A stretch of 64,000 nucleotides of DNA, from contig NC_073387.1 of the NCBI RefSeq assembly GCF_028641065.1, positions 13,826,001-13,890,000 on the forward strand, read 5' to 3'. This stretch comes from Leucoraja erinacea (Eukaryota). Below, one piece after another: positions 1-64,000 of this stretch. A program made the translations under genes and the position numbers. The stretch's first letter is position 1, and the number at the start of each line of letters is the position of its first letter. The notes under the pieces are model-generated. The model was given only the letters and a program-made list of their open reading frames with translations. It ran no database searches and was not told the origin of the DNA.

Positions 1-1001
1 TCCACATATGCTGCCTGACCCATCAAGTTAATACAGGGTCTCTACTTACTTGCTACAGATTCCAGCATCTGCAGTCTCTTGTGCCTCCATGTAAAGAAAT
101 AACATTGTTATTCTATATTGTAACCCAGACCACAGTTATCCCCTGAAAATGTCACACAAGCCACACATTTCAATGGCAATTAGAGATGGGGAACACATCT
201 TGGCTTTATCATTAATTGCCAGAAATGATGAATGAATAAAAGCCATGTGGTTGGATATTACAAATAACCAATTGTAATGAGAGGATGAAATCACTAGATG
301 GCAACAAAATATAATGGAAGTGTTCTAATTCAACTGAGCAAATGCATAAACAGTGATAAATCAGTGGGAAACTGAGGAATATTGTGACCATCTATGGGGA
401 TACATTTTGTAGACATTAGCTATCTTCAGTCTTTTGTTCTGTTACTGGCTTTTTATATGCAAGGTCAACTTCCAACAATAATTTGCATTAAATGATATTC
501 ATATTATGACTAGAAGGAGGCCATAATGGCTCATTGAATCTGTGCCGTACTGCAGTACAATCCTATCCCCGCACTCATTTTTTTCCTGTTCTCCCTATAT
601 TCTCATCAGTTCACCCCAAATTCTACCCCCCACTTACATTAGGGGCAAGTGCCAGTGTCTCATTAACTTGGCTAAAACAACCAATGGGGAATTATTGGGC
701 TGAATTTGACACTGAGTTCATGGAGATAGACTGTTTGGTGAAATTTGACAAATGTAAAAAAATTGTACTGAAAAAATTTGTATAGTCTCCGAAAATGTCG
801 GATGAATTTTGTTTGTTTGAATGGTTCAGGAATTGTATATATTTATCAATTGAATAAAGTCTATTTTGAAATTTTAAAAAAAATAATAAAAAGTTCATGG
901 AGATATTAGAGTAGGAGCCCAAAAGCTTGGTCAAAATGATAGATTTCAAGTACAATGGGATTATAGCAGGCTCGTGTGGTTGGATTCATGAATCATGTTC
1001 A

Positions 1002-1822
1002 TCTCTATCTATCCATTAACTATTAAAAGTCTGATCTTGCATGTGTGTGTTTGTTTGTGTATAATCACATCTTCACGAAAAAAAAGACGCTGTAACGGTA
1101 ACATTTTTACATATTCCGGTAGACATTTTTCCCGTGGAGTCCAAAATCTACTTTTCTGAAAATTTCATGCTTTATTTCTCGAGTTATTACTGAAAATGTT
1201 CAAAAATCTGACAAAACTTTGAATTCAAAAACAACTGTCTGTTGCTGATGATGTCACAATAGGTCTGCGTGTCGTCTTCCTCGTGCTGCGAGTAATGTCA
1301 CCCCCCCCCCCCCCCCCCCCGGTTATTTTAAATGCAGAAAGAATGAGCAAGTCAGGCCCTATACTTGCCCCGGGTCAGCACATGGTGGGGAGGTTGCTGG
1401 AGCCTGGAGCATTGCATTCGGAAACCAGCCCTCCCCTGTGATGCCGTTCCCCCCCCCCACCCTTCAAACTCAACCCCCTCCTTCTCTGCCCACCCCCTGC
1501 TCCCTCTCTTCTCCCCCCCCCCCGTTCGCACTCTGCCTCCCCCCCGCCCCCCCCTGCCTCTGCTGCCCTCTGCCCTCTGTCTCTGCCCTCTGTCTCTGTC
1601 CTCTGCCCCTGCCCACCCTCTGCCCCTGCCCTCTCTCCGCCCCTGCCCTCCCTCTGCCCCTGCTCCCTCTGCCTCTGCCCCTGCCCCTCTGCCCCTGCCC
1701 CTGCCCCTGCCCTCCCTCTGCCTCTGCCCTCTCTCCCTCTCCCTCTCTAGCCACGCCTGCGAGTTAGGGGCTATGCATGAGTGGATAGGGCGGGGGATGG
1801 GGTAAAAGGAGCGAACTAATAA
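1002..1822 (+). mobile_element. Non-autonomous Helitron, 5' part (interrupted by or fused to the next Helitron)
   Basis: Starts a|TCTCTATCTATCC..TATTAAAAGTCTG, the same 5' motif as the other Helitrons. Shares internal motifs (gatgtcacaat) and the subterminal ggggtaaaaggagc block, but has no CTAG end of its own. Confidence 0.6.
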
Positions 1823-3494
1823 TCTATATTACTAAAAGTCTGTTCTTGATCGGTTTTGGCCATCTGCGTTTTCCGAGAGAACGCCGCCACCTACGGCCGC
1901 CATTTTTGGCCACCTCGCTCAGAGCCCCCCTCCACCGCATGTGTGCCGAGGATTTTTCCAGTCGATGAAAAATGACAGAGATATTAATGATTTTACAAAA
2001 TTCCCCATTCTCTCTGCTGCCCCCGCTGGCGGCAGGGGGGATGGACTATAAAACCAGGAAGTGGTGTGCCTCAATTAGTCTGCAAGCTGGAGGAAGGCAG
2101 AGGGTCACGTTTCTCAGAGCTGTGAATAAACACATGTCCACACAACTGGGAGTAAGTACCCTTAATGTGTTTTGAACATGAAAATATGGTTAAAGTAAAA
2201 AAGCACTGCCTGCAAATGGTTGTTTGGGGGGTTTGGGTTGAAATAAAAAGGCACTCTCTTCCCCCCCCCCCCCCCTCCTCTCCTCCCCACTCTCCTCTCC
2301 CCCCCTCCTCTCCCCTCTCCCCCCCACTCTCCTCTCCCCCCCACTCCCTCTCCCCCCCCTCTCCTCCCCCCTCCTCCTCTCCCCCCTCCCTCTCCCCCCC
2401 TCTCCCCCCTCCTCTCCTCTCCACTCCCACCCTCTCTCTCTCCCCTCTTTTTTCTCCCCCTCCTCCCCTCCATCCCCTCCCCCCCTCCCCTCCCTCCCCT
2501 AAACCACCCTCCCCTCCCACACACCCTACCCCCCTTCCCTCCACCCTTCTCCCCCCCCTCCCTGCTCCCCACCTCTCCCCCTCCCCTCACCTCACCCCCC
2601 TATCAGCACACCCCTCCCCCCCCCTCTCTCCCCCCTCTCCTCCCCCCTCTCTCCCCCCCTCTCCTCTCTCCCCCCTCCTCCCCCCTCTCCCTCCCCCCTC
2701 TCCCTCTCTCCTCCACCTCTCACCTCCCCCCCTCTCCCTTCCCCCCTCTCCTCTTCCCCCCTCCTCCTCTCTCCCCCCCCTCCTCTCTCCCCCTCTCCTC
2801 TCTCCCCCCTCTCCTCTCCCCCCCTCTCTCTCTCCCCCCCTCTTTTTCTCCCACTCCTCCCTCCCCTCCATCTCCTCCCCCCCTCTCCGTCCCCCCTCCC
2901 CTAAACCCCTCTCCCCTCCCCCCCCTACTTTCTCTCCCCCTCCCCTCACCTCCATCCCCCTCCCCCCGTCCCCCCCTCCCCCTCCCCTCCTCACCTTTCC
3001 CCCCCTCCCCTCCCCTCCCTCTCCCCACCCCTCCCCCTCCTCACCTCTCCCCCCTCCCCTCACCTCTCCCCCCTCTCCCCTCACTCCTCCCCCACTCCCC
3101 TCACCCTCTCTCTCTCTCTCTCTCATCCCCTCAACCTCTCCACACCCCCTCTCCCACCCGCGATCCCCTCTCTCTCCCCCCTTTCTCCCTCTCTCCCTAC
3201 CCTCCTTCCCTTCCTCCCCCCTCTGCCACCCCCCACTCCCACCCCCCCCTCCCCCCCCCCCCCCTAGATGTGACTGCCAGTTGGGGGGTATGGGTCAGTA
3301 GATAGGGTGGTTTTGGGGTAAAAGGAGCAAATTAATAATATTAATATAATATCAAGGGGGGTAATTAGCGTGAGTGCGGGGGGGGGGGGGGCGTAGTTAG
3401 TGTGTGTGAGGCTGCAGGCCGCCCCCCCCCCCCCCCCCCCCCCCCGCAATCACTCGTTGAGGAGACTAGACCCAACGGGTCCCACGTGGTCTAG
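1823..3494 (+). mobile_element. Non-autonomous Helitron
   Basis: 5' a|TCTATATTACTAAAAGTCTG. The 3' hairpin GACCC-aac-GGGTC (3469-3481) is followed by CTAG|t. A|T insertion site and no TSD. Confidence 0.8.
2261..3264. repeat. About 1 kb low-complexity polypyrimidine (C/T) tract inside a Helitron
   Basis: Almost exclusively C and T on the + strand. It generates the spurious Pro/Ser and Gly/Arg/Glu ORFs in the track. Confidence 0.9.
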
Positions 3495-4023
3495 TAGAAA
3501 ATAAACAAAATAAAACTAAATAATTGGATTGCTGTCTTAATGTTATCCCAAATCCTCTACTATTCTAAATATTTTCGGTTCGAAAAATGGTCAGTTTGAA
3601 AAATGTGATTTTTTTAAAGATTATTGTTATCTGATTTAGTGCTATTTTAAGATTATTGGCATCTGTAATTTCTGATTTAGTGCTTCCTTAGAGGAGCATT
3701 ACTACATAGCCAACGCATTAGTCTGTGGCTCTTGTGAAATAATTGAATTCTAAATGATACTGCAGGATATATTCAATGCAATGCTCGAGATATAGATTTT
3801 ATTGTGCACACTGTCTTAAAAATCCAAGTTACATGACTTGGTCTGCAATGTCCTTCACGGTTGAATCCTGGGAATTAGATCCAAAAGTGAACCCTGTGCA
3901 CCAGCCTCTCCAATGCTTCATACAAGCGTTGTTTATGCATGAAACGTGAGTAGCTTTGATGCATTGTAGTTGATGGCTAAATGGACAAAGAGAAAGGCAT
4001 GTCCTTTCTGCATTTATTAATTA

Positions 4024-4059
4024 CTAGACCAAGTGCAGACCCGTTGGGTCTGTTTCCCC

Positions 4060-4090
<31 letters not shown>

Positions 4091-5274
4091 GGAGGCTGCT
4101 GCATCACACTCACATTAACCCCCCAAACACACAGGTGGGGGGATGGGGGTGAGAAGAGGGGAGGAAGGGGAGAGGAGGAGGACGAAACGGGACAGATTTG
4201 GGGAAAGGGAAAGGAGAGAGGGGTAGGGGGTGAGAGGGGGGGGATGGGGAGAGAGATGTTGGGGAGGGGGGGGGTGGGGAGGTAGGGGAGGAGGAAGGGA
4301 GGGGGAGAGGGAGAGGGGTGGGGGGAGAGAGGGGAAAGAGTGGGGAGAGAGAGTGGCGGGGAAGGGAGAGATGGTGAAAGAGCGGGGAGGGAGGAGGAGA
4401 GGGGTAGGGGGAGTGATGAAAGAGGTACAGAGGGGTAGGAGGAAGGGAGCGGGTGTAGAGAGGGAAGGGGGTGGTGTAGAGAGGGAAGGGGGGGGGAGGG
4501 AGGGATGGGGTGGGAGAGGGAGTGGGGTGAGGGGAGGGAAACATAGAACCATAGAAATTAAGTGCAGGAGTAGGCCATTCGGCCCTTCGAGCCTGCACCA
4601 CCATTCAATATGATCGTGGCTGATCATCCAACTCAGTATCCTGTACCTTCCATCTCTCCATACGCCCTGATCCCTTTAGCCACAAGGGCCACATCTAACT
4701 CACTCTTAAATATAGCCAATTAACTGGCCTCAACTACTGGCAGAGAATTCCAGAGATTCACCACTCTCTGTGTGAAAAATGTTTTTTCTCATCTCTGTCC
4801 TAAAGGATTTCCCCCTTATCTTTAAACTGTGACCCCTTGTTCTGGACTTCCCCAACATCTGGAACAATCTTCCTGCATTTAGCCTGTCCAACCCCTTAAC
4901 AATTTTGTACGTTTCTATAAGATCCGCCCTCAGTCTTCTAAATTCTAGCGTGTACAAGCTGAGTCTATCCAGTCTTTCTTCATATGAAAGTCCTGGCATC
5001 CCAGGAATCAGTCTGGTGAAGATTCTCTGTACTCCCTCTGTGGCAACGATGTCTTTGAGCATTGGGCATTGTGACATTCACACGATGGAACATGAATCAA
5101 ACAGGAAGAAAGGCAGGCAGCCGGCAGCCGGACGGATGAAGTAGCCAGTTATTTTTGACGTGGGATATCGAAGGATTTGATTAAAAATGTGTACCTAGGC
5201 GGCAGCCACAGACTTTTATATAATAACTAGACCAAGTGCAGACCCGTTTGGGTCTGTATCCCCAACGGCGTTTG

Positions 5275-5313
<39 letters not shown>

Positions 5314-7510
5314 CTGCGGCATCACACTCGCATTAACCACCCCTCAAGCACACAGGTGGGGGGGAGGGGGATGAGAAGAGGGGAGGGTGGGGAGAGGAGG
5401 AGGAGGAGGAAATGGGACAGATTTGGGAGGGAAAGGAGAGCGTAGGGGGGTGAGAGAGGGGAATGGGGAGAGAAATGTGAGGGGGGGGGGGGATGGGGAG
5501 GGAGGGGAGGAGGGAGGGAGGGGGAGAAGGGTGGAGGGAGAGAGGGTAAAGAGTGGGGAGGGAGAGTGGAGGGGGAAGGGGGGAGAAGTGGAAGAGTGGG
5601 GAGAGAGGACGAGAGGGGTAGGGGGAGTGATGGAAGAGGGACAGAGGGGTAGGAGGATGGGGGCCAGTGGAGAGAGGGAAGATGGTGGGGTAGAGAGGGA
5701 AGGTGGGTGGGGAGAGAGGGATGGGTGGGAGAGGGAGGGAGTGAGGAGAGGGAAACATAGAAACATAGAAATTAAGTGCAGGAGTAGGCCATTCGGCCCT
5801 TTGAGGCTGCACAACCATTCAATATGATCATGGCTGATCATTCATTATCCTGTACCTGCCTTCTCTCCATATCCCCTGATCCCTTTAGCCACAAGGGCCA
5901 CATCTAACTCCCTCTTAAATATAGCCAATGAACTGTCCTCAACTACCTTCTGTGCCAGTGAATTCCAGAGATTCACCACTCTCTGTGTGAAAAATGTTTT
6001 TCTCATCTATTTCATAAAAGATTTCCTCCTTATCCTTAAACTGTGACCCCTTGTTCTGGACCTCCCCAACATCTGGAACAATCTTCCTGCATCTAGCCTG
6101 TCCAACCACTTAAGAATTTTGTATGTTTCTATAAGATCCCCCTCAATCTTCTAAAATCTAGCGAGTACAAGCTGAGTCTATCCAGTCTTTATTCATATGA
6201 AAGTCCTGACATCCCAGGAATCAGTCTGGTGAACCTTCTCTGTACTCCCTCTATGGCAACAATGCCTTTGAGCATTGGGCATTGTGACATCACACGATGG
6301 AACGTTCACCAGGGGCTGGGGCTGCTTCTATGGGTGAGAAGCCAGTTTATTTTTGAAATATTGGGGGGGGGGGGGGAAGGATCTGATTAAAAGTGTACTT
6401 AAACACGACAAAATGTAATGAGGAGCGGATACTTAGAAAGAAAAGTGAAATCTCTACCGAAATGGAAAAGATGTCGGCGATTCTGCGTCTTGTTTCGGAG
6501 TTGCAGGGAATCAAAGGAAGAAAGCCGGCAGCTGCAGCCGGCAGCCGTCCATGTAAATGGATCCATTCTGATTGGACATCTGCGAGTATTGGGCATTGTG
6601 ACATCACACGATGGAATGAATCGAAAGGCAGCCGGACGGCCGGACGGCAGGCGGCAGCCACAGACTTTTATATAATAACTAGACCAAGTGCAGACCCGTT
6701 GGGTCTGTTTCCCCAACGGCGTTTGCGGGTAGGGGGGTTGTTTGGGGGGCTGCGGCATCACACTCACATTAACCACACCCCAAACACACAGGCGGGGGGA
6801 GGGGGGTGAGAAGAGGGGAAGGAGGGGAGAGGAGGAGGAGGCAACGGGTCAGATTTTGGAGGGAAAGGAGAGCGGGTAGGGGGTGAGATGGGGAGAGAGA
6901 TGTGTGGGAAGGGAGGGAGGGGAGGCGAGAGGGAGGGGGAGAGGGGTGGGGGGGAGCGAAGGGAAGAGAGTGGGGAGGGAGAGTGGAGGGGGAAGGGGGA
7001 GAGAAGTGGAAGAGTGGGGTGGGAGGGGTAGGGGGAGTGGTGGAAGAGGGATAGGGGAAGGGGGTGGGGGGAAAGGGAAGGGGGTGGGGTAGAGAGTGAA
7101 GGGGGTGGGGGAGAGAGGGATGGGTGGGAGAGGGGTGAGGAGAGAGAAACATAAGATTCTATAAGATCACCCATCAATCTTCTAAATTCTAGCGAGTACA
7201 AGCCGAGTCTATCCAGTCTTTCTTCATATGAAAGTCCTGACATCCCAGGAATCAGTCTGGTGAACCTTCTCTGTACTCCCTCTATGGCAAGAATGTCTTT
7301 GGGCATTGGGCATTGTGACATCACACGATGACACGGTCACCAGGGGCTGGGGCTGGGGCTGGTGCAAAGGCATATTTAAATGGATCCATCCCGATTGGAC
7401 ATCTGTGAGCATTGGGCATTGTGACATCACACGATGGGAATGAATCAAAAGGCAGACAGGCATCCGGACAGACGGCAGGCGGCAGCCACAGACTTTTATA
7501 TAAAAATAGA
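4024..7510 (-). mobile_element. Head-to-tail trimer of non-autonomous Helitrons, each carrying a CR1 3' fragment
   Basis: The 3' end ctagaccaagtgcagacccgtt(t)gggtctg (CTAG plus hairpin on the - strand) occurs at 4024, 5227 and 6679. The 5' end ggcagccacagacttttatata occurs just before 5227, 6679 and about 7510. Each unit has a purine tract followed by gaaacata(g) and CR1 sequence. Confidence 0.8.
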
Positions 7511-7738
7511 TAGATAGAAGATAGATAGATGTTATAAATAACATATTTATTTGAAAGAAATATCACTCATCAGCTATAAAACTGTATGCTAGACACTTGG
7601 AGGTGACATGCAGATCATTTTTTGCTTTGACAAACACTTCAAATTTAATTTGAAATTTGCACATGAGTTAGTATATCTTACTCTCTGTTTGGATGTGACT
7701 GGGTAGGTTGAAGCTCAGGATTCATTATTGGCTTTGTA

Positions 7739-8290
7739 TTATGGTGTACAATTTTGGTCACCTAATTATAGGAAGGATGTCAACAAAATAGAGAGAGTAC
7801 AGAGGAGATTTACTAGAATGTTGCCTGGGTTTCAGCAACTAAGTTACAGAGAAAGGTTGAACAAGTTAGGTCTTTATTCTTTGGAGCGAAGAAGGTTAAG
7901 GGGGGACTTGATAGTCTTTAAAATGATGAGAGGGATAGACAGAGTTGATGTGGATAAGCCTTTCCCATTGAGAGTAGGGAAGATTCAAATAAGAGGGCGT
8001 GACTTGAGAATTAAGGGACAGAAGTTTAGGGGTAACATGAGGGGGAACTTCTTTACTCAGAGAGTGGTAGCTGTGTGGAATGAGCTTCCAGTGGAAGTGG
8101 TGGAGGCAGGTTCGATTTTATCATTTAAAAATAAATTGGATAGGCATATGGACAGGAAAGGAATGGAGGGTAATGGTCTGAGTGCAGGTAGATGGGGCTA
8201 GGGGAGAATAAGTGTTTGGCATGGACTAGAAGGGCCGAGATGGCCTGTTTCCGTGCTGTAATTGTTATATTGTTATATGGTTACATGGTA
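7739..8290 (+). mobile_element. CR1 LINE 3' fragment
   Basis: ORF YGVQFWSPNYRKDVNKIERVQRRFTRMLPG...FFTQRVVAVWNELP followed by a short-repeat tail. Confidence 0.9.
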
Positions 8291-9574
8291 TGTGGTAATT
8301 ATTTCGTTTCATCTAATGCAAAAGGCAAAGTGCTGGATCTTGCAGCATCTTTGGAAAGAAATGGACAGACGATGTTTCGGGGTCAGGATCCTTCTTCAGA
8401 AGTCCAATTCCTTCCATGAGATGCTGCCTCGCCTGCACAGTTGCTCCAACAATTTGTTTTTTGCTCACGATTCCTGCATCTGCAGTCTCTAGTGCCTCCA
8501 CTTTGTTTCATTTAAAGTTTCTTTCCCAAGACTCTGAAGTTCAGCAACAGTGGCTGGCTACAGAAAACATTTGGGGGAGTTCTGGGCGAACACAATTTCT
8601 CAAACCAATACGCAAGTCTGAGAAACCAGCGAGGGCAGGTTACCTTCTTCCAGCAGAAGGATCGACAAGCCAACCAGAGAATTTCGGAAATTCTGTCTGT
8701 AGGTTCACACAAATAAAGTTACTTAAACTGTGAATATTGATCCAGGAGCCTGCACTCAGGCACCAAATCCCCACGTCTCAGAGAATAAAGAGGGAGACAG
8801 TGTAAAACCTGAATGTTTTTACTGGGAATAACAGTTCAAATCGAGCACGCCAGCTCCATATTTTTTTTTACTATTGTTACCATAATGTGAACCTTGTTTG
8901 ATTCCAGCACCAACATTTTACTGTTATATCAAGAAAGCCTAACCAGAACGCGACGGACTCAGAGGTTAAAAAGCATTTGCCAGCTATTGACGTATCTGTT
9001 GTTTGTTGCACTGTGTCGTCCAGCCCTAACCTCACAGTCTCGCCGGGACAGTCAGCTGAAGGATTAGAAATCTGACTGGTTACCAGCTCAGGCAGTGGAG
9101 TTAGTGGAGCTCAACGACAGGCAGACCCCGCACTCTGAGGCCTTTCATGCTGATCGTGTGTGTGTGCTGCCGACTGGTTGTTCCACCACATTGCTAAGGT
9201 ACCCAGATTCCTTGAAAGGTAAGGAAATACTTCAATAAATATTTTCGGCTGTGCTAGGATGACACTGAACTGCAAATTTAATGGTGTCAGGATGACATGC
9301 AATTTTGCAGACTGACGCAGATTAGATTTCAGCCATCAGTGGAATAAACCTGCTCCTGAGTGTTTAAAATGGTTTATTTAAGGATGAAAAAATGCATATA
9401 AAGAGAGACTGATTTTTCTCTGAAAGAGATTTAGCTCTATTCCAATATGTACATTTGCTCTCGATGCCACTGATCTATAATTTAACTGTTGCATTGCTTT
9501 GGAACCTTGAATTTTAAACTGCCTCCCTAATTATTTTGACAACACCGAGCTTCCTTTTGAAAACCTTTATTTTA

Positions 9575-9885
9575 GAGATTCAAAATGGAAACAGGCCTTG
9601 TGGCCTTACTGAGTCCATGCTGACCACCGATCACCTGTTCACACTAGTTCTATGTTGACTCGCCCACTCCCTACACACTAAGGATAATTTATAGATGCCA
9701 ATTAACCTACAGACCCACACGACTTTGAGATGTGGGAGGAAACCGGATCACCCGGAGAAAACCCACACAGTCACAGGGAGAATGTGCAAACTCCACACAG
9801 TCAGCACCCAAGGTCAGGATTGAACCTGGGTCTCTGGCGCTGTAAGGCAGCGTCTCTACCAGTTGCACAACCGTGACACCCAGCC
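9575..9885 (-). mobile_element. HE1-type V-SINE
   Basis: tRNA-like head, V-domain (gtggagtttgcacattctccc..gggttttctccgg) and CR1-derived tail on the - strand. Confidence 0.8.
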
Positions 9886-11114
9886 ACTTACGTTTTCCAC
9901 AGTAAAACAGATCATGACTCTGGTTAAAACGTAAAGAATAAATGTAGTACAAAATTCAGAGTTGAAGTCAGTTTTGGCAAGTCCGGCTGGAGTTTGACTA
10001 ACCACAATTCACTTGAAATATTTTGATCCACATATGATAAAATGTGGATGTATTTTTTAGAAGCTGAAAGGGACGTTGTTAAAATTCTCACTCGTATCCA
10101 AGATTAATACAGGAAGATTTTCGCTCTCCAGGTCTCTACCCGAAACATCACCCATTCCTTCTCTCCAGAGATGCTGCCTGTCCCATTGAGTTACTCCAAC
10201 TTTTTGTGTCTATCTTCGGTTTAAACCAGCATCTGCAGTTCCTTCTTACACAATACTTTTTTACCCTTTTTACCATTTTGTTCCACCCGATATTGTAGTT
10301 CCCTGTTGTTCCAGTGATAGGTGGTGGTCATGGATTTTGGGTCTATTAAGAAAATGGTGGTCTGGTGGTTATATTGTGGAACTAAGTACCAAATTCTAGG
10401 TGAAATGAAACTGGCTATGCTGAGGAGGAAGAAAGATCTGCTTTTAAGAAGCAACATCCATAACCTCGGAATCCTGCTTTGCAGTTCCTGATTGAATACT
10501 TTTGATGTGTTATGATGCAAGAAACAGCTGCTGCAGCCTGGGAGAGCAACCCAGCATATTTAACATTGTGACCATGCTAACTTGTGAAGATGGTTGAGGT
10601 ATAAACGATGCCCAGGTCATTGAAGGATAAATGTTGCCTATAATGCTGAAGGTAGTTCTCTATTCTCTGAACTAGTGCCAGGAAATCATGAGGGAGCAGA
10701 CATGACCTTGGTTCAACTTGTTTACGAAGAAAAAAGGCACCTCCGCATGTGAAGCGTCCCTTCAGTAACCACACAAGCATAGAGCCATCCAAACTTAGAG
10801 CATGCAAGGCCACACTGCAGCCCATGAAATATGCCACTTGTGATCGGGTGATTCAGGTCCACTAGGGTTTTGTGGGTTCTGGGTTGAAAGAGGTTACATG
10901 TGGACAAATATTCACCTCAGCGCCCTAGAAAAGGTAAATAACTTTGCCTGCCATTATCTGGTGATTTCTGTTGATGGATGCATGGCCAAGGTAGTGTTGC
11001 ATCCCTCAATCATGCTGATCCCACACCGTCCAAGGTCATTCACATGGATCAGAATCAGGAACCAGAAGACAGCTATGCTTGTGGAATATTTTTCTCCTCC
11101 TCTTCTTTTCTCAT

Positions 11115-11329
11115 GGGACGACAGATGGCGCAATGGGCTAAGTGTTCAGCTGGCGACCAGAAGGTAGCCGGTTCGAATCCCGCTTGGAGTGCATACTGAC
11201 GTTGTGTCCTTGGGGCAAGACACTTCACCCACCTTTGCCTGTGTGTAAATGTAATGTAATTATGTGAAGCACTTTGGGGTCAATGCAAGTTGACTAAAAA
11301 TGTGCTATATAAATAAGATTATTATTATT
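11115..11329 (+). mobile_element. tRNA-derived SINE with CORE-like central domain and L2-type tail
   Basis: A box tggcgcaatgg, B box ggttcgaatcc, central gttgtgtccttggggcaagacactt, and tail gtgaagcactttgg...gctatataaat plus (att)n. Confidence 0.75.
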
Positions 11330-12470
11330 CCTAAGGGAGTTCTTCAGGATTGAGGATGACTTACTCCCACTCTGGTTCTCTGGGTTGTCAGGGGGTCGAT
11401 GAGAGGCCAGACGTTTTCATAGATGGGGCAAGTGATGGCCCACAGGATGAATGAGCGCATTGTAAGGTGACCCATTCCTTCTGCCATTTACACAGGTCCA
11501 ATGCTTATGTCCGGGCTCTCAATAGCTACCCCAGTGCTCCCTCTTCACTTTGAGTGATCACGCGTCAGAGATTCTCAGGAATCGGTGTTCATGTCACAAT
11601 TCTTGAAGGAAGATTTGAGCGACTTCTTGAATCTCTTCCTCAAAATCTCTTCTCGTGAAAGTGCTTGGAATAAGGTGCCTGTTTCACGGGTCTGGTGCTG
11701 GGTATGCATACAAAAGTAAGTCTGAAAAGGAATCCCGACCTGTAACGCCACCTATCCATGTTACCCAGAGACGCTGCCTGACCTTCTGAGTTGCTCCAGC
11801 ACTTTGTGTCGTTTTTTTACACGAACAAAGTGACTTTCCCAAAGGAGTTAACAAGGAGCTCAATGGTGAAGATGTTGACCCGAGAGAGGACACTGGTTGC
11901 TTATCCTTCCAAGAGGACTTTGCAAAGTCAGCAATTTTTCTATGTCTTCTGTAGGTAGTCCTCGTCTGTCAGAAGGGATCATTGTGGTCAGGAAACTATT
12001 TATTTTATGCCAGGTCGGGGGGTAGGGTCTGATTTCCAAGCACCCTTTTCCATTGGTCTACCGAAGGTGATGGTGAATCTCGTCATTGATGCTTGTCGGC
12101 GATAAGAGGTAGCTCCCAACTTGTTTGAAATAGTCCCAAGTTAAAATAACAAGCCCAAGGAAACCGCTGCTATCTCCACTGAATCCTGAAGTTCAGCAGT
12201 GAACACCTTCAGTTTAAAAACCTCAACACCCACATGTGAGAAGAGGAGTATGTAAGAAGGGACCTCAAAGATGCTGTAAACATTAATCGTCTTCAAGAAA
12301 GGAGACAATCTGGCTGTGATAACTACAAAAAGCTCATCCTACAGGAGTATAGTGAAGGTCGTCTCCAAGCTCTTCTTCAACTGCCTCCGCCCAGTGGCTA
12401 AAGAGCAGCTCCCTGAATCACAGTGTGGATCCCAAGCATCCAAAGACACAGTAGGCATGATCTCAATAGC
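11330..12470 (-). mobile_element. Degraded RTE-clade LINE with 5' inversion
   Basis: The - strand of 11330-12140 gives YFKQVGSYLLSPTSINDEIHH and KRFKKSLKSSFKNC remnants. The + strand of ~12290-12470 gives FKKGD...KVVSKLFFNCLRPVAKEQLPESQCG, an RTE RT N-terminal motif. Confidence 0.7.
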
Positions 12471-12888
12471 TGGCCTTCTCTCCCTCGTATCCAAACCAAC
12501 AAATCCTTTGGGGGTCACAAGAGAGGAAGACAATTGCAGAAGAATCCCAATTTGTGGCCGTAACCTTGTTAGCCTTTTCTAGAATGGAGTTTGCATGTTC
12601 TCCCTGCGACAACGTGGGTTTCCTCCATTTATTCCGTAAAGACATGCAGGTTTGGAGGTTAAGTGCCCTCTGTAAATTGCCCCGAGTGCATAAGAAATTT
12701 AGATGACATTGAACTAATGTGAACAGGTGGTCAGTGTGGACCTGGTGGGCTGAAGGGCCTGTTTCCATGCTCTTATCTTTCAATTCAATTCAAATCATTG
12801 CATTCACTAGAATTAAAGCAGGTTTACTGTGGAAACCAAAGCTCCGCTATAAGATCTTTGGTGGAAACAGTATCCCCTCGTGGTCTAA

Positions 12889-12917
12889 AGCACCCCCTAG
12901 TGGTCGAAAGTACTGCA
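12889..12917 (-). promoter_or_regulatory. CTCF-binding motif with upstream module
   Basis: The minus strand reads TGCAGTAC-tttcga-CCACTAGGGGGTGCT: the core motif plus the TGCAG upstream motif at typical spacing. Confidence 0.6.
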
Positions 12918-13767
12918 CTACAACTGTCAAAGGGTAACATCTGGAAAGAAAGGAATTCTCTCATCAAAACCTGCATGTTGTAACATTGAAAGGTAATTTT
13001 GCAGTATTATGTTCTGAATCTTGTTGTTAAATTAATCTCTCTTTCCCAACAAACTGTTGTCAGCACTGATAACAACCTTCCACTGTAACAACAGTCATTG
13101 ATTTATGTGCACAGTAACAGTCCATTCAGCCCAACAGGTCCGCACACCAACTATGATGTCCATCTCTAACATAATTTGCCTGCATTATACTTGTATCCCT
13201 CTACTCTCCTCCTATCCAAGTACCTGTCCAAATGCCTTTTAAATGGTGTGATTGTATCAGCCTCACTCTACCACCTCCTCTAGCAGCTTATTTCAGACAC
13301 CCGCTGCTTCCTGTGTGAAAAACGTACCCCTCCGAACTCCTTTCAATTTCACCCCTCTCAGCTTCAGCCTTCTAGTTTTTGACTCATCTACCCTGGGAAA
13401 AATAATCTGATTATCCACCACATGATTTTATAACCCTCAATACAATCACAGCTCAGCCTCTCATCAATGAGAACAAAGCCAGCCTATATAATCTCTCCTT
13501 ATAACTATAGCTTTCTCATGCGGCTCAGTCCATATTTGCACCAACATCTACATTAAGGTTTGTCCCTCAGGTCTCTTTTGTCTTATCCCTCTTACCTTAA
13601 GCCTGTGCCCTTTAGTTCTGGATTCCTCCACTCTGAAAAAATACTATTCACCTTGGCACAGCTGGAAGAGCTGGGGAACCTGAGTTCAACCCTGACCTTG
13701 GGTGCTGTCTGTGTGGAGTCCCTGTGATCCCATGGGTTCCTCTGGGTGCTCTGGGTTCCCCCATATC

Positions 13768-14275
13768 TAGGGTTGCCAACTTTCTCATTCCAAACATAAG
13801 GAACAAAAGGACAAAATACGGGACAGATTTCCGGCGGCAGTTCGTTGACTGACTCGGCCGTGACTGGGTGAATGATGAGTTGACCTGGGTGCTGGACTGC
13901 ACACAAAGCCCAGCCGGCGGGCCAGCTGAGTAGTTTTGGCTCGGGCCATGCAACATCGCGCGCAAAGTCCGGCGCCCATCCATCTAATGAGCCGATGATC
14001 GGTCATGAGAAGGAGGGGTGGTGGTGTCGGCGGTAAGCAAAGGTCCGAAGGTCGGACAGCTGGCCGGGCTGACGACTGACAGGGCCACGGGCGAGGCGCT
14101 GCAGCTGCACTCCATGGGCTGCACTAAGTCACGGCGGGGGAGGCGGGGCCGGATGCGGGGCATCGACCCGAGTAATACCAGTCAAATACGGGACAAGGGC
14201 GGTCCCGTATGGGACAAACCAATTTAACTCAATACACGGGATGTCCCGGCTACTACGGGCCAGTTGGCAACCCTA
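13768..14275. mobile_element. hAT (Tip100/Zaphod-like) MITE inserted in an HE1 SINE
   Basis: TIRs TAGGGTTGCCAAC / GTTGGCAACCCTA, 8-bp TSD cccatatc/cccacatc, and subterminal aaatacggga repeats. Confidence 0.85.
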
Positions 14276-14444
14276 CCCACATCCCAAGAACATGCAGGTT
14301 TGCAGGTTAATTGGCCTCTGTAAAAATTGCTTCTAAAAAATGGGATAACTTAAAATTAGTGTGAATGAGTGATCAATGGTCAGTGTGGAGTTGGTGGGCC
14401 ACAGGGCCAGACATTGTATCTCTAAACAAAGCTAAGCTAAACCA

Positions 14445-15520
14445 TATCCATTCCTCTCATAATTTTGTATACTCAGCTCCTCTGCTGTCCAAGCCTATCC
14501 AGCATCTGCATATAACTCAAGCACTTGAGTTCTGGTGACCTCTTGTTCAACACCTTTTCAAGCTGAATAATATCTTCCTACAACATCGTGACCAGAACTG
14601 CACACAATACTCCAAATATGGTCTCACCATCATCTTGCACAGCTGAATGCATGCAAGTCAAATGACTTCTTCACCTCCCTTTCCACCTGTGGCACCACTT
14701 TCAGTAAAGGTGTATGTCTTTACCCCTCGGTCACTCTGCTCTCTAACACTCTCCAGTGCCCTCACATTTACTGTTTAAGCTCTACCCTTGCTTGACATCA
14801 AAAATACATCTCCTCACTCTTGTCAAAGTAAAATTCCTGTTGTCATTCCTTGGTCCATTTCCCTAGTTGACGCAGATCCTTATGTAAACGTCGAAAGTCT
14901 TTCTCACTGTCCATTATACCACCAATTTTGGTGCATCCTCAAGTTTACTAAACTTTGTGAACAACATTGGCATCCAAATCATTAATATAGATGACAAACA
15001 ACAGTGGACCCAGCACAGATCCTCATGGCTCACCTCTGGTCGCAGGCATCCAGTCAGAAAAACAATTAAGACCTGGCCCATCTCCTGTGTCATGACACAT
15101 AGATTATTCCATGTTGATCCTTAAGGAGATTTATTCTATTACTTGTAACCCTTTTGCTCTTACCCATACCTGTTGAATCTCTTAAATCTTTCCTTTATCT
15201 TGTGTACCAGAGCTATCTCATGTCTTCTTTGTGCCTTCCTGATTTCCTCTGAAGTATATTCTTACATTTGTTAAATTCCTGCTTGAGGTACCAGCTGGCT
15301 GCACCTAACATCCGACTTATTATTTCTGAAAAAAGTCTCAATATCCTCATCAACCAAACCTGCCAGCCTTTCCCTTCACTCAAACAGGAACATGCTCTCC
15401 CAATCTCACCTTTGAAAACCTTGCACTTTCCAAGCATCTCCCAGTCAACTTCTGCACGATCCTGTCTAATATCTTCAAAATTGACCTTGTCCCATTTTTT
15501 GTACTTAAGGTAGTTCCCAG
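14445..15520 (-). mobile_element. Old degraded CR1 LINE
   Basis: Reverse complement contains ctgggtccactgttgtttgtcatctatattaat and gagtattgtgtgcagttctggtc, both CR1 RT motifs. Confidence 0.65.
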
Positions 15521-15639
15521 TCAACTACTTTGGTAGATCTAATTCCCCATTAGGCCAGAGCAGATAAAAACAGTCAATTTCCTTTCCAAAAGAAGAATGG
15601 TTGTAACTGGATAAATAATAATTGTCACTATTGGTACAA

Positions 15640-16610
15640 TATAACCATATAATAATTACAGCACGGAAACAGGCCATCTCGGCGCTTCTAGTCCGTGCCG
15701 AACACTTACTCTTACCTAGTCCCATCTACCTACATTCAGACCATAACCCTCCATTCCTTTCATAGAAACATAGAAACATAGAAAATAGGTGCAGGAGTAG
15801 GCCATTCGTCCCTTCGAGCCTGCACCGCCATTCAATATGATCATGGCTGATCATCCAACTCAGTATCCTATACCTGCGTTCTCTCCATACCCGCTGATCC
15901 CTTTATCCACAAGAGCCACATCTAACTCCCTCCATATACCTATCCAATTTATTTTTAAATTATAAAATCTAACCTGCCTCCACCACTTCCTCTGGAAGCT
16001 CATTCCACACACCACCACTCTCTGAGTAAAGAAGATCCCCCTCATGTTACCTCTAAACTTCTGTCCCTTAATTCTCAAGTCATGTCCTCTTGTTTGAATC
16101 TTCCCTACTGACAATGGGAAAAGCTTATCCATGTCAACTCTGTCTATCCCTCTCATCATTTTAAAGACCTCTATCAAGTCCCCCCTTAGAATATCCCCTC
16201 AAAAGAATAAAGACCTAACTTGTTCAACCTTTCTCTGTAACTTAGTTGCTGAAACCCAGGCAACATTCCAGTAAATCTCCTCTGTACTCTCTCTATTTTG
16301 TTGACATCCTTCCTATAATTAGGCGACCAAAATTGTACACCATACTCCAGAATTGGAGACACCAATGCCTTGTACAATTTTAACATTACATCCCAACTTC
16401 TATACTCAATGCTCTGATTTATAAAGGCCAGCACACCAAAAGCTTTCTTTACCACCCTATCTACATGAGATTCCACCCTCAGGGAACTATGCACAGTTAT
16501 TCCTAGATCCCTCTGTTCAACTGCATTCCTCAATTAACTACCATTTACCATATATGCCCTATTTTGATTTGACCTGCCAAGATGTAGCACCTCACCCTTA
16601 TAAGCATTAA
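15640..16610 (-). mobile_element. CR1 LINE 3' fragment with nested second CR1 tail (15761-15932)
   Basis: ORFs EQRDLGITVHSSL...LEYGVQFWSP and IEVFKMMRGIDRVD, plus a nested (gaaacata)n tail. Confidence 0.9.
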
Positions 16611-17280
16611 ACACAATTTCCATTAGTGAGTAAGCTGAACGCAATTTTGACGGATTCCATTTTGAGATTTATATTCACGCTTCACAATAAGAGTAAAGGC
16701 TTGGCTTAGTAATCTAATAAGGTGACCATCACTGTGCCCTTTATATTTATTAAGTTTATAAACAAAGACCAATTTCAGTTGTTTGTTAGGCAATATCTAT
16801 ATTACTAAAAGTCTGATCTTAACCACTTCCTGGTGTTCTGTATATTGATTTTAGAAAAAAAACTGCCACTTATGGCTGTGATTTTTGGCCTTCTTATTCA
16901 GAGTCCCCCTCCGCTGTGCAAAGAGGATTTTTCCCATCGATTAAAAAAAAAGTTATTAGTGTTTTAAAAATGTTGAGATTCTCTCTCCTGAAAGCCACGC
17001 CCCTTCCGGAGGGACTATAAAACCCGGAAGTGTAGAGTGCCTCAGTCAATCTCTGCAAGATGGGGGAAGCGAGAGGGTCACGTCTCTCAGTCTGAGCTGT
17101 GAATAACATTGAACACATGTCTACTAAACTATGAGTGTGGTTTTACTGACCTTGAGCGCCCTTATTGTGGTTCGAAAATGAAAATGTGGTAGGTTCGAAA
17201 TAAAGCACAGCGAATGGTTGGTGGTGGTCGGTTTGAAATAAAGTACAGCAAATGTTTGAAATGGCAAATGATTAAAAGCC

Positions 17281-17388
17281 TAGGTACACAAAAAAGCTGG
17301 AGAAACTCAGCAGGTGCAGCAGCATCTATGGAGCAAAGGAAATAGGCAACATCTCGGGTCAAAACCCTTCTTCAGACTTAACTTAGAC
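17281..17388 (-). mobile_element. Penelope-derived element inside a Helitron
   Basis: Same consensus as the 55905 copy, flanked by the direct repeat ttaaaagcc. Confidence 0.7.
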
Positions 17389-17788
17389 TTAAAAGCCCAA
17401 ACTTGACAACTTCCTGTTTGCACGGTATATTGATTTTAGATAAAACACTACCACTTATGGCTGTGATTTTTGGCCATCTTACTCTGTCCCCCTCCGCTCA
17501 TCAGGTGCAGATTATTCATCCCATCAATGAAAAATAAAAGTGTTATTGGTGTTTAAAAAATATTGAGAATCTCTCTCCTGTCAATCATGCAATGAAGGCC
17601 ACGCCCCTTCCGGTGGGAGGGGGGAGGGATTATAAAACCCAGAAGTTTGGGTGTGGCTCAGTCTCTGCAAGATGGGAAGGGAGAGATCACGAATCTGTCT
17701 GAGCTGTGAATCAACTGAGCACACTGAATGTCTACTGAACTGTGTGTGGTTTTGTGGTGGTTTGTGTGGTTTTATGGTGGTTTCACTC

Positions 17789-18130
17789 TGCTTGAAATGG
17801 TATGAAACTGCATTTGAATGTGGTGGCCTTGCACCCTGCATGAAATAGGATGAAACTGCACTTGAATTTAGTGGCCTTGTACCCTGCTGGAAGTGGTATG
17901 AAACTGCACTTGAATTTGTTGGCCTTGCAACCTGCTTGAAGTGGTGTGAAACTGCACTTGAATTTTGTGGCCTTGCACCCTGCTTGAAGTGGTCGGAAAC
18001 TGCACTTGAATTTGGTGGCCTTGCACCCTGCTTGATGTGGAAGAAAACTGCACTTGAATTCGGTGGCTTTGCACCCTGCTTGAAGTGGTAGGAAACTGCA
18101 TTTGAATTTGGTGGCCTTGCACCCTGCTTG
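17789..18130. repeat. 48-bp minisatellite, about 7 copies
   Basis: Unit ~tgcttgaagtggtatgaaactgcacttgaatttggtggccttgcaccc, visible as a 16-aa periodicity in the ORF track. Confidence 0.9.
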
Positions 18131-18804
18131 TAATGGAATGTCAAGGAATAGCCGTGAGTCAACTGCCAGCCCAGCAGCCATGAGTGAGCTACCAGCACAT
18201 CAGGCTTGAGTGACTGAACTGCCACCTGAAGAATCCATTTCGCCCACAATGTCCAATATAGCCCTCTGGAAACCAGTCCCATCAACCCACAACACCCATA
18301 CTAACATTCAAGACAGCAACCTTAGCACCCACCCCCCCCCCCCCCCCCCCCCCCCCCACCCCCCCCTCCACCCCAATGGCCACCAATATTGGAATTGGTG
18401 GAGAGGTGGAATATTACGTTGGGGGACCAGCCCACCCAAACGGGTCCCACTTGGTCTAGTTATTATCTATAATTCTTTGTTACCCTCAGTCTAATAACCT
18501 TATCACATCTCACTGATCAATGGTATTGGCCAGAAAACAATAGTATATTCCTGAAGATTGTAAATAGAATGATCAATATTATAATATCTGAAGAAGGGTC
18601 TTGACCCAAAACATCACCTATCCATGTTCTCCAGATATGCTGCCTGACCTGTTGAGTTACTCGAGCACTGTGTGTTCTTTTGAGTATAATCATCTACTTG
18701 GGTAACTTCTTTAACAAGGAAATAAAACATCTTCCTGAGCTGTTCAGGGGCATGATTTAAAAGATAACTGCTGCAGGAACAAAGCACTGTTTTGTGTACC
18801 AGGA

Positions 18805-19090
18805 TGTTGCTGCCTTACAGTGCTTGCAATGCCGGAGACCCAGGTTCGGTCATGGATATGGACGCTGTCTGTACGGCATTTGTACGTTCCCCCCGTGACC
18901 GCGTGAGTTTTCGCCGAGATCTTGCTACTCTTTGGACGTCATCTCCTCAATTCCAAAGACGTACAGCTTTGTAGGTTAATTGGCTTGGTATAAGTGTAAA
19001 TTATGTGTAGGATAGTGCAGGGATCGCTGGTCGGTGCGGACTCGTTGGGCCGAAGGGCCTGTTTCCGCTCTATCTCTAAACCAAAACTAA
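18805..19090 (+). mobile_element. HE1-type V-SINE
   Basis: gttgctgccttacag...gggccgaagggcctgtttcc...tctctaaac. Confidence 0.8.
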
Positions 19091-21143
19091 GCACTGGAAA
19101 GACCAAAGTTAAGTCGTTAGCTGAAGAAGAAGGAAGTAGATAGGATGTGAGGTTTGAGAGGGGGGATTAATGAAAGGGGAGAAGCAGGTGGTGGGACAGG
19201 ACTTCCAAAGAGTAGGATCTAGGCAGTTAAAGGCAAAGCTTTTAATTTTGATACACAGAAGGTCAAGATGAGAGGAATAGAGGATTGGGGAGATTACAGT
19301 GGTAATGGCAATGTGGGCAGACAGGGATTGAAACAGTCTGCACAGAATCGAACTGCAGGGTGATCTAGACATAACATGGGTTGAGATGTGGGTACGGGTG
19401 CTTTGGTTGAGCTAATGTTCGTAGAACGAGGAAAATGGAAAACCACCAAACACTATTGAAATCTGGAGGTGACAAAGACATTGATGACGTTCTCTCCACT
19501 GTAAGTGGGCCAACATTTGCATGGGTCTGCTTGACAATCAATCAGAACAGGGTAATCAAAGTCTGTGTTTATTGAGATGATACCAAGCAAGGCATGGGGC
19601 TGAGGCAGACCCCAGGAGGAAACTGGGATATCAACTTTAAAAGAAATGAACAAACCCTGTCAGTGTTAATCAATTGTCTATTCAGGATTCCTGGATTCGG
19701 AAAATAATTTTAGAAAGGAAAATTAAATAAAACTGACTTTAATTAAATTGTAAATGGACTTGCACTGGAGTAAATAACCATTGCGTCATCAAAGGATATC
19801 TGACCACAGAATAATTGAAGACTATGTCTAAACTGTGTTCATTATGGCGTCTGTCCGATATTTTATCAAAAGAACAGGGGTGGTGGGTGGGTGGCATGAT
19901 GAGGGGCAGATGCACAGATTGTTCACAATGCCCCTCTCCCTTAATGCGTTGGGTGCCAAGGATGAAGTGTGCCTCACATGCACCACACCTGTTAAAGCCC
20001 CCAAATCTGCTGCCCCAGGCTATTGAAATTGCCTGGCACAGCTCCAGCACAAGCCTGGCTGATGGCAAAGTCTAACTCCGTGAACCAGAGATGAAAACAA
20101 TTGCAGTGGGGCAAACGACCTTCTTACGCACCGTCAAATTCACTGTAAAATTTAACATGGAAACGGTGCTTTTAACAGCACTGTGCTTCAAGCTAAATTT
20201 ACTCGCAATGTGTTTCACTCCCGTGTCCCTCTCTTGCAATCTGTCTTGATTACTTCCTGTTTGCCGCTGTTTCCAGACCGGCAAAGAAGGCAAGTACACG
20301 GTTCAAAGCTGGTCTCTTGTCATCATGCTTTTAACTGGAAGCTCTATCTGATCTTTCACGTTAACTGTTAGTGGTTATTAAGTGGTTGAAATGTTCAGCG
20401 CAGGGAGTCGTTACAAGGTGCTCGAAACTTAGGAGGCAGTCGGTTTTGAACAGGTGTGAGTTTCTTCTCCTCTCTATGCAACAACAAACAAATGGTAAAG
20501 ATCAAACCATTTCCTATGTGCACACTTTCTATTCATTCCTGTTCTATGTGGACTGTGGAACTGAATTAATTGCAGCTGCAGATGAAAGGAGGGATTAGCC
20601 GGGTCCTAATGGGACCACAGCGAGAGTAAGCGAAAGGGTGGACAGTTTGCAGGATGAAGTAAGTTTCTTTGGCACAAGCACATATGGGGACGTGTAAATC
20701 TTAATTTAACGCTGTGATCTTGATGTTTTGCTTTTGGGTTATATCCAATAGTATGATTGGAGTGGTCCATTTATTGAAACACTGTTCTTATTTCCTATTC
20801 CAATTTGGTTGTTGGTGCAGTCTGCATGAAAACTGACTTTAAATCCAGGAATCTTTTTGTGTTACTGAGTGAACCTTTCTGGTCTAAATGGTAACAGTCC
20901 ACATGACTCTCTGACTGAAAACTCGGCGTCACCTCCCTTTTTAATGAACATTGAGGAATGTTGAGAAACGAGTGCTTTGTGACTTTGGTCCAAATATGTT
21001 TTAAGTGAAACTAGTGGGAACTATATAAAATGTCTAACAAGTCCAGGCAAATGAATAGCAATTCATTGAAAACTTGGAATGATGTGAAATGGAACACCAC
21101 CCGAGGAAAAAGAAGAAGCTAAGTTGAAGTTTGTTTGAAATCT

Positions 21144-21446
21144 GTTTAGTTTAGAGATACCGCATGGAAGCAGGCCCTTCGGCCCACCAAGTTCGCACTG
21201 ACCAGCAATCCCCATACACTAGCCCTATCCTACACACTGGGGACAATTTACAATTTTTAACGAGGACAATTAACCTACAAATCTGTATGTCAAGGAATGT
21301 GGGAGGGAATCGGAGTCTCTGGGGAAAACCTACGCGGTCACGGGGAGAACATACCAACTCCGTACAGGCAGCACCCATAGTCAGGATCGAACCCGTGTCT
21401 CTGGCACTGTAAGGCTGCAACTCTACCGCTGCTCCACCGTGCCGCT
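21144..21446 (-). mobile_element. HE1-type V-SINE, near full length
   Basis: Head ...ccaccgtgccgc and tail tttagtttagagatac, with aaatctgt on both sides. Confidence 0.85.
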
Positions 21447-22379
21447 CAATACCAAATCTGTCTGCTAAAGCCTCAACAAGTTTATTCAGTGGGTGTCAGC
21501 TCTGAGGCATTAAAATTGGCTGTGACATTTTAAAGATTATGATTAGAAGAATTCATCCCAGGATATGTACATGCGTGTGTGTGGAACAGAATTACTCCAG
21601 ATTGCTACACATTGGTAATCGTGTGCATTTGAATGGGTGTCACATTCGGAGGGAACAAGGCTCCATTGTGATCCCTCCGACATTCATGTATCAGCCAAGG
21701 TTTATGAAATGACCATGTGTAAGGCATAAATGAACGATTACTATTTGTGGAATTTATATCCAGGGGATGCCAACAACTTCAGGGGAGGTAGAGAGAGGGA
21801 GAGCAGGAGTAAACTACAACAAAAAACTGTTCTAATAATGACAACATTAAAACAAAAATATATACACCCAATCCTGTATTTAAAATGAAGTAACATTCAG
21901 ATTATTTCACATGCCATATCTCTTCTATCATAGGATGCACAACATAGGAATTGACAGGCTTTTCCCACAATTGAATTTAATTATTACCCCAAAACTGCAG
22001 ATCTTGAAGCAAACTGCAAGTATACGGTTATAGAAATGTTCTGCACTGAACAAACCTGTTTAATCTATTCCGACCATTTCAGTAACACGACTCTGCTTGT
22101 CTCCCCCACCGTCCTGCAATTATTGCCCTTTCAAACTGAGTGGCAGGTTCCAGAGAGCAGTGATGTGCATCCTATCAAAGCTCTCTGAAATGCCTTGATC
22201 GTCTGATATTAGCGGAATGCTACACTTGTAAAAATGCCGACTTTTAAATAGGGCGTTAATCGGACATCTTCGCTTTCGAAGATGACCGTAGAATAATCTA
22301 TATCACGATTGCTGTCTTTGTTTACACTCAATCAACATCATAAAGTCAAGATCATGTTGCTCTTTCTTTTGGGCTGTGC

Positions 22380-22620
22380 GTGATTGCTTTCTGCGTTCCA
22401 AAAGTCACGGCAGGAACCAAGGACTGCTGAAGCAGAAACTCAATTCCAGGCCTAGTCACAGGGAGATATTACCAGGTGGACAGAGGAAATGATTTGAGGA
22501 TGTGCTTGAAAACATGCAACATCCCCATTGACTCCTAGATATCATTGTGATCACTCCCGGTGGAGAAGGAGCATGTGGGATGCCACTGAGAACATATCCT
22601 GTCAATGCTTTAGAAGCACA
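22380..22620 (+). mobile_element. RTE LINE 3' remnant
   Basis: LKTCNIPIDS...DHSRWRRSMWDATEN resembles the RTE C-terminal region. Confidence 0.5.
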
Positions 22621-22976
22621 ACGAATTCCAGCATAAATCTTGAAAGAGTGCACTATCCTAAAGGTTACCTGCCCAGGTGCCAGTGGAAGAGTCTAGGTTT
22701 CAACATTGTCTCAACAGTTGCCTTAGAACCCACAAACCAAACTGGGAGAAAATCACCCATGAACCTGAGCAAAATTATTTTGAGGCAGACAATGTGGCTG
22801 TGGGCCAAGCATCGAAAATGTGTCTAGAATTTAACTTTCATGACCCATGTCTGGGAACTACTTGACATTTTGCACAGATTTAGATCAAATTTAATTCAGA
22901 AAGAAGTCACAATTCGTCAGTGCCAAAAGTTGCACACTAATTGAGATCGAAAAAGTAAAATTAGATCGAAAAAGTA

Positions 22977-23008
22977 AGCGCCATCTAGTGTTCAATGCTC
23001 GTATTACT
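22977..23008 (-). promoter_or_regulatory. CTCF-like motif
   Basis: The minus strand reads GTAATAC...ACACTAGATGGCGCT. Confidence 0.45.
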
Positions 23009-23600
23009 CCACGGGGAGCCTAATTCCATGGTGCGGTCTATTGAAACCATATATTATTATACCATATATATATATATATGACGTATATAGATATATATGA
23101 CTGTAATTATATAAAATTATATTATATAATAATAATATAATGAATGTAATTGTGAGTGCGTATTTTGAATGAGACTGCCACAGAGGTCCGGCTCCTGAAC
23201 CAGCCTAATTAATGGGTGAGGGCAGTTCCACTGGGTTCCCCCATTTACTGAACCCCACTGACTGCCAGTGTACAGAGTGGGGGTCACGGCCATAGTGGGA
23301 CTACGGCAGTGCCAGGCTGGGGGAAGGCTAATGCTTCTTCCACTGACAGGTAAATGTCTAACCCTAACTCTAACTCGCCCCCCCTTCCAGAGCAGCCCAT
23401 GGCTGGAGCTGGTGCCGCTTTGGGACCGGCTGCGGGCTCCATACGTGTGGCCTCGCAGCGCATCCACCTCGGCCAGCATGCCCTTCTGGATCATCATGGT
23501 GATGATGATGGGGAGCAGCACGCCGCCCGGGCCGCCTTAAGCACCCGCAGAGTGCCGGCTCCGTCAGTCCGCCCGCTCGCTCACTACAACACCGGCTGTC

Positions 23601-23722
23601 CGACAGCCCGCCCGACCGACCACTCGCCGACCGACCACTCATAGAACCCACCGACAGCCCGCCCGACCGACCACTCGCCGACCGACCACTCATAGAACCC
23701 ACCGACAGCCCGACCGACCACT
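23601..23722. repeat. 51-bp CpG-rich tandem repeat, about 2.4 copies
   Basis: cgacagccc starts at 23601, 23652 and 23703, with internal ccgaccgaccactc sub-repeats. Confidence 0.85.
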
Positions 23723-24954
23723 CTCAGCGCCCATCGGCGGCCTCAGGATCTGCACCAGTTTCATCCCACATCCCAAAGACATGCAGGCTTGTAACTTAAT
23801 TAGCCTCTGTAAATTTTCACGAGTGCGTAGGGAGTGGATGTGAAAGTTGAGCTAACATGGAAATAGTGTGAGCAAGTGACCAATGGTCGGCGTGGTCTCT
23901 GTGGGCTAAAGGACTGTTTCCATGCTGTTTCTTTCAATCAATTAGTTTTGTACCATCCAAATAAAAATCACTGTCTTCCTCATCTACCAAACATGTTAAA
24001 CAAAATTATGATATTGAACAAAACTGGAGATAGCAGGTCACTTTTTCTTTATTCCTCTCTTTAATAGGATGAGCCCAATATTTGCTTTATTGTCTTCAAT
24101 CATGGTATTTGGATAAAATATACGTCAACAATGTGATCAATAAAATGTATGTTTATGCCCATGCAACCAAGAATCTTAATGGTAAGGTACTAGTATTCCA
24201 GTAATAATCTGCTTAAATAGTAAGTAATCAGTCTGAAGAAGGGTCCCGACCCAAAATGTCATCTATCCTTGTTCTCCAGGGATGCTGTCTGACCCACTGA
24301 GTTACTCCAGCATTTTGTGTCTTTCAATAGTAAATTTATTGTCTGCGGAATCAAATGCCACAGCAGCATTGATGAAAACTACAACAAGGCTTTACCATTT
24401 CTCATGGCATCTTTATTACACAGTGGGTAGTGCATATATGGAACGAGCTGCCGGAGGAGGTAGTTGAGGCAGGTAATATCGCAATGTTTATGAACCATTT
24501 GGACAGGTACTTAGATTGGACAGGTTTAGAGGGAAATGGGCCAAACACAGTCAGGTGGGACTAGTGTAGATAGTGTTGGTCAGCGTGGACAAGTTGGGCC
24601 AAAAGACCTGTTTCCACACAGTAGGAGTCTTCGACTCTGTATCTCTATCTACTAATAAATAAATTGAATTAGAGATATTTTGATTCCAACCATGTATCGC
24701 TGCTAAACTTATTTATTTTGCTTGTGCTGGGTAATTACATTGGCTATTTAAGTCATAGGGTCTGGGTGAGATACAGCACTAAAATAGACTTGTTGTACCT
24801 CCATCCATAAACCATTCATTTAGACTATACCTGCATTCATCCCACATTATATTTACCCATATTCTCATCAAGTGCCTCTTCGCTTCTAATGCTCACCTAG
24901 TCACTACAATTCACAGTGGCCAATTAACCCACCAACCAATATCAATAGTAAACC

Positions 24955-25260
24955 AATATGGTGATGCAGCAGTAGTGTTGCTGCCTTGCAGTGCCTGATG
25001 CCCAGGTTCAATCCTGATTACGGATGCTATCTGAACGGAGTTTGTACATTCTTCCCGTAACTGCATGCATTTTCTCCGGAGGTTCCAGTTTCCTCCCACA
25101 ATCCAAAGACATATAGGTTTGTAGTTAATTGGCTTTGATAAAAAATATAAATTGTCTCTAGTGTGTAGGATAGGGCTAGTATATGGGATCGCTGGTCAGC
25201 GCAGACTCAGTGGGCCAAAGGGCCTGATTCCACGCTGTATCTCCAAACTAAACTAAACCA
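24955..25260 (+). mobile_element. HE1-type V-SINE
   Basis: Same consensus, with a ctaaactaaa tail. Confidence 0.8.
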
Positions 25261-26072
25261 ACCTGTGTGTCTTTGAAAAACCAGAGCACCAGCAGGAAAT
25301 GCACATCTTTGCAGGGTGAATGTGCAAACTCCACACAGGCAGTATCCAAGGTCAGGATTGAATGCAAATCACAGAGACTGTGAGGCAGCAGCTCTGCCAG
25401 CTCTTCCACTGCACTACCTCTTGTGGCTTCCAATCCCTTCTGTTCTAATGACATTTTTTGTAAACACCCCGAGTAAATTTGGTCCCTGAATTTAATTAAT
25501 GACCAGATTAAACCCATGCAGACTTATGGCAGTCTTTAGATGGGTCTCGACCTGAAAGGCCACCCATTCCTTCTCTCCAGAGATGCTGCCTGTCCCGCTG
25601 AGTTACTCGAGCTTTTTGTGTCTATCTATGGCAGTACTGAAGCTGTGTTACACGATGGTGCCTGTTTAAAATCTCCAGGGTTTATAAAATGTTTCAGAAT
25701 CAGGTGACGGGTGGCCAGGAACATTGAATAGGTATAGCGCTTTTAATCTCCTTTTTCCTTTTTTCTTTTTTTTCTTCTCTATTTCGTCTCTTTCTCGTTC
25801 TTTTTCTACTTCTTCTTTTTTCTTTCTTCTTTCGGGCTATCTATCTATTTCACACACCACTCTATGTCAAGCTCTCCTTTTCTATTCTTTTATTTATTTC
25901 CTTATTCCTGTTTTATTATTAAATTAAAAATAAGAAGTTGTATATGAAATGTAATATGTCAACAAGTATTAGGTACTGTGGTACCACATTATTGTACTTA
26001 CTTCTAACAAAAAAATAAAAAATAAAAAAAATCTCTAGGGTTTGGTTCTGCAAAACAGGAGTCCGTCCTGTA

Positions 26073-26486
26073 TCTTCCTGCATCTAGCCTGTTCAACCCC
26101 TTAAGAATTAACTTACAAAATTCTTAAGGGGTTGGACAGGCTAGATGCAGGAAGATTGTTCCCGCTGCTGGGGAAGTCCAGAACAAGGGGTCACAGTTTA
26201 AGGATAAAGGGGAAATCTTTTAGGACCGAGATGAGGAAAACATTTTTCACACAGAGAGTGGTGAATCTCTGGAATTCTCTGTCACAGAAGGTAGTGAGGC
26301 CAGTTCATTGGTTATAGTTAAGAGGGAGTTAGATGTGGCCCTTGTGGCTAAAGGTATCAGGGGGTATGGAGAGAAGGCAGGTTCAGGATACTGAGTTGGA
26401 TGATCAGCCATGATCATATTGAATGGCGGTGCAGGCTCGAAGGGCCGAATGGCTTACTCCTGCACCTATTTTCTATGTTTCTATGT
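26073..26486 (+). mobile_element. CR1 3' fragment with short inverted 5' end
   Basis: DRLDAGRLFPLLGKSRTRGHSLRI and a (ttctatgt) tail. Segment 26073-26108 is the reverse complement of the adjoining CR1 start. Confidence 0.85.
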
Positions 26487-27428
26487 ATTTCTCTGACTCC
26501 AATGAGAACATCATACACACTGAGCAACTCCTGCAATTTCGGACCCTCTTCACTATTTTTGTCCTGTCATTTGATATCTAAACCTTGATTGCTTTATGTG
26601 GCACAGTAGATATGATTCCACGAGTTCTGGTCTCTTTGCTTCAGGCTTCTGGTGATGTCTGATAAATAATGTTCCTATTACCGAACTCTGAGTCAGGCTC
26701 CTTATCTTTAGATAAACGAATGGCAATTTTTAATTAGGTTACTTATACTTCAAGTCTGTTGTTTAACCTTTTCAAGACAATAGTATTAAACAATTCTCCC
26801 TCCTGCCTACTCGGTGATGCTTTCCATCTTACTGCAAACGTGTCGGACTCCGTATTTTATTTCCTCATTGGATATTTTTGATGGGCCAGGCATTTCCTTT
26901 GAGAAAGCCAGATGAACTATTCTTTTGAAAGATAAATTTTCATTCTTTACTAGGATGTTAAAAAAAAAAAGAATCCTGAGGATTTCATCAAAATTCATCA
27001 AAAAGTAGGATTTTTTTTTTTTCAACAAGTTACTTTAACTGGAAAGAGATCCCCAAAGGAAATCTGTGCTGAGAGAGTTAATTTTGCAGTGACATGGGAC
27101 TTCACGGTAACAGGGAGGAGGAATGCAGAGTGTGCTCGGGGGAGTAAGAACTATTCACTGAAAGCCCTGGTTTGCTTTTACAAAGAGGCCTTTTGACGAT
27201 TTACGTACATTTCAAAAGTGACAAGCAAGTTGATCTTCACTACCAGTCAAGCCAGGTCAGAGGCAAGACAATTGGTGAGTTGAATTCTAAAGCTGTGACA
27301 TTTTGATTTATCTATTAAGTTGCCACCAATGTATTTATTCTGGCAACAATTTCTCAAGATCTAACGTCGATTTGAGGTAGACATTATTTAGCAACAAATA
27401 TTATCACTAATCTACTGATAAACATGAA

Positions 27429-27630
27429 GGGCGGCACAATGGCGCAGCAGTAGAGTTGCTGCCTTATAGCACCAGAGACCCAGGTTCGATCCTGACCTCG
27501 GGTGCTGCCTGTACGTTCTCCCTGTGACCGCGTGGGTTTTCCCTGAGTGCTCTGGTTTCCTCCCACATTCCAAAGACGTACAGATTTGTAGGTTAATTGG
27601 CTTCGGTAAAGATTGACAATTGTCCCTACA
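27429..27630 (+). mobile_element. HE1-type V-SINE, 3'-truncated
   Basis: gggcggcacaatggcgcagcagtagag A box and ggttcgatcc B box. Confidence 0.8.
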
Positions 27631-28366
27631 AACTGAACAAAACACACAGATAATGCTTCATATATTCAGCAAGTCAGGCTGCAACGGTGGGAAAGGAAGC
27701 AGAGTTAATGTTTAAAGTTGAAGTACCCTTCTTTGAGCTGAAGTATTAACTCTGTTTCTCTTCCCATAGATGAGGCCTGATCTGCTAAACTTTCCCAACA
27801 TATTCTATTTTTATTTTAGATTTCCAGTAAGTTTTTTTTTTAAATTTTCATTGCTATTAATACACTTTGGTCTTGAGATTACAAGGAAGTCTTGAAAAAG
27901 TTCAAAACTCACCAGTAAATACACATTAGTTTAAATATATTTTGCGAGCACTTTTCAACTTGAAATAGTACGTTAACTCTCTTCAACATCTGTCAGAGAG
28001 AGCAATCATGCTCGGATGCCAATTAACTGCTAGTTTCCGTATTATAATTTTTCCTTCAAGTTTTGTTTCTTTTCCTTCTTCATGTCCATCCCATTATGGA
28101 AAATCAACATTTGCGTTTCTCTCATGGTGTTCCTTGGCCAGTTTCCAGAAGGGGGCAGTTACACCCTTTGTTAAGTGACTTGTACAAACTGAAAATCAAC
28201 AGATTTCACATCTCCCCATCGATCAGGGGATGGAAAGGAATGGTTGACATTTGGTAGGGAACCAAGTAATATTGATGAACAGATTAACCTGGTTTCAAAA
28301 CAATGCTCAAGAAGCTCAATGCCATCCAGAACAAAGTGTGCTGCTTAATAGCACATTCACTCAAGG

Positions 28367-29763
28367 CAGGCACGTGCCGTCAGGGTGGGCAAGGTAGGCA
28401 CTGCCTACCCTGAATAAAATTATAACATGGTAATTACTAAATATAAATAGTAAAGGCATGGGAGAATTATGCCAATCTAATAGATCGATCTCTTAGGCAG
28501 GCATAATTCTCCGTGCCTTTCATCCACAGCACTTGTAACCCTTGAGGGTCTGAGCAGCCCACATGCCGTCAGCGCTGCTGGAAGCTGTCAATTACAAGCG
28601 AGGCTGAAGACAGCTGAAATTCTGCCTTTGCTGTACTGCGCAGGCACAGCAGCCTACTGCACATGTGCAGTGCTAGTTTCTTGGCGGGGTTTTCAAATAT
28701 GGATCGGCATTATTTTAAGTGTATCTTAGGAAACGGAGAGAGAAGAATGGAGCTCGTGTACCAATGATGTTTTTAAATACCATATTTCCCAGGGTGTGGG
28801 GGTGGGGGGAGAGCTCCTTTCACAGCTTTTGGGGAGTCTGGCCCAGGGTAAAGTTGTGGGGAGGGTAGGAGCGTTGTGAAGGAGGGGATCTGGATCATAC
28901 CAGTAACCCACTTGCGACGCTCCTTGCACGGAGCCATCGCATTGAGGCGGGGGGTGTGAGAAGTAGCTCAGGTGGCTGTGAGCGGCTGCTGGGTGGGACA
29001 ACAGAGCCGGCCGCCACCTCAGCGCCTGCCGGCCTCTGCTCACCTCTGATAGCTCTCCATCTAAAAACCTCTCTCCTGTCGCAAATCCTTAAATTCCGAC
29101 AGCGCGCTTAGGTTACTCGGCTGTGGGAATTTAAGGATTTGCAGATTTGCAGGAAGCGGCTGACATGAGCGAGCGGCAGGTGAGATGTGTTCAGATGGAG
29201 AGCACTGCCAGAGGTGAGCGGGCCGGTAGAAGGCGCTGAAGTGGCGGCCAGTTCTGCTGTCGGGTCCCAGCAGCCGCTCGCAGCTCCCCGAGCTGCTTCT
29301 ATCCCCGGCTACAATGCGGTGATTTCGCGCCCGGAGAGCTGTGGCAGCGGTGAGTAAGTGAGTTACTGGCATTATCCCCGACCCCCTCCTTCTCAACACT
29401 CCTGCCCTCCCCACAACTTTACCCCTGGCACAGACTCCCCACATGCTGTGAAAGGAACACTCCCCCCAATTGGTCCCTTGAGCAAGTGTTGTCATTCAAT
29501 TAGATGACAACTGATTCAACTTTTCCCTGTGCTCCCGTTTTTCCCACCATCCCTCCACCTGCCATGGACCTCCTCCCATCACCCTTCACCCCCCCCATTC
29601 AGTAATTCAGAATAAAGGAGACTAGGAAGCCTTGAGCAAATTGAATTGGTCCTGTTTTTATTTTTAATTTTTACGGAGAGAACAATCTGTGCATGCGCGG
29701 TTTAAATTTTTTTTAAAGCCGACTGACTGCCTACCCTGAGTAATTACTCACGGCACGTGCCTG
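28367..29763. mobile_element. hAT-type non-autonomous DNA transposon, 1.4 kb
   Basis: 14-bp TIRs CAGGCACGTGCCGT / ACGGCACGTGCCTG, 8-bp TSD actcaagg/gctcaagg, and subterminal actgcctaccctga at both ends. Confidence 0.85.
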
Positions 29764-32486
29764 GCTCAAGGGTACATAGTGCTGGAGTAACTCAGCAGTT
29801 CAGGCAGCATCTCTGGAAAACATTGACAGGTGATTTTTCGGGTAGAGACCCTTCTTCAGACTGATCCTCTGTCTTTGCAATACCTGCCATCTACAGAATA
29901 TAGTGCAGTTAATGATTTTGGTTGGTCTAGCAAACTATGTAAACTTGTGATCACTACTAGCAAAAGGGGCATGTGCAGCAGGCATGTGGGAACATCACCA
30001 TCAACAGGTAACACAACAACTTGATTTGGAAATATCACACTCTCCCTTCATTGGCACTAGGTTTCAATCTCTACACGTTGACATTGGGTTTACCTTTATC
30101 AGAAAATCATCAATGGTTCAAGAATTTTGCTCACCAAAATCACCTCAAAGGCAATTAGCGATGGGCAATAATTGCTGGACGTGCCAGCAAGTAGCAAATC
30201 CCCCAAATGAATAGATATTTAAAAAAAAGTTGGAATTGTTTGAACGATTTAGGAGCTCCTCCAAACATCAATAACTGCTGAGACTGTGTGTGCTTGTACT
30301 CAATCAAATAAAACCCATTCGAGCACTGTGTGTTCCTTCCAGGTGCCACCAAGTCCAAGAGCAGCCTATTGTTAGTGACATGTTCCAGATACGGACCAAA
30401 TATGGATGTTACCTTCACATCATCTGAAGCATTTTAGAAGCACCATGTTGAGGCACTTGCTTTGATTGTTTATCAGTGTGTTCACAGCTACTTCCCATTG
30501 CTGTATTGGAAACAAAGTAGTTTGTTATACATTTCACAGGAAGAAAGCATTGCAGTCTGACCCTCCAAGCCCACCATTTCAGTGAAGGTTGTGATTAATG
30601 TACCAGTCACAAGCCAGATCTTTCTCAGCCATTAAAAGGCAGCATCATAAAATGACTTGTCATGGTGGAGATAAGGTTCCTTCCTCAGCCTAATAATTCA
30701 AAATAGATCAGGAATTTGTAACAATGGAGATGTTGGCAATTAACGATCGGAATGGTACCATTTGGCGCCACTGTTTTGGCGCCGCCGTTTCGGCACCACT
30801 GTTTTGGAGGCGCCGATCTTTTGTCATTTTTAATATATTAACTCCAAAAAGAACAGTATCTTGCTCGAAACATGAAGCAAGGTAAAGAGGTAACGCTTTT
30901 ATACACAGCGTGTGTGTATAAAACCGATAGGAAGCTCTCACTCCCATTCTACCAAACAAGCCTTCCTGCTCCAGCACTGGGAAAACAGCAGAGACCGACA
31001 ACTTTTACCAAACTGCAGGCTTCCCTCAAAACTCTTCGAAACTGACTGACCTCGCTCACCGCGCCAAGCAAATGTCAGAAATGCAACGGTCGTTTCGGCA
31101 CCGCTGTTTCGATGATTAACAATATAGGTCCGACTATTGGCCTCCCCAATCCTCCAGTTTCAGTTTGATGCCATAATCCGAACTGAAAGCACTGGAGTAC
31201 TCAGCGTGGCAGGTAGCACCTTTGGAGGGTAAAAAAAAAAAACAGAGTTAGCATCTTAGGTTTATGGCTTTTACATCAGAGCTGGGAAGAATTAAAAATA
31301 AAGCATTTTTAAGGTAGGGAGAATGGAGTTGTACAGGAGTGTGGGGACACGGGGTTTGGTTGCAGAAAATGCAAGGAATTGAAGATCTGGAGTGAATAAA
31401 TTGCAAACAATTGATAAGGCTCGTTCAGAGATTGTGGTATAGACATTTAGGAATGAAAGATAATAGGTCTAAGGAGTCGTGAATAGGGCAAGGCAGATAT
31501 TGGTATTATTGTTTATTATTGCTATGTGTATCAATATATAGTGAACAGCTGTGTTGCATGCTCTCTAGGCAAATCATATTACAAATGGAATGAGCTTAGA
31601 TGTAGATTCTTGGCTAGCATCGACGAGTTGGACCAATGTCCCTGTTTCCGCACTGTATGATTCTACATCTCTATGATAACATCAGATATTATAAAAAAGA
31701 AAATAACCATATTATCTAAATTGTTTTGTTGCAGTTTTTGTTACCTTTTCTCAGTGTGTTGGTGAGGCCACACGTGGAGTACAATGCACAGTTTTGGTTC
31801 TCCTACCTGAAAAGAAAGCATATAATAGCACTGGGGGCATTTGAAAGGAAATTCACTGTGCTAAATCCTAGGATTAGAGGATTGTCCTTTTGCGAGTGGA
31901 TAAACAGGTTGGGGTCTGTATTCTTTGGAGTTTAGAGAATAAGAAATTATGTCGTTTAGACATAAGATCCTGAGGGGAGAAGACAGGGTAGATGTTAAGG
32001 TGATGAGATTTCATAAGTGGGGGAGTCTGCAAAAAGGGGATATAGTTACTAGTAAATAGGCTGGTAACTTAAAACGTAGGTGCATTTTTTTCATAAGGTG
32101 TTGAATCTCTGGAATTGTCTACTCCAGAGCTTGTGGAGTCAAGATCATTCAAAGTACTTAGGATGGAGGTGGACACAAAATGCTGGAGTAATTCAGAAGG
32201 TCAGGCAGCATCTCTGGAGAAAAGGAATAGGTGACGTTTCGGGTCGGGACAGTTATCAATTATCGTCTTTGGTTTTCACTGCAAATGGTTTATCTGATCA
32301 GAGAATCATATTTTCTTAATTGTATGGTTAGGACATTATGGTATGGTTAGGACATTTTCCCATCCCATACTGGTGGATGGGAAAAGATTGAAACTCTTAA
32401 CTCTTGGCAACACACAACCTAAATGTACAAACAATGCCAATTCTTCCTCAAAACATGATCTTGAATGAACACTTTTATGGGTACTT

Positions 32487-33121
32487 ACATAGAAAACATG
32501 GAAAACATAGAAATATAGGTGCAGGGGTTAGGCCATTTGGCCTTCAAGCCAGCACCACCATTCAATATGATCACGGCTGATCATCTAAAATCAGTATCCC
32601 GTTCCTGCTTTTTTTCCCATATCCCTTCGTTTCTTTAGCCCTAAGAGCTAAATCTAACCTTCTCTTGAAAACATCCAGTGAATTGACCTACACTACATTC
32701 TGTAGCAGAGAAATCCACAGATTCACATCTCTCTGGGTGAAAATATTTTTCCTCGTCTCTGTCCTAAATGGGCTACCTCTTATTCTTAAACTGTGACCCC
32801 TGGTTCTCGAATCCCCCAACATCGGGAAAATTTTCCCTGCATCTAGCCTGTACATTCCTTTAAAGAATTGTATGTTTCTATAAGATTCCCTCTCATCCTT
32901 CTCAATTCCAGTGAATACAAGCCGAGTTGACCCATTCTTTCATCATATGTCAGTCCCACATTCCCGGGAATTAACCTGGTGAACCTATGCTGCACTCCCT
33001 CAATAGCAAAAATGTCCTTCCGCAAATTAGGAGACCAAAATTGCACACAATGCTCCAGGTGTAGTCTCACCAGGGCCCTGTACAACTGCAGTAGGACTTC
33101 CTTGCCCTTAAACTGAAATCC
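32487..33121 (-). mobile_element. CR1 LINE 3' fragment
   Basis: KEVLLQLYRALVRLHLEHCVQFWSPNLRKD with a gaaaacata tail. Confidence 0.9.
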
Positions 33122-33469
33122 ACTATCTGCAGGGATATGTGCATTGGTGGTAACGCCAGTTTTATTGCCCATCACCAGCTGCCCATCACTTGAACCATTG
33201 TTGGGCCTTGGCATCAGGGGACTTATCGGACCAAATATGAATCCAGCAACGATGCAGGAAAGGTTCAAAGTCAAGATGATAAGTTGTAACCTGGTGAACA
33301 TGAAAATAATTATCTTCCTGCGTGCTTATTCTCCTTGATTCCCTCGGCAGTGGGTTTGATGCTGTGCACCCTGTGGATGGTACACACTGTAGTTACTGTA
33401 CTCTGGAGTGAACACATTAGCCAGTGGAAAATCGACAGCATTTCCTTTCATTGATTTCCCCAAGAAAGA

Positions 33470-33790
33470 GTGTGTGTGTGTGTCCATCAACCTGTGTGTG
33501 CATGTGTGTGTGTCTACCTGTGTGCGCATGTGCATGTCCACTGGTGTGTACATGCGTGTATTTGTCCATGGGCCGGTGCACACATCTGGGTGTGCACATG
33601 TGTGTGCACGCACATGTCTGCAGATGCGTATACGTGCATGTTTGACCACAGGTCTGTGTATGCGTGCATGCAAATGGATATCTGCGCCTATTATTCCTTC
33701 TCAACCCCATCCTCCCTGTAATCTTTGATGCCCTCACCATGTTCTTGCATGCGCATGCCCTTGTGCATGCTTCATGCTCTGCTATGCATG
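33470..33790. repeat. Degenerate alternating purine-pyrimidine (TG/CA/TGCA) tract
   Basis: tgtgtgcatgtgtg...gcatgcgcatg runs, about 250 bp upstream of FGF coding exon 1. Confidence 0.75.
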
Positions 33791-33906
33791 ACTGTACTCA
33801 CCTTTTTGCGCTGGATAGTTTGTCATTAGTTACTGTTGAGGCTCAAATAGAAAATAAACCAGAATGAGGGAACAAAACCTGGCATGTAAAAAAAAAACCT
33901 GAAATG

Positions 33907-33914
33907 TATATAAA
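33907..33914 (+). promoter_or_regulatory. Possible TATA box of a proximal promoter
   Basis: TATATAAA about 160 nt upstream of the FGF ATG in non-repeat sequence. Motif match only. Confidence 0.25.
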
Positions 33915-34014
33915 TATAGCATTGACACAGACTGTTAATCACTTGAGTTATTACTTCTCTGGTATTTTTAGTTCCTTAACTGGTACTCATTGAAGTGCAT
34001 GGCTTGTTATGTGC

Positions 34015-34068
34015 CCGTTGATTTATTCCAGGAGAGAAGACCCGTATGAGCACCGAACTGGAGGCAGA
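34015..34068 (+). promoter_or_regulatory. Splice acceptor and 5'UTR part of the first coding exon
   Basis: ttgatttattccag|gagag acceptor, with the exon starting at 34032, 37 nt before the ATG. Mammalian FGF1 similarly splices alternative non-coding first exons to an acceptor a few tens of nt upstream of the ATG. Confidence 0.6.
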
Positions 34069-34237
34069 ATGGATGTTGGAACAGTGACAAGTTTATCAAA
34101 CTTGACTGATTCCTTCACTCACTTCCCGGCGAGTTACAAAGACCCAAAACTCCTGTACTGTGAAAATGGAGGGTACTTCATGCGCATTCTCCCTGATGGA
34201 ACAGTGGAGGGGATAATCAACCGCGACGACTTATACA
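34069..34237 (+). CDS. fgf1: FGF1/FGF2-subfamily fibroblast growth factor (FGF1-like), coding exon 1
   Basis: ATG in strong Kozak context (agaATGg). Translates MDVGTVTSLSNLTDSFTHFPASYKDPKLLYCENGGYFMRILPDGTVEGIINRDDLY, matching the FGF1 YKKPKLLYCSNGGHFLRILPDGTV segment. Phase-1 donor a|gtgaga; the 169 nt length equals FGF1 coding exon 1. Orthology to FGF1 versus a paralog is unresolved. Confidence 0.93.
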
Positions 34238-34547
34238 GTGAGAATCCTTTTCAGTCAGCGTGTGCTCTGTACTGTTTAAATATGTGTGTGTGTTTGGACT
34301 TGTGTTGCTTGGCAACTGCTTTGAAACTTAGCAAGTTCCTAAGTTCAATTCACTGAGAACTCCTTAGCAGCTAGAAAAACAAGGATTCAGGCAAAGCTGC
34401 AGGGGATAAAGAAATCTTACGTTTAAATGAAAGCAACATTATTTCATAGAACAAATTTGATGTGAACTTTGCTGCAAATTGAAACTTAAGTTTTTCCGGA
34501 GCAGTGAGGGTCACTGTGTATAATCGCACCTCGTCGTTCAAAAGTGA

Positions 34548-34854
34548 AGGGGCTGTCCCACTGTACGAGCTAATTCAAGAGTTCTCCCGCGTTTCCCCTG
34601 ATTCAAACTCGGAGAATTACGGTAATAGCCGCTCGTAGGTATTCGGGGCTCTCGTGGACATTATTCAACATGTTGAAAAATCTTCACGAGCTTACCGCGT
34701 TTTCTGTGTACCTGCCGTTAGTGTTACGAGCCGCTAAGAGACGTCCCAAGCTCCGAGGTACCCGCTACGTACATTCTACGTGCTTACCACGAGTTTGTTT
34801 TTTTTTAAACTCGGGAGAGCTCTTGAATTACCTCGTACAGTGGGACAGGCCCCT
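34548..34854. mobile_element. PIF/Harbinger-like MITE in FGF intron 1
   Basis: TIRs AGGGGCTGTCCCACTGTACGAG / CTCGTACAGTGGGACAGGCCCCT with 3-bp TSD TGA. Confidence 0.8.
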
Positions 34855-35021
34855 TGAGAGTTCAACAAGCCTTGAAGAACTAAAGCTTTCACTTTCATCA
34901 ACCCTGTTTTTTTTCACTCTTTTTCTCACTCACCACATCCTCTCACCGTCCCCAGGTTATCTCTCTTCCAAGGTGAAAATTGGGGAACTATTTGTGTATT
35001 GGTTAGGTTTTATGTCCTAGT

Positions 35022-35247
35022 AGATAGGCGCAGAATGCTGGAGTGACTTAGTGGGACAGGCAGCATCTCTGGATAGAAGAAATGGGTAACGTTTTGAGTC
35101 TAGACCCTTCTGCAGTCTTAAGATTGGGTCTCAACCCGAAACGTCACCCATTCCTTCTCTCCAGAGATGCTGCCTGTCACGCAGTCATTCCAGCATTTTG
35201 TGTCTATCTTTGGTGTAAACCAGCATCTACAGTTCCTTCCTACACAT
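35022..35247. mobile_element. Fold-back Penelope-derived element in FGF intron 1
   Basis: Inverted arms aatgctggag...ctccagagatgctgcc...ccagcattttg. The sense core is mutated to CTTAAGA at 35117. Confidence 0.75.
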
Positions 35248-35899
35248 AGTTATTACATAGTCGTGTTCATCTCTGTCTGGTATGTAGTAATGGGCCTGCT
35301 ATTTATTGGGGAGATGTGGGAAGATGCATAGGGGAGGCATCAGGGTCAAAATGCTGTCAGTCCAGTGGAGGAAAAGGAGGGGCTGAAGTTCATGGGCTTC
35401 TTTCAGGGGCTTGAGTGGAACGTCGCAGAACCTCCTGACACAAGTTACTGTTGCATTTACATTGTGGTGCTGATTTTAGTCGTTAACAAGGCCAGTGTGC
35501 AGTTGACTGAACTGAGGCTGATTTTAGTGTTCTTCTACTGAACATGGAATTCATCTCTTCAGGAAACTGAGATCAGTCAATCTAAAGGGTTGATATCACT
35601 GTGCCTACTTCCATCAGGAGAGAAAGGGGGGCAAGGTCTTGTACAAGAGGATGCAATAAGAAAACATTTATTGGACCTGCAAGTGTTTAGAGTTTGGAGT
35701 TCTCTGGCAGGATTGGTGATGGAAATGGATTGAATTGTAGTTTCAAAAGGGAAGTGGATGGATAGAATGTGAAAGGGGATGGGGAAATGACAGGAGAGTA
35801 GAATGAGTTGAATTGCTCTTACACTGGACTAGTACAGAATTGGCAGGGTGAATTGCCTTCTTCCATGCTGTAACCATTCTTTTAGTATTAGTCGAGTCT

Positions 35900-37005
35900 A
35901 ATTTAGTTCAGAGATACAACACGGAAAAAAGCCCTTTAGCCCACCGACCAGCGATTCTCGCACACTAACGCTATCCGACACACACTAGGGATAACTTACA
36001 TTTATACTAAGGCAATTAACCTACAAACCTGTAGATCATTGGAGTGTGGGGGAGAAAACCGGAGATCTCGGAGAAAACCCACACAGGTCATGGGGAGAAT
36101 GTACAAACTCTGTAAAGACATAACCCACGCAGTTGCAGGAAGAATGTGCAAATTCCGTACAGATAGCACCCTTAGTCAGGATCAAACCCGGGTCTCTGGT
36201 GCTGTAAGGCAGCAACTCGACTGCCGAGCCACTGTGCCACCATTTTATTTTGCATTATGTTCCCAAACTAGTGAGCATTGAGGATAAAGGAAACTAGATA
36301 CATTCATGAAAAGGTGCTTTTGAAAGACTGAATAATATTTTGTTTGTGAATGCTTAAGAATTACAGTATGCCATAACCTGCTATATTGGCAACACAAGCC
36401 AAGAAAATTAATAAAACCAATAAAGCTCCATTAATCCAGCAAGTTTAAGAATTTGATGGTATCAGACTGTCTGGACTATTGGATGTTATTTCCAATTAAT
36501 ACTGATTAATTCCAATTAATTTGTATTAAGTTCATACAATTTTCGAATGAACAGATAAATATCATGGGAGCAAAGGAAATAGACCCAGGTGAATTTAAAG
36601 TGAGTGTGGGAATAGAGCCTAAGTGCGATAAAAAGAGGGTGCCCTGTCATTAGGATTTTGGAACAATCAGCCTGTGGATTACCTGAGTGTTGCTGTATTT
36701 TACTCAATTCTTTTTAGTTTAGCACTTAAAAGAAACAATGCGGAAACAGGTCCTATGTCCACGCCGACCAGCGATTACCCCATGCACGAGCACTATCCTA
36801 CCATTTACAATTTTTACCAAAGCCTATTAACCTATAAACCTGTATGTCTTTGGAGTGTGGGAAGAAACTGGAGCACCCAGCGAAAACCCACGCAGGTCAC
36901 GCGGAGAATGTATAAACTCCGTACAGACATCACCTGTAAGGAGGATCGATCCTGGGTCTCTGGAGCTGTATGGCAGCAACTCTATCGCTGCACCACTGTG
37001 CCACC
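35900..37005 (-). mobile_element. Two HE1-type V-SINEs (~35900-36242 and ~36715-37005) in FGF intron 1
   Basis: Reverse-complement consensus, each ending in actgtgccacc. Confidence 0.75.
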
Positions 37006-38239
37006 AACTTCCCTCTTGTTCTATTTCTCTCCTTTAACATTTAGACTAACTGGTGTGGGCTTGGCATGGTGTTGGCCCTTCACTGCTCAGATTAACTTCT
37101 TTGTTTCCATGCAATCATAAAAGCAGAGAAAATCTATGGCATGAAGAAAGCCCTTTGGCCCATCAAGTACAATTTAAACCCATCTCGAAATGCATTTTCC
37201 AAATCCCAGTAGCTATCAACAGACAATGACCTCAATCCAAGTACCTTTTCAATGTGGTGAGGATTGCTCCCACCTGCATAATTTTTGTGAGACAAATTGA
37301 GATCCCCACTGCCCCTTGGAAGGAAGGGAAACTTCCCAAAGTCCCCTGCAATCCTCGGTCCATTACTTTAAACCGAGCTGTTGACCTCTTTGCTAAGGAA
37401 AACAGTTTATTTCTATCCACCTTAACCAGGCCTCTCGTAACTTCACATACTCACTCACCCCTCTGCCTCCTCTGTTCCAAAATAAACAAATCAGCTGGCT
37501 AAACTTTCTTCATAACTAAAATCCTCCAGTCCTGACATTTTCGATTAAATCCCCATACCTTCACCACTGATCTCACGCTCTCCCTGAAATTTGCTTTTCA
37601 CACAAGTCCCACTGTGTTTTTCTTTTGCTAAGTCACATAATTTTGAGCCTTATCTTCCCAAAGTCATATCTTCTGTTTTCTTACTCCGTTGCACAGTACT
37701 TTTCTCGCATCCTTTTCTCAATTTCTGGTAAACGAGAAGGAAAGAAAACAGAATTGATGGAAACAGTGCAGTCAAGGCACCATCCGTCTGAAACAAGGAC
37801 GGGAAGCAGCTAAAAAAGATCAAAGCAGCCACATCAAGTGCTCTGATCTCCTAAAGCTGTAGGACAAATCCTCATCATTTAATCCGGATAAGTATTTTAG
37901 CCTTGAACTCTAAGGCTACTAGCTGAGAAATGTTTGCTGTGTGACTTGGTGCTTTACCTTTACCCGAACAGAGCTTCGGAGAACAACAAACTACCGGTGG
38001 CTGTGAGAACCTTTTCTACATGAGATCCTCTTTCATTTCTTTCATCAGATGTGAGGTCCCAAAGCCATGCGCGTTTGTAGGGTAGTTGGTCTCTGTAAAC
38101 AAAAATAAAACCCTTAATGTGCACGGAGTGGATGAGAAAATGGGATAACATCGAACCAGTGAGAATGAGTGATCCATGGTCAGCGTGGATTCAGTGGGCC
38201 AAAGGGACTGTTTCTATGCTATATCTCTAAACTAATGTA

Positions 38240-38833
38240 CTCAAATAATGCTGGACTAACTCAGTGGGACCAGCAGCATCTCTGGAGAAAAGGCAAGGGT
38301 GTCATTTTGGGTCGAAATCCTTTTTCAGACTGTCAGAGGAGAGGGAGACATAGAGATATAGAAGGGTAAGGTGTGAAAATGACAGATCAAAGGGCTTGGT
38401 GAGCAAGGAAAATGTAGAATGGTTAATTTTTAGTCGAGGGGAAGGTGACAACGAGGCACGAGGCATACAATCAGTAAAATTTAATCAGGTGGACAGTGAA
38501 ATTTGATGGGGAACTAGGATGGGGGAGGGATGGAGAGAGAGAGGTAAAGCACTTGACGTTAGAGAAATCAATATTTCTGGGTTTTAAGTTGCCCGTGAAA
38601 TATAGAGGTGCTGTTCCTCCAATCTCTGTTGAGAAGATCAGTATGAGAATGGGAGGGGGAGTTAAAGTGTTTAGCAACCAGGAGATCAGGTAGGCTTAGA
38701 CAGAGTGTGCCGAGGTGTTTAGCAAAACAATCGCCGAGCCTGTGCTTGCACTCGCCGATATATAGGAGTCCACACTTGGAACAGCGGATACAGTAGATGA
38801 GGGTTGGAGGAGGTGCAAGTGAACCACTGCCTC
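38240..38833 (-). mobile_element. 5'-truncated Penelope-like retroelement: GIY-YIG endonuclease remnant plus hammerhead-type terminal repeat
   Basis: The minus strand of 38833-38700 reads RQWFTCTSSN/(frameshift)LIYCIRCSKCGLLYIGECKHRLGDCFAKHL, a PLE GIY-YIG motif with CxxC. An EEQHL-type C-terminal remnant follows, then the degenerate ctgaa..cgaccc..ctccagagatgctgc terminal repeat. Confidence 0.85.
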
Positions 38834-38942
38834 AAAAATGTACTCGAATAATCCATTAACACGTTTCAGAAGCTTTTCGGCCATATCAACGTCATTGTGC
38901 CATGTTGTGGCAAATATAATTCATCCTTCCCTTCTTTTTCAG

Positions 38943-39046
38943 TTCAGCTTCAGCTACAAGCCGTGAGTCGAGGAGTGGTGACTATTCAAGGGATTGAGGC
39001 CAGACACTACCTAGCAATGAGTGAAAAGGGACAGCTTTATGGTTCG
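38943..39046 (+). CDS. fgf1: FGF1-like, coding exon 2
   Basis: Pyrimidine tract plus ttttcag| acceptor and tcg|gtaagt donor. Length is the canonical 104 nt of the FGF middle exon. Encodes (I)QLQLQAVSRGVVTIQGIEARHYLAMSEKGQLYGS in phase with exon 1. Confidence 0.95.
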
Positions 39047-39532
39047 GTAAGTAAAGACCTGAGCATTTCACTGAAACATCATTGTTGTATTTACATTGCA
39101 CACTGTATCTATATCCAGGGATACAGACACTCCCCGACTTCCATCAGGGATATGTTCAGTGAAACCTTACGTAAGTCAGATTTTATTTAAGTTGGAATCC
39201 CTATCCCCATCAGCTGCACAAAATATTTCACTGATGGGATTCAAACTCACATCTCTAGATGAATAGCGTAAGCCTCTGCATGCCTCACCAGTCTAGTGAT
39301 GTTCACTTGCAAAACACTTGATTAACGGGTGGTTTAGATTAGTACATGGAACACAGAACAGCTCAGGAACAGGCCCTTCAGCTCAGAATGGCTGTGCTGA
39401 GTCGAATGTCAAATTCAACTAATCCCCTCTGTCTGGATGTGATCCATATCCCTCCATTTCTGGCATCTTCACGTGTCTACCTACAAGCATCTTAAACACC
39501 GCTATTGTGTCTGGTCCACCATCCTTGGTTTA

Positions 39533-39840
39533 AAGCCCTGTACCACTGTACGAGCTAATTCAAGAGTTCTCCCGAGTTTGCCCTGATTCGAACTCGGAGA
39601 TTTTACGGTAATGGCCGCTTGTAGACTCTCTTGGACATTCTTCAACATGTTGAAAAATCTTCACGAGTCTTCCCGAGCTTACCGCGTTTCCCGAGTACCT
39701 GCCGTTAGCGTTACGAGCCACTAAGAGACGTCCCCGAGCTCCGACGTACCCGCTACGTACATTCTACGTGCTTCCACAAGTTTGATTTTTTTTTAACTCT
39801 GGAGAGGTCTTGAATGAACTGGTACAGTGGGGCAGCGCTT
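39533..39840. mobile_element. PIF/Harbinger-like MITE, second copy, in FGF intron 2
   Basis: Colinear with 34548-34854 (cactgtacgagctaattcaagagttctcc...) with 3-bp TSD TTA. Confidence 0.8.
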
Positions 39841-41160
39841 TTAATCAGATTCTCCAGCAGCTTTCAAAAGACAATTGAAGATACTTTTAAAGGGGATTAA
39901 TTTACAGGTTTACAGTGGCTTCTCCAGTTGAGTCTCTATCTCATAGCTCCAGTGATCTGATCTCTAGGACTGAATGTGTGGAGTTTGCAGGATCTCGCTG
40001 TGGGTCACCCTGGATAAACTTCTCTTTGATGATTGGAACTAATGTGTAGGTAGGTGGTAGAATCTGGGGGAGCTGAGGGGAATGTTAAGAGAGTTAAAAA
40101 TGGGATTTGTATATGATGGTGCTCCATGGACAGTGTGGACTTGTTGGGCTGAAGAGCCTGTTAGAACTTAAAATAATACAGCACTGGAAGAGGCCCTTCA
40201 GCCCACAATGTTTATGCCATACCTGGTGCCTAGTTAAACTGATCTACCTGCCTGTACATGATCCATATCCCTCCATTCCCAGTACTTCCACGTGCCTATC
40301 TAAATGCCTCTAAAACGCCATTATCGTATCTGCCTTCACAACCACTACTCTCTGTAAAAACTTGCCCGCACATCTCCATTTAACTTTCCCCCTCTCACCT
40401 TCTCCCTCTAGTGTTGGACATTTCCACCCTGGGAAAATGATTTTATGTTCTAAGTTTCCCAACTTCTATACTCAATACCCTGACTGATGAAGGCCAATTT
40501 CCCAAAAGCTTTCTTGACCACCCTATCTCCATGTGCTGTGCTGTGCGGTGCTGTGTGATTCTCTGACTCTTTAGGGGGAAATTGCTGGAGCATGAAATGG
40601 TTTGAGAGCTGACGTGGAGTTAATGGGTTAAATAACCATTTTCTGTTCTGTGAGATCGTGCCATTCTTGCAGTATCATAATTATCTGTGGTAGATTGAGA
40701 AGATGTTCAGCAGGTTAATGCTTTGTGCATGGACTTTTCTTTAAAATAAACAACAAGAGAGATTTAATCACCAAAGACCAGCAGGAGACATGTACAAAAC
40801 ATTCAACTCTTCCCAACATATTCAGCTCCAATATTAACAACGGAAGTACAGACAAAACTCTATTCTTCGAACCCTAGCCCCTCATTATTGCCTTCCCAGC
40901 TAAGGGGGAAAGTGGGTCCCTTTTATTAACTGTATCTATGCCCTCTATTTTTAATCGACAAAAACAGAAATAAATCTCCCCTCAGTGTCCTCTATTCCAA
41001 AGAAAGCAAGCCGAGCGATACATAATTTTCTTCACAAATACTTCCTGGATTTTATTCCAGATCACATCTGATGATTCCTAAGAGTCATCAATTTGAAAGG
41101 GAAGGGTTGTAAGAAAAGACCCCCTAGCCCAGTGGCTAATATTCTCTGCACCAGGATCGT

Positions 41161-41470
41161 GCGGCACGGTAGTGCAGCGGTAGAGTTGCAGCCTTATAGC
41201 ACCAGCGACCCGGGTGCGATACTGACTACGGGTGCTGTCTGTACAGAGTATGTACGTTCACCCCCTGACCTTATGGGTTTTCCCCGGGTGCTCCAGATTC
41301 CTTCCACACTCCAATGACGTACAGGTTGGTAGGTTAATTAGTTTTGGTAAAAATTGTAAATTGTCCCTAGTGTGTAGGATAGTGCTAGCGTGCAGGAATC
41401 GCTGGTCGGTGCGGACTTGGTGGGCCAAAGCACCTGTTTTGGTGCCGTATCTTTAAACTAAATTAAGCTA
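41161..41470 (+). mobile_element. HE1-type V-SINE, near full length (FGF intron 2)
   Basis: gcggcacggtagtgcagcggtagag...tgtccctagtgtgtaggatag...ctaaattaag. Confidence 0.85.
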
Positions 41471-41679
41471 ATCAGGAGCTCAGGATTTCATGCCTCACTC
41501 TGCGACCTTGAACTAAAAATCTAAGTTCAGTTTAAGAGTAAATTAAATGTCTTACTCAAAGTCGTATTATTGCCGGGTTAACGTCCTCGTACAGATTATA
41601 TTGGCTGCTTTCTAAGCTGTACCCATTCCTGACTGCTCCGACTTGTTTTTACCTCTGCTTGTGCTTCTAATGCAGACAG

Positions 41680-41985
41680 AGCACTGCCCTGTCAGAGGTA
41701 CTGATCGTCAGAGGAAGTATTAAAGTTTCATCTGCTGACATAAATGATCTCCTGCCGCTTTTTTAACAAGAAGTTGGGGAGCTTACTCAGTTATCCTGGC
41801 CCATATCACTGGCTCGGCCTACTGCACCAAAGAGCCATTTGTCCATTTACTTCACTGTTGTTTCTGAGACTGTGCACTTAGCAAACAGCCCACCATGCCT
41901 TTTGCATTAAAGCAGTGACTAGACTTTAAAAAGAACTATTAAGCACCTTGACTACCTGAGATTTGGAAATGTAATTCTTCCTTTG
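41680..41985 (+). mobile_element. Ancient DeuSINE (SacSINE/AmnSINE-like) relic; further relics at ~47030-47300 (+), ~57075-57525 (-) and ~60880-61312 (-)
   Basis: Degenerate Deu-domain and tail motifs (tcctggcc.atat, cagtgacta.acttt.aaaag; cagccaatttgcac on the - strand copies), recognised by eye. Confidence 0.5.
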
Positions 41986-42546
41986 TATTTTCTATTTTAG
42001 CAGAGTAGTAGTAGAGCCATGTCCTGTGCTCTAAAAGGATTCTTTGATCACAAAGAGCTCTGTATAATAACTCGTGTATCCATAACAACTTCCTTCCCAC
42101 TCCCCCTCCTCTTCTGCCTTCCTTCCTTGCTACTCTTTCTCATGCTCTTTCCTGTCGAACCATAAATCACATCCCACAGCTTGAAGAGATAAGTATAGGG
42201 GAAGTAGCATCTTAGTAAATTACTGTTATAAGACAAAGGAAACAACACTCACCTGCACACACTGAGCTCAGGACAGCTTCTCTTCCCCGAAGCAAAATAA
42301 ACTGGAAAAGCAACTGCGAGAAAAGGTATTCTTCAAGTTAATGCCATGCAATATCAGGTAATTATTCTGCTTGACAGCAAACAAGCTGACTTTAACAATA
42401 TATATTTTTAAATTGATATCAAAGTTTGTTCTCAGTTGGAGTGTGCTTCTTCATTTTTTATGTTAAAATAAAGGCTTTGACACTAATCCATTCACCAAAA
42501 TGTTCTTCTTGAGAGAATGAACTATTAAAGTTCCTGAAGAACTGGA

Positions 42547-43025
42547 AAAGGTGCAGAGAGGATTTACGAGGATGTTGCCAGAACCTGAGGGCCTGTGCCA
42601 TAGGGAGAGGTTGAGCAGGCTAGGACTCTATTCCTTGGGGCACAGAAGGATGAGGGCTGATCTATTAGAGGCTTACAAAATTATTTGAGGTAGACGCACA
42701 GAATTTCTTGCCCAGAGTAGGAGAATCGAGAACCAGAGGACATACATTTATGATGAGGGGGATTAAGATATTTAATACAAACCTGAGAGGTAACGTTTTC
42801 ACACAAAGGCTGGTGTGTATATGGAACAAGCTGCCGAAGGAGGTAGTTGAGGCAGGTACTATTGCAACGTTTAAGAAACGATTAGACAGATACATGGATA
42901 AGACAGGTTTAAAGGGGTATGGGCCAAATGCAGGCAGGTGAGACTTGTGTAGATGGGACATGTTGGTTAGCCTGGGCATGTTGGCCGGAAGGGCCTGTTT
43001 ACGTGCTGTATCATTCTTTGATTCT
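42547..43025 (+). mobile_element. CR1 LINE 3' fragment (FGF intron 2)
   Basis: PRVGESRTRGH...FTQRLVCIWNKLP. Confidence 0.85.
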
Positions 43026-43191
43026 TTAACTCACCACCCTTGATATTCCATTGAAGGTACAAATGAGCCCAGTTGCCACAGGAGATCATAGAATCTCATG
43101 CTATTTTTGGGTGGCACTCACTTCATAAGCTCGTAAGTTCACAAGGAAGAGGAGCAGAATTAGGCCATTCGGCCCATCGAGTCTACTCCAT

Positions 43192-44561
43192 GGGGTATCA
43201 CAAGGCTCAATGCTGGGACCGCAGCTATTTACAATATACATCAATGATTTAGATGAAGGGATTCAAAGTAACATCAGGAAATTTGCAGATGACACAAAGC
43301 TGGGTGGCAGTGTGAACTGCGAGGAGGATGCTATGAGAATGCAGGGTGACTTGGACAGGTAAGGTGAGTGGAAAGATGCATGGCAGATGCAGTTTAATGT
43401 GGATAAATGTGAGGTTATCCACTTTGGAAGCAAAAACAGGAAGGCAGGTTATTATCTAAATGGTGTCAAGTTGGGGAAGTACAACGGGATCTGGGGATCT
43501 TTGTTCATCATTCAATGAAAGTACAGGTATAACAGGCAGTGAAGAAAGCGAATGGCATGTTGGCCTTCATAACAAGAGGAGTTGAGTATAACAGCAAAGA
43601 GGTCATTCTGCAGTTGTACAGGGCCCTAGTGAGACCACACCTGGAGTATTGTGTGCAGTTTTGGTCCCCTAGTTTGAGGAAGGACATTCTTGCTATTGAG
43701 GGAGTGCAGCATAGGTTCACGAGGTTAATTACCGGGATGGCAGGACTGTCCTATGCTGAGAGAATGGAGCGGTTGGGCTTGTATACTCTGGAATTTAGAA
43801 GGATGAGAGGGAATTCTTATTGAAACATATTAACGATTTGGACACGCTAGAGGCAGGAAACATGATGAGGTACAGGAGCATTAGCTGCAAAACCAGCAGG
43901 ATGCTCCTCAGCTTCTTCCCGCAGGCTATAAGACTGATAAACGGACTTTGCCCCCTGCCAAAGTATCGCGCACCAACCACCAACCTGGACACACTGCAGC
44001 AGAGCCACTGTCGTGCCGCTGCCGATCGGAACGCCTGTTGATGTTTAGTAGAGAGTAGAGTGTTTAATTTGTTCATGATATATGTATTTTTATTTCTATT
44101 TATTTTTTACTGCACAGTGAATGGACACTGGTTGAGCAACGTTTTTTTTGTTTCCTCTGGGTATGCGAGTACTCAGGAAAATGACAATAAAGATATACTA
44201 CTACTACTACTACTACTACTACTACATGTTCCCGATGTTGGGGGAGTCCAGAACTAGAGGCCACAGTTTAAGAATAAGGGGTAAGCCATTTAGAACGGAG
44301 ATGAAGAAACACTTTTTCACACAAAGAGTTGTGAGTCTGTGGAATTCTCTGCCTCAGAGGGCGGTGGAGACCGGTTCTCTGGATACTTTCAAGAGAGAGC
44401 TAGATAGGGTTCTTAAAGATAGCGGAATCAGGGGATATGGGGAGAAGGCAGCAACGGGGTACTGATTGGGGATGATCAGCCATGATCACATTGAATGGTG
44501 GTGCTGGCTCGAAGGGCCGAATGGCCTACTCCTGCACCTATTGTCTATTGTCTATTGCCTA
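43192..44561 (+). mobile_element. CR1 LINE with RT core, interrupted by the Rex1 fragment
   Basis: QGSMLGPQLFTIYINDLDEGIQSNIRKFADDTKLGG and VRPHLEYCVQFWSP, with a (tattgtc)n tail. It is itself inserted in an opposite-strand CR1 tail. Confidence 0.9.
43865..44223 (+). mobile_element. Rex1/Babar-type LINE 3' end inserted in a CR1
   Basis: RYRSISCKTSRMLLSFFPQAIRLIN C-terminal motif, aataaa plus (cta)n tail, and acatg duplicated on both sides. Confidence 0.75.
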
Positions 44562-45544
44562 TCATTCAATCATGGCTGATCTATCTTTCCCTCTCAACAT
44601 CGTTCTCCTGCTTTCTCCCCATAATCTTTGACACCCTTACTAATCAAGAATCTATCTATCTCTGCTAAAAAAAACACTCAATGACTCGGCCTCCACTGCC
44701 GTTTGTGGCAGGCTATCTTCAGTCAATTTTTCCAGAGACCAGTCTGAAACTGTTCCCAGAAAATTGGGCATCTACTGACTTGTGGTAACAATGTCAATAA
44801 TTGACGAATAGGGCTCAATTGAGGTTGGTTGAGAGATCGGGAATACATTCTTAGCTTATTCGGCCATTCAGCAGTCTTATAAGAACAGCGTAAAGGCTGC
44901 TGCTGAATCTGGTGGTAGGTGCTTTCAAGCTTTGGAACTTACACCTGACAATTTTCCAAAATCTGGAAACAAGCAAAGAAACCTCAAAGAAGGAGTGTGG
45001 GTGGGACAAGGAGAGGAGGAGCAAAAGGGAGGGAGACAGAGAGCAGAGTTTAGGATGAGGTAGCCATATTTTCTCATCCAAGTTTAACACCTCATTAAAA
45101 AGTTACAATTACTAGCAGACGTTTTTAAGTTGGAATTGTAAAAATACCTTCATTACATTGGAATATAATGTAAAATACAATGTTAAAGAAGTTGATCGTT
45201 GTATTATCATAATTTGGACATGAAGTGATTTACAGACTACAAATAATCATGTGATTATTGATTAAATAGTAAATTTATTGCAGTTTTAATCACATGATTA
45301 AACAATAGTAAGATATTATTTTTGAATAATGCAAAAAGCAAATGCCTTGATTTAGGAGTGGAAAATAAGGAACGGACTGATGAGGATGAAATGGAGTGGC
45401 TGTGCTGAGAAATTGAATTAACATTTTTCGGAAATGCACAGTTTCCAAACTATAACATGAAAAGCCTCCCAAAGCATTTTAAGCAAATGTTTCCAATTTT
45501 TAAAACTTCTTTAAAATAGCACGAAGGAGATACACCACTGTTTT

Positions 45545-46445
45545 AATCAACAAAGTGCTGAAGGGACTTGTATGTGTCGGAAGGAACTGAAGATGCTGGT
45601 TTAAACCGAAGACAGGCACAAAAAGCTGGAGTAACTCAGCGGGTCAGATACCATCTCTGGAGAAAAGGAATAGGTGACATTCCGACCCTTCTTCAGACCC
45701 GACCCAACCCTAAACATCAGCTATTCCTTTTCTCCAGAGGTGTTGTCTGACCCACTGAATGACTCCAGCTTTTTAATGTCTATCTTCTGCTGAAGGAACA
45801 GCAGGTCAGGCAACATCTGAGGAGGGATATGGACTGATGACATTTCAGGTCAGGACCCTTATTCAGACTGATGGCATAGAGGGGAGAAAGCTGGTAAAGA
45901 GAGATGAAGGGAAGAGGGAGTTGATGGGTGTGTGCAGTTGAGAAGTGACTGGGCAATGGGTGGAGACTGTAACAGGTGAAATGGAGACAAAAGGGTGCTC
46001 GATGAAGGATGACTGAAATGTAATGCCGGAGAGAGGGACACTGGGTAGAAGTAGATACGGGGACAAAGTGGAAGGAGAGAGGGGATTAAAAGAAATATAG
46101 GGAATGTGGAATAGGGCGGGGAGACGTCAGCAGAAGGAGGCGGGGAATGGAACAGAGTAGAAACATAGAAACATAGAAAATGGGTGCAGGAGTAGGCCAT
46201 TTGCCCCCTCGAGCCAGAACCGCTATTCAATATGATCATGGCTGATCATCCAAACCCCGTTCCCGTTTTCCCCCGTGACGGGATAGTGGGAGTAAGTTTT
46301 GTGCATGGGGAGGGGTGGGGAGAAAATGGATGCGAAAAGGGGGTGGGGGGAAGGGTGTGATGACCTGAAATTGGAGAATTCAACGTTCCTGCCGTTGAGG
46401 CTATGTAGTCTGGCGAAGCAAAAGATGAGGTACTGCTCTTTCAAA
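45545..46445 (-). mobile_element. Penelope-like 3' fragment with nested CR1 tail and nested fold-back element
   Basis: ORF KEQYLIFCFARLHSLNGRNVEFSNF resembles the PLE endonuclease C-terminus (EQHLIFRLG.LQP.G.N.EFSNF). Terminal repeat at ~45800-45870, CR1 tail at ~46160-46275, nested palindrome at ~45570-45787 flanked by tgctgaagg. Confidence 0.7.
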
Positions 46446-48406
46446 TGTTCTTCTGCGCATTGTTTAAATGCTGAGCGATTTACATCTGGGAAGTTTCTCT
46501 TTGTTTATACTCTATATGCAGCACTGAGGCATGTCAGGGCTGGTGAAATAGATTGTTTCCCTGTGTGACCATAAGCATTGCCAGAGATTATTTTTGCTGG
46601 ATAAAGATGACATATTGACATGTTACAGAGACGGGACAGGTAGTTGGAATTAAAGTGCAATTTGACCCTGATTTCTGTGTAAAGAGGAACAGACGAAAGG
46701 GACTGAATGGAGTATACTAGTGGCGAACAGAGCAATGCAGTTTGAAGACGCACTGTTCTGCCCCAGCAATGTAATTAATCCTGTGTTCATATATTCTTAA
46801 TGATTGCATTAATCAACACATGAAATTCCATAATCAGTAGCCAAAATAGATGAGCTAGCTCTTGCATTAATTATATAAGACACTGGGCAGTTTTCTCTTA
46901 CTCATATCACGCAGTGGAATTAGTACATTATGAAGATCAGCTTTAATCAGTGAATAATATTCTTGTCTCCATATCATAAGGTTGTGGACTCCAAAATGGC
47001 ATTTCCTGAGGAAGTTATATTATCAGTGATCTCGGCCATCAGATGAAACCTTAGACCAAGGATTTGTTTGCCTATTCATAAAGATGAAAAAGACCTCTTG
47101 GGACCAGTCGAAGGACTTTTCTCTGAAGCCACGGCCAATATTCTTCCTCCCCTTGCATTAACTAGTTGTACGCCACACTCCCTGTTTATTGGGCCTTGCA
47201 TTGTGCGAATTGCCTGCCAAAATGGTCCATTGGGGATGCGCTTCAGAAGAAGTAAATCACTTGCAATGAAACGCATTGGAAGGTCTTGTGATCATGAGGA
47301 GACGAGATGTTATTGCTAAAACCCAAGGTCCCAAGAGCAATCACTCCTACATCAATCTAGTAATCCACTTCCTGCACTAAGTCCTTCACTTATTCCAGGG
47401 CATAGCAATTCCTGGCTGACATTTGATGTTCTCCTTTCCTTGCCTTGAGGGTGCTGATTCACACATTCTGCAGCTGCACGTAGCCTACTTATTATCTCTT
47501 TGCAGTGATTGTTGGCAGGGTCTTTTATGGTGGGTGGGGACAATGCAACCTCACTGTCAGTGGCCTCGGCTAATATTCACGCAGGCTCAGACTCAAACAG
47601 ATGACATTCAGCTGCCGAACCCCTGGGTGGTTCCCTCACCCTTCCTTAGCCAGCAGGCAAACAGCACATCCAACCCCAGTCCTGACAGTCTGCTGGAGAG
47701 GGAGGGAGGGTGGACTCCAGACCGGCTGACCCCGGATGAACCAGAACTGCAACACTGCAGCGGTTCAAGAAGGCAAGCACATCAGGCCCTTTCACAAGGT
47801 CAATTAGGGATGGGCTGGTACTACTGGACTTGCCTGCAACACCCACATCCGCAGAAGAATAAAGGAATCATTGAGGATGGCGATTAACATGAAAGGCTAA
47901 GACATGGCACGTTGCTTTGACTGGGCTCATGTTACCTTAGACATAGAAGATTAAGGAGCAATTTAATTGAGGTGTTGGGATGATTGAAGGAATTGTTGAT
48001 GTAGATAGAGGGAATCTTTTAACTTTAGTGCAGGGGGGTGCAGTACAAGAGCCATAAAATTAGGCCCAGGCCGCAAGCATGTTCTCCTTCACTGAAAGGG
48101 TGGTGGAGATCTGAATTCACTGCCCACATCAATAGAGAATTTAAACCCAAAATTAAATGAGTTTTATTACAGTAGGATACAAAGAGAAATGGCAGCATCT
48201 CTGGAGAAAAGGGATAGGTAACGTTTTAGGTTGGGAGCCTTAAATCTGAAGATTGAGTACAGACTTTTCCTTTTGCTCCAGATTCCAGCATCTGCAGTCT
48301 CTTGTGTCTCAAGCTGGGAACCTCCTTCTCCAAGACTTTGCCTATAAGCCACCAGGGGGAGTGTGTTTCATTTCAATTGTTTTTATTCCTTCTATTTTAT
48401 ACACAG

Positions 48407-48601
48407 CCATCTCCAACTGAAGAATGTTTCTTCCTGGAAACCCTGGAGGAGAACAATTATAATACCTACAAGTCCAAAGAGTACGTGGAAAGGAACTGGT
48501 ACGTTGCCTTTCGGAAGAATGGGAATGCCAAGCCTGGACCTAAAACGGGGCCTAGACAGAAAGCAATCCTGTTTCTTCCCATGCAAGTGATAAGTGGTTA
48601 A
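48407..48601 (+). CDS. fgf1: FGF1-like, coding exon 3
   Basis: Acceptor tattttatacacag|. Encodes PSPTEECFFLETLEENNYNTYKSKEYVERNWYVAFRKNGNAKPGPKTGPRQKAILFLPMQVISG-stop (TAA). 195 nt; total CDS 468 nt = 155 aa, as for FGF1. Confidence 0.95.
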   Translation, partial: PSPTEECFFLETLEENNYNTYKSKEYVERNWYVAFRKNGNAKPGPKTGPRQKAILFLPMQVISG

Positions 48602-48702
48602 AAGTAAAACACGACACAGAGCCGTTTCTGAAAGGACTGGAGTAGGAGCCTGATTGGATTAGGTAATCATTGGTCAACGTCTTCAGAGTGATCACCACTG
48701 GC

Positions 48703-48708
48703 AATAAA
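48703..48708 (+). terminator. Candidate proximal polyadenylation signal of the FGF gene
   Basis: First AATAAA about 100 nt after the stop codon. A longer AU-rich 3'UTR extending to about 50000 is also plausible. Confidence 0.3.
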
Positions 48709-49278
48709 ATGGGATCTGAAGAATATTTACCCCCTAATTTCTGCCCATGTTTTATTCCTGATAACACTGACTTTCCCTAGAACCATGGAGGTTGTAGGGT
48801 CAGCATGCACCTTCTGACTTGTCCACCCCAGAGTGTGAGCCTTGGTAGTGATCAGCATTCAAAGGCTCCAGCCTCAAACCAATCTTGGGCCAACTGGGTA
48901 ATGCTTAACACAGGCATTTAACAGCAGCTCCATGGAGACTGGAATCGTGGATGCAAGTTTGGGATCACTACTTTTTTACACTCACGCCAGACCATAGAAG
49001 GATTATTTGGATCTTTCCCAACTAAGCCTGGCAGACCAGAGCAGAAACCAGGCACCTCCAACATTATGCATCTTATTAACAAATCAAGTGCATATCTTCT
49101 CAACTACGGAATGATGTGGAATGGGGGACGTTGCCACTACAGACTGATGTTGAGGGACTGGGCAGTAACAAAGACATTCCATAACTGACATTTAAGGACA
49201 AATTCTCTGAGTTTTCAGCTGTAGTGAAGTAACTGACCTTGTTATAAGATTGCTTACACTCACAGTAATTAATTTGTA

Positions 49279-49464
49279 GAGAGAGACACAAAAAACTGGA
49301 GTAACTCAGCGGGACAAGCAGCATTTCTGGGGAGAAGACTTTGAGTTTGATAAAGGGTCTCAACCCGAAACGTCACCAATTCCTTCTCTCAAGAGCTGCT
49401 GCTGTGTTACTCCAGCTTTTTGTGTCTATCTTCGGTTTAAATCAGCATCTGTTCCTTCCTACAC
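49279..49464. mobile_element. Fold-back Penelope-derived element downstream of the FGF stop codon
   Basis: 12-bp TSD aattaatttgta. The core is mutated (TTGATAA in place of CTGAAGA). Confidence 0.75.
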
Positions 49465-51974
49465 AATTAATTTGTAAATCCAGGTAACTTCAGAACAATT
49501 CCTGGGATGTTGTATTATGGATTTGAAGAACACAGGCTGACTTTAAACACCGTTATCTGTATGTTAAATAAGTACTGTACTGTTCCTAGATCTTCAATCA
49601 TTACAGGCATGTGAGCTTACTTTAAGGATTCAGATTTAAAAAACTCACCTCGTATATGAATTTTAAAATATTGCTCATCAGTCATTTTATTTCAGAAATC
49701 ATGTACTTTAAACAGCCAATCTGAAAAATGACAGATTAATGCCACAAATTCTGCTCGCTATATTCTCTGTATCTTGTAAACATGCATTTATTCATTAATA
49801 TTTGGATGAAGTCATTAAAGAAACAGTGTAAATCCAAATGTAGTGTTTTCCTTTATATATTCATGTACCATATTATAAAATGATTTATGATAACAGTGTC
49901 ACTTTACTGTGAAGACAGTGTCATGAGAGATTATGTAACAGTCCTGTATTTTCTGTTTATTAGCAACGCGGAAATCAATTTATATTATTCAAAGTAGCAT
50001 CTGTGGAGAAAGAGCATAAAATATAGAAAGGTACAGCACAGAAATAGGCCTTTGCCCACAATGTCTGTGCTGAACGTGATGCAAGGTGACCTAATCCCAT
50101 TTGCCTGAACAAGATCCATATCCCTCCAACCCCGTCATAGCAACGTGCCTATCTAAAAACTTCTTAAAAACCACTATGGTATATGCCTCCACCACCACCC
50201 CTTGCAGCACATCACAGGCACCTTCCCCTAATTGTGTAAACAAAAATTGCTGCATGCATCTCCTTTAAACTTTGCCTTTGTCACTTTAAAGAATTAGGTG
50301 AATTTAATAATTTAACCATTTAGGTTAATAATCCTGCATCACGCGGAAACTAATTTTCAAATTATTAAGCAAGATTATTGACCTGTAATGTTAGGTGTGT
50401 TTATCTCTCCACAGATGCTGACTGCTCTCCTGGGTATTTCCAGCACTTTGTGTTTTTATTTTACTTGAGTTATAACCAGTGACCTGCTTCCACCATGCCC
50501 TGTGGTTAACTGCGCAACATTTACTTCTCCCACAGCACATGTGATTCCAGTGCCCAAACTGGGAAAACTGAGAATGAACCGGAGCATAGCTTGGGGCAAA
50601 GGGTAGAAACAAGGAACTGCAGATGCTGGTTTTACAAAAATTCACAAAGTGCTGGAGGAACTCAGCAAGTCAGGCAATATTTCTGAAGAACATGAATAGG
50701 TGACGGTTTGGGTCACTACCTTTCTTCAAACTCAAAACATTTTGTTTTTCTCTGTTTCTCTTTCTATTCCCATTATTATTCTTTTACTTTCTGTCTCTTT
50801 GTCAGAGTCAAAAAATGGTTGCTTGATGCCCAATCCTTGGGAGTGGAATGTAAACTCCAAACTGACATTTCAGTGCGATATAGGTTCATAAGACATAGCA
50901 GCAGAATTGGGTCATTCGGCCCATCAAGTCTGCTCCACCATTCTATCATAGCCAATCTATTTTTCCCTCTCAACCCCATTCTCCTGCCTTCTCATCAGAA
51001 CCTTTGGTGCCCTTACTAGTCAAGAATTTATCAATGTCTGCTTTAAAAATACCCAATGACGGCCCCACCACCATCTGTGGCAATGAATTCCATAGATTTA
51101 CCAACCTCTGACTACAGAAATTCATTTTCATCATTCGAAAGGTACGTTCTTTTACTCCGAGGCTCTGGCCTTTGGTCCAAGACTCTCCCACAATGAGGGA
51201 ACAATCTGAAATGTTGTCTTTCAATTATGGCTAAAATTGCAATGCTTTCTCCTGCACTCGCCCTCAAACAAATGAAGTGCCATTTACTTAGATTAAAACT
51301 GGCATGCTGCTGGCTCCTCACCACAATATAATAATCTGACCCCCACCCATCTCTACAAAAGAAAAAATCAGGTAATTTAATTTTTTTTAACCAAGAAAAA
51401 AAAAATCTTGAAAATGTATGTTTTAATAAAATCGTGTTGTTCTAATCAGAAGTTGCAAGGGGACCTGCTGATGGAAAATAAAATTCTCATAACGAACTTG
51501 TTACACATCCCATGATGATCAATGGTTTATTTTTATAAACCATCCCGCCTCCGTGCATCTTCTTTCTCCTTACGCATCTTTTGCCGCTTAAAATCAGTCA
51601 CAAAATAGTCATTTTCCGATGACCTATTAACAAATAAAAAATCAGTAGAAACGAGGAACTGCAGATGCTGGTTAACACCCAAAAGGACACAAAGAGCTGG
51701 AGTAACTCAACTGGTCAGACAGCATCTCTGGAGAACAGGGATAGGTGCCTTTATTGTGTCAAGACCTGAAATTCGTGTTCTCCAGAGATGCTGCCTGACT
51801 AAACAAAAAAAATGCTCCAGTTGTGGTGAGATCTCTGATCATTATGCAATGTTAGCTCTAACCTCTATTCAAAATGGGCACTGCTATTTGTAATCACTTA
51901 CATTTGTTTTTCATGTTTGGTACATGGCAGTTTGTGATCATGAAAGCTACCCCACGTAGGTAGTTTTTGAAGGC

Positions 51975-52860
51975 GTGATTTGTAAGTTTGCAGTTGACAC
52001 TGAAGTGGGTGGTATCGGAGATAGCGAAGATAGTTATCAAAAATTACAGCAGTATCTTGACAAGTTGGGCCAGTGGGCTGTGGAATGTTTAATTGAGTTT
52101 AATGCAGATAAATGCAAGGTGTATTATTTTGTGAAGCCAAAGGGATCTAGGAGTGCAGGTACATTGTTCTTTGAAAACGACATCACAGGCAGATAGGGTG
52201 GTCAAGAGGGTTTTCAGCACATTGGACTTCATCAGTCAGGGTACAAAGTATAGAAGTTGGGATGTTATGTTACAATTTTACAAGACATTGGTGAGGCCCC
52301 AGTCGAAGTATTGTGTTCAGTTGTGGCCACCATGTTCTAGGAATGACATTGTGAAGCTGGTAAGAGTGCAGAGAAGATTTACAAGAATGTTGCCGTGACT
52401 TGAGGGCCTGAGCTCAAGGGAGAGGCTGGACAGGCTAGGTCTTTATTCCTTGGAGCGCACAAGGATGAGGGGGTGATCATGTAGAGGTGTATAAGATGAG
52501 GACAGGAATACATAGAGTGAATGCGCAGATTCTTTTACCCAGAGTAGAGTACCCAGAGTTCAGGGAATCAATAAGCAGAGGACATAGGTTTAAGATGAGA
52601 GGAGAAAGATTTAAAACAACCTGGGGAGCAACCTTTTCACACAGAGTGATGGTTTTCTGAAACTAGCTGCCAGAGGAAGTAGTTGAGACAGGTACCATAA
52701 CAACACGTAAAGGACATTTGCCCAGTTACATGAGTAGGAAAGGTTTAGAGGGATTTGAACCAAACGTGGGCAGGTGGGACTAGTGTAGATGGGGCATGTT
52801 AGGCAATGTAGGCAAGTTGGGTTGAAGGGTCTAATTCCATGCTGTATGACTCTATGACTG
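51975..52860 (+). mobile_element. CR1 LINE fragment
   Basis: ICKFAVDTEVGG...FNADKCKV and LVRPQSKYCVQLW, with a (tatgactc) tail. Confidence 0.85.
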
Positions 52861-52918
52861 TGGGAGGTTTTCCTACATCATATAACTCTTCCACTTACAT
52901 TCAGGTCTAAAGAATATA

Positions 52919-53106
52919 CAGATGCCCCCCGATTTACTATGTTTCGACTTACGATATTTCGACTTTACGCTCGGCAACAGCAGCGAGCTGCAGTTCACGT
53001 CTGGCCACGTGATCGCATTGTATTAAATGCATTTTCGTCTTGTGATATTTTTGATTTACGATGTGTTTATCGAAACGTAACCCCATCATAGGTCGAGGAG
53101 CATCTG
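52919..53106. mobile_element. Tc1/mariner-pogo (Tigger-like) MITE
   Basis: TA|CAGATGCCCCCCGA ... TCGAGGAGCATCTG|TA, with repeated ttcgac/tttacga subterminal motifs. Confidence 0.8.
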
Positions 53107-53361
53107 TACTCCAGTACACCATGATGCAAGTGTTAGTATCAACATCACTGTTTCTCAAAAGCCTTTATTTGTCATAGAACCATGAAAGTAAAAAGCTGAA
53201 AAGGGATTGCTTGTAAGTGAGATTCTTTTGAAGTGTAGTTACCTCTGGAATGTAGGTAAGATGACAGCCAATATGAGCATAACAACTTCCAAGGTGATAA
53301 TAATCAACACCAAGGGTAATTCTACTGCTAAGCACAGAAAAGAAATAGAGGGTTGGGAGAC

Positions 53362-53712
53362 ATTACTTGAAATTGGACAATTCAAGGTTCATTCCATTGG
53401 GTTGTAAGCTACTCAAGGAAAATACGAGGTGCTGTTCCTCCAACTTGCATGTGATCTCACACTGGCAGCGGAAGAGGCTCAGGATAGAAAGGTTGGAATG
53501 GAAAGGGAAGTTGAAATGGTGAGCAACCGGGATATCCAGCAGGCCTTGGCAAAACGATCACAAATGTTCATCGAAATGGTTGACTATTCTACATGACATA
53601 GTCTGCTGGGTAGTTTACAACCCAACCTGGTGAACATTGGTCTCCAGGTTCAAGTAATACCCTCCTGCTCCCTTCTCTTTCTTGTGTCACTTATTTCTCC
53701 CACTATCTCCTA

Positions 53713-53743
<31 letters not shown>

Positions 53744-54390
53744 GACACTCTGCTCCTATCACCACCTTTGTACACTCACTTTACTTTAGAGATACAGAGG
53801 GGGACAATTTACAATTTTTTACCAAAGCCAATTAGCCGACAAATCTGTACGTGTTTGAAGTGTGGAAAACGGAGCACCCGGAGAAAAGCCATGGATTTAC
53901 AGGGAGAATGTACAGTACAAATTCCATACATGCAACAACTGTAGTCAGGATTGAACCCAGGTCTCTGGTGCTGTAAGGCAGCAACTCTATTGCTGCGCCA
54001 CTGTGCTACCCTAAGCTGCGCCACAGTGCTGTCGTCCCATCCCCATCCCCGCGTCCCTCAATTCCCTTTTATCATCCCCCCTGGCTTTACATTTTACTTC
54101 TGTCCTAATCTGACACCTTTTCCTCGTTTCCTTTCCACCTGCACCCGTTGAACTTATTCCACCCATTCAAACTCCTCTCATCTTCATCCACTCATCGTTA
54201 GCTTGGCTTTGTCCTGTACCGCGCCCCACATATCTTTTCCGCCTTTCCCCCTCCACTACTTTCAGTCTAAAGAAGTGTTCCAACCCGAACCATCGCCTAT
54301 TCAGAGCCCGCTCCTGTTCCTGGCCAGCTCAGTTCCTCCAGCACTTTGTGCTTTGCTCAAGATTCCTGCATCTGCAGTTACATTTGTCTC
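53362..54390 (+). mobile_element. Penelope-like 3' fragment with inverted 5' segment
   Basis: 53362-53600 on the - strand encodes KLEEQHLVFSLSSLQPNGMNLELSNFK. 53600-54390 on the + strand carries the same C-terminal region and a degenerate terminal repeat. An HE1 SINE is nested at ~53780-54025. Confidence 0.7.
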
Positions 54391-55084
54391 GATAATTCTA
54401 CCGCACTTCTTCGAAGTAATGACATTGGATTGTTTAGGACTATCCATAGCAGAGAACTGTTTTTCAGTTTATTCTCTCATCCAAATGTAGTGCTCCTTTG
54501 CTGCTGGAATGGTACAGCAGTCAAGAGTTTTGAGTGCTGCCATCTGGGCCACAGCCAACACTGGGAAAAGCATTTGATTTTAAGACCACATTATTAACCA
54601 GCCAACTCTCAGCAACTGGGACAGGCTGTTTATTCGATAATGGGTCATCAGAAAGTGACTGCTGTGTGTCTGATTTAAGGTAGTGTAATTTAAGATCAGG
54701 GAGCATAGAAGAGAATCCCAAATCCCAAATTATACAAATTAAGTTGAAAGAAAGGTCACTGACCTGTTACTGGACCACTGTTTCCTTCTTCACTGATGCT
54801 GCTCGAGTCTTTTTGTGTGTCTGGTTTCATTCTTTAATGTACATTAAGCAATTTGTATTAATCACAGAGTCACAGCATGGTCACAGTGTAGATGGAGGTC
54901 TTTCTGTGCCTAGATGGTCCCGACTCCCTATACAAACAACCTGGCTTCACTACCAATGAATTGGTCCACTACCAATTCTCTTCCTTTGACCCTGCACATT
55001 CTTTTGTCTCCAATACTTAGGCAGCTCCCTTTTCAAGACTAAAACTAAATTTGCCTTTCTTACTGCGCTTTTAAGCACATTTAT

Positions 55085-55680
55085 ACTGTAGAAAATGAGT
55101 GGTGATATTATAGAGGTGTATGACTGTGAGAGAAATAGATCGGTTAAACACAGAGCACAGAGTCTTTTGCCCATAGTAGGGGAATCGAGAACCAGATGAC
55201 ATAGGTAAGGTGAGGGGAGAAAGATTTAATTGGAACCCGAGGGGTAACTTTTTTACACAAAGTGTGGTGGGTGTCTGGATGGAACCCATTGCAGCTGCTG
55301 TGAAGAAAACACATGTTTAAGACAGTGAATGAGGTATCACTTGATCCCAGAACAGGCCTAGATAGAGTGGATGTGGAGAGGGTGTTTGCAGTGGTGGAAG
55401 AGTCTGGGACCAGAGAGTCTCAGAATAAAAGGACATGCCTTTTAAATGGAGATGAGGGGGGGTTTCTTTAGAGGGTGGTGAATCTGTGGAATTCTTTGCC
55501 GTGGAGGCCAAGTCATTGGGTATTTTTTAAAGCAGATATTGATAGGTTCTTGATTAGTAAGGGTGTCAAATGTTATGGAGAGAAGGCAGGAGAAAGGGGT
55601 TGAGAGGGAAAAATAGATCAGCCATGATCAAATGGCAGAGCAGACTCGATAGGCCTGATGGCCTAATTCTGCTCCTGTGT
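55085..55680 (+). mobile_element. Two adjoining CR1 3' fragments
   Basis: Contains gggaatcgagaaccaga, ggtggtgaatctgtggaattc and gatcagccatgatc CR1 3' motifs. Confidence 0.7.
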
Positions 55681-55904
55681 TGAATTAACATGAGAATGTC
55701 ATCAGGCCACTTGTGTTGTGCTAAAGCTGCATTCCTCTGAAAATGACCACTATAAATTCCCCCCAGTGTGCAGGGAGTGGATGAGAAAATATGATTACAT
55801 AGAACTAGTATGAACGGGTGATCGATGGTCAGTCTGAACATAGTGGGCCGAAGGCCCTGTTTCCATGCTATTTCTCTAAACTGAGCTTAACTAAGTATAA
55901 ATTA

Positions 55905-56069
55905 TTCAAGAAGGAACTGCAGATGCTGGAAGATTGAAGGTACACAAAATTGCTGGAGAAACTCAGCGGGTGCAGCAGCATCTTATGGAGCGAAGGAAAT
56001 AGGCGACGTTTCGGGCCGAAACCCTTCTTCAGACTGGGTCTGAAGAAGGGTTTCGGCCCGAAACGTCGC
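55905..56069. mobile_element. Short Penelope-derived element with two opposed hammerhead cores
   Basis: 14-bp TSD ctaagtataaatta (55891-55904 / 56070-56083). Internal gacgtttcgggccgaaacccttcttcag-actgggt-ctgaagaagggtttcggcccgaaacgtc. Confidence 0.85.
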
Positions 56070-56071
56070 CT
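56036..56071 (+). ncRNA. Minimal type I hammerhead ribozyme motif
   Basis: GGGU|CUGAAGA|A|GGGU-UUCG-GCCC|GAAA|CG|UC^GCCU. It has the conserved CUGANGA and GAAA core, a 4-bp stem II, stem I GGGU/GCCU and a palindromic ACGU stem III as in PLE minimal hammerheads. Predicted cut after 56067. Activity is untested. Confidence 0.7.
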
Positions 56072-56559
56072 AAGTATAAATTAAGTCTGTTTACCCAAAA
56101 CAGAAAGATGATGCACAAATAGTGACCATAAGTATAAGTAGTCAGCAATAATTCCATTCAGGAATGTGGAAGCGTGGTCTTCAACCAAAGAATGCTTAGA
56201 ATGTAGAACCTGCAACTCATGGTGTGTCTGTAGGAGGCAACAATAACCAAAGGGGGGTTAATGGGCATGTGAGAGGGAAAGGTTTCCACAGGTGTAAAAG
56301 GCAAAGAGAATAGGATTTATGGGATTGCTCTTCTGGGATTTGTCATAGACCCCCCTATGTAACTATAAGTAGTGGTGCAATTATGAAGAATATCTAGATA
56401 CCTTAAGGAAAAAGCTAACTAAATTCATGAAGGTGAAATGAATAGGATACATAGATGGGGTTAAACGAGGTAGGATAGAGAAAGTTATCTTACAAAATAA
56501 ACTCCAGTAGGGATGTTACTGGCAAGATGGACTGCTTCCGAGTGAGTATCCTCCATCAG

Positions 56560-56800
56560 GGCGGCATGGTGGTGCAAAAGTAGACTTGCTGCCTTACAGC
56601 GCTTACAGTGCTAGAGACCTGGGTTCAATCCTGACTACAGGTGCTGTCTGTACGGGGTTTGTATAATCTCCCCAGCTTGGTGTAAATGTAAATTGTCCCT
56701 GTATGTGTAGGATAGTTTTAATGTGTGGGGATCGCCAGTTGGCGCAGACTCGGTAGGTCGAAGTGTCTGTTTCCGCGCTGTATCTCTAATCTAAACTAAA
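56560..56800 (+). mobile_element. HE1-type V-SINE with internal deletion
   Basis: Head and tail match the consensus; the V-domain is shortened. Confidence 0.75.
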
Positions 56801-57159
56801 CAAAACATGCAGAGATACTGAACAATATGCTGAACAAAGCATTAAAAAACTGTAGTACTTTATCCAGTGTTGCTTTTCTTTATTTTTTTATTTTTTTTAT
56901 TTATCCATATGGAGAGTATTCCATCATACTCCTCACTTGCAGTTTTAAGATAATGGAAAGCCTCTTGCAGCTTTGTGGCTGGTCCAGTAGCTTGTATTTC
57001 TGTGGTTGGTCCAGCTGAGTTACCAGTCAATGGTGATCCTGGCCTCCAGGATGTTGAATACTTTCGTGGGAAAGAAATAATTTGCATTCATGAAGCACCT
57101 TTAACAGCCTGAGGCTATGTCAAAGCACTTTCCACTCAACTCAACACGTATGAAGTGTA

Positions 57160-57407
57160 AACAAAAAGGACACAAAGTGTTGGAGTAACTCAACAGGTTG
57201 AGCAGCATCCATGGAGAACATGAATAGTTGATGCTTCGGATCGGGACCATTCTTCAGACTGTTTCTTCAATTCAGTCTGAAGAAGGGTCCCGACCCAAAA
57301 CATCACCTATCCATGTTCTCCAGGGATGCTGCTCAACCCGTTGAGTTACTCCAGCGCTTTGTGTCCTTTTTTTTGTAATCCAGCATCTGTAGGACCTTGT
57401 TTCTACA
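57160..57407. mobile_element. Fold-back Penelope-derived hammerhead element (older)
   Basis: 11-bp TSD tatgaagtgta. Inverted arms meet at cagactg-tttcttcaatt-cagtctgaagaaggg. The core has decayed (GAAA to AAAA). Confidence 0.8.
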
Positions 57408-57526
57408 TATGAAGTGTAGTTATCTCTGAAACATCAGTCGACATAGCAGCCAATTTGCACCCACAACTTAATAACGACTAGACTTTCAGAAATAGATGTT
57501 GGTTGTGGGCCAGATAGCCTGAGAAA

Positions 57527-57865
57527 GCTAGTTGAAGGTAGTTGAAGGTGGTTGCCGGAGGTTGCAGGTAGTGGATGGTAAGACCTTCCACTACCTACAA
57601 CCTCCGGCAACCACCTTCAACTAGCATCCCAACCGGCTTCGACTAAAAAATTACCGATTTTTAAAACGGCAACCTATTTTTAGTCACGGCTGGTTTTTAA
57701 TTTTTTGAAATAATCGCCGGAACATAGAAGAAGCGGAAACCACTTTCGATCATTGGGGAGACTGACAAAAACCTCCGGGATCCTCCAGGAACCGCACAGA
57801 AACCTTGGGTGGGGCGCAAAGTCTCCAGAGGTTTCCGTTCAGGTTTCCTAAGTGGGACAGGGACA
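57527..57865. mobile_element. Partial Harbinger-like MITE with internal hairpin
   Basis: Ends agtgggacagggaca|taa, the same TIR type as above. Contains a 37-bp-arm inverted repeat at 57539-57575 / 57587-57623. Confidence 0.55.
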
Positions 57866-58141
57866 TAACAATCAACCACCTGGGTCCAGGTACCCACCAA
57901 GAAAATCGTCAGTCAGTCGTTTTTTAGTGCTGCCCAGGCAGTGGCCATGGAGTGGGTACCTGCTGTGTGTCAATATGTTCACAAAAGGAGGAAAGAAAAT
58001 GCTGAAGAAGGGTCCCAATTCGAAACACCACCCAACCATTTTCTCCAAAGATGCTACCTGGCCAGCTGAGTTACTCCAGCACTCCGTGTCTTTTTTTTTT
58101 AAAGCAGCATCTGCAGTTCCTTGTGTCTAAAGACAATCAAT

Positions 58142-58450
58142 GCCACCATAGTGGCGCAGTGGCAGAGTTGGTGCTTTTCTGTGACAGAGACCCAGGTTCG
58201 ATCCTAACTATGGGTGCAATCTGTACGGAATTTGTACCTTCTCCCTATGACTACATCAGTTTTCCCTGGGTGCTCCGGATTCCTCCCACACCCCCAAGAC
58301 ATACAGGTTTATAGAATAATTGGCTTGGTAAAATTGTAAATTGTCCCTAGTGTGTGTAGAATAGTGTTAGTTTGCGAGGATCGCTGGTCAGCGCTAACTT
58401 GGTGGGCCAAAGGGCCTGTTTCTGCGCTGTATCTCTAAACTAAATTAAAC
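58142..58450 (+). mobile_element. HE1-type V-SINE
   Basis: Consensus match across head, V-domain and tail. Confidence 0.8.
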
Positions 58451-59328
58451 TGTAAAAGACTGGCAATAAAAATGTTGTTTTATTTTAACCCAGGAAAGCA
58501 GTTATTCTAACTATATTAAAAAATATCAAAAAATATAAAATATAATACTTGCTTTATTTGCATCACATCTGCCTAAATACTAACATAATATTCATGTTAT
58601 TCTAGAGGCTCTTTTGTTTGAAACCACCTTCAGGTTAATGAAAGGGTTAAGCTGTTGCAAAGTGCTTCAGGAAGCCTGCTGGCCCCAGGGTACAGTAAGA
58701 GCAGGAAGGGAGTCATTAGCTGTAAACTGACATGGTATTACTTCCTTCTGGATTACTGTTTAAGGAGGGCAGGAATTTGAGCCCTGTCACTACCACAGTA
58801 AAGTAATTTGGCGAGCATGTGTCAGCACTGACAGCAAAGAAGCCTCTGTGGTTTTAGCGAGCTGCTGTGCATTGACAATCATATATTTATACGTCTGGTC
58901 AAGGTCTATACTTTACTATTTGGAAATTCTGGCCTTCCGTTTCTTTCAACTACTGTCATTTAGATGTCACCTAATGTAATGGTAATCTATGATCTGTGGG
59001 CCTCTGCATTTGACCTTGATGAGTCTGAGTCGCTTCCGGGAATAAAAATGCTGCATCAAAAATGTGTCATTAGGACTCTCCTTATGGGTCATTGGGCAAG
59101 TACAGCAAATGGCCAGGGTGCTGCAGATCCATACACTCCAAAGCCGCTGACTGAGATGATTACTTTTATTTTTATTAACTTTAATTTCTTCATGGGCGAT
59201 GGTCAACATTGGCATTTATTGTCCATCCTTAACAGCTTTCAAAGTAAATAGTTTGTGGAGTGAACTACATAACTGGTGCACTGTATTCAAATACAGGCTA
59301 AAGTGGATTAATTCAATAGATTTCATTG

Positions 59329-59464
59329 AAGTAGTCTGAAGAAGGGTTTCGGCCCGAAACGTTGCCTATTTCCTTCGCACCATAGATGCTGCTGCACCCG
59401 CTGAGTTTCTCCAGCATTTTTGTGTACCTTCGATTTTCCAGCATCTGCAGTTCCTTCTTAAACA
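59329..59464 (+). mobile_element. Monomeric Penelope-derived hammerhead element
   Basis: 15-bp TSD caatagatttcattg (59314-59328 / 59465-59479). Intact core CTGAAGAAGGGTTTCGGCCCGAAACGTT at 59336-59363. Confidence 0.85.
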
Positions 59465-60393
59465 CAATAGATTTCATTGCCTGAAGGATATGTGAGGGGG
59501 GTGGATTTTTACAGCAATCCGATCAATTAAATAGTCACTACTGATAGAGCATCAGAGAATAAACTGGATCACAAGAGAGCCTAATATGGAAACTTTCCCA
59601 CATATAAGTGACACTGGCATTACTAATCAGATAACATTTGCTGTTAACGTTTGTTTACCGGTACTTAATATCGTGGGTTCGACAGCTATCCTACAAGCTC
59701 CACAATTAAGAAGGGAATCTCCACAAATCTCCCAAATTCTTGGAAAACAATCTCATCAATGAATAACATTTAACCTACATAACTTTCTACCTCCTTCGCT
59801 CCTGAATAGTGAATGCAGGCAACTTCATGACTTTGATTTTGGAGACAAGTATTGAGCTGGCGAATGCAGATCAAAGGCCTGATGTTGCCCTGAATGACTT
59901 TCCCTTTTATTGATTACAATGGAAATGAAAATTGAACTGCATATGTAATGGGTGTTCTGACCCAATATTGACCATGTTGTTCTGTCCCCAAGGGATAAAG
60001 TTGGCCACATTATCTTTAAAATAGCCTTTAGTTTGGGTCGTTTTGAGGATTTGTACAGTAGACACAATTCCCTGTCTAAAATGTGTCTTCGTCCACTATT
60101 TTCTGTGGTACTTTTGGGTTTGTGAACTGCACTGCGGGCAATACAGGATACACTTAGTCCTGGAGCACCAAAGGCCAAGTCTACTGTATTTATTGCAATA
60201 GGAGACTCTCGACTGAACATAATGCATTATACAGACAAAGCTGCAGCAAATAATCACCTAACTCAGTTCCTTGATTAGCAGTAACCCCATCAACTTTTAA
60301 ATTACAATTACATTTAGCAGCTGATGCATATGAGCCACGACCAACATATACCACATTATCTTTAAGCAAGTACTGGTTAATAATTTCACTCAA

Positions 60394-60686
60394 TACTCGA
60401 GGACAAGAGAACATATGTGTAAAGAGATGGAGAAACAATTGAATAGGAATCTGAGAGGTAATCTTTTCACACAAAGGGTGGTGGGTGTATGGAACAAGCT
60501 GCCAGAGGAGGTAGTTGAGGCAGGGACTATTCCAACATTTAAGAAACATTTTGACAGGTACATGGATAGGAAATGTTTGCTAATGGGCCAAATGCAAGCA
60601 GGTGGGATTAGTGTAGCTGGGACATGTTGGCCGTTGTAGGCAAGTTGGGACGAAGGGCCTGTTTCCACACTCTATCACTCTATGAC
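60394..60686 (+). mobile_element. CR1 3' fragment
   Basis: NRNLRGNLFTQRVVGVWNKLPEEVVEAG. Confidence 0.8.
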
Positions 60687-60840
60687 TAGTTGAAGTCTAG
60701 AAACCAACACATTTGCAGTGTTCTGGATTGTAGAGAATTAGTCTTTAGCTAGACATTGATATTCAGTCAAATATCCTTTCTTCAACGCATTTAAAAAAAA
60801 CTTGTAAATCCTACATATGTTTAACCTGCTAACCTGCTGA

Positions 60841-60990
60841 CAATTGTGGGGTAAATCTAAACAAATGGAAGAGAAATACCTTTTATGGTTCTTTCAGAAT
60901 ATGCCAAAGTGCTTTAAGGCAAATTGGGATATTCTGAAAGAACCATAAAAGGTGTTTTTCTTCCACTTGTTTAGATTTATCCCACAATTG
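60841..60990. repeat. Inverted repeat with 62-bp arms
   Basis: 60841-60902 versus 60929-60990, with 4 mismatches and a 26-bp spacer. Confidence 0.9.
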
Positions 60991-61599
60991 AGATTCTTTA
61001 GAAGTGTGGTCTAGGTATTAATGTAACAGCCAGAATGCACACAGTAAAGTTAAAGACACAATCTCTTTTAGCGAAGATAGACGCATTCACCTGGAGTAAC
61101 TCAGAGTGTCCGGCAGATTCTCTGGAGAAAAGGAATAGGTGATGTTCCGGGTCGAGACACTTTGTCAGACCATCTGAAATGTCACATATTCATTTTTTCT
61201 AGAGATGTTGCCTGACCCGCTGAGTTACTCCAGCTTCCTCCCTACACATAATCTATTTCAGTGACCTTTCATAAGGAACAGATAGAGGGGCAGTAACTTC
61301 TTTGAAATGGCACAGTGAAACTCCAATACTGGCATCTGATTATATGGAAATTCTGTAATCTGGCATCTCTCTCACTCATTAGCCCAGAATGTGAGCCCAT
61401 GGGTCCAGAGGGCAGCCAGTGCCAGACTCCAAGCTATGGGCTGGGAGTGCAGCCAGAGCCAGGGGTGTGGTCGGATCTGGGGCTGATGTGAATTACCAGG
61501 GAGCAGGTAGCCTTGTGGCCAGAGCTGGGGTCCAGAGCGCTTATATAATTCCTGTTCTATTTAAACTCACTTTGTACACTTTGTAACATGTAAAAATAA

Positions 61600-62050
61600 A
61601 TCATAGTCGTACAGCATGGAATCAGACCCTTCAGCCCAACTTGCCCACATCCACCAACATATCCCATCTACCTACACTAGTCCCACCTGCCTGCATTTGC
61701 CTATATTCCTCTGACCCTTTCCTTTCCATGTACCGACCCAAATGTATTTTAAATGTTACAATAGTACCTGCCTCAACTACCTCCTCTGGCAGCTCGTTTC
61801 ATATACATACCACCCTCTAAAATGTTGCCCCTCGGGTTCCTGTTAAATCTTTCCACTCTCACTGTAAGCCTATGTCTCCTGGTTCTTGATTCCCCTACTC
61901 TGAGTAAAAGATGATGTGCGTCTACCTTATCTCTTCCCCTCATGATCTTTTACACCTCCATATGATCACCCTTCATTTCCTGCGTTCCGAGGAATAATGT
62001 CATAGCCTGCAGAACCTCTCCCTATAGTTGAAGCCCTCAAGTCCTGGCAA
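61600..62050 (-). mobile_element. CR1 3' fragment
   Basis: Reverse complement of the subfamily seen at 42547 and 60394 (cctgcctcaactacctcctctggcagctc). Confidence 0.8.
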
Positions 62051-62411
62051 ATGAAATAAAAATATGTGTGGCACAGCGGAAGAGTTGCATCCTGACTACA
62101 GGTGCTGTCTATACGGAGTTTGTAGTTCTCCCCGTGACCTGCGTGGGTTTTCTCCAAGATCTTCGGTTTCCTTCCGCACTCCAAAGATGTACAGGTTTGT
62201 AGGTTAATTGGCTTGGTATAAATGTAAATTGTCCCTGTGTGTATACGGTAGCGTTAATGTGCGGGGATCGTTGCTTGATGAGGAGTCGGTGGGCCGAAGG
62301 GCGTGTTTCCGTGCAGTATCTCTAAAACTAAAATAAAATAAATATTAAATGAATAACATTTAACAGTACGGAAAAATTACTAATCCAGCAACACCAAAGT
62401 CCCAAAGGTGT

Positions 62412-62628
62412 TCAAGAAGGAACTGCAGATGCTGGAAGATCGAAGGTACACAAAATTGCTGGAGAAACTCAGCGCGTGCAGCAGCATCTATGGAGTGAAG
62501 AAAATAGGCGACGTTTCGGGCCGAAACCCTTCTTCAGTCTGAAGAAGGGTTTCAGCCCGAAACGTCGCCTATTTTCTTCACTCCATAGATGCTGCTGCAC
62601 CCGCTGAGTTTCTCCAGCAATTTTGTGT
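62412..62628. mobile_element. Fold-back Penelope-derived hammerhead element
   Basis: 16-bp TSD aaagtcccaaaggtgt (62396-62411 / 62629-62644). 91-bp arms (62447-62537 / 62539-62629) with 2 mismatches around a single central T, and hammerhead cores on both strands. Confidence 0.9.
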
Positions 62629-62872
62629 AAAGTCCCAAAGGTGTCGGGTTACTGGAGTTTCACTGCGCTGGGAAATCTCCTACCTCTGCATGAGAGAGCA
62701 GAGACACTCCAATGTTGTAATTCTCAACTAACTCAGATGAGACAGATAAAGAAAATCCAAGCACATTACAGGACCTGAAATTATTGGTGAAACTGTTAGT
62801 AAGATTTAATATTTATTTACGTTATGTATAATTCCCTCTCATTCAATTGCAGTTTTTCAATTAAATTATTGT

Positions 62873-62888
62873 ACCACTAGAGGGGGCA
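62873..62888 (+). promoter_or_regulatory. CTCF-like motif
   Basis: ACCACTAGAGGGGGCA. Confidence 0.45.
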
Positions 62889-63054
62889 TGAGAGATGTTG
62901 CTGAGATAATTCAATGGCATCCCACACGAACCTAATTCCCGTTCCATCCACAGATTTTTTTAAATTTCCAAAAATAAACATAATTCAGATTTTAAAATAT
63001 ATACAAAACAAGAACCGTTCAAAAACTCTTTTGACATTGCCTCTTGAGAAAAAC

Positions 63055-63562
63055 GTTAAGATACAGCGTGGAAAGAAGCCCTTCAGCCCGCTGAGTCCAT
63101 GCCAACCAACGATCACAGAGCACACTAGCACTTCCCCACACACTAGGGACGATTTACAATCAAGTAACAAGTATCCTTTATTGTCATTCAGACTTTTCAG
63201 TCTGAACGAAATTTCGTGCCTTGCAGTCATAACATAGAATAAAATAACAAAACACACAATAAACACAGATTTAACATCCACCACAGTGAGTCCACCAGCC
63301 ACCTCCTCATTGTGATGGAAGGCAAAAGTCTTAAAGTCCTTGTCTCTTCCCTCCTTGTTCTCCCTCAATTTTACCAAAGCCAATTAACCTACAAACTTGT
63401 ACGTCTTTGGAGTGTGGGAGGGAGTCGGAGCAGCCAGAGAAAACCCATGCGGTCACAGGGGGAATGTACAAAGTCCATACAGACAGCACCCGTGGTCAAG
63501 ATCAAACCCAGGTCTCTGACGCTGTAAGGCAGCAACTTTACTGCTGCGCCACCGTGCCACCG
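63055..63562 (-). mobile_element. HE1-type V-SINE interrupted by a ~200-bp insertion (~63160-63366)
   Basis: SINE halves flank an insert with a minus-strand aataaa tail (ctttattgtcattc), with caat on both sides. Confidence 0.7.
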
Positions 63563-63655
63563 TCATTCTTTACATTAATTAGTGTCATATTTGGTGGTGT
63601 TCGCAACTACCCTTAAATTAAGTACCCTTGCCACTCATGTGGTCCCCTGAGGAGA

Positions 63656-63771
63656 GACACAAAATGCTGGAGTAACTCAGCGGGTGAGGCAGCATCTCTG
63701 GAGAGAAGGGCGACGTTTCGGGTCGAGACCCTTCTTCAGACCAGCATCTGCAGTTCTTTCTTACACATTTT
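63656..63771 (-). mobile_element. Penelope-derived hammerhead element with inversion
   Basis: 14-bp TSD gtcccctgaggaga. Intact minus-strand core ctgaagaagggtctcgacccgaaacgtc. Confidence 0.8.
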
Positions 63772-64000
63772 GTCCCCTGAGGAGATATCTCCTTCCTTTG
63801 TTTGAGCGGTGTCTTCACTGGCCTCCCTTCAATGTCCCGCAGCGGGAGGAATCTAGACTGTGGTTCCCCCCGCCCCCCCAACCCCACATCCACAGATCAC
63901 ACAGGCAACCTTTCCAGCAGGAAACACCAAAAACAGCAATCAGGAACAATTACCCAGGCTTGTTATTCTTCATTGTAGCTTAAACCAATTGTAGGACATC

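What the first reader, a model, noticed from the sequence alone, without database searches (positions are those of the whole stretch)
34069..48601. FGF1-geometry gene with FGF2-type residues: candidate third FGF1/2 paralog
Seen: the 155-aa protein aligns without gaps to human FGF1 as recalled, at roughly 55-60% identity by eye. It has FGF1 exon sizes (169/104/195) and the FGF1-type two-residue-longer SKEYVERNW loop. Yet it has FGF2-type motifs: KDPK, LQA..RGVV.I.G, ECFF, NNYNTY, WYVA and KTGP.QKAILFLPM. Established: mammals have only FGF1 and FGF2 in this subfamily, both lying near sprouty genes in a four-fold paralogon. Inference: this is either an ohnolog lost in mammals or an FGF1 retaining ancestral states.
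Basis: partly seen in the sequence, partly recalled or inferred. Interest (0 to 1): 0.7.

Follow-up and report, generated by a model that had tools for sequence, protein, structure and literature searches.

The report
Ordinary skate FGF1 gene beside SPRY4
This is a spliced growth-factor gene of a skate that sits next to SPRY4, as FGF1 does in humans, and is most likely the skate's ordinary FGF1, its FGF2-like residues likely being old or lineage-specific states and not signs of a third gene.

Summary
The gene is real: three exons (169/104/195 nt), 155 aa, intron 1 seen spliced in three runs, 56% identical to primate FGF1 without gaps and 54% to primate FGF2. It is a skate gene already filed as FGF1 or FGF1-like. 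It lies 161 kb from SPRY4, with an NDFIP beyond and NR3C1 plus an ARHGAP26-type gene on the same chromosome, 33 Mb off. Four genome searches found one other FGF1/2 locus, a canonical FGF2 beside SPRY1, and none beside SPRY2 or the fourth Sprouty. Three trees put it in an all-chondrichthyan clade, sister to bony-vertebrate FGF1, but support is weak and AU tests do not reject a place beside FGF2 (p 0.18) or basal to both (p 0.29). The intermediate look is genuine (11 FGF1-type, 10 FGF2-type sites, interleaved). KDPK and the long loop are shared with hagfish; the RGVV stretch with lamprey; NNY and KTGP are skate-specific. A 2026 survey names the white-shark counterpart fgf1. Verdict: FGF1 ortholog with ancestral states (about 0.93), resting on synteny and gene count more than on the tree. 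Side note: these skates have Ile at the conserved Arg50.

The parts
34069..34237 (+). Coding part of first coding exon (169 nt, 56 codons + 1 nt; phase-1 intron follows)
   Evidence: donor confirmed by spliced contigs
34032..34068 (+). 37 nt upstream of the ATG in the same exon, behind an AG acceptor at 34030-34031; in frame, it gives the N-terminal extensions of annotated isoforms
   Evidence: contigs begin to fit at 34030-34031 and one carries 131 further letters that do not lie on the adjacent DNA; isoforms P0138, P0139
38943..39046 (+). Exon 2 (104 nt)
   Evidence: both ends match contig pieces; Pfam FGF
48407..48601 (+). Exon 3 coding part with TAA stop (195 nt); holds the 9-residue loop and the basic C-terminal region
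20654..20658 (+). Candidate end of an upstream leader exon (ATG + 2 nt, then GTAAGT) that would give the 169-aa isoform P0138
   Evidence: pattern match only; splice not seen
17728..17741 (+). Candidate end of a second upstream leader exon that would give the 172-aa isoform P0139; weak donor, next to a 48-bp tandem array
   Evidence: pattern match only; splice not seen

Best explanation
This is a spliced, 155-aa FGF1/2-subfamily gene of a skate, 161 kb from SPRY4, and most likely the one-to-one ortholog of FGF1, predicted to work like FGF1 as a beta-trefoil growth factor that would leave the cell without a signal peptide and signal through FGF receptors with heparan sulfate. Shown: gene structure, splicing of intron 1, neighbours, a separate FGF2, the family match. 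Inferred: orthology (from position, gene count and complementary taxon distribution) and the reason for the mixed look: FGF1 and FGF2 split not long before sharks and bony fishes did, so the chondrichthyan FGF1 line kept some pre-duplication states that bony FGF1 later changed (KDPK, the GVV-x-I-x-G stretch), shares others with FGF2 by retention or convergence (WYVA, ECFF, final LPM) and gained some in skates alone (NNY, KTGP). Export route, receptor and heparan-sulfate binding are carried over from mammalian FGF1 (own knowledge) and were not tested.
For: Position: the nearest Sprouty (C11:14.035 Mb) is, by exact look-up, 'sprouty homolog 4'; an NDFIP exon follows at 14.164 Mb; NR3C1 (Pfam GCR, 1 match) and a GRAF-type BAR gene lie on the same contig. 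Human SPRY4, FGF1 and NR3C1 lie at 141.6, 142 and 142.6 Mb of chromosome 5 (PMC2924844, passages). Gene count: exon 1, exon 3 and a primate FGF1 as queries each give this locus and one other FGF1/2 locus, C1:162.90-162.95 Mb, which has the short loop, 181/104/189 exons and SPRY1 440 kb downstream; none of 60 Pfam FGF matches lies within 10 Mb of SPRY2 (C6:27.9) or the fourth Sprouty (C12:23.8). Trees: chondrichthyan clade sister to bony FGF1 (71/63; 85/65; 0.946); the FGF2 clade has its own shark, ray and chimaera members and excludes the gene (100/98). Among 243 proteins no chondrichthyan falls among bony FGF1 and no bony vertebrate in the skate's clade. Derived states shared with FGF1: LLYC (8/8 chondrichthyan, 15/20 FGF1, 0/17 FGF2, 0/2 hagfish) and [KR]K[ND]G (8/8, 18/20, 0/17, 0/2). 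Spliced upstream leader as in mammalian Fgf1 (PMC8749990, start of abstract). Computed pI 6.1 against 6.5 for primate FGF1 and 9.5-9.6 for FGF2. Model pLDDT 84, matching FGF1 and FGF2 structures at TM 0.80-0.84. The white-shark counterpart is named fgf1 in PMC13591910 (supplement).
Against: The tree alone does not settle it: AU tests do not reject the clade as sister to FGF2 (p 0.176) or outside FGF1+FGF2 (p 0.291); sites polarised by hagfish tie 3 to 3. FLPM (8/8 chondrichthyan, 17/17 FGF2, 0/20 FGF1, 0/2 hagfish) and WYVA (8/8, 17/17, 3/20, 0/2) are not explained by the hagfish state. Identity to ray FGF2 (58.8%) is as high as to any FGF1 tested (53.5-58.1%). Local order differs from human: SPRY4 is on the opposite strand to the gene (same strand in human) and the ARHGAP26-type gene is 33 Mb away. 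Acidic pI is not diagnostic (coelacanth FGF1 9.1). In one search teleost FGF1 fell outside the FGF1 clade and hagfish fell with FGF2, so that tree has artefacts. Genome searches score only the best candidates and the assembly may be incomplete.
Confidence: 0.93

Rival explanations
1. Hidden paralogy: an old third FGF1/2 gene (another ohnolog moved beside SPRY4, or a tandem duplicate made before the shark-bony fish split) was kept in chondrichthyans, while bony vertebrates kept the other copy.
For: AU tests do not reject the basal or FGF2-sister placements; polarised sites tie; FGF1 is not next to the ARHGAP26-type gene and SPRY4 is inverted, so the region has been rearranged; this genome keeps a third NDFIP-type locus, so extra ohnologs of this paralogon can survive.
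Against: Needs two reciprocal losses, plus a move or a tandem copy next to SPRY4. No species among those retrieved holds both types. No FGF near SPRY2 or the fourth Sprouty. The best tree reproduces the species order in all three builds.
Confidence: 0.04
2. FGF1 partly overwritten by FGF2 through gene conversion or late resolution of the duplicated region in the chondrichthyan line.
For: 10 FGF2-type states at 38 diagnostic columns, including WYVA and FLPM, fixed in all 8 chondrichthyan proteins.
Against: FGF1-type and FGF2-type sites are interleaved over all three exons (12 runs, 11.5 expected by chance). Grouping with chondrichthyan FGF2 is rejected (AU p 0.0016). The RGVV stretch is absent from all 5 chondrichthyan FGF2 tested.
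Confidence: 0.02
3. A lineage-specific duplicate of FGF2 that drifted towards FGF1.
For: About equal identity to FGF2 and FGF1.
Against: Outside the 100/98 FGF2 clade; nesting with chondrichthyan FGF2 rejected; has the ancestral long loop that all 17 FGF2 lack; sits at the SPRY4 locus.
Confidence: 0.01

Closest known systems
Chondrichthyan FGF1 / 'FGF1-like' (NCBI names for skates, rays, sharks, chimaera; white-shark LOC121281571 = fgf1 in PMC13591910)
   Same: P0001 is the same protein; 70-90% identity to the other seven genera; same motifs
   Different: The skate cluster has its own changes at 49-53 (including Ile for Arg50), 126 and 141
Bony-vertebrate FGF1 (acidic FGF)
   Same: 155 aa without gaps, 56% identity, SPRY4 neighbour, spliced upstream leader, LLYC and K-K-N-G states, near-neutral to acidic pI as in primate FGF1
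   Different: Asp in place of Lys25 in the N-terminal basic stretch, GVV-x-I-x-G in place of the tetrapod GEV-x-I-x-S, WYVA and FLPM, no Cys132, SPRY4 inverted, ARHGAP26-type gene far off
FGF2 (basic FGF)
   Same: 54-59% identity, same intron phases and 104-nt middle exon, WYVA, ECFF, FLPM
   Different: FGF2 has a loop two residues shorter (17 of 17), pI about 9.5, sits beside SPRY1, and exists as a separate gene in this genome
Cyclostome Fgf1/2 (single gene)
   Same: KDPK, EEN and the 9-residue loop in hagfish; nearly the same LQA..RGVV.I.G stretch and long loop in lamprey (read by eye)
   Different: 49% identity to hagfish; Arg in place of Leu28 and Lys128

Membership tests
FGF family, FGF1/2 subfamily | FGF domain with beta-trefoil fold | tested here: met
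   Pfam PF00167; model pLDDT 84, top 50 Foldseek rows all FGF1 or FGF2
FGF family, FGF1/2 subfamily | Three coding exons with 104-nt middle exon and phase 1/0 introns | tested here: met
   the same plan in this genome's FGF2
FGF family, FGF1/2 subfamily | No cleavable signal peptide | tested here: inconclusive
   No predictor was run; the N-terminus aligns without gaps to primate FGF1 and is low-confidence in the model
FGF1 (ortholog) | Adjacent to SPRY4, then NDFIP1 | tested here: met
   SPRY4 161 kb away, named by exact look-up; NDFIP exon 289 kb away (that it is NDFIP1 rests on recalled resemblance)
FGF1 (ortholog) | Adjacent to ARHGAP26-NR3C1 as in mammals | tested here: not met
   Same contig but 33 Mb away. 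This is a mammalian gene order, not a defining trait of the protein; it shows an intrachromosomal rearrangement
FGF1 (ortholog) | No other FGF1 in the genome; FGF2 separate | tested here: met
   (best candidates only are scored)
FGF1 (ortholog) | Forms a clade with bony-vertebrate FGF1 | tested here: inconclusive
   Best tree in 3 of 3 builds; alternatives not rejected, p 0.176 and 0.291
FGF1 (ortholog) | Upstream leader exons spliced onto the first coding exon | tested here: met
   One contig with 131 extra 5' letters and an AG acceptor 37 nt before the ATG; two candidate exons by pattern only
FGF1 (ortholog) | Activates all FGFR isoforms; non-classical export | not testable with these tools
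   Needs assays; the roles are own knowledge of mammalian FGF1
FGF2 (ortholog) | Member of the FGF2 clade, short loop, beside SPRY1 | tested here: not met
Third FGF1/2 ohnolog | Beside SPRY2 or SPRY3, coexisting with FGF1 and FGF2 | tested here: not met
   It is beside SPRY4; no FGF near the other two Sprouty genes; no third locus

The most novel reading that the evidence does not exclude
Chondrichthyan 'FGF1' is a hidden paralog: an old third FGF1/2 gene at the SPRY4 locus, kept in sharks, rays and chimaeras while bony vertebrates kept the sister copy. The tree tests do not exclude it.
Probability: 0.04. Interest if true: 0.55.

Novelty: already known. Interest (0 to 1): 0.1.

Why it matters
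As it stands, little: it is an annotated gene at the expected place. Its modest use is as a natural midpoint between FGF1 and FGF2, for asking which residues made FGF1 a pan-receptor ligand, and as a caution that motifs read off human FGF1 and FGF2 do not diagnose orthology. If the hidden-paralog reading held, it would revise the history of the FGF1/2 subfamily, which PMC13591910 calls unresolved. The skate-specific loss of Arg50, the residue whose mutation removes integrin binding in human FGF1, is a small testable natural variant.

Tried and rejected
Glucosamine_iso (PF01182) was searched to place GNPDA1: 5 matches, none on C11, uninformative. A scan for other genes over C11:13.63-14.08 Mb sent 149 of 3,243 candidate open stretches to Pfam and found only reverse-transcriptase/endonuclease pieces and one NDUFB2-like stretch; the ranking was weak (the gene's own exons ranked 556 or lower), so the upstream neighbour remains unknown and 'no gene between FGF1 and SPRY4' is not shown. 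No holder run was on record as RNA; this is not used as evidence. Two look-ups of earlier findings returned nothing. PMC3420111 (passages) has no shark data; PMC12846694 (one passage) only lists the genes together in a pig region. Two KTGP hits among bony FGF1 are at another register and were disregarded. In one search the 'FGF1' class of 89 held two proteins of other subfamilies (P0249, P0259), removed by hand to give 87. Lamprey and amphioxus Fgf1/2 were not returned by the protein searches, so they are missing from the trees and were only read by eye in a supplement. The exon sizes and the long loop were rejected as FGF1 evidence (shared with FGF2 and hagfish respectively). No complex was folded: it would only echo solved FGF-FGFR structures.
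Full report
1. Observation. The gene has three coding exons on the + strand: 34069-34237, 38943-39046 and 48407-48601 (169/104/195 nt, GT-AG introns), giving 155 aa. The protein reads the same as P0001, whose cluster the sources name FGF1 or FGF1-like in two skates. It aligns to a primate FGF1 at 87 of 154 without gaps and to a primate FGF2 at 84 of 157 with 5 gaps. Intron 1 is spliced out (34237->38943) in contigs of 3 of 4 runs laid. At 38 columns where bony FGF1 (20 proteins) and FGF2 (17) have different majority states, the protein follows FGF1 at 11, FGF2 at 10, neither at 17, so the intermediate look is real.

2. Gene count. The window is G000:C11:13,826,001-13,890,000. Exon 3 as query gave 15 matches of 24 candidates: itself, one at 68% on C1:162.95 Mb, the rest at 49% or less, those I translated being other FGF subfamilies by eye. 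Exon 1 gave 2 matches of 4 candidates, the same two loci. A primate FGF1 gave 14 matches of 31 candidates, the four best being exons 3 and 1 of these two loci, with this locus first. The C1 gene is a canonical FGF2: short loop, exons 181/104/189. So no separate 'canonical' FGF1 was found; the searches score only the best candidates and the assembly may be incomplete.

3. Synteny. Pfam Sprouty gave 7 matches of 9 candidates, four Sprouty and three that read as SPRED genes by eye. Exact look-up names the one at C11:14.035 Mb, 161 kb beyond the stop codon, 'sprouty homolog 4'; the one 440 kb beyond FGF2 is SPRY1; C6:27.9 Mb is SPRY2; C12:23.8 Mb is filed as 'SPRY2-like'. An NDFIP exon lies at C11:14.164 Mb. 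NR3C1 (C11:47.54 Mb) and a GRAF-type BAR gene (47.32 Mb; ARHGAP26 by that pairing and by recalled resemblance) are on the same contig, 33 Mb off. In human, SPRY4, FGF1 and NR3C1 lie within about 1 Mb on chromosome 5, on one strand (PMC2924844, passages). None of 60 Pfam FGF matches (76 candidates) lies within 10 Mb of SPRY2 or the fourth Sprouty, where a third ohnolog would be expected. Against a perfect match: SPRY4 is inverted relative to the gene and the ARHGAP26 link is broken; my scan for the upstream neighbour was too weak to name one.

4. Trees. With 47 proteins and two hagfish as outgroup (JTT+I+G4, 152 columns), eight chondrichthyan proteins form a clade (100/98) that is sister to bony FGF1 at UFBoot 71, SH-aLRT 63; FGF2, with its own shark, ray and chimaera members, is 100/98. 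With 35 of the 47 (12 dropped for speed) under LG+C20 the joint clade has 85/65. A FastTree of 243 proteins puts 14 chondrichthyan rows beside 81 rows whose named members are all bony FGF1 (0.946), but pulls teleost FGF1 out and hagfish towards FGF2. AU tests: sister to FGF2 not rejected (p 0.176), outside FGF1+FGF2 not rejected (p 0.291), together with chondrichthyan FGF2 rejected (p 0.0016). The tree thus favours but does not prove FGF1. What it adds is the taxon pattern: no retrieved species has both a skate-type and a bony-type FGF1.

5. The motifs (counts: chondrichthyan 8, bony FGF1 20, FGF2 17, hagfish 2). KDPK 6, 0, 8, 2: ancestral. The 9-residue loop 8, 18, 0, 2: ancestral, the shortening is FGF2's. 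LQA..RGV[VI].I.G 7, 0, 5, 0: among FGF2 only in tetrapods, in none of 5 chondrichthyan FGF2, and present in lamprey Fgf1/2 (read by eye in the supplement of PMC13591910). NNYNTY 2, 4, 17, 0: only the two skates among chondrichthyans. KTGP: this skate alone among the eight. ECFF 6, 1, 14, 0; WYVA 8, 3, 17, 0; FLPM 8, 0, 17, 0: truly shared with FGF2 and not explained by hagfish; retention from the jawed-vertebrate ancestor or convergence (inference). Shared with FGF1 against FGF2 and hagfish: LLYC 8, 15, 0, 0 and [KR]K[ND]G 8, 18, 0, 0. Polarised single sites tie 3 to 3. The two kinds of site are interleaved (12 runs, 11.5 expected), which gives no sign of a conversion tract.

6. How it likely works. 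The model is a confident beta-trefoil core (mean pLDDT 84; residues 1-21 low) that matches FGF1 and FGF2 structures equally (TM 0.80-0.84). Tyr30, Cys31, Asn33, Cys98, Glu102, Glu105, Asn107, Lys128, Lys133, Lys143 and Leu148 are kept in all 14 chondrichthyan rows; that several of these serve receptor and heparin binding and export is my recall. An AG acceptor 37 nt before the ATG and a contig with 131 extra 5' letters show a spliced leader, as described for mouse Fgf1 (PMC8749990, start of abstract); two candidate leader exons end at 17741 and 20658 by pattern only. Computed pI is 6.1. Inferred, untested: a leaderless, heparan-sulfate-dependent FGFR ligand like FGF1. One departure: Ile at Arg50 in this skate cluster, the integrin-binding residue of human FGF1 whose mutation also lowers stability (PMC6721657, abstract); Met there in 9 squamate proteins shows that loss of the Arg is tolerated elsewhere.

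7. What is known. PMC13591910 (outline, sections 13 and first part of 14, supplement passages; figures and the body of Table 1 not seen) surveys FGFs in white shark, gar, zebrafish, mammals, cyclostomes and amphioxus, lists the white-shark counterpart of this protein as fgf1 next to fgf2, finds one Fgf1/2 in each cyclostome and calls the FGF1/FGF2 path unresolved. Five paper searches were run; none was aimed at earlier reports of a third paralog or of the Ile50 variant, so I make no claim that these are not in print.

8. Verdict. Observation confirmed; headline not supported. Most likely the ordinary chondrichthyan FGF1 (0.93), on synteny, gene count and taxon pattern; hidden paralogy 0.04, conversion 0.02, FGF2 duplicate 0.01. 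Already known; interest 0.1.

Noticed in passing
window 34216-34218 (codon 50); P0001 cluster: Ile replaces Arg50 in all 6 full-length members of the skate cluster, while 8 other chondrichthyan proteins, 76 of 87 bony FGF1 and 57 of 58 FGF2 have Arg; 9 squamate FGF1 have Met and 2 bovid Lys. Arg50 (Arg35 in the short numbering) is the integrin alphaVbeta3 site of human FGF1, and its mutation also destabilises the protein (PMC6721657, abstract). The nearly invariant Gly141 is Arg in the same skates.
   Followed up: partly
G000:C1:163.94 Mb (L037): A third NDFIP-type locus beyond FGF2 and SPRY1, besides those near SPRY4 (C11) and SPRY2 (C6); mammals have two (own knowledge). A retained ohnolog of this paralogon; literature not checked.
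   Followed up: no
G000:C11:14.035 Mb (L016): SPRY4 is on the opposite strand to FGF1, whereas human SPRY4 and FGF1 share a strand and so do FGF2 and SPRY1 in this genome: a local inversion or an assembly flip.
   Followed up: partly
G000:C11:47.32-47.54 Mb: The ARHGAP26-type gene and NR3C1 are paired but 33 Mb from FGF1.
   Followed up: partly
L081:9283-9537 (C11:14.069 Mb, -): A stretch that covers nearly the whole NDUFB2 Pfam model in one open frame, between SPRY4 and the NDFIP gene; possibly a processed copy.
   Followed up: no
G000:C13:54.58 Mb (L010): An FGF exon that reads like the white-shark Fgf25 of PMC13591910 (by eye), a gene absent from lobe-finned vertebrates according to that paper.
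   Followed up: no
G000:C35:12.80 and 12.83 Mb; C94 and C1262: Pairs of FGF8-type matches with equal scores: a tandem pair 28 kb apart and a pair on two small contigs; recent duplicates or assembly duplicates.
   Followed up: no
G000:C12:23.85 Mb (L013): The fourth Sprouty is named 'sprouty homolog 2(-like)' by the sources in rays and sharks; by position it is probably the SPRY3 ohnolog (inference).
   Followed up: no

What the first reader, a model, noticed from the sequence alone, without database searches (positions are those of the whole stretch)
55905..63771. Abundant short Penelope-derived elements carrying a minimal hammerhead ribozyme
Seen: about 25-30 related ~100-250 bp elements are spread over the window (e.g. 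near 8330, 10130, 11720, 17281, 18587, 24230, 25534, 35022, 45570, 49279, 51645, 55905, 57160, 58000, 59329, 61075, 62412, 63656). The youngest copies read CTGAAGA-A-GGGT(TTCG)GCCC-GAAA-CG-TC, and others GGGT(CTCG/CCCG)ACCC, so stem II is kept by a U-G/U-A switch while the loop varies. Many have clean 9-16 bp TSDs. The same terminal repeat is fused to GIY-YIG remnants at 38240-38833, 45545-46445 and 53362-54390. Established: CUGANGA...GAAA...UH is the hammerhead core, Penelope-like elements carry minimal hammerheads with a palindromic stem III thought to act as dimers, and an extra A after A9 occurs in natural hammerheads. Inference: this is a very high-copy, ribozyme-bearing non-autonomous retroelement family (SINE- or retrozyme-like) mobilised by a Penelope RT/endonuclease, and it is probably catalogued only as an anonymous repeat.
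Basis: partly seen in the sequence, partly recalled or inferred. Interest (0 to 1): 0.8.

Follow-up and report, generated by a model that had tools for sequence, protein, structure and literature searches.

The report
Penelope end-repeat stubs with hammerhead motif
These 95-130-letter repeats are the end piece of a known kind of jumping gene (a Penelope-like retrotransposon) bearing a known miniature self-cutting-RNA motif whose activity is untested here; they are likely short by-products of that element's copying rather than a family of their own, and their ends give clues to how such elements insert.

Summary
Observation confirmed: 36 copies in the window, only 6 with an intact motif; roughly 820,000 genome-wide. 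The repeat is the pseudo-LTR (pLTR) of a Neptune-type Penelope-like element (RT + GIY-YIG, about 3.9 kb) and sits at both ends of full-length copies. Its motif fits the published minimal type I hammerhead consensus, so the kind is known. A separate SINE or retrozyme family is not supported: short and ORF-attached copies share alleles, copies are dispersed or head-to-head, and their 5' ends pile up 0-8 nt upstream of the core, not at the cut site. The 3' ends fall at two sites about 34 nt apart, the known Penelope 'tail'. In 46 of 46 inverted pairs exactly one arm has the tail. Most likely the stubs are run-off cDNAs from the uncut 5' end of the element's RNA. Self-cleavage is untested; the monomer fold is unfavourable in the youngest subfamily. 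The scan noted this same family, with similar readings, on other DNA of this genome.

The parts
55905..56035 (-). Long arm of an inverted pair: pLTR -3..+127 with tail, young subfamily A, intact motif (C3 at 56032)
56038..56072 (+). Short arm of the pair: motif 56040-56067 (predicted cut after 56067), ends at about +30 in the TSD
55891..55904 (+). Left TSD (14 bp; right copy 56070-56083)
57160..57260 (-). Tail-less arm of an older inverted pair, motif decayed
57274..57401 (+). Tailed arm of that pair, GAAA mutated; TSD 57146-57159 / 57405-57418 with 1 mismatch
58002..58124 (+). Decayed solo pLTR with tail
59333..59464 (+). Young solo pLTR with tail, intact motif with GUU triplet; 15-bp TSD 59314-59328 / 59465-59479
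61076..61237 (.). Old inverted pair (61076-61170 minus, 61174-61237 plus), motifs decayed
62410..62629 (.). Young inverted pair: tailed arm 62410-62539 (minus), tail-less arm 62536-62629 (plus), both motifs intact; 16-bp TSD 62396-62411 / 62629-62644
63654..63766 (.). Subfamily B pLTR 63654-63741 (minus, intact motif) with an inverted tail fragment 63741-63766; TSD 63640-63655 / 63770-63785 with 1 mismatch
38237..38833 (-). 5'-truncated element: GIY-YIG remnant (about 38580-38833), pyrimidine-rich 3' UTR, decayed pLTR 38237-38331
45572..46445 (-). C-terminal endonuclease remnant (about 46363-46445), 3' UTR and pLTR 45788-45869, next to an inverted pLTR pair 45572-45784
53362..54379 (.). Inverted endonuclease C-terminal piece (minus, from 53362), sense piece with a SINE insertion, decayed pLTR 54264-54379 (plus)
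8335..51799 (.). Further decayed copies at 8335-8460, 10131, 11719, 17283, 18587, 24230, 25532, 29773, 31187, 32169, 35023-35247, 48190, 49283-49464, 50404, 50640, 51686-51799; none with an intact motif

Best explanation
The repeat is the pseudo-LTR of a Neptune-type Penelope-like retrotransposon, and the short copies are likely run-off cDNAs that the element's reverse transcriptase made from the uncut 5' end of its own RNA. Shown: the same 130-nt sequence lies directly before the ORF and again after it; short copies end at +90..95 or +119..132 on the 3' side and mostly at -8..+1 on the 5' side (0 = first C of CUGAAGA; the predicted cut is between +27 and +28). Inferred: transcription starts a few bases upstream of the core at an initiator-like TCAGT; the enzyme initiates internally at one of two sites, as shown in vitro for an anole element; initiation on the 5' copy runs off the RNA end after about 95 or 130 nt and gives a solo stub, while initiation on a downstream copy gives ORF-bearing, 5'-truncated or tandem copies. 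When both target strands are primed, one uses each site, giving head-to-head pairs with one tail inside one TSD. The hammerhead would cut only rarely, as a dimer or with protein help, and is not needed to make the stubs.
For: Parent: 17 of 20 RT-selected loci carry the repeat 1453-1483 nt after the RT anchor; 17 of 29 loci with the ORF N-terminus have it in direct orientation just upstream, running into the 5' UTR and a start codon near +165; 11 of those 17 have RT, endonuclease and the repeat at both ends. RVT_1 E 2e-7, GIY-YIG E 4e-4, below Pfam's cut-off. Ends: 87 young insertions, all 3' ends in two clusters; in 70 hits chosen without regard to the core, 28 5' ends at -8..+1, 0 at -9..-47, 0 at +28. 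[quoted passage not shown] Same alleles in solo and attached copies (22/18 vs 16/13). 46 of 46 inverted pairs have one tailed and one tail-less arm (15, 14, 17). Internal initiation at two sites, uncut RNA as main template and a protein-assisted hammerhead are reported for PAc (PMC11167929).
Against: The start site is inferred from DNA ends only; no cap or 5'-end data. The 5' edge is soft on its inner side (19 of 70 ends at +2..+22). No full-length copy starts cleanly at -3: 9 of 17 run on into a partial tandem, 7 start at +28..+81, 1 at about +2, so ORF copies need another template that I did not identify. One full-length copy starts exactly at +28. Solo copies could also serve as templates in trans; three allele sites in one subfamily cannot exclude that. 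PAc showed no strand difference in initiation site in vitro, which does not predict the strict one-tail rule.
Confidence: 0.72

Rival explanations
1. Solo pLTRs are self-propagating non-autonomous elements (SINE-like): each has an internal promoter and the two initiation sites, so its transcripts are copied in trans by the Penelope enzyme.
For: 56 of 87 young insertions are short, most with their own TSD; solo copies contain both initiation sites; pLTRs sufficed for mobilisation in trans in a rotifer (PMC3846280, passages).
Against: No solo-specific alleles at three sites; 24 of 30 junction copies include 5' UTR sequence that solos lack; PAc needs RNA about 55 nt beyond the initiation sites (PMC11167929), which a solo would lack if the same holds here.
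Confidence: 0.15
2. Retrozyme-like: the ribozyme cuts dimeric transcripts into unit RNAs or circles that are reverse-transcribed and inserted.
For: Intact minimal motif in the source lineages; animal retrozymes derive from pLTRs (bioRxiv 2026.07.22.740005); partial tandems of the full element could come from a circle; 270 junction hits at +28 vs 71 at +25 and 52 at +31.
Against: Copies span the cut site and start upstream of the core; after inspection the +28 count (20 of 30 real ends) is only about 1.2 times that of a GC-start control at +41 (140 hits, 29 of 30 real); copies are dispersed or head-to-head, not head-to-tail arrays.
Confidence: 0.05
3. The stubs are ordinary random 5' truncations from the 3' pLTR, with a reverse-transcriptase stop caused by structure or by the C-rich tract, or by a splice acceptor (pyrimidine tract + CAG) at -3/-2; inverted pairs arise by self-priming on an antisense RNA.
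For: 5' truncation is typical of PLEs (PMC8557442); in D. virilis the intron ends at helix I (PMC4209133); antisense self-priming was proposed in PMC3846280.
Against: Sharp edge: 53 of 56 short copies end within 9 nt upstream of the core but only 7 attached copies end between -12 and -190; ends fall before, not in, the C tract; no shared upstream exon in solos; no splice joint among the 15 joints listed (117 not shown); does not explain short 5' UTR copies.
Confidence: 0.08

Closest known systems
Minimal type I hammerheads in pLTRs of metazoan PLEs (Cervera and De la Pena 2014, PMC4209133; main text parts 1-2 of 4 and supplement parts 1-2 of 3 read)
   Same: CUGANGA + extra base, G10.1-C11.1, GAAA-C-G-U-H with palindromic helix III and no loop, in both flanking repeats, mostly found as single motifs from truncated elements.
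   Different: No shark or skate in the searched supplement (one file not searchable); helix I here is 2 bp, with U-G at the closing pair in the youngest subfamily; copy number far above the 4,000-9,000 motifs reported for coelacanth and Xenopus.
Neptune-clade EN+ PLEs and their insertion architecture (Craig et al. 2021, PMC8557442; passages read)
   Same: RT + C-terminal GIY-YIG, CX2-5CXXC linker, partial tandems, inverted 5' copy, 30-40 bp tail often at one end only.
   Different: Here the one-tail rule is strict (46 of 46) and stubs of pLTR alone outnumber ORF-bearing copies.
PAc, Poseidon element of the green anole (Frangieh et al. 2024, PMC11167929; parts 1-2 of 4 read)
   Same: Two internal initiation sites defining the tail, both target strands cut and extended, hammerhead uncut in the main template and no reads ending at the cut site.
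   Different: Other clade; in PAc the ORF starts inside the hammerhead, here about 165 nt downstream; PAc showed no strand preference of initiation site.
Non-LTR retrozymes (PMC7229834, passages; bioRxiv 10.64898/2026.07.22.740005, parts 1-3 of 5 read)
   Same: Type I hammerhead, pLTR origin, monomers dispersed over chromosomes.
   Different: Retrozymes are head-to-tail tandem units of 170-400 nt giving circles; these are 95-130 nt singles or head-to-head pairs with TSDs.

Membership tests
Minimal type I hammerhead of metazoan PLEs | Core CUGANGA-H, GAAA, NUH | tested here: met
   CUGAAGA-A...GAAA-C-G-U-C/U in young copies against the consensus
Minimal type I hammerhead of metazoan PLEs | Helix II with G10.1-C11.1 | tested here: inconclusive
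   4 bp possible in sequence; predicted pair probability 0.81-0.93 in a subfamily B copy but 0.001-0.016 in subfamily A; no compensatory change seen
Minimal type I hammerhead of metazoan PLEs | Palindromic 15.2-16.2 allowing dimer helix III | tested here: met
   ACGU; predicted dimer helices II+III about -13 kcal/mol vs -24 for the best co-fold
Minimal type I hammerhead of metazoan PLEs | Helix I | tested here: inconclusive
   2 bp only (GU/AC, or GU/GC in subfamily A); 2-bp cases exist in the published alignment
Minimal type I hammerhead of metazoan PLEs | Located in both pLTRs of an RT-EN element | tested here: met
   11 of 17 loci
Minimal type I hammerhead of metazoan PLEs | Self-cleavage | not testable with these tools
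   No Rfam hammerhead hit at E<=1; no excess of insertion ends at the cut site
Neptune-type EN+ PLE | One ORF with RT and C-terminal GIY-YIG | tested here: met
   every copy examined is interrupted, longest open frame 1,052 aa
Neptune-type EN+ PLE | CX2-5CXXC linker, DKG and CCHH motifs | tested here: met
   C-X4-C-X2-C before the endonuclease, DKG before RT (definitions)
Neptune-type EN+ PLE | Partial tandems, inverted 5' copies, 30-40 bp tail | tested here: met
Neptune-type EN+ PLE | Placement in the Neptune clade by RT phylogeny | not tested
   no named clade references were fetched
Non-LTR retrozyme | Head-to-tail tandem units each with a hammerhead | tested here: not met
   window copies single or head-to-head; isolated tandems at L030 and L050 only
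Non-LTR retrozyme | Unit-length linear and circular RNA from self-cleavage | tested here: inconclusive
   no pile-up of read ends at the cut site in fragmented libraries; insertion ends do not match
SINE | Own source lineage with diagnostic mutations | tested here: not met
   three sites, subfamily A only
SINE | Structural-RNA-derived head with Pol III promoter | not tested
   the whole unit is accounted for as pLTR

The most novel reading that the evidence does not exclude
Hundreds of thousands of stubs record two unresolved steps of Penelope transposition: reverse transcription of the uncut 5' end of the RNA (a strong-stop-like product that maps the start site), and an obligatory division of labour in which a dimeric enzyme primes one target strand at the tail site and the other at the inner site; ORF-bearing tandems would come from a rarer circular or multimeric template that the hammerhead gates.
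Probability: 0.4. Interest if true: 0.55.

Novelty: new member of a known kind. Interest (0 to 1): 0.3.

Why it matters
As a ribozyme finding it is ordinary: minimal hammerheads in Penelope pLTRs have been in print since 2014, and about 93% of copies here are broken. It extends them to a cartilaginous fish at very high copy number (no paper found in searches; the 2026 retrozyme preprint sampled one chondrichthyan for tandem units, supplements closed). Its value is mechanistic: the ends of young copies give numbers (sharp 5' edge, two 3' sites, strict one-tail rule, no excess at the cut site) against which models of Penelope transposition and of the hammerhead's role can be tested.

Tried and rejected
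Rfam scan: no hammerhead family, only sub-threshold miRNA hairpins on inverted pairs. Monomer folds: z-scores -1.33 to +1.14, hammerhead not the minimum. Excess of ends at the cut site: looked 3-fold against +25 and +31, fell to about 1.2-fold against a GC-start control after inspecting 30 loci each (the +25 and +31 hits were not inspected). Search for compensatory stem II variants (810 hits): the commonest has an A.A mismatch and is a passenger in a TIR element, so no covariation evidence. Same-template test of partial tandems: upstream part closest to its own 3' end in 3 of 8 loci, private shared variants in 2 of 8; inconclusive. Splice acceptor at -3/-2: no joint listed. Run search: no RNA holder listed among indexed runs. 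Read ends: fragmented libraries cannot show the cut. An extra 5' G from the cap was looked at by eye and is confounded by TSDs. Lunse et al. 2017 on dimer cleavage could not be read; seen only as cited in PMC6765202, so whether it lists skate sequences is unknown.
Full report
Observation. A profile built from 30 genomic copies finds 36 hits in the window and none in 5 shuffles; 6 of the 36 have an intact motif, all within 55.9-63.8 kb. The loose core pattern alone gives 21 matches against 6.3 expected. The window lies in a 2.19-Gb genome, where a 28-nt core pattern has 23,010 exact matches and a 32-mer of one subfamily 33,109, with 0 for the reversed controls. Twenty 10-kb stretches, one per contig at round coordinates, hold 75 hits, 5 with an intact motif; that scales crudely to 820,000 copies, probably high because small, denser contigs are over-represented. 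The host is a cartilaginous fish by inference: the only named relative of the protein is from Chiloscyllium (66% identity), and the neighbouring SINE resembles HE1 (recalled, no call). The young subfamily is held in DNA or unlabelled runs of seven organism labels.

Coordinates below: 0 is the first C of CUGAAGA; the predicted cut lies between +27 and +28.

The parent. The repeat follows the YIG motif by 354-487 nt in 14 of 20 loci found with the window's remnant and follows an RT anchor by 1453-1483 nt in 17 of 20 RT-selected loci (one further locus had a misplaced anchor, two lack it). The protein has RVT_1 (E 2e-7), a weak GIY-YIG match, a DKG motif and a C-X4-C-X2-C linker, the marks of Neptune elements in PMC8557442 (passages); no tree was built. 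Of 29 loci with the N-terminus, 17 reach the same repeat in direct orientation, which runs on into a 5' UTR and a start codon near +165. Eleven of these 17 have RT, endonuclease and the repeat at both ends; the eight tandem ones measure 3.3-4.15 kb per unit; none has an unbroken frame.

The motif. It fits the published consensus NNN CUGANGAH G...C GAAA N-palindrome-NU H NNN (supplement of PMC4209133), whose authors already reported that most such motifs are singles from truncated PLEs and cleave poorly even as dimers. Helix I is 2 bp. Helix II is predicted in a subfamily B copy (0.81-0.93) but not in subfamily A (0.001-0.016), where other pairings win, among them the tail pairing with the core. 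The U-G/U-A switch is one-sided. A search for double changes in stem II found mainly an A.A mismatch variant riding in a TIR element. In 39 young copies the core mutates as fast as other non-CpG sites (8/390 vs 30/1209; CpG 60/390), as expected for dead insertions. Rfam has no hammerhead hit. Activity is neither shown nor excluded.

The ends. Of 90 young loci, 3 were dropped as duplicates or second arms; of the 87 left, 31 are attached to the 3' UTR/ORF, 41 are solo and 15 are short inverted pairs. All 3' ends fall at +90..95 or +119..132; reads in RNA and DNA runs break at the same places. This is the 30-40 bp tail that PMC11167929 traced to two internal initiation sites. 53 of 56 short copies begin within 9 nt upstream of the core, while only 7 attached copies end between -12 and -190. 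Since that set required an intact core, I took 70 hits selected on +49..+80: 28 begin at -8..+1, 19 at +2..+22, 4 at +29..+36, none at +28 or at -9..-47, and 19 further upstream (includes one duplicated locus and three look-alikes). Junction counts gave 270 at +28, 71 at +25, 52 at +31 and 140 at +41. Inspection left 20 of 30 real ends at +28 and 29 of 30 at +41; after my hand correction for the chance that a flank passes each pattern (0.22 and 0.20) these give about 820 and 670. There is no useful excess at the cut site. Against this stands one full-length copy that starts exactly at +28.

Separate family or by-product. Solo and attached copies share alleles in like proportions at three sites. 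[quoted passage not shown] Both points favour by-products. Copying of solo transcripts in trans is not excluded.

Inverted pairs. In 46 of 46 pairs one arm ends at +119 or beyond and the other at +95 or before (15, 14, 17; pairs hit twice were counted once, one duplicate and one unmeasured pair were left out; three short arms end at +70..+83). Non-inverted copies are 43 short to 29 long, so independent choice would give mixed pairs 48% of the time (hand calculation). The literature says the tail is often at one end only; I infer that the two target strands are primed at different sites, perhaps by the dimer predicted for PAc. Antisense self-priming remains a rival.

Expression. In two single-cell runs of organism B the endonuclease end is read about 25:1 in the element's sense, and the ORF start mostly in sense at low depth; in bulk runs both directions are equal. 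No read-end pile-up lies at the cut site, but these libraries are fragmented and the organism may differ from the window's.

What is open. Full-length copies do not start at -3: 9 of 17 extend into a partial tandem. A circular or multimeric template would explain this and give the hammerhead a role, but the same-template test was inconclusive.

Prior notes. I had written this reading down before looking up the scan's notes, where 110 notes in this genome fit and the eight shown reach much the same view; they are not independent evidence.

Verdict. Real, very abundant, and a new member of a known kind. The SINE/retrozyme reading is not supported; the insertion ends carry modest mechanistic interest.

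Noticed in passing
L246-L250, L252, L255 (about -470..+235 around the motif): An inverted pLTR pair with an A.A mismatch in stem II has been captured by a ~700-bp element with terminal inverted repeats and spread as a passenger; it makes up most of 810 pattern hits, many at the distal end of contig C1.
   Followed up: partly
window 57500-57870: Repeat whose end resembles the terminal inverted repeat of that carrier element, with an internal hairpin at 57548-57614.
   Followed up: no
window 56560-56790, 58150-58430, 62070-62330, 63040-63560, 53790-54030: Copies of an abundant SINE, HE1-like by recall; one interrupts the element remnant at 53.4-54.4 kb.
   Followed up: no
window 55905-56035 (minus); L119: The end of the tail can pair with the hammerhead core in subfamily A, a possible switch that enzyme binding at the initiation site would release; it also mimics short terminal inverted repeats.
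   Followed up: partly
L114, L119, L123 just upstream of the core: Pyrimidine tract + CAG looks like a splice acceptor at the start of helix I, where the D. virilis intron ends; no splice joint listed in RNA.
   Followed up: partly
L064, L150, L173, L184, L390: 5' junctions hold short stuttered copies of the first 6-12 nt of the repeat, as if the enzyme re-primed at the template's end.
   Followed up: no
L196-L225: Short 5' copies end in loose clusters near +190, +230 and +250, possibly further initiation sites inside the ORF start.
   Followed up: no
L086, L088, L089, L097 N-terminal region: The ORF has a long proline-rich, repetitive and variable stretch of about 350 residues before the RT.
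   Followed up: no
L030 and L050: Rare head-to-tail arrangements: a direct second copy after +95, and 66-nt tandem units of the inner repeat.
   Followed up: no
window 1250-7340, 7707-8201, 17581-18300, 32843-33325: Long C- or G-rich low-complexity tracts, LINE RT C-terminal remnants, and a minisatellite with an open frame at 17.6-18.3 kb; no host exon was sought.
   Followed up: no
window 26069-26160, 60870-60961: Unrelated inverted repeats that score weakly as miRNA hairpins.
   Followed up: no
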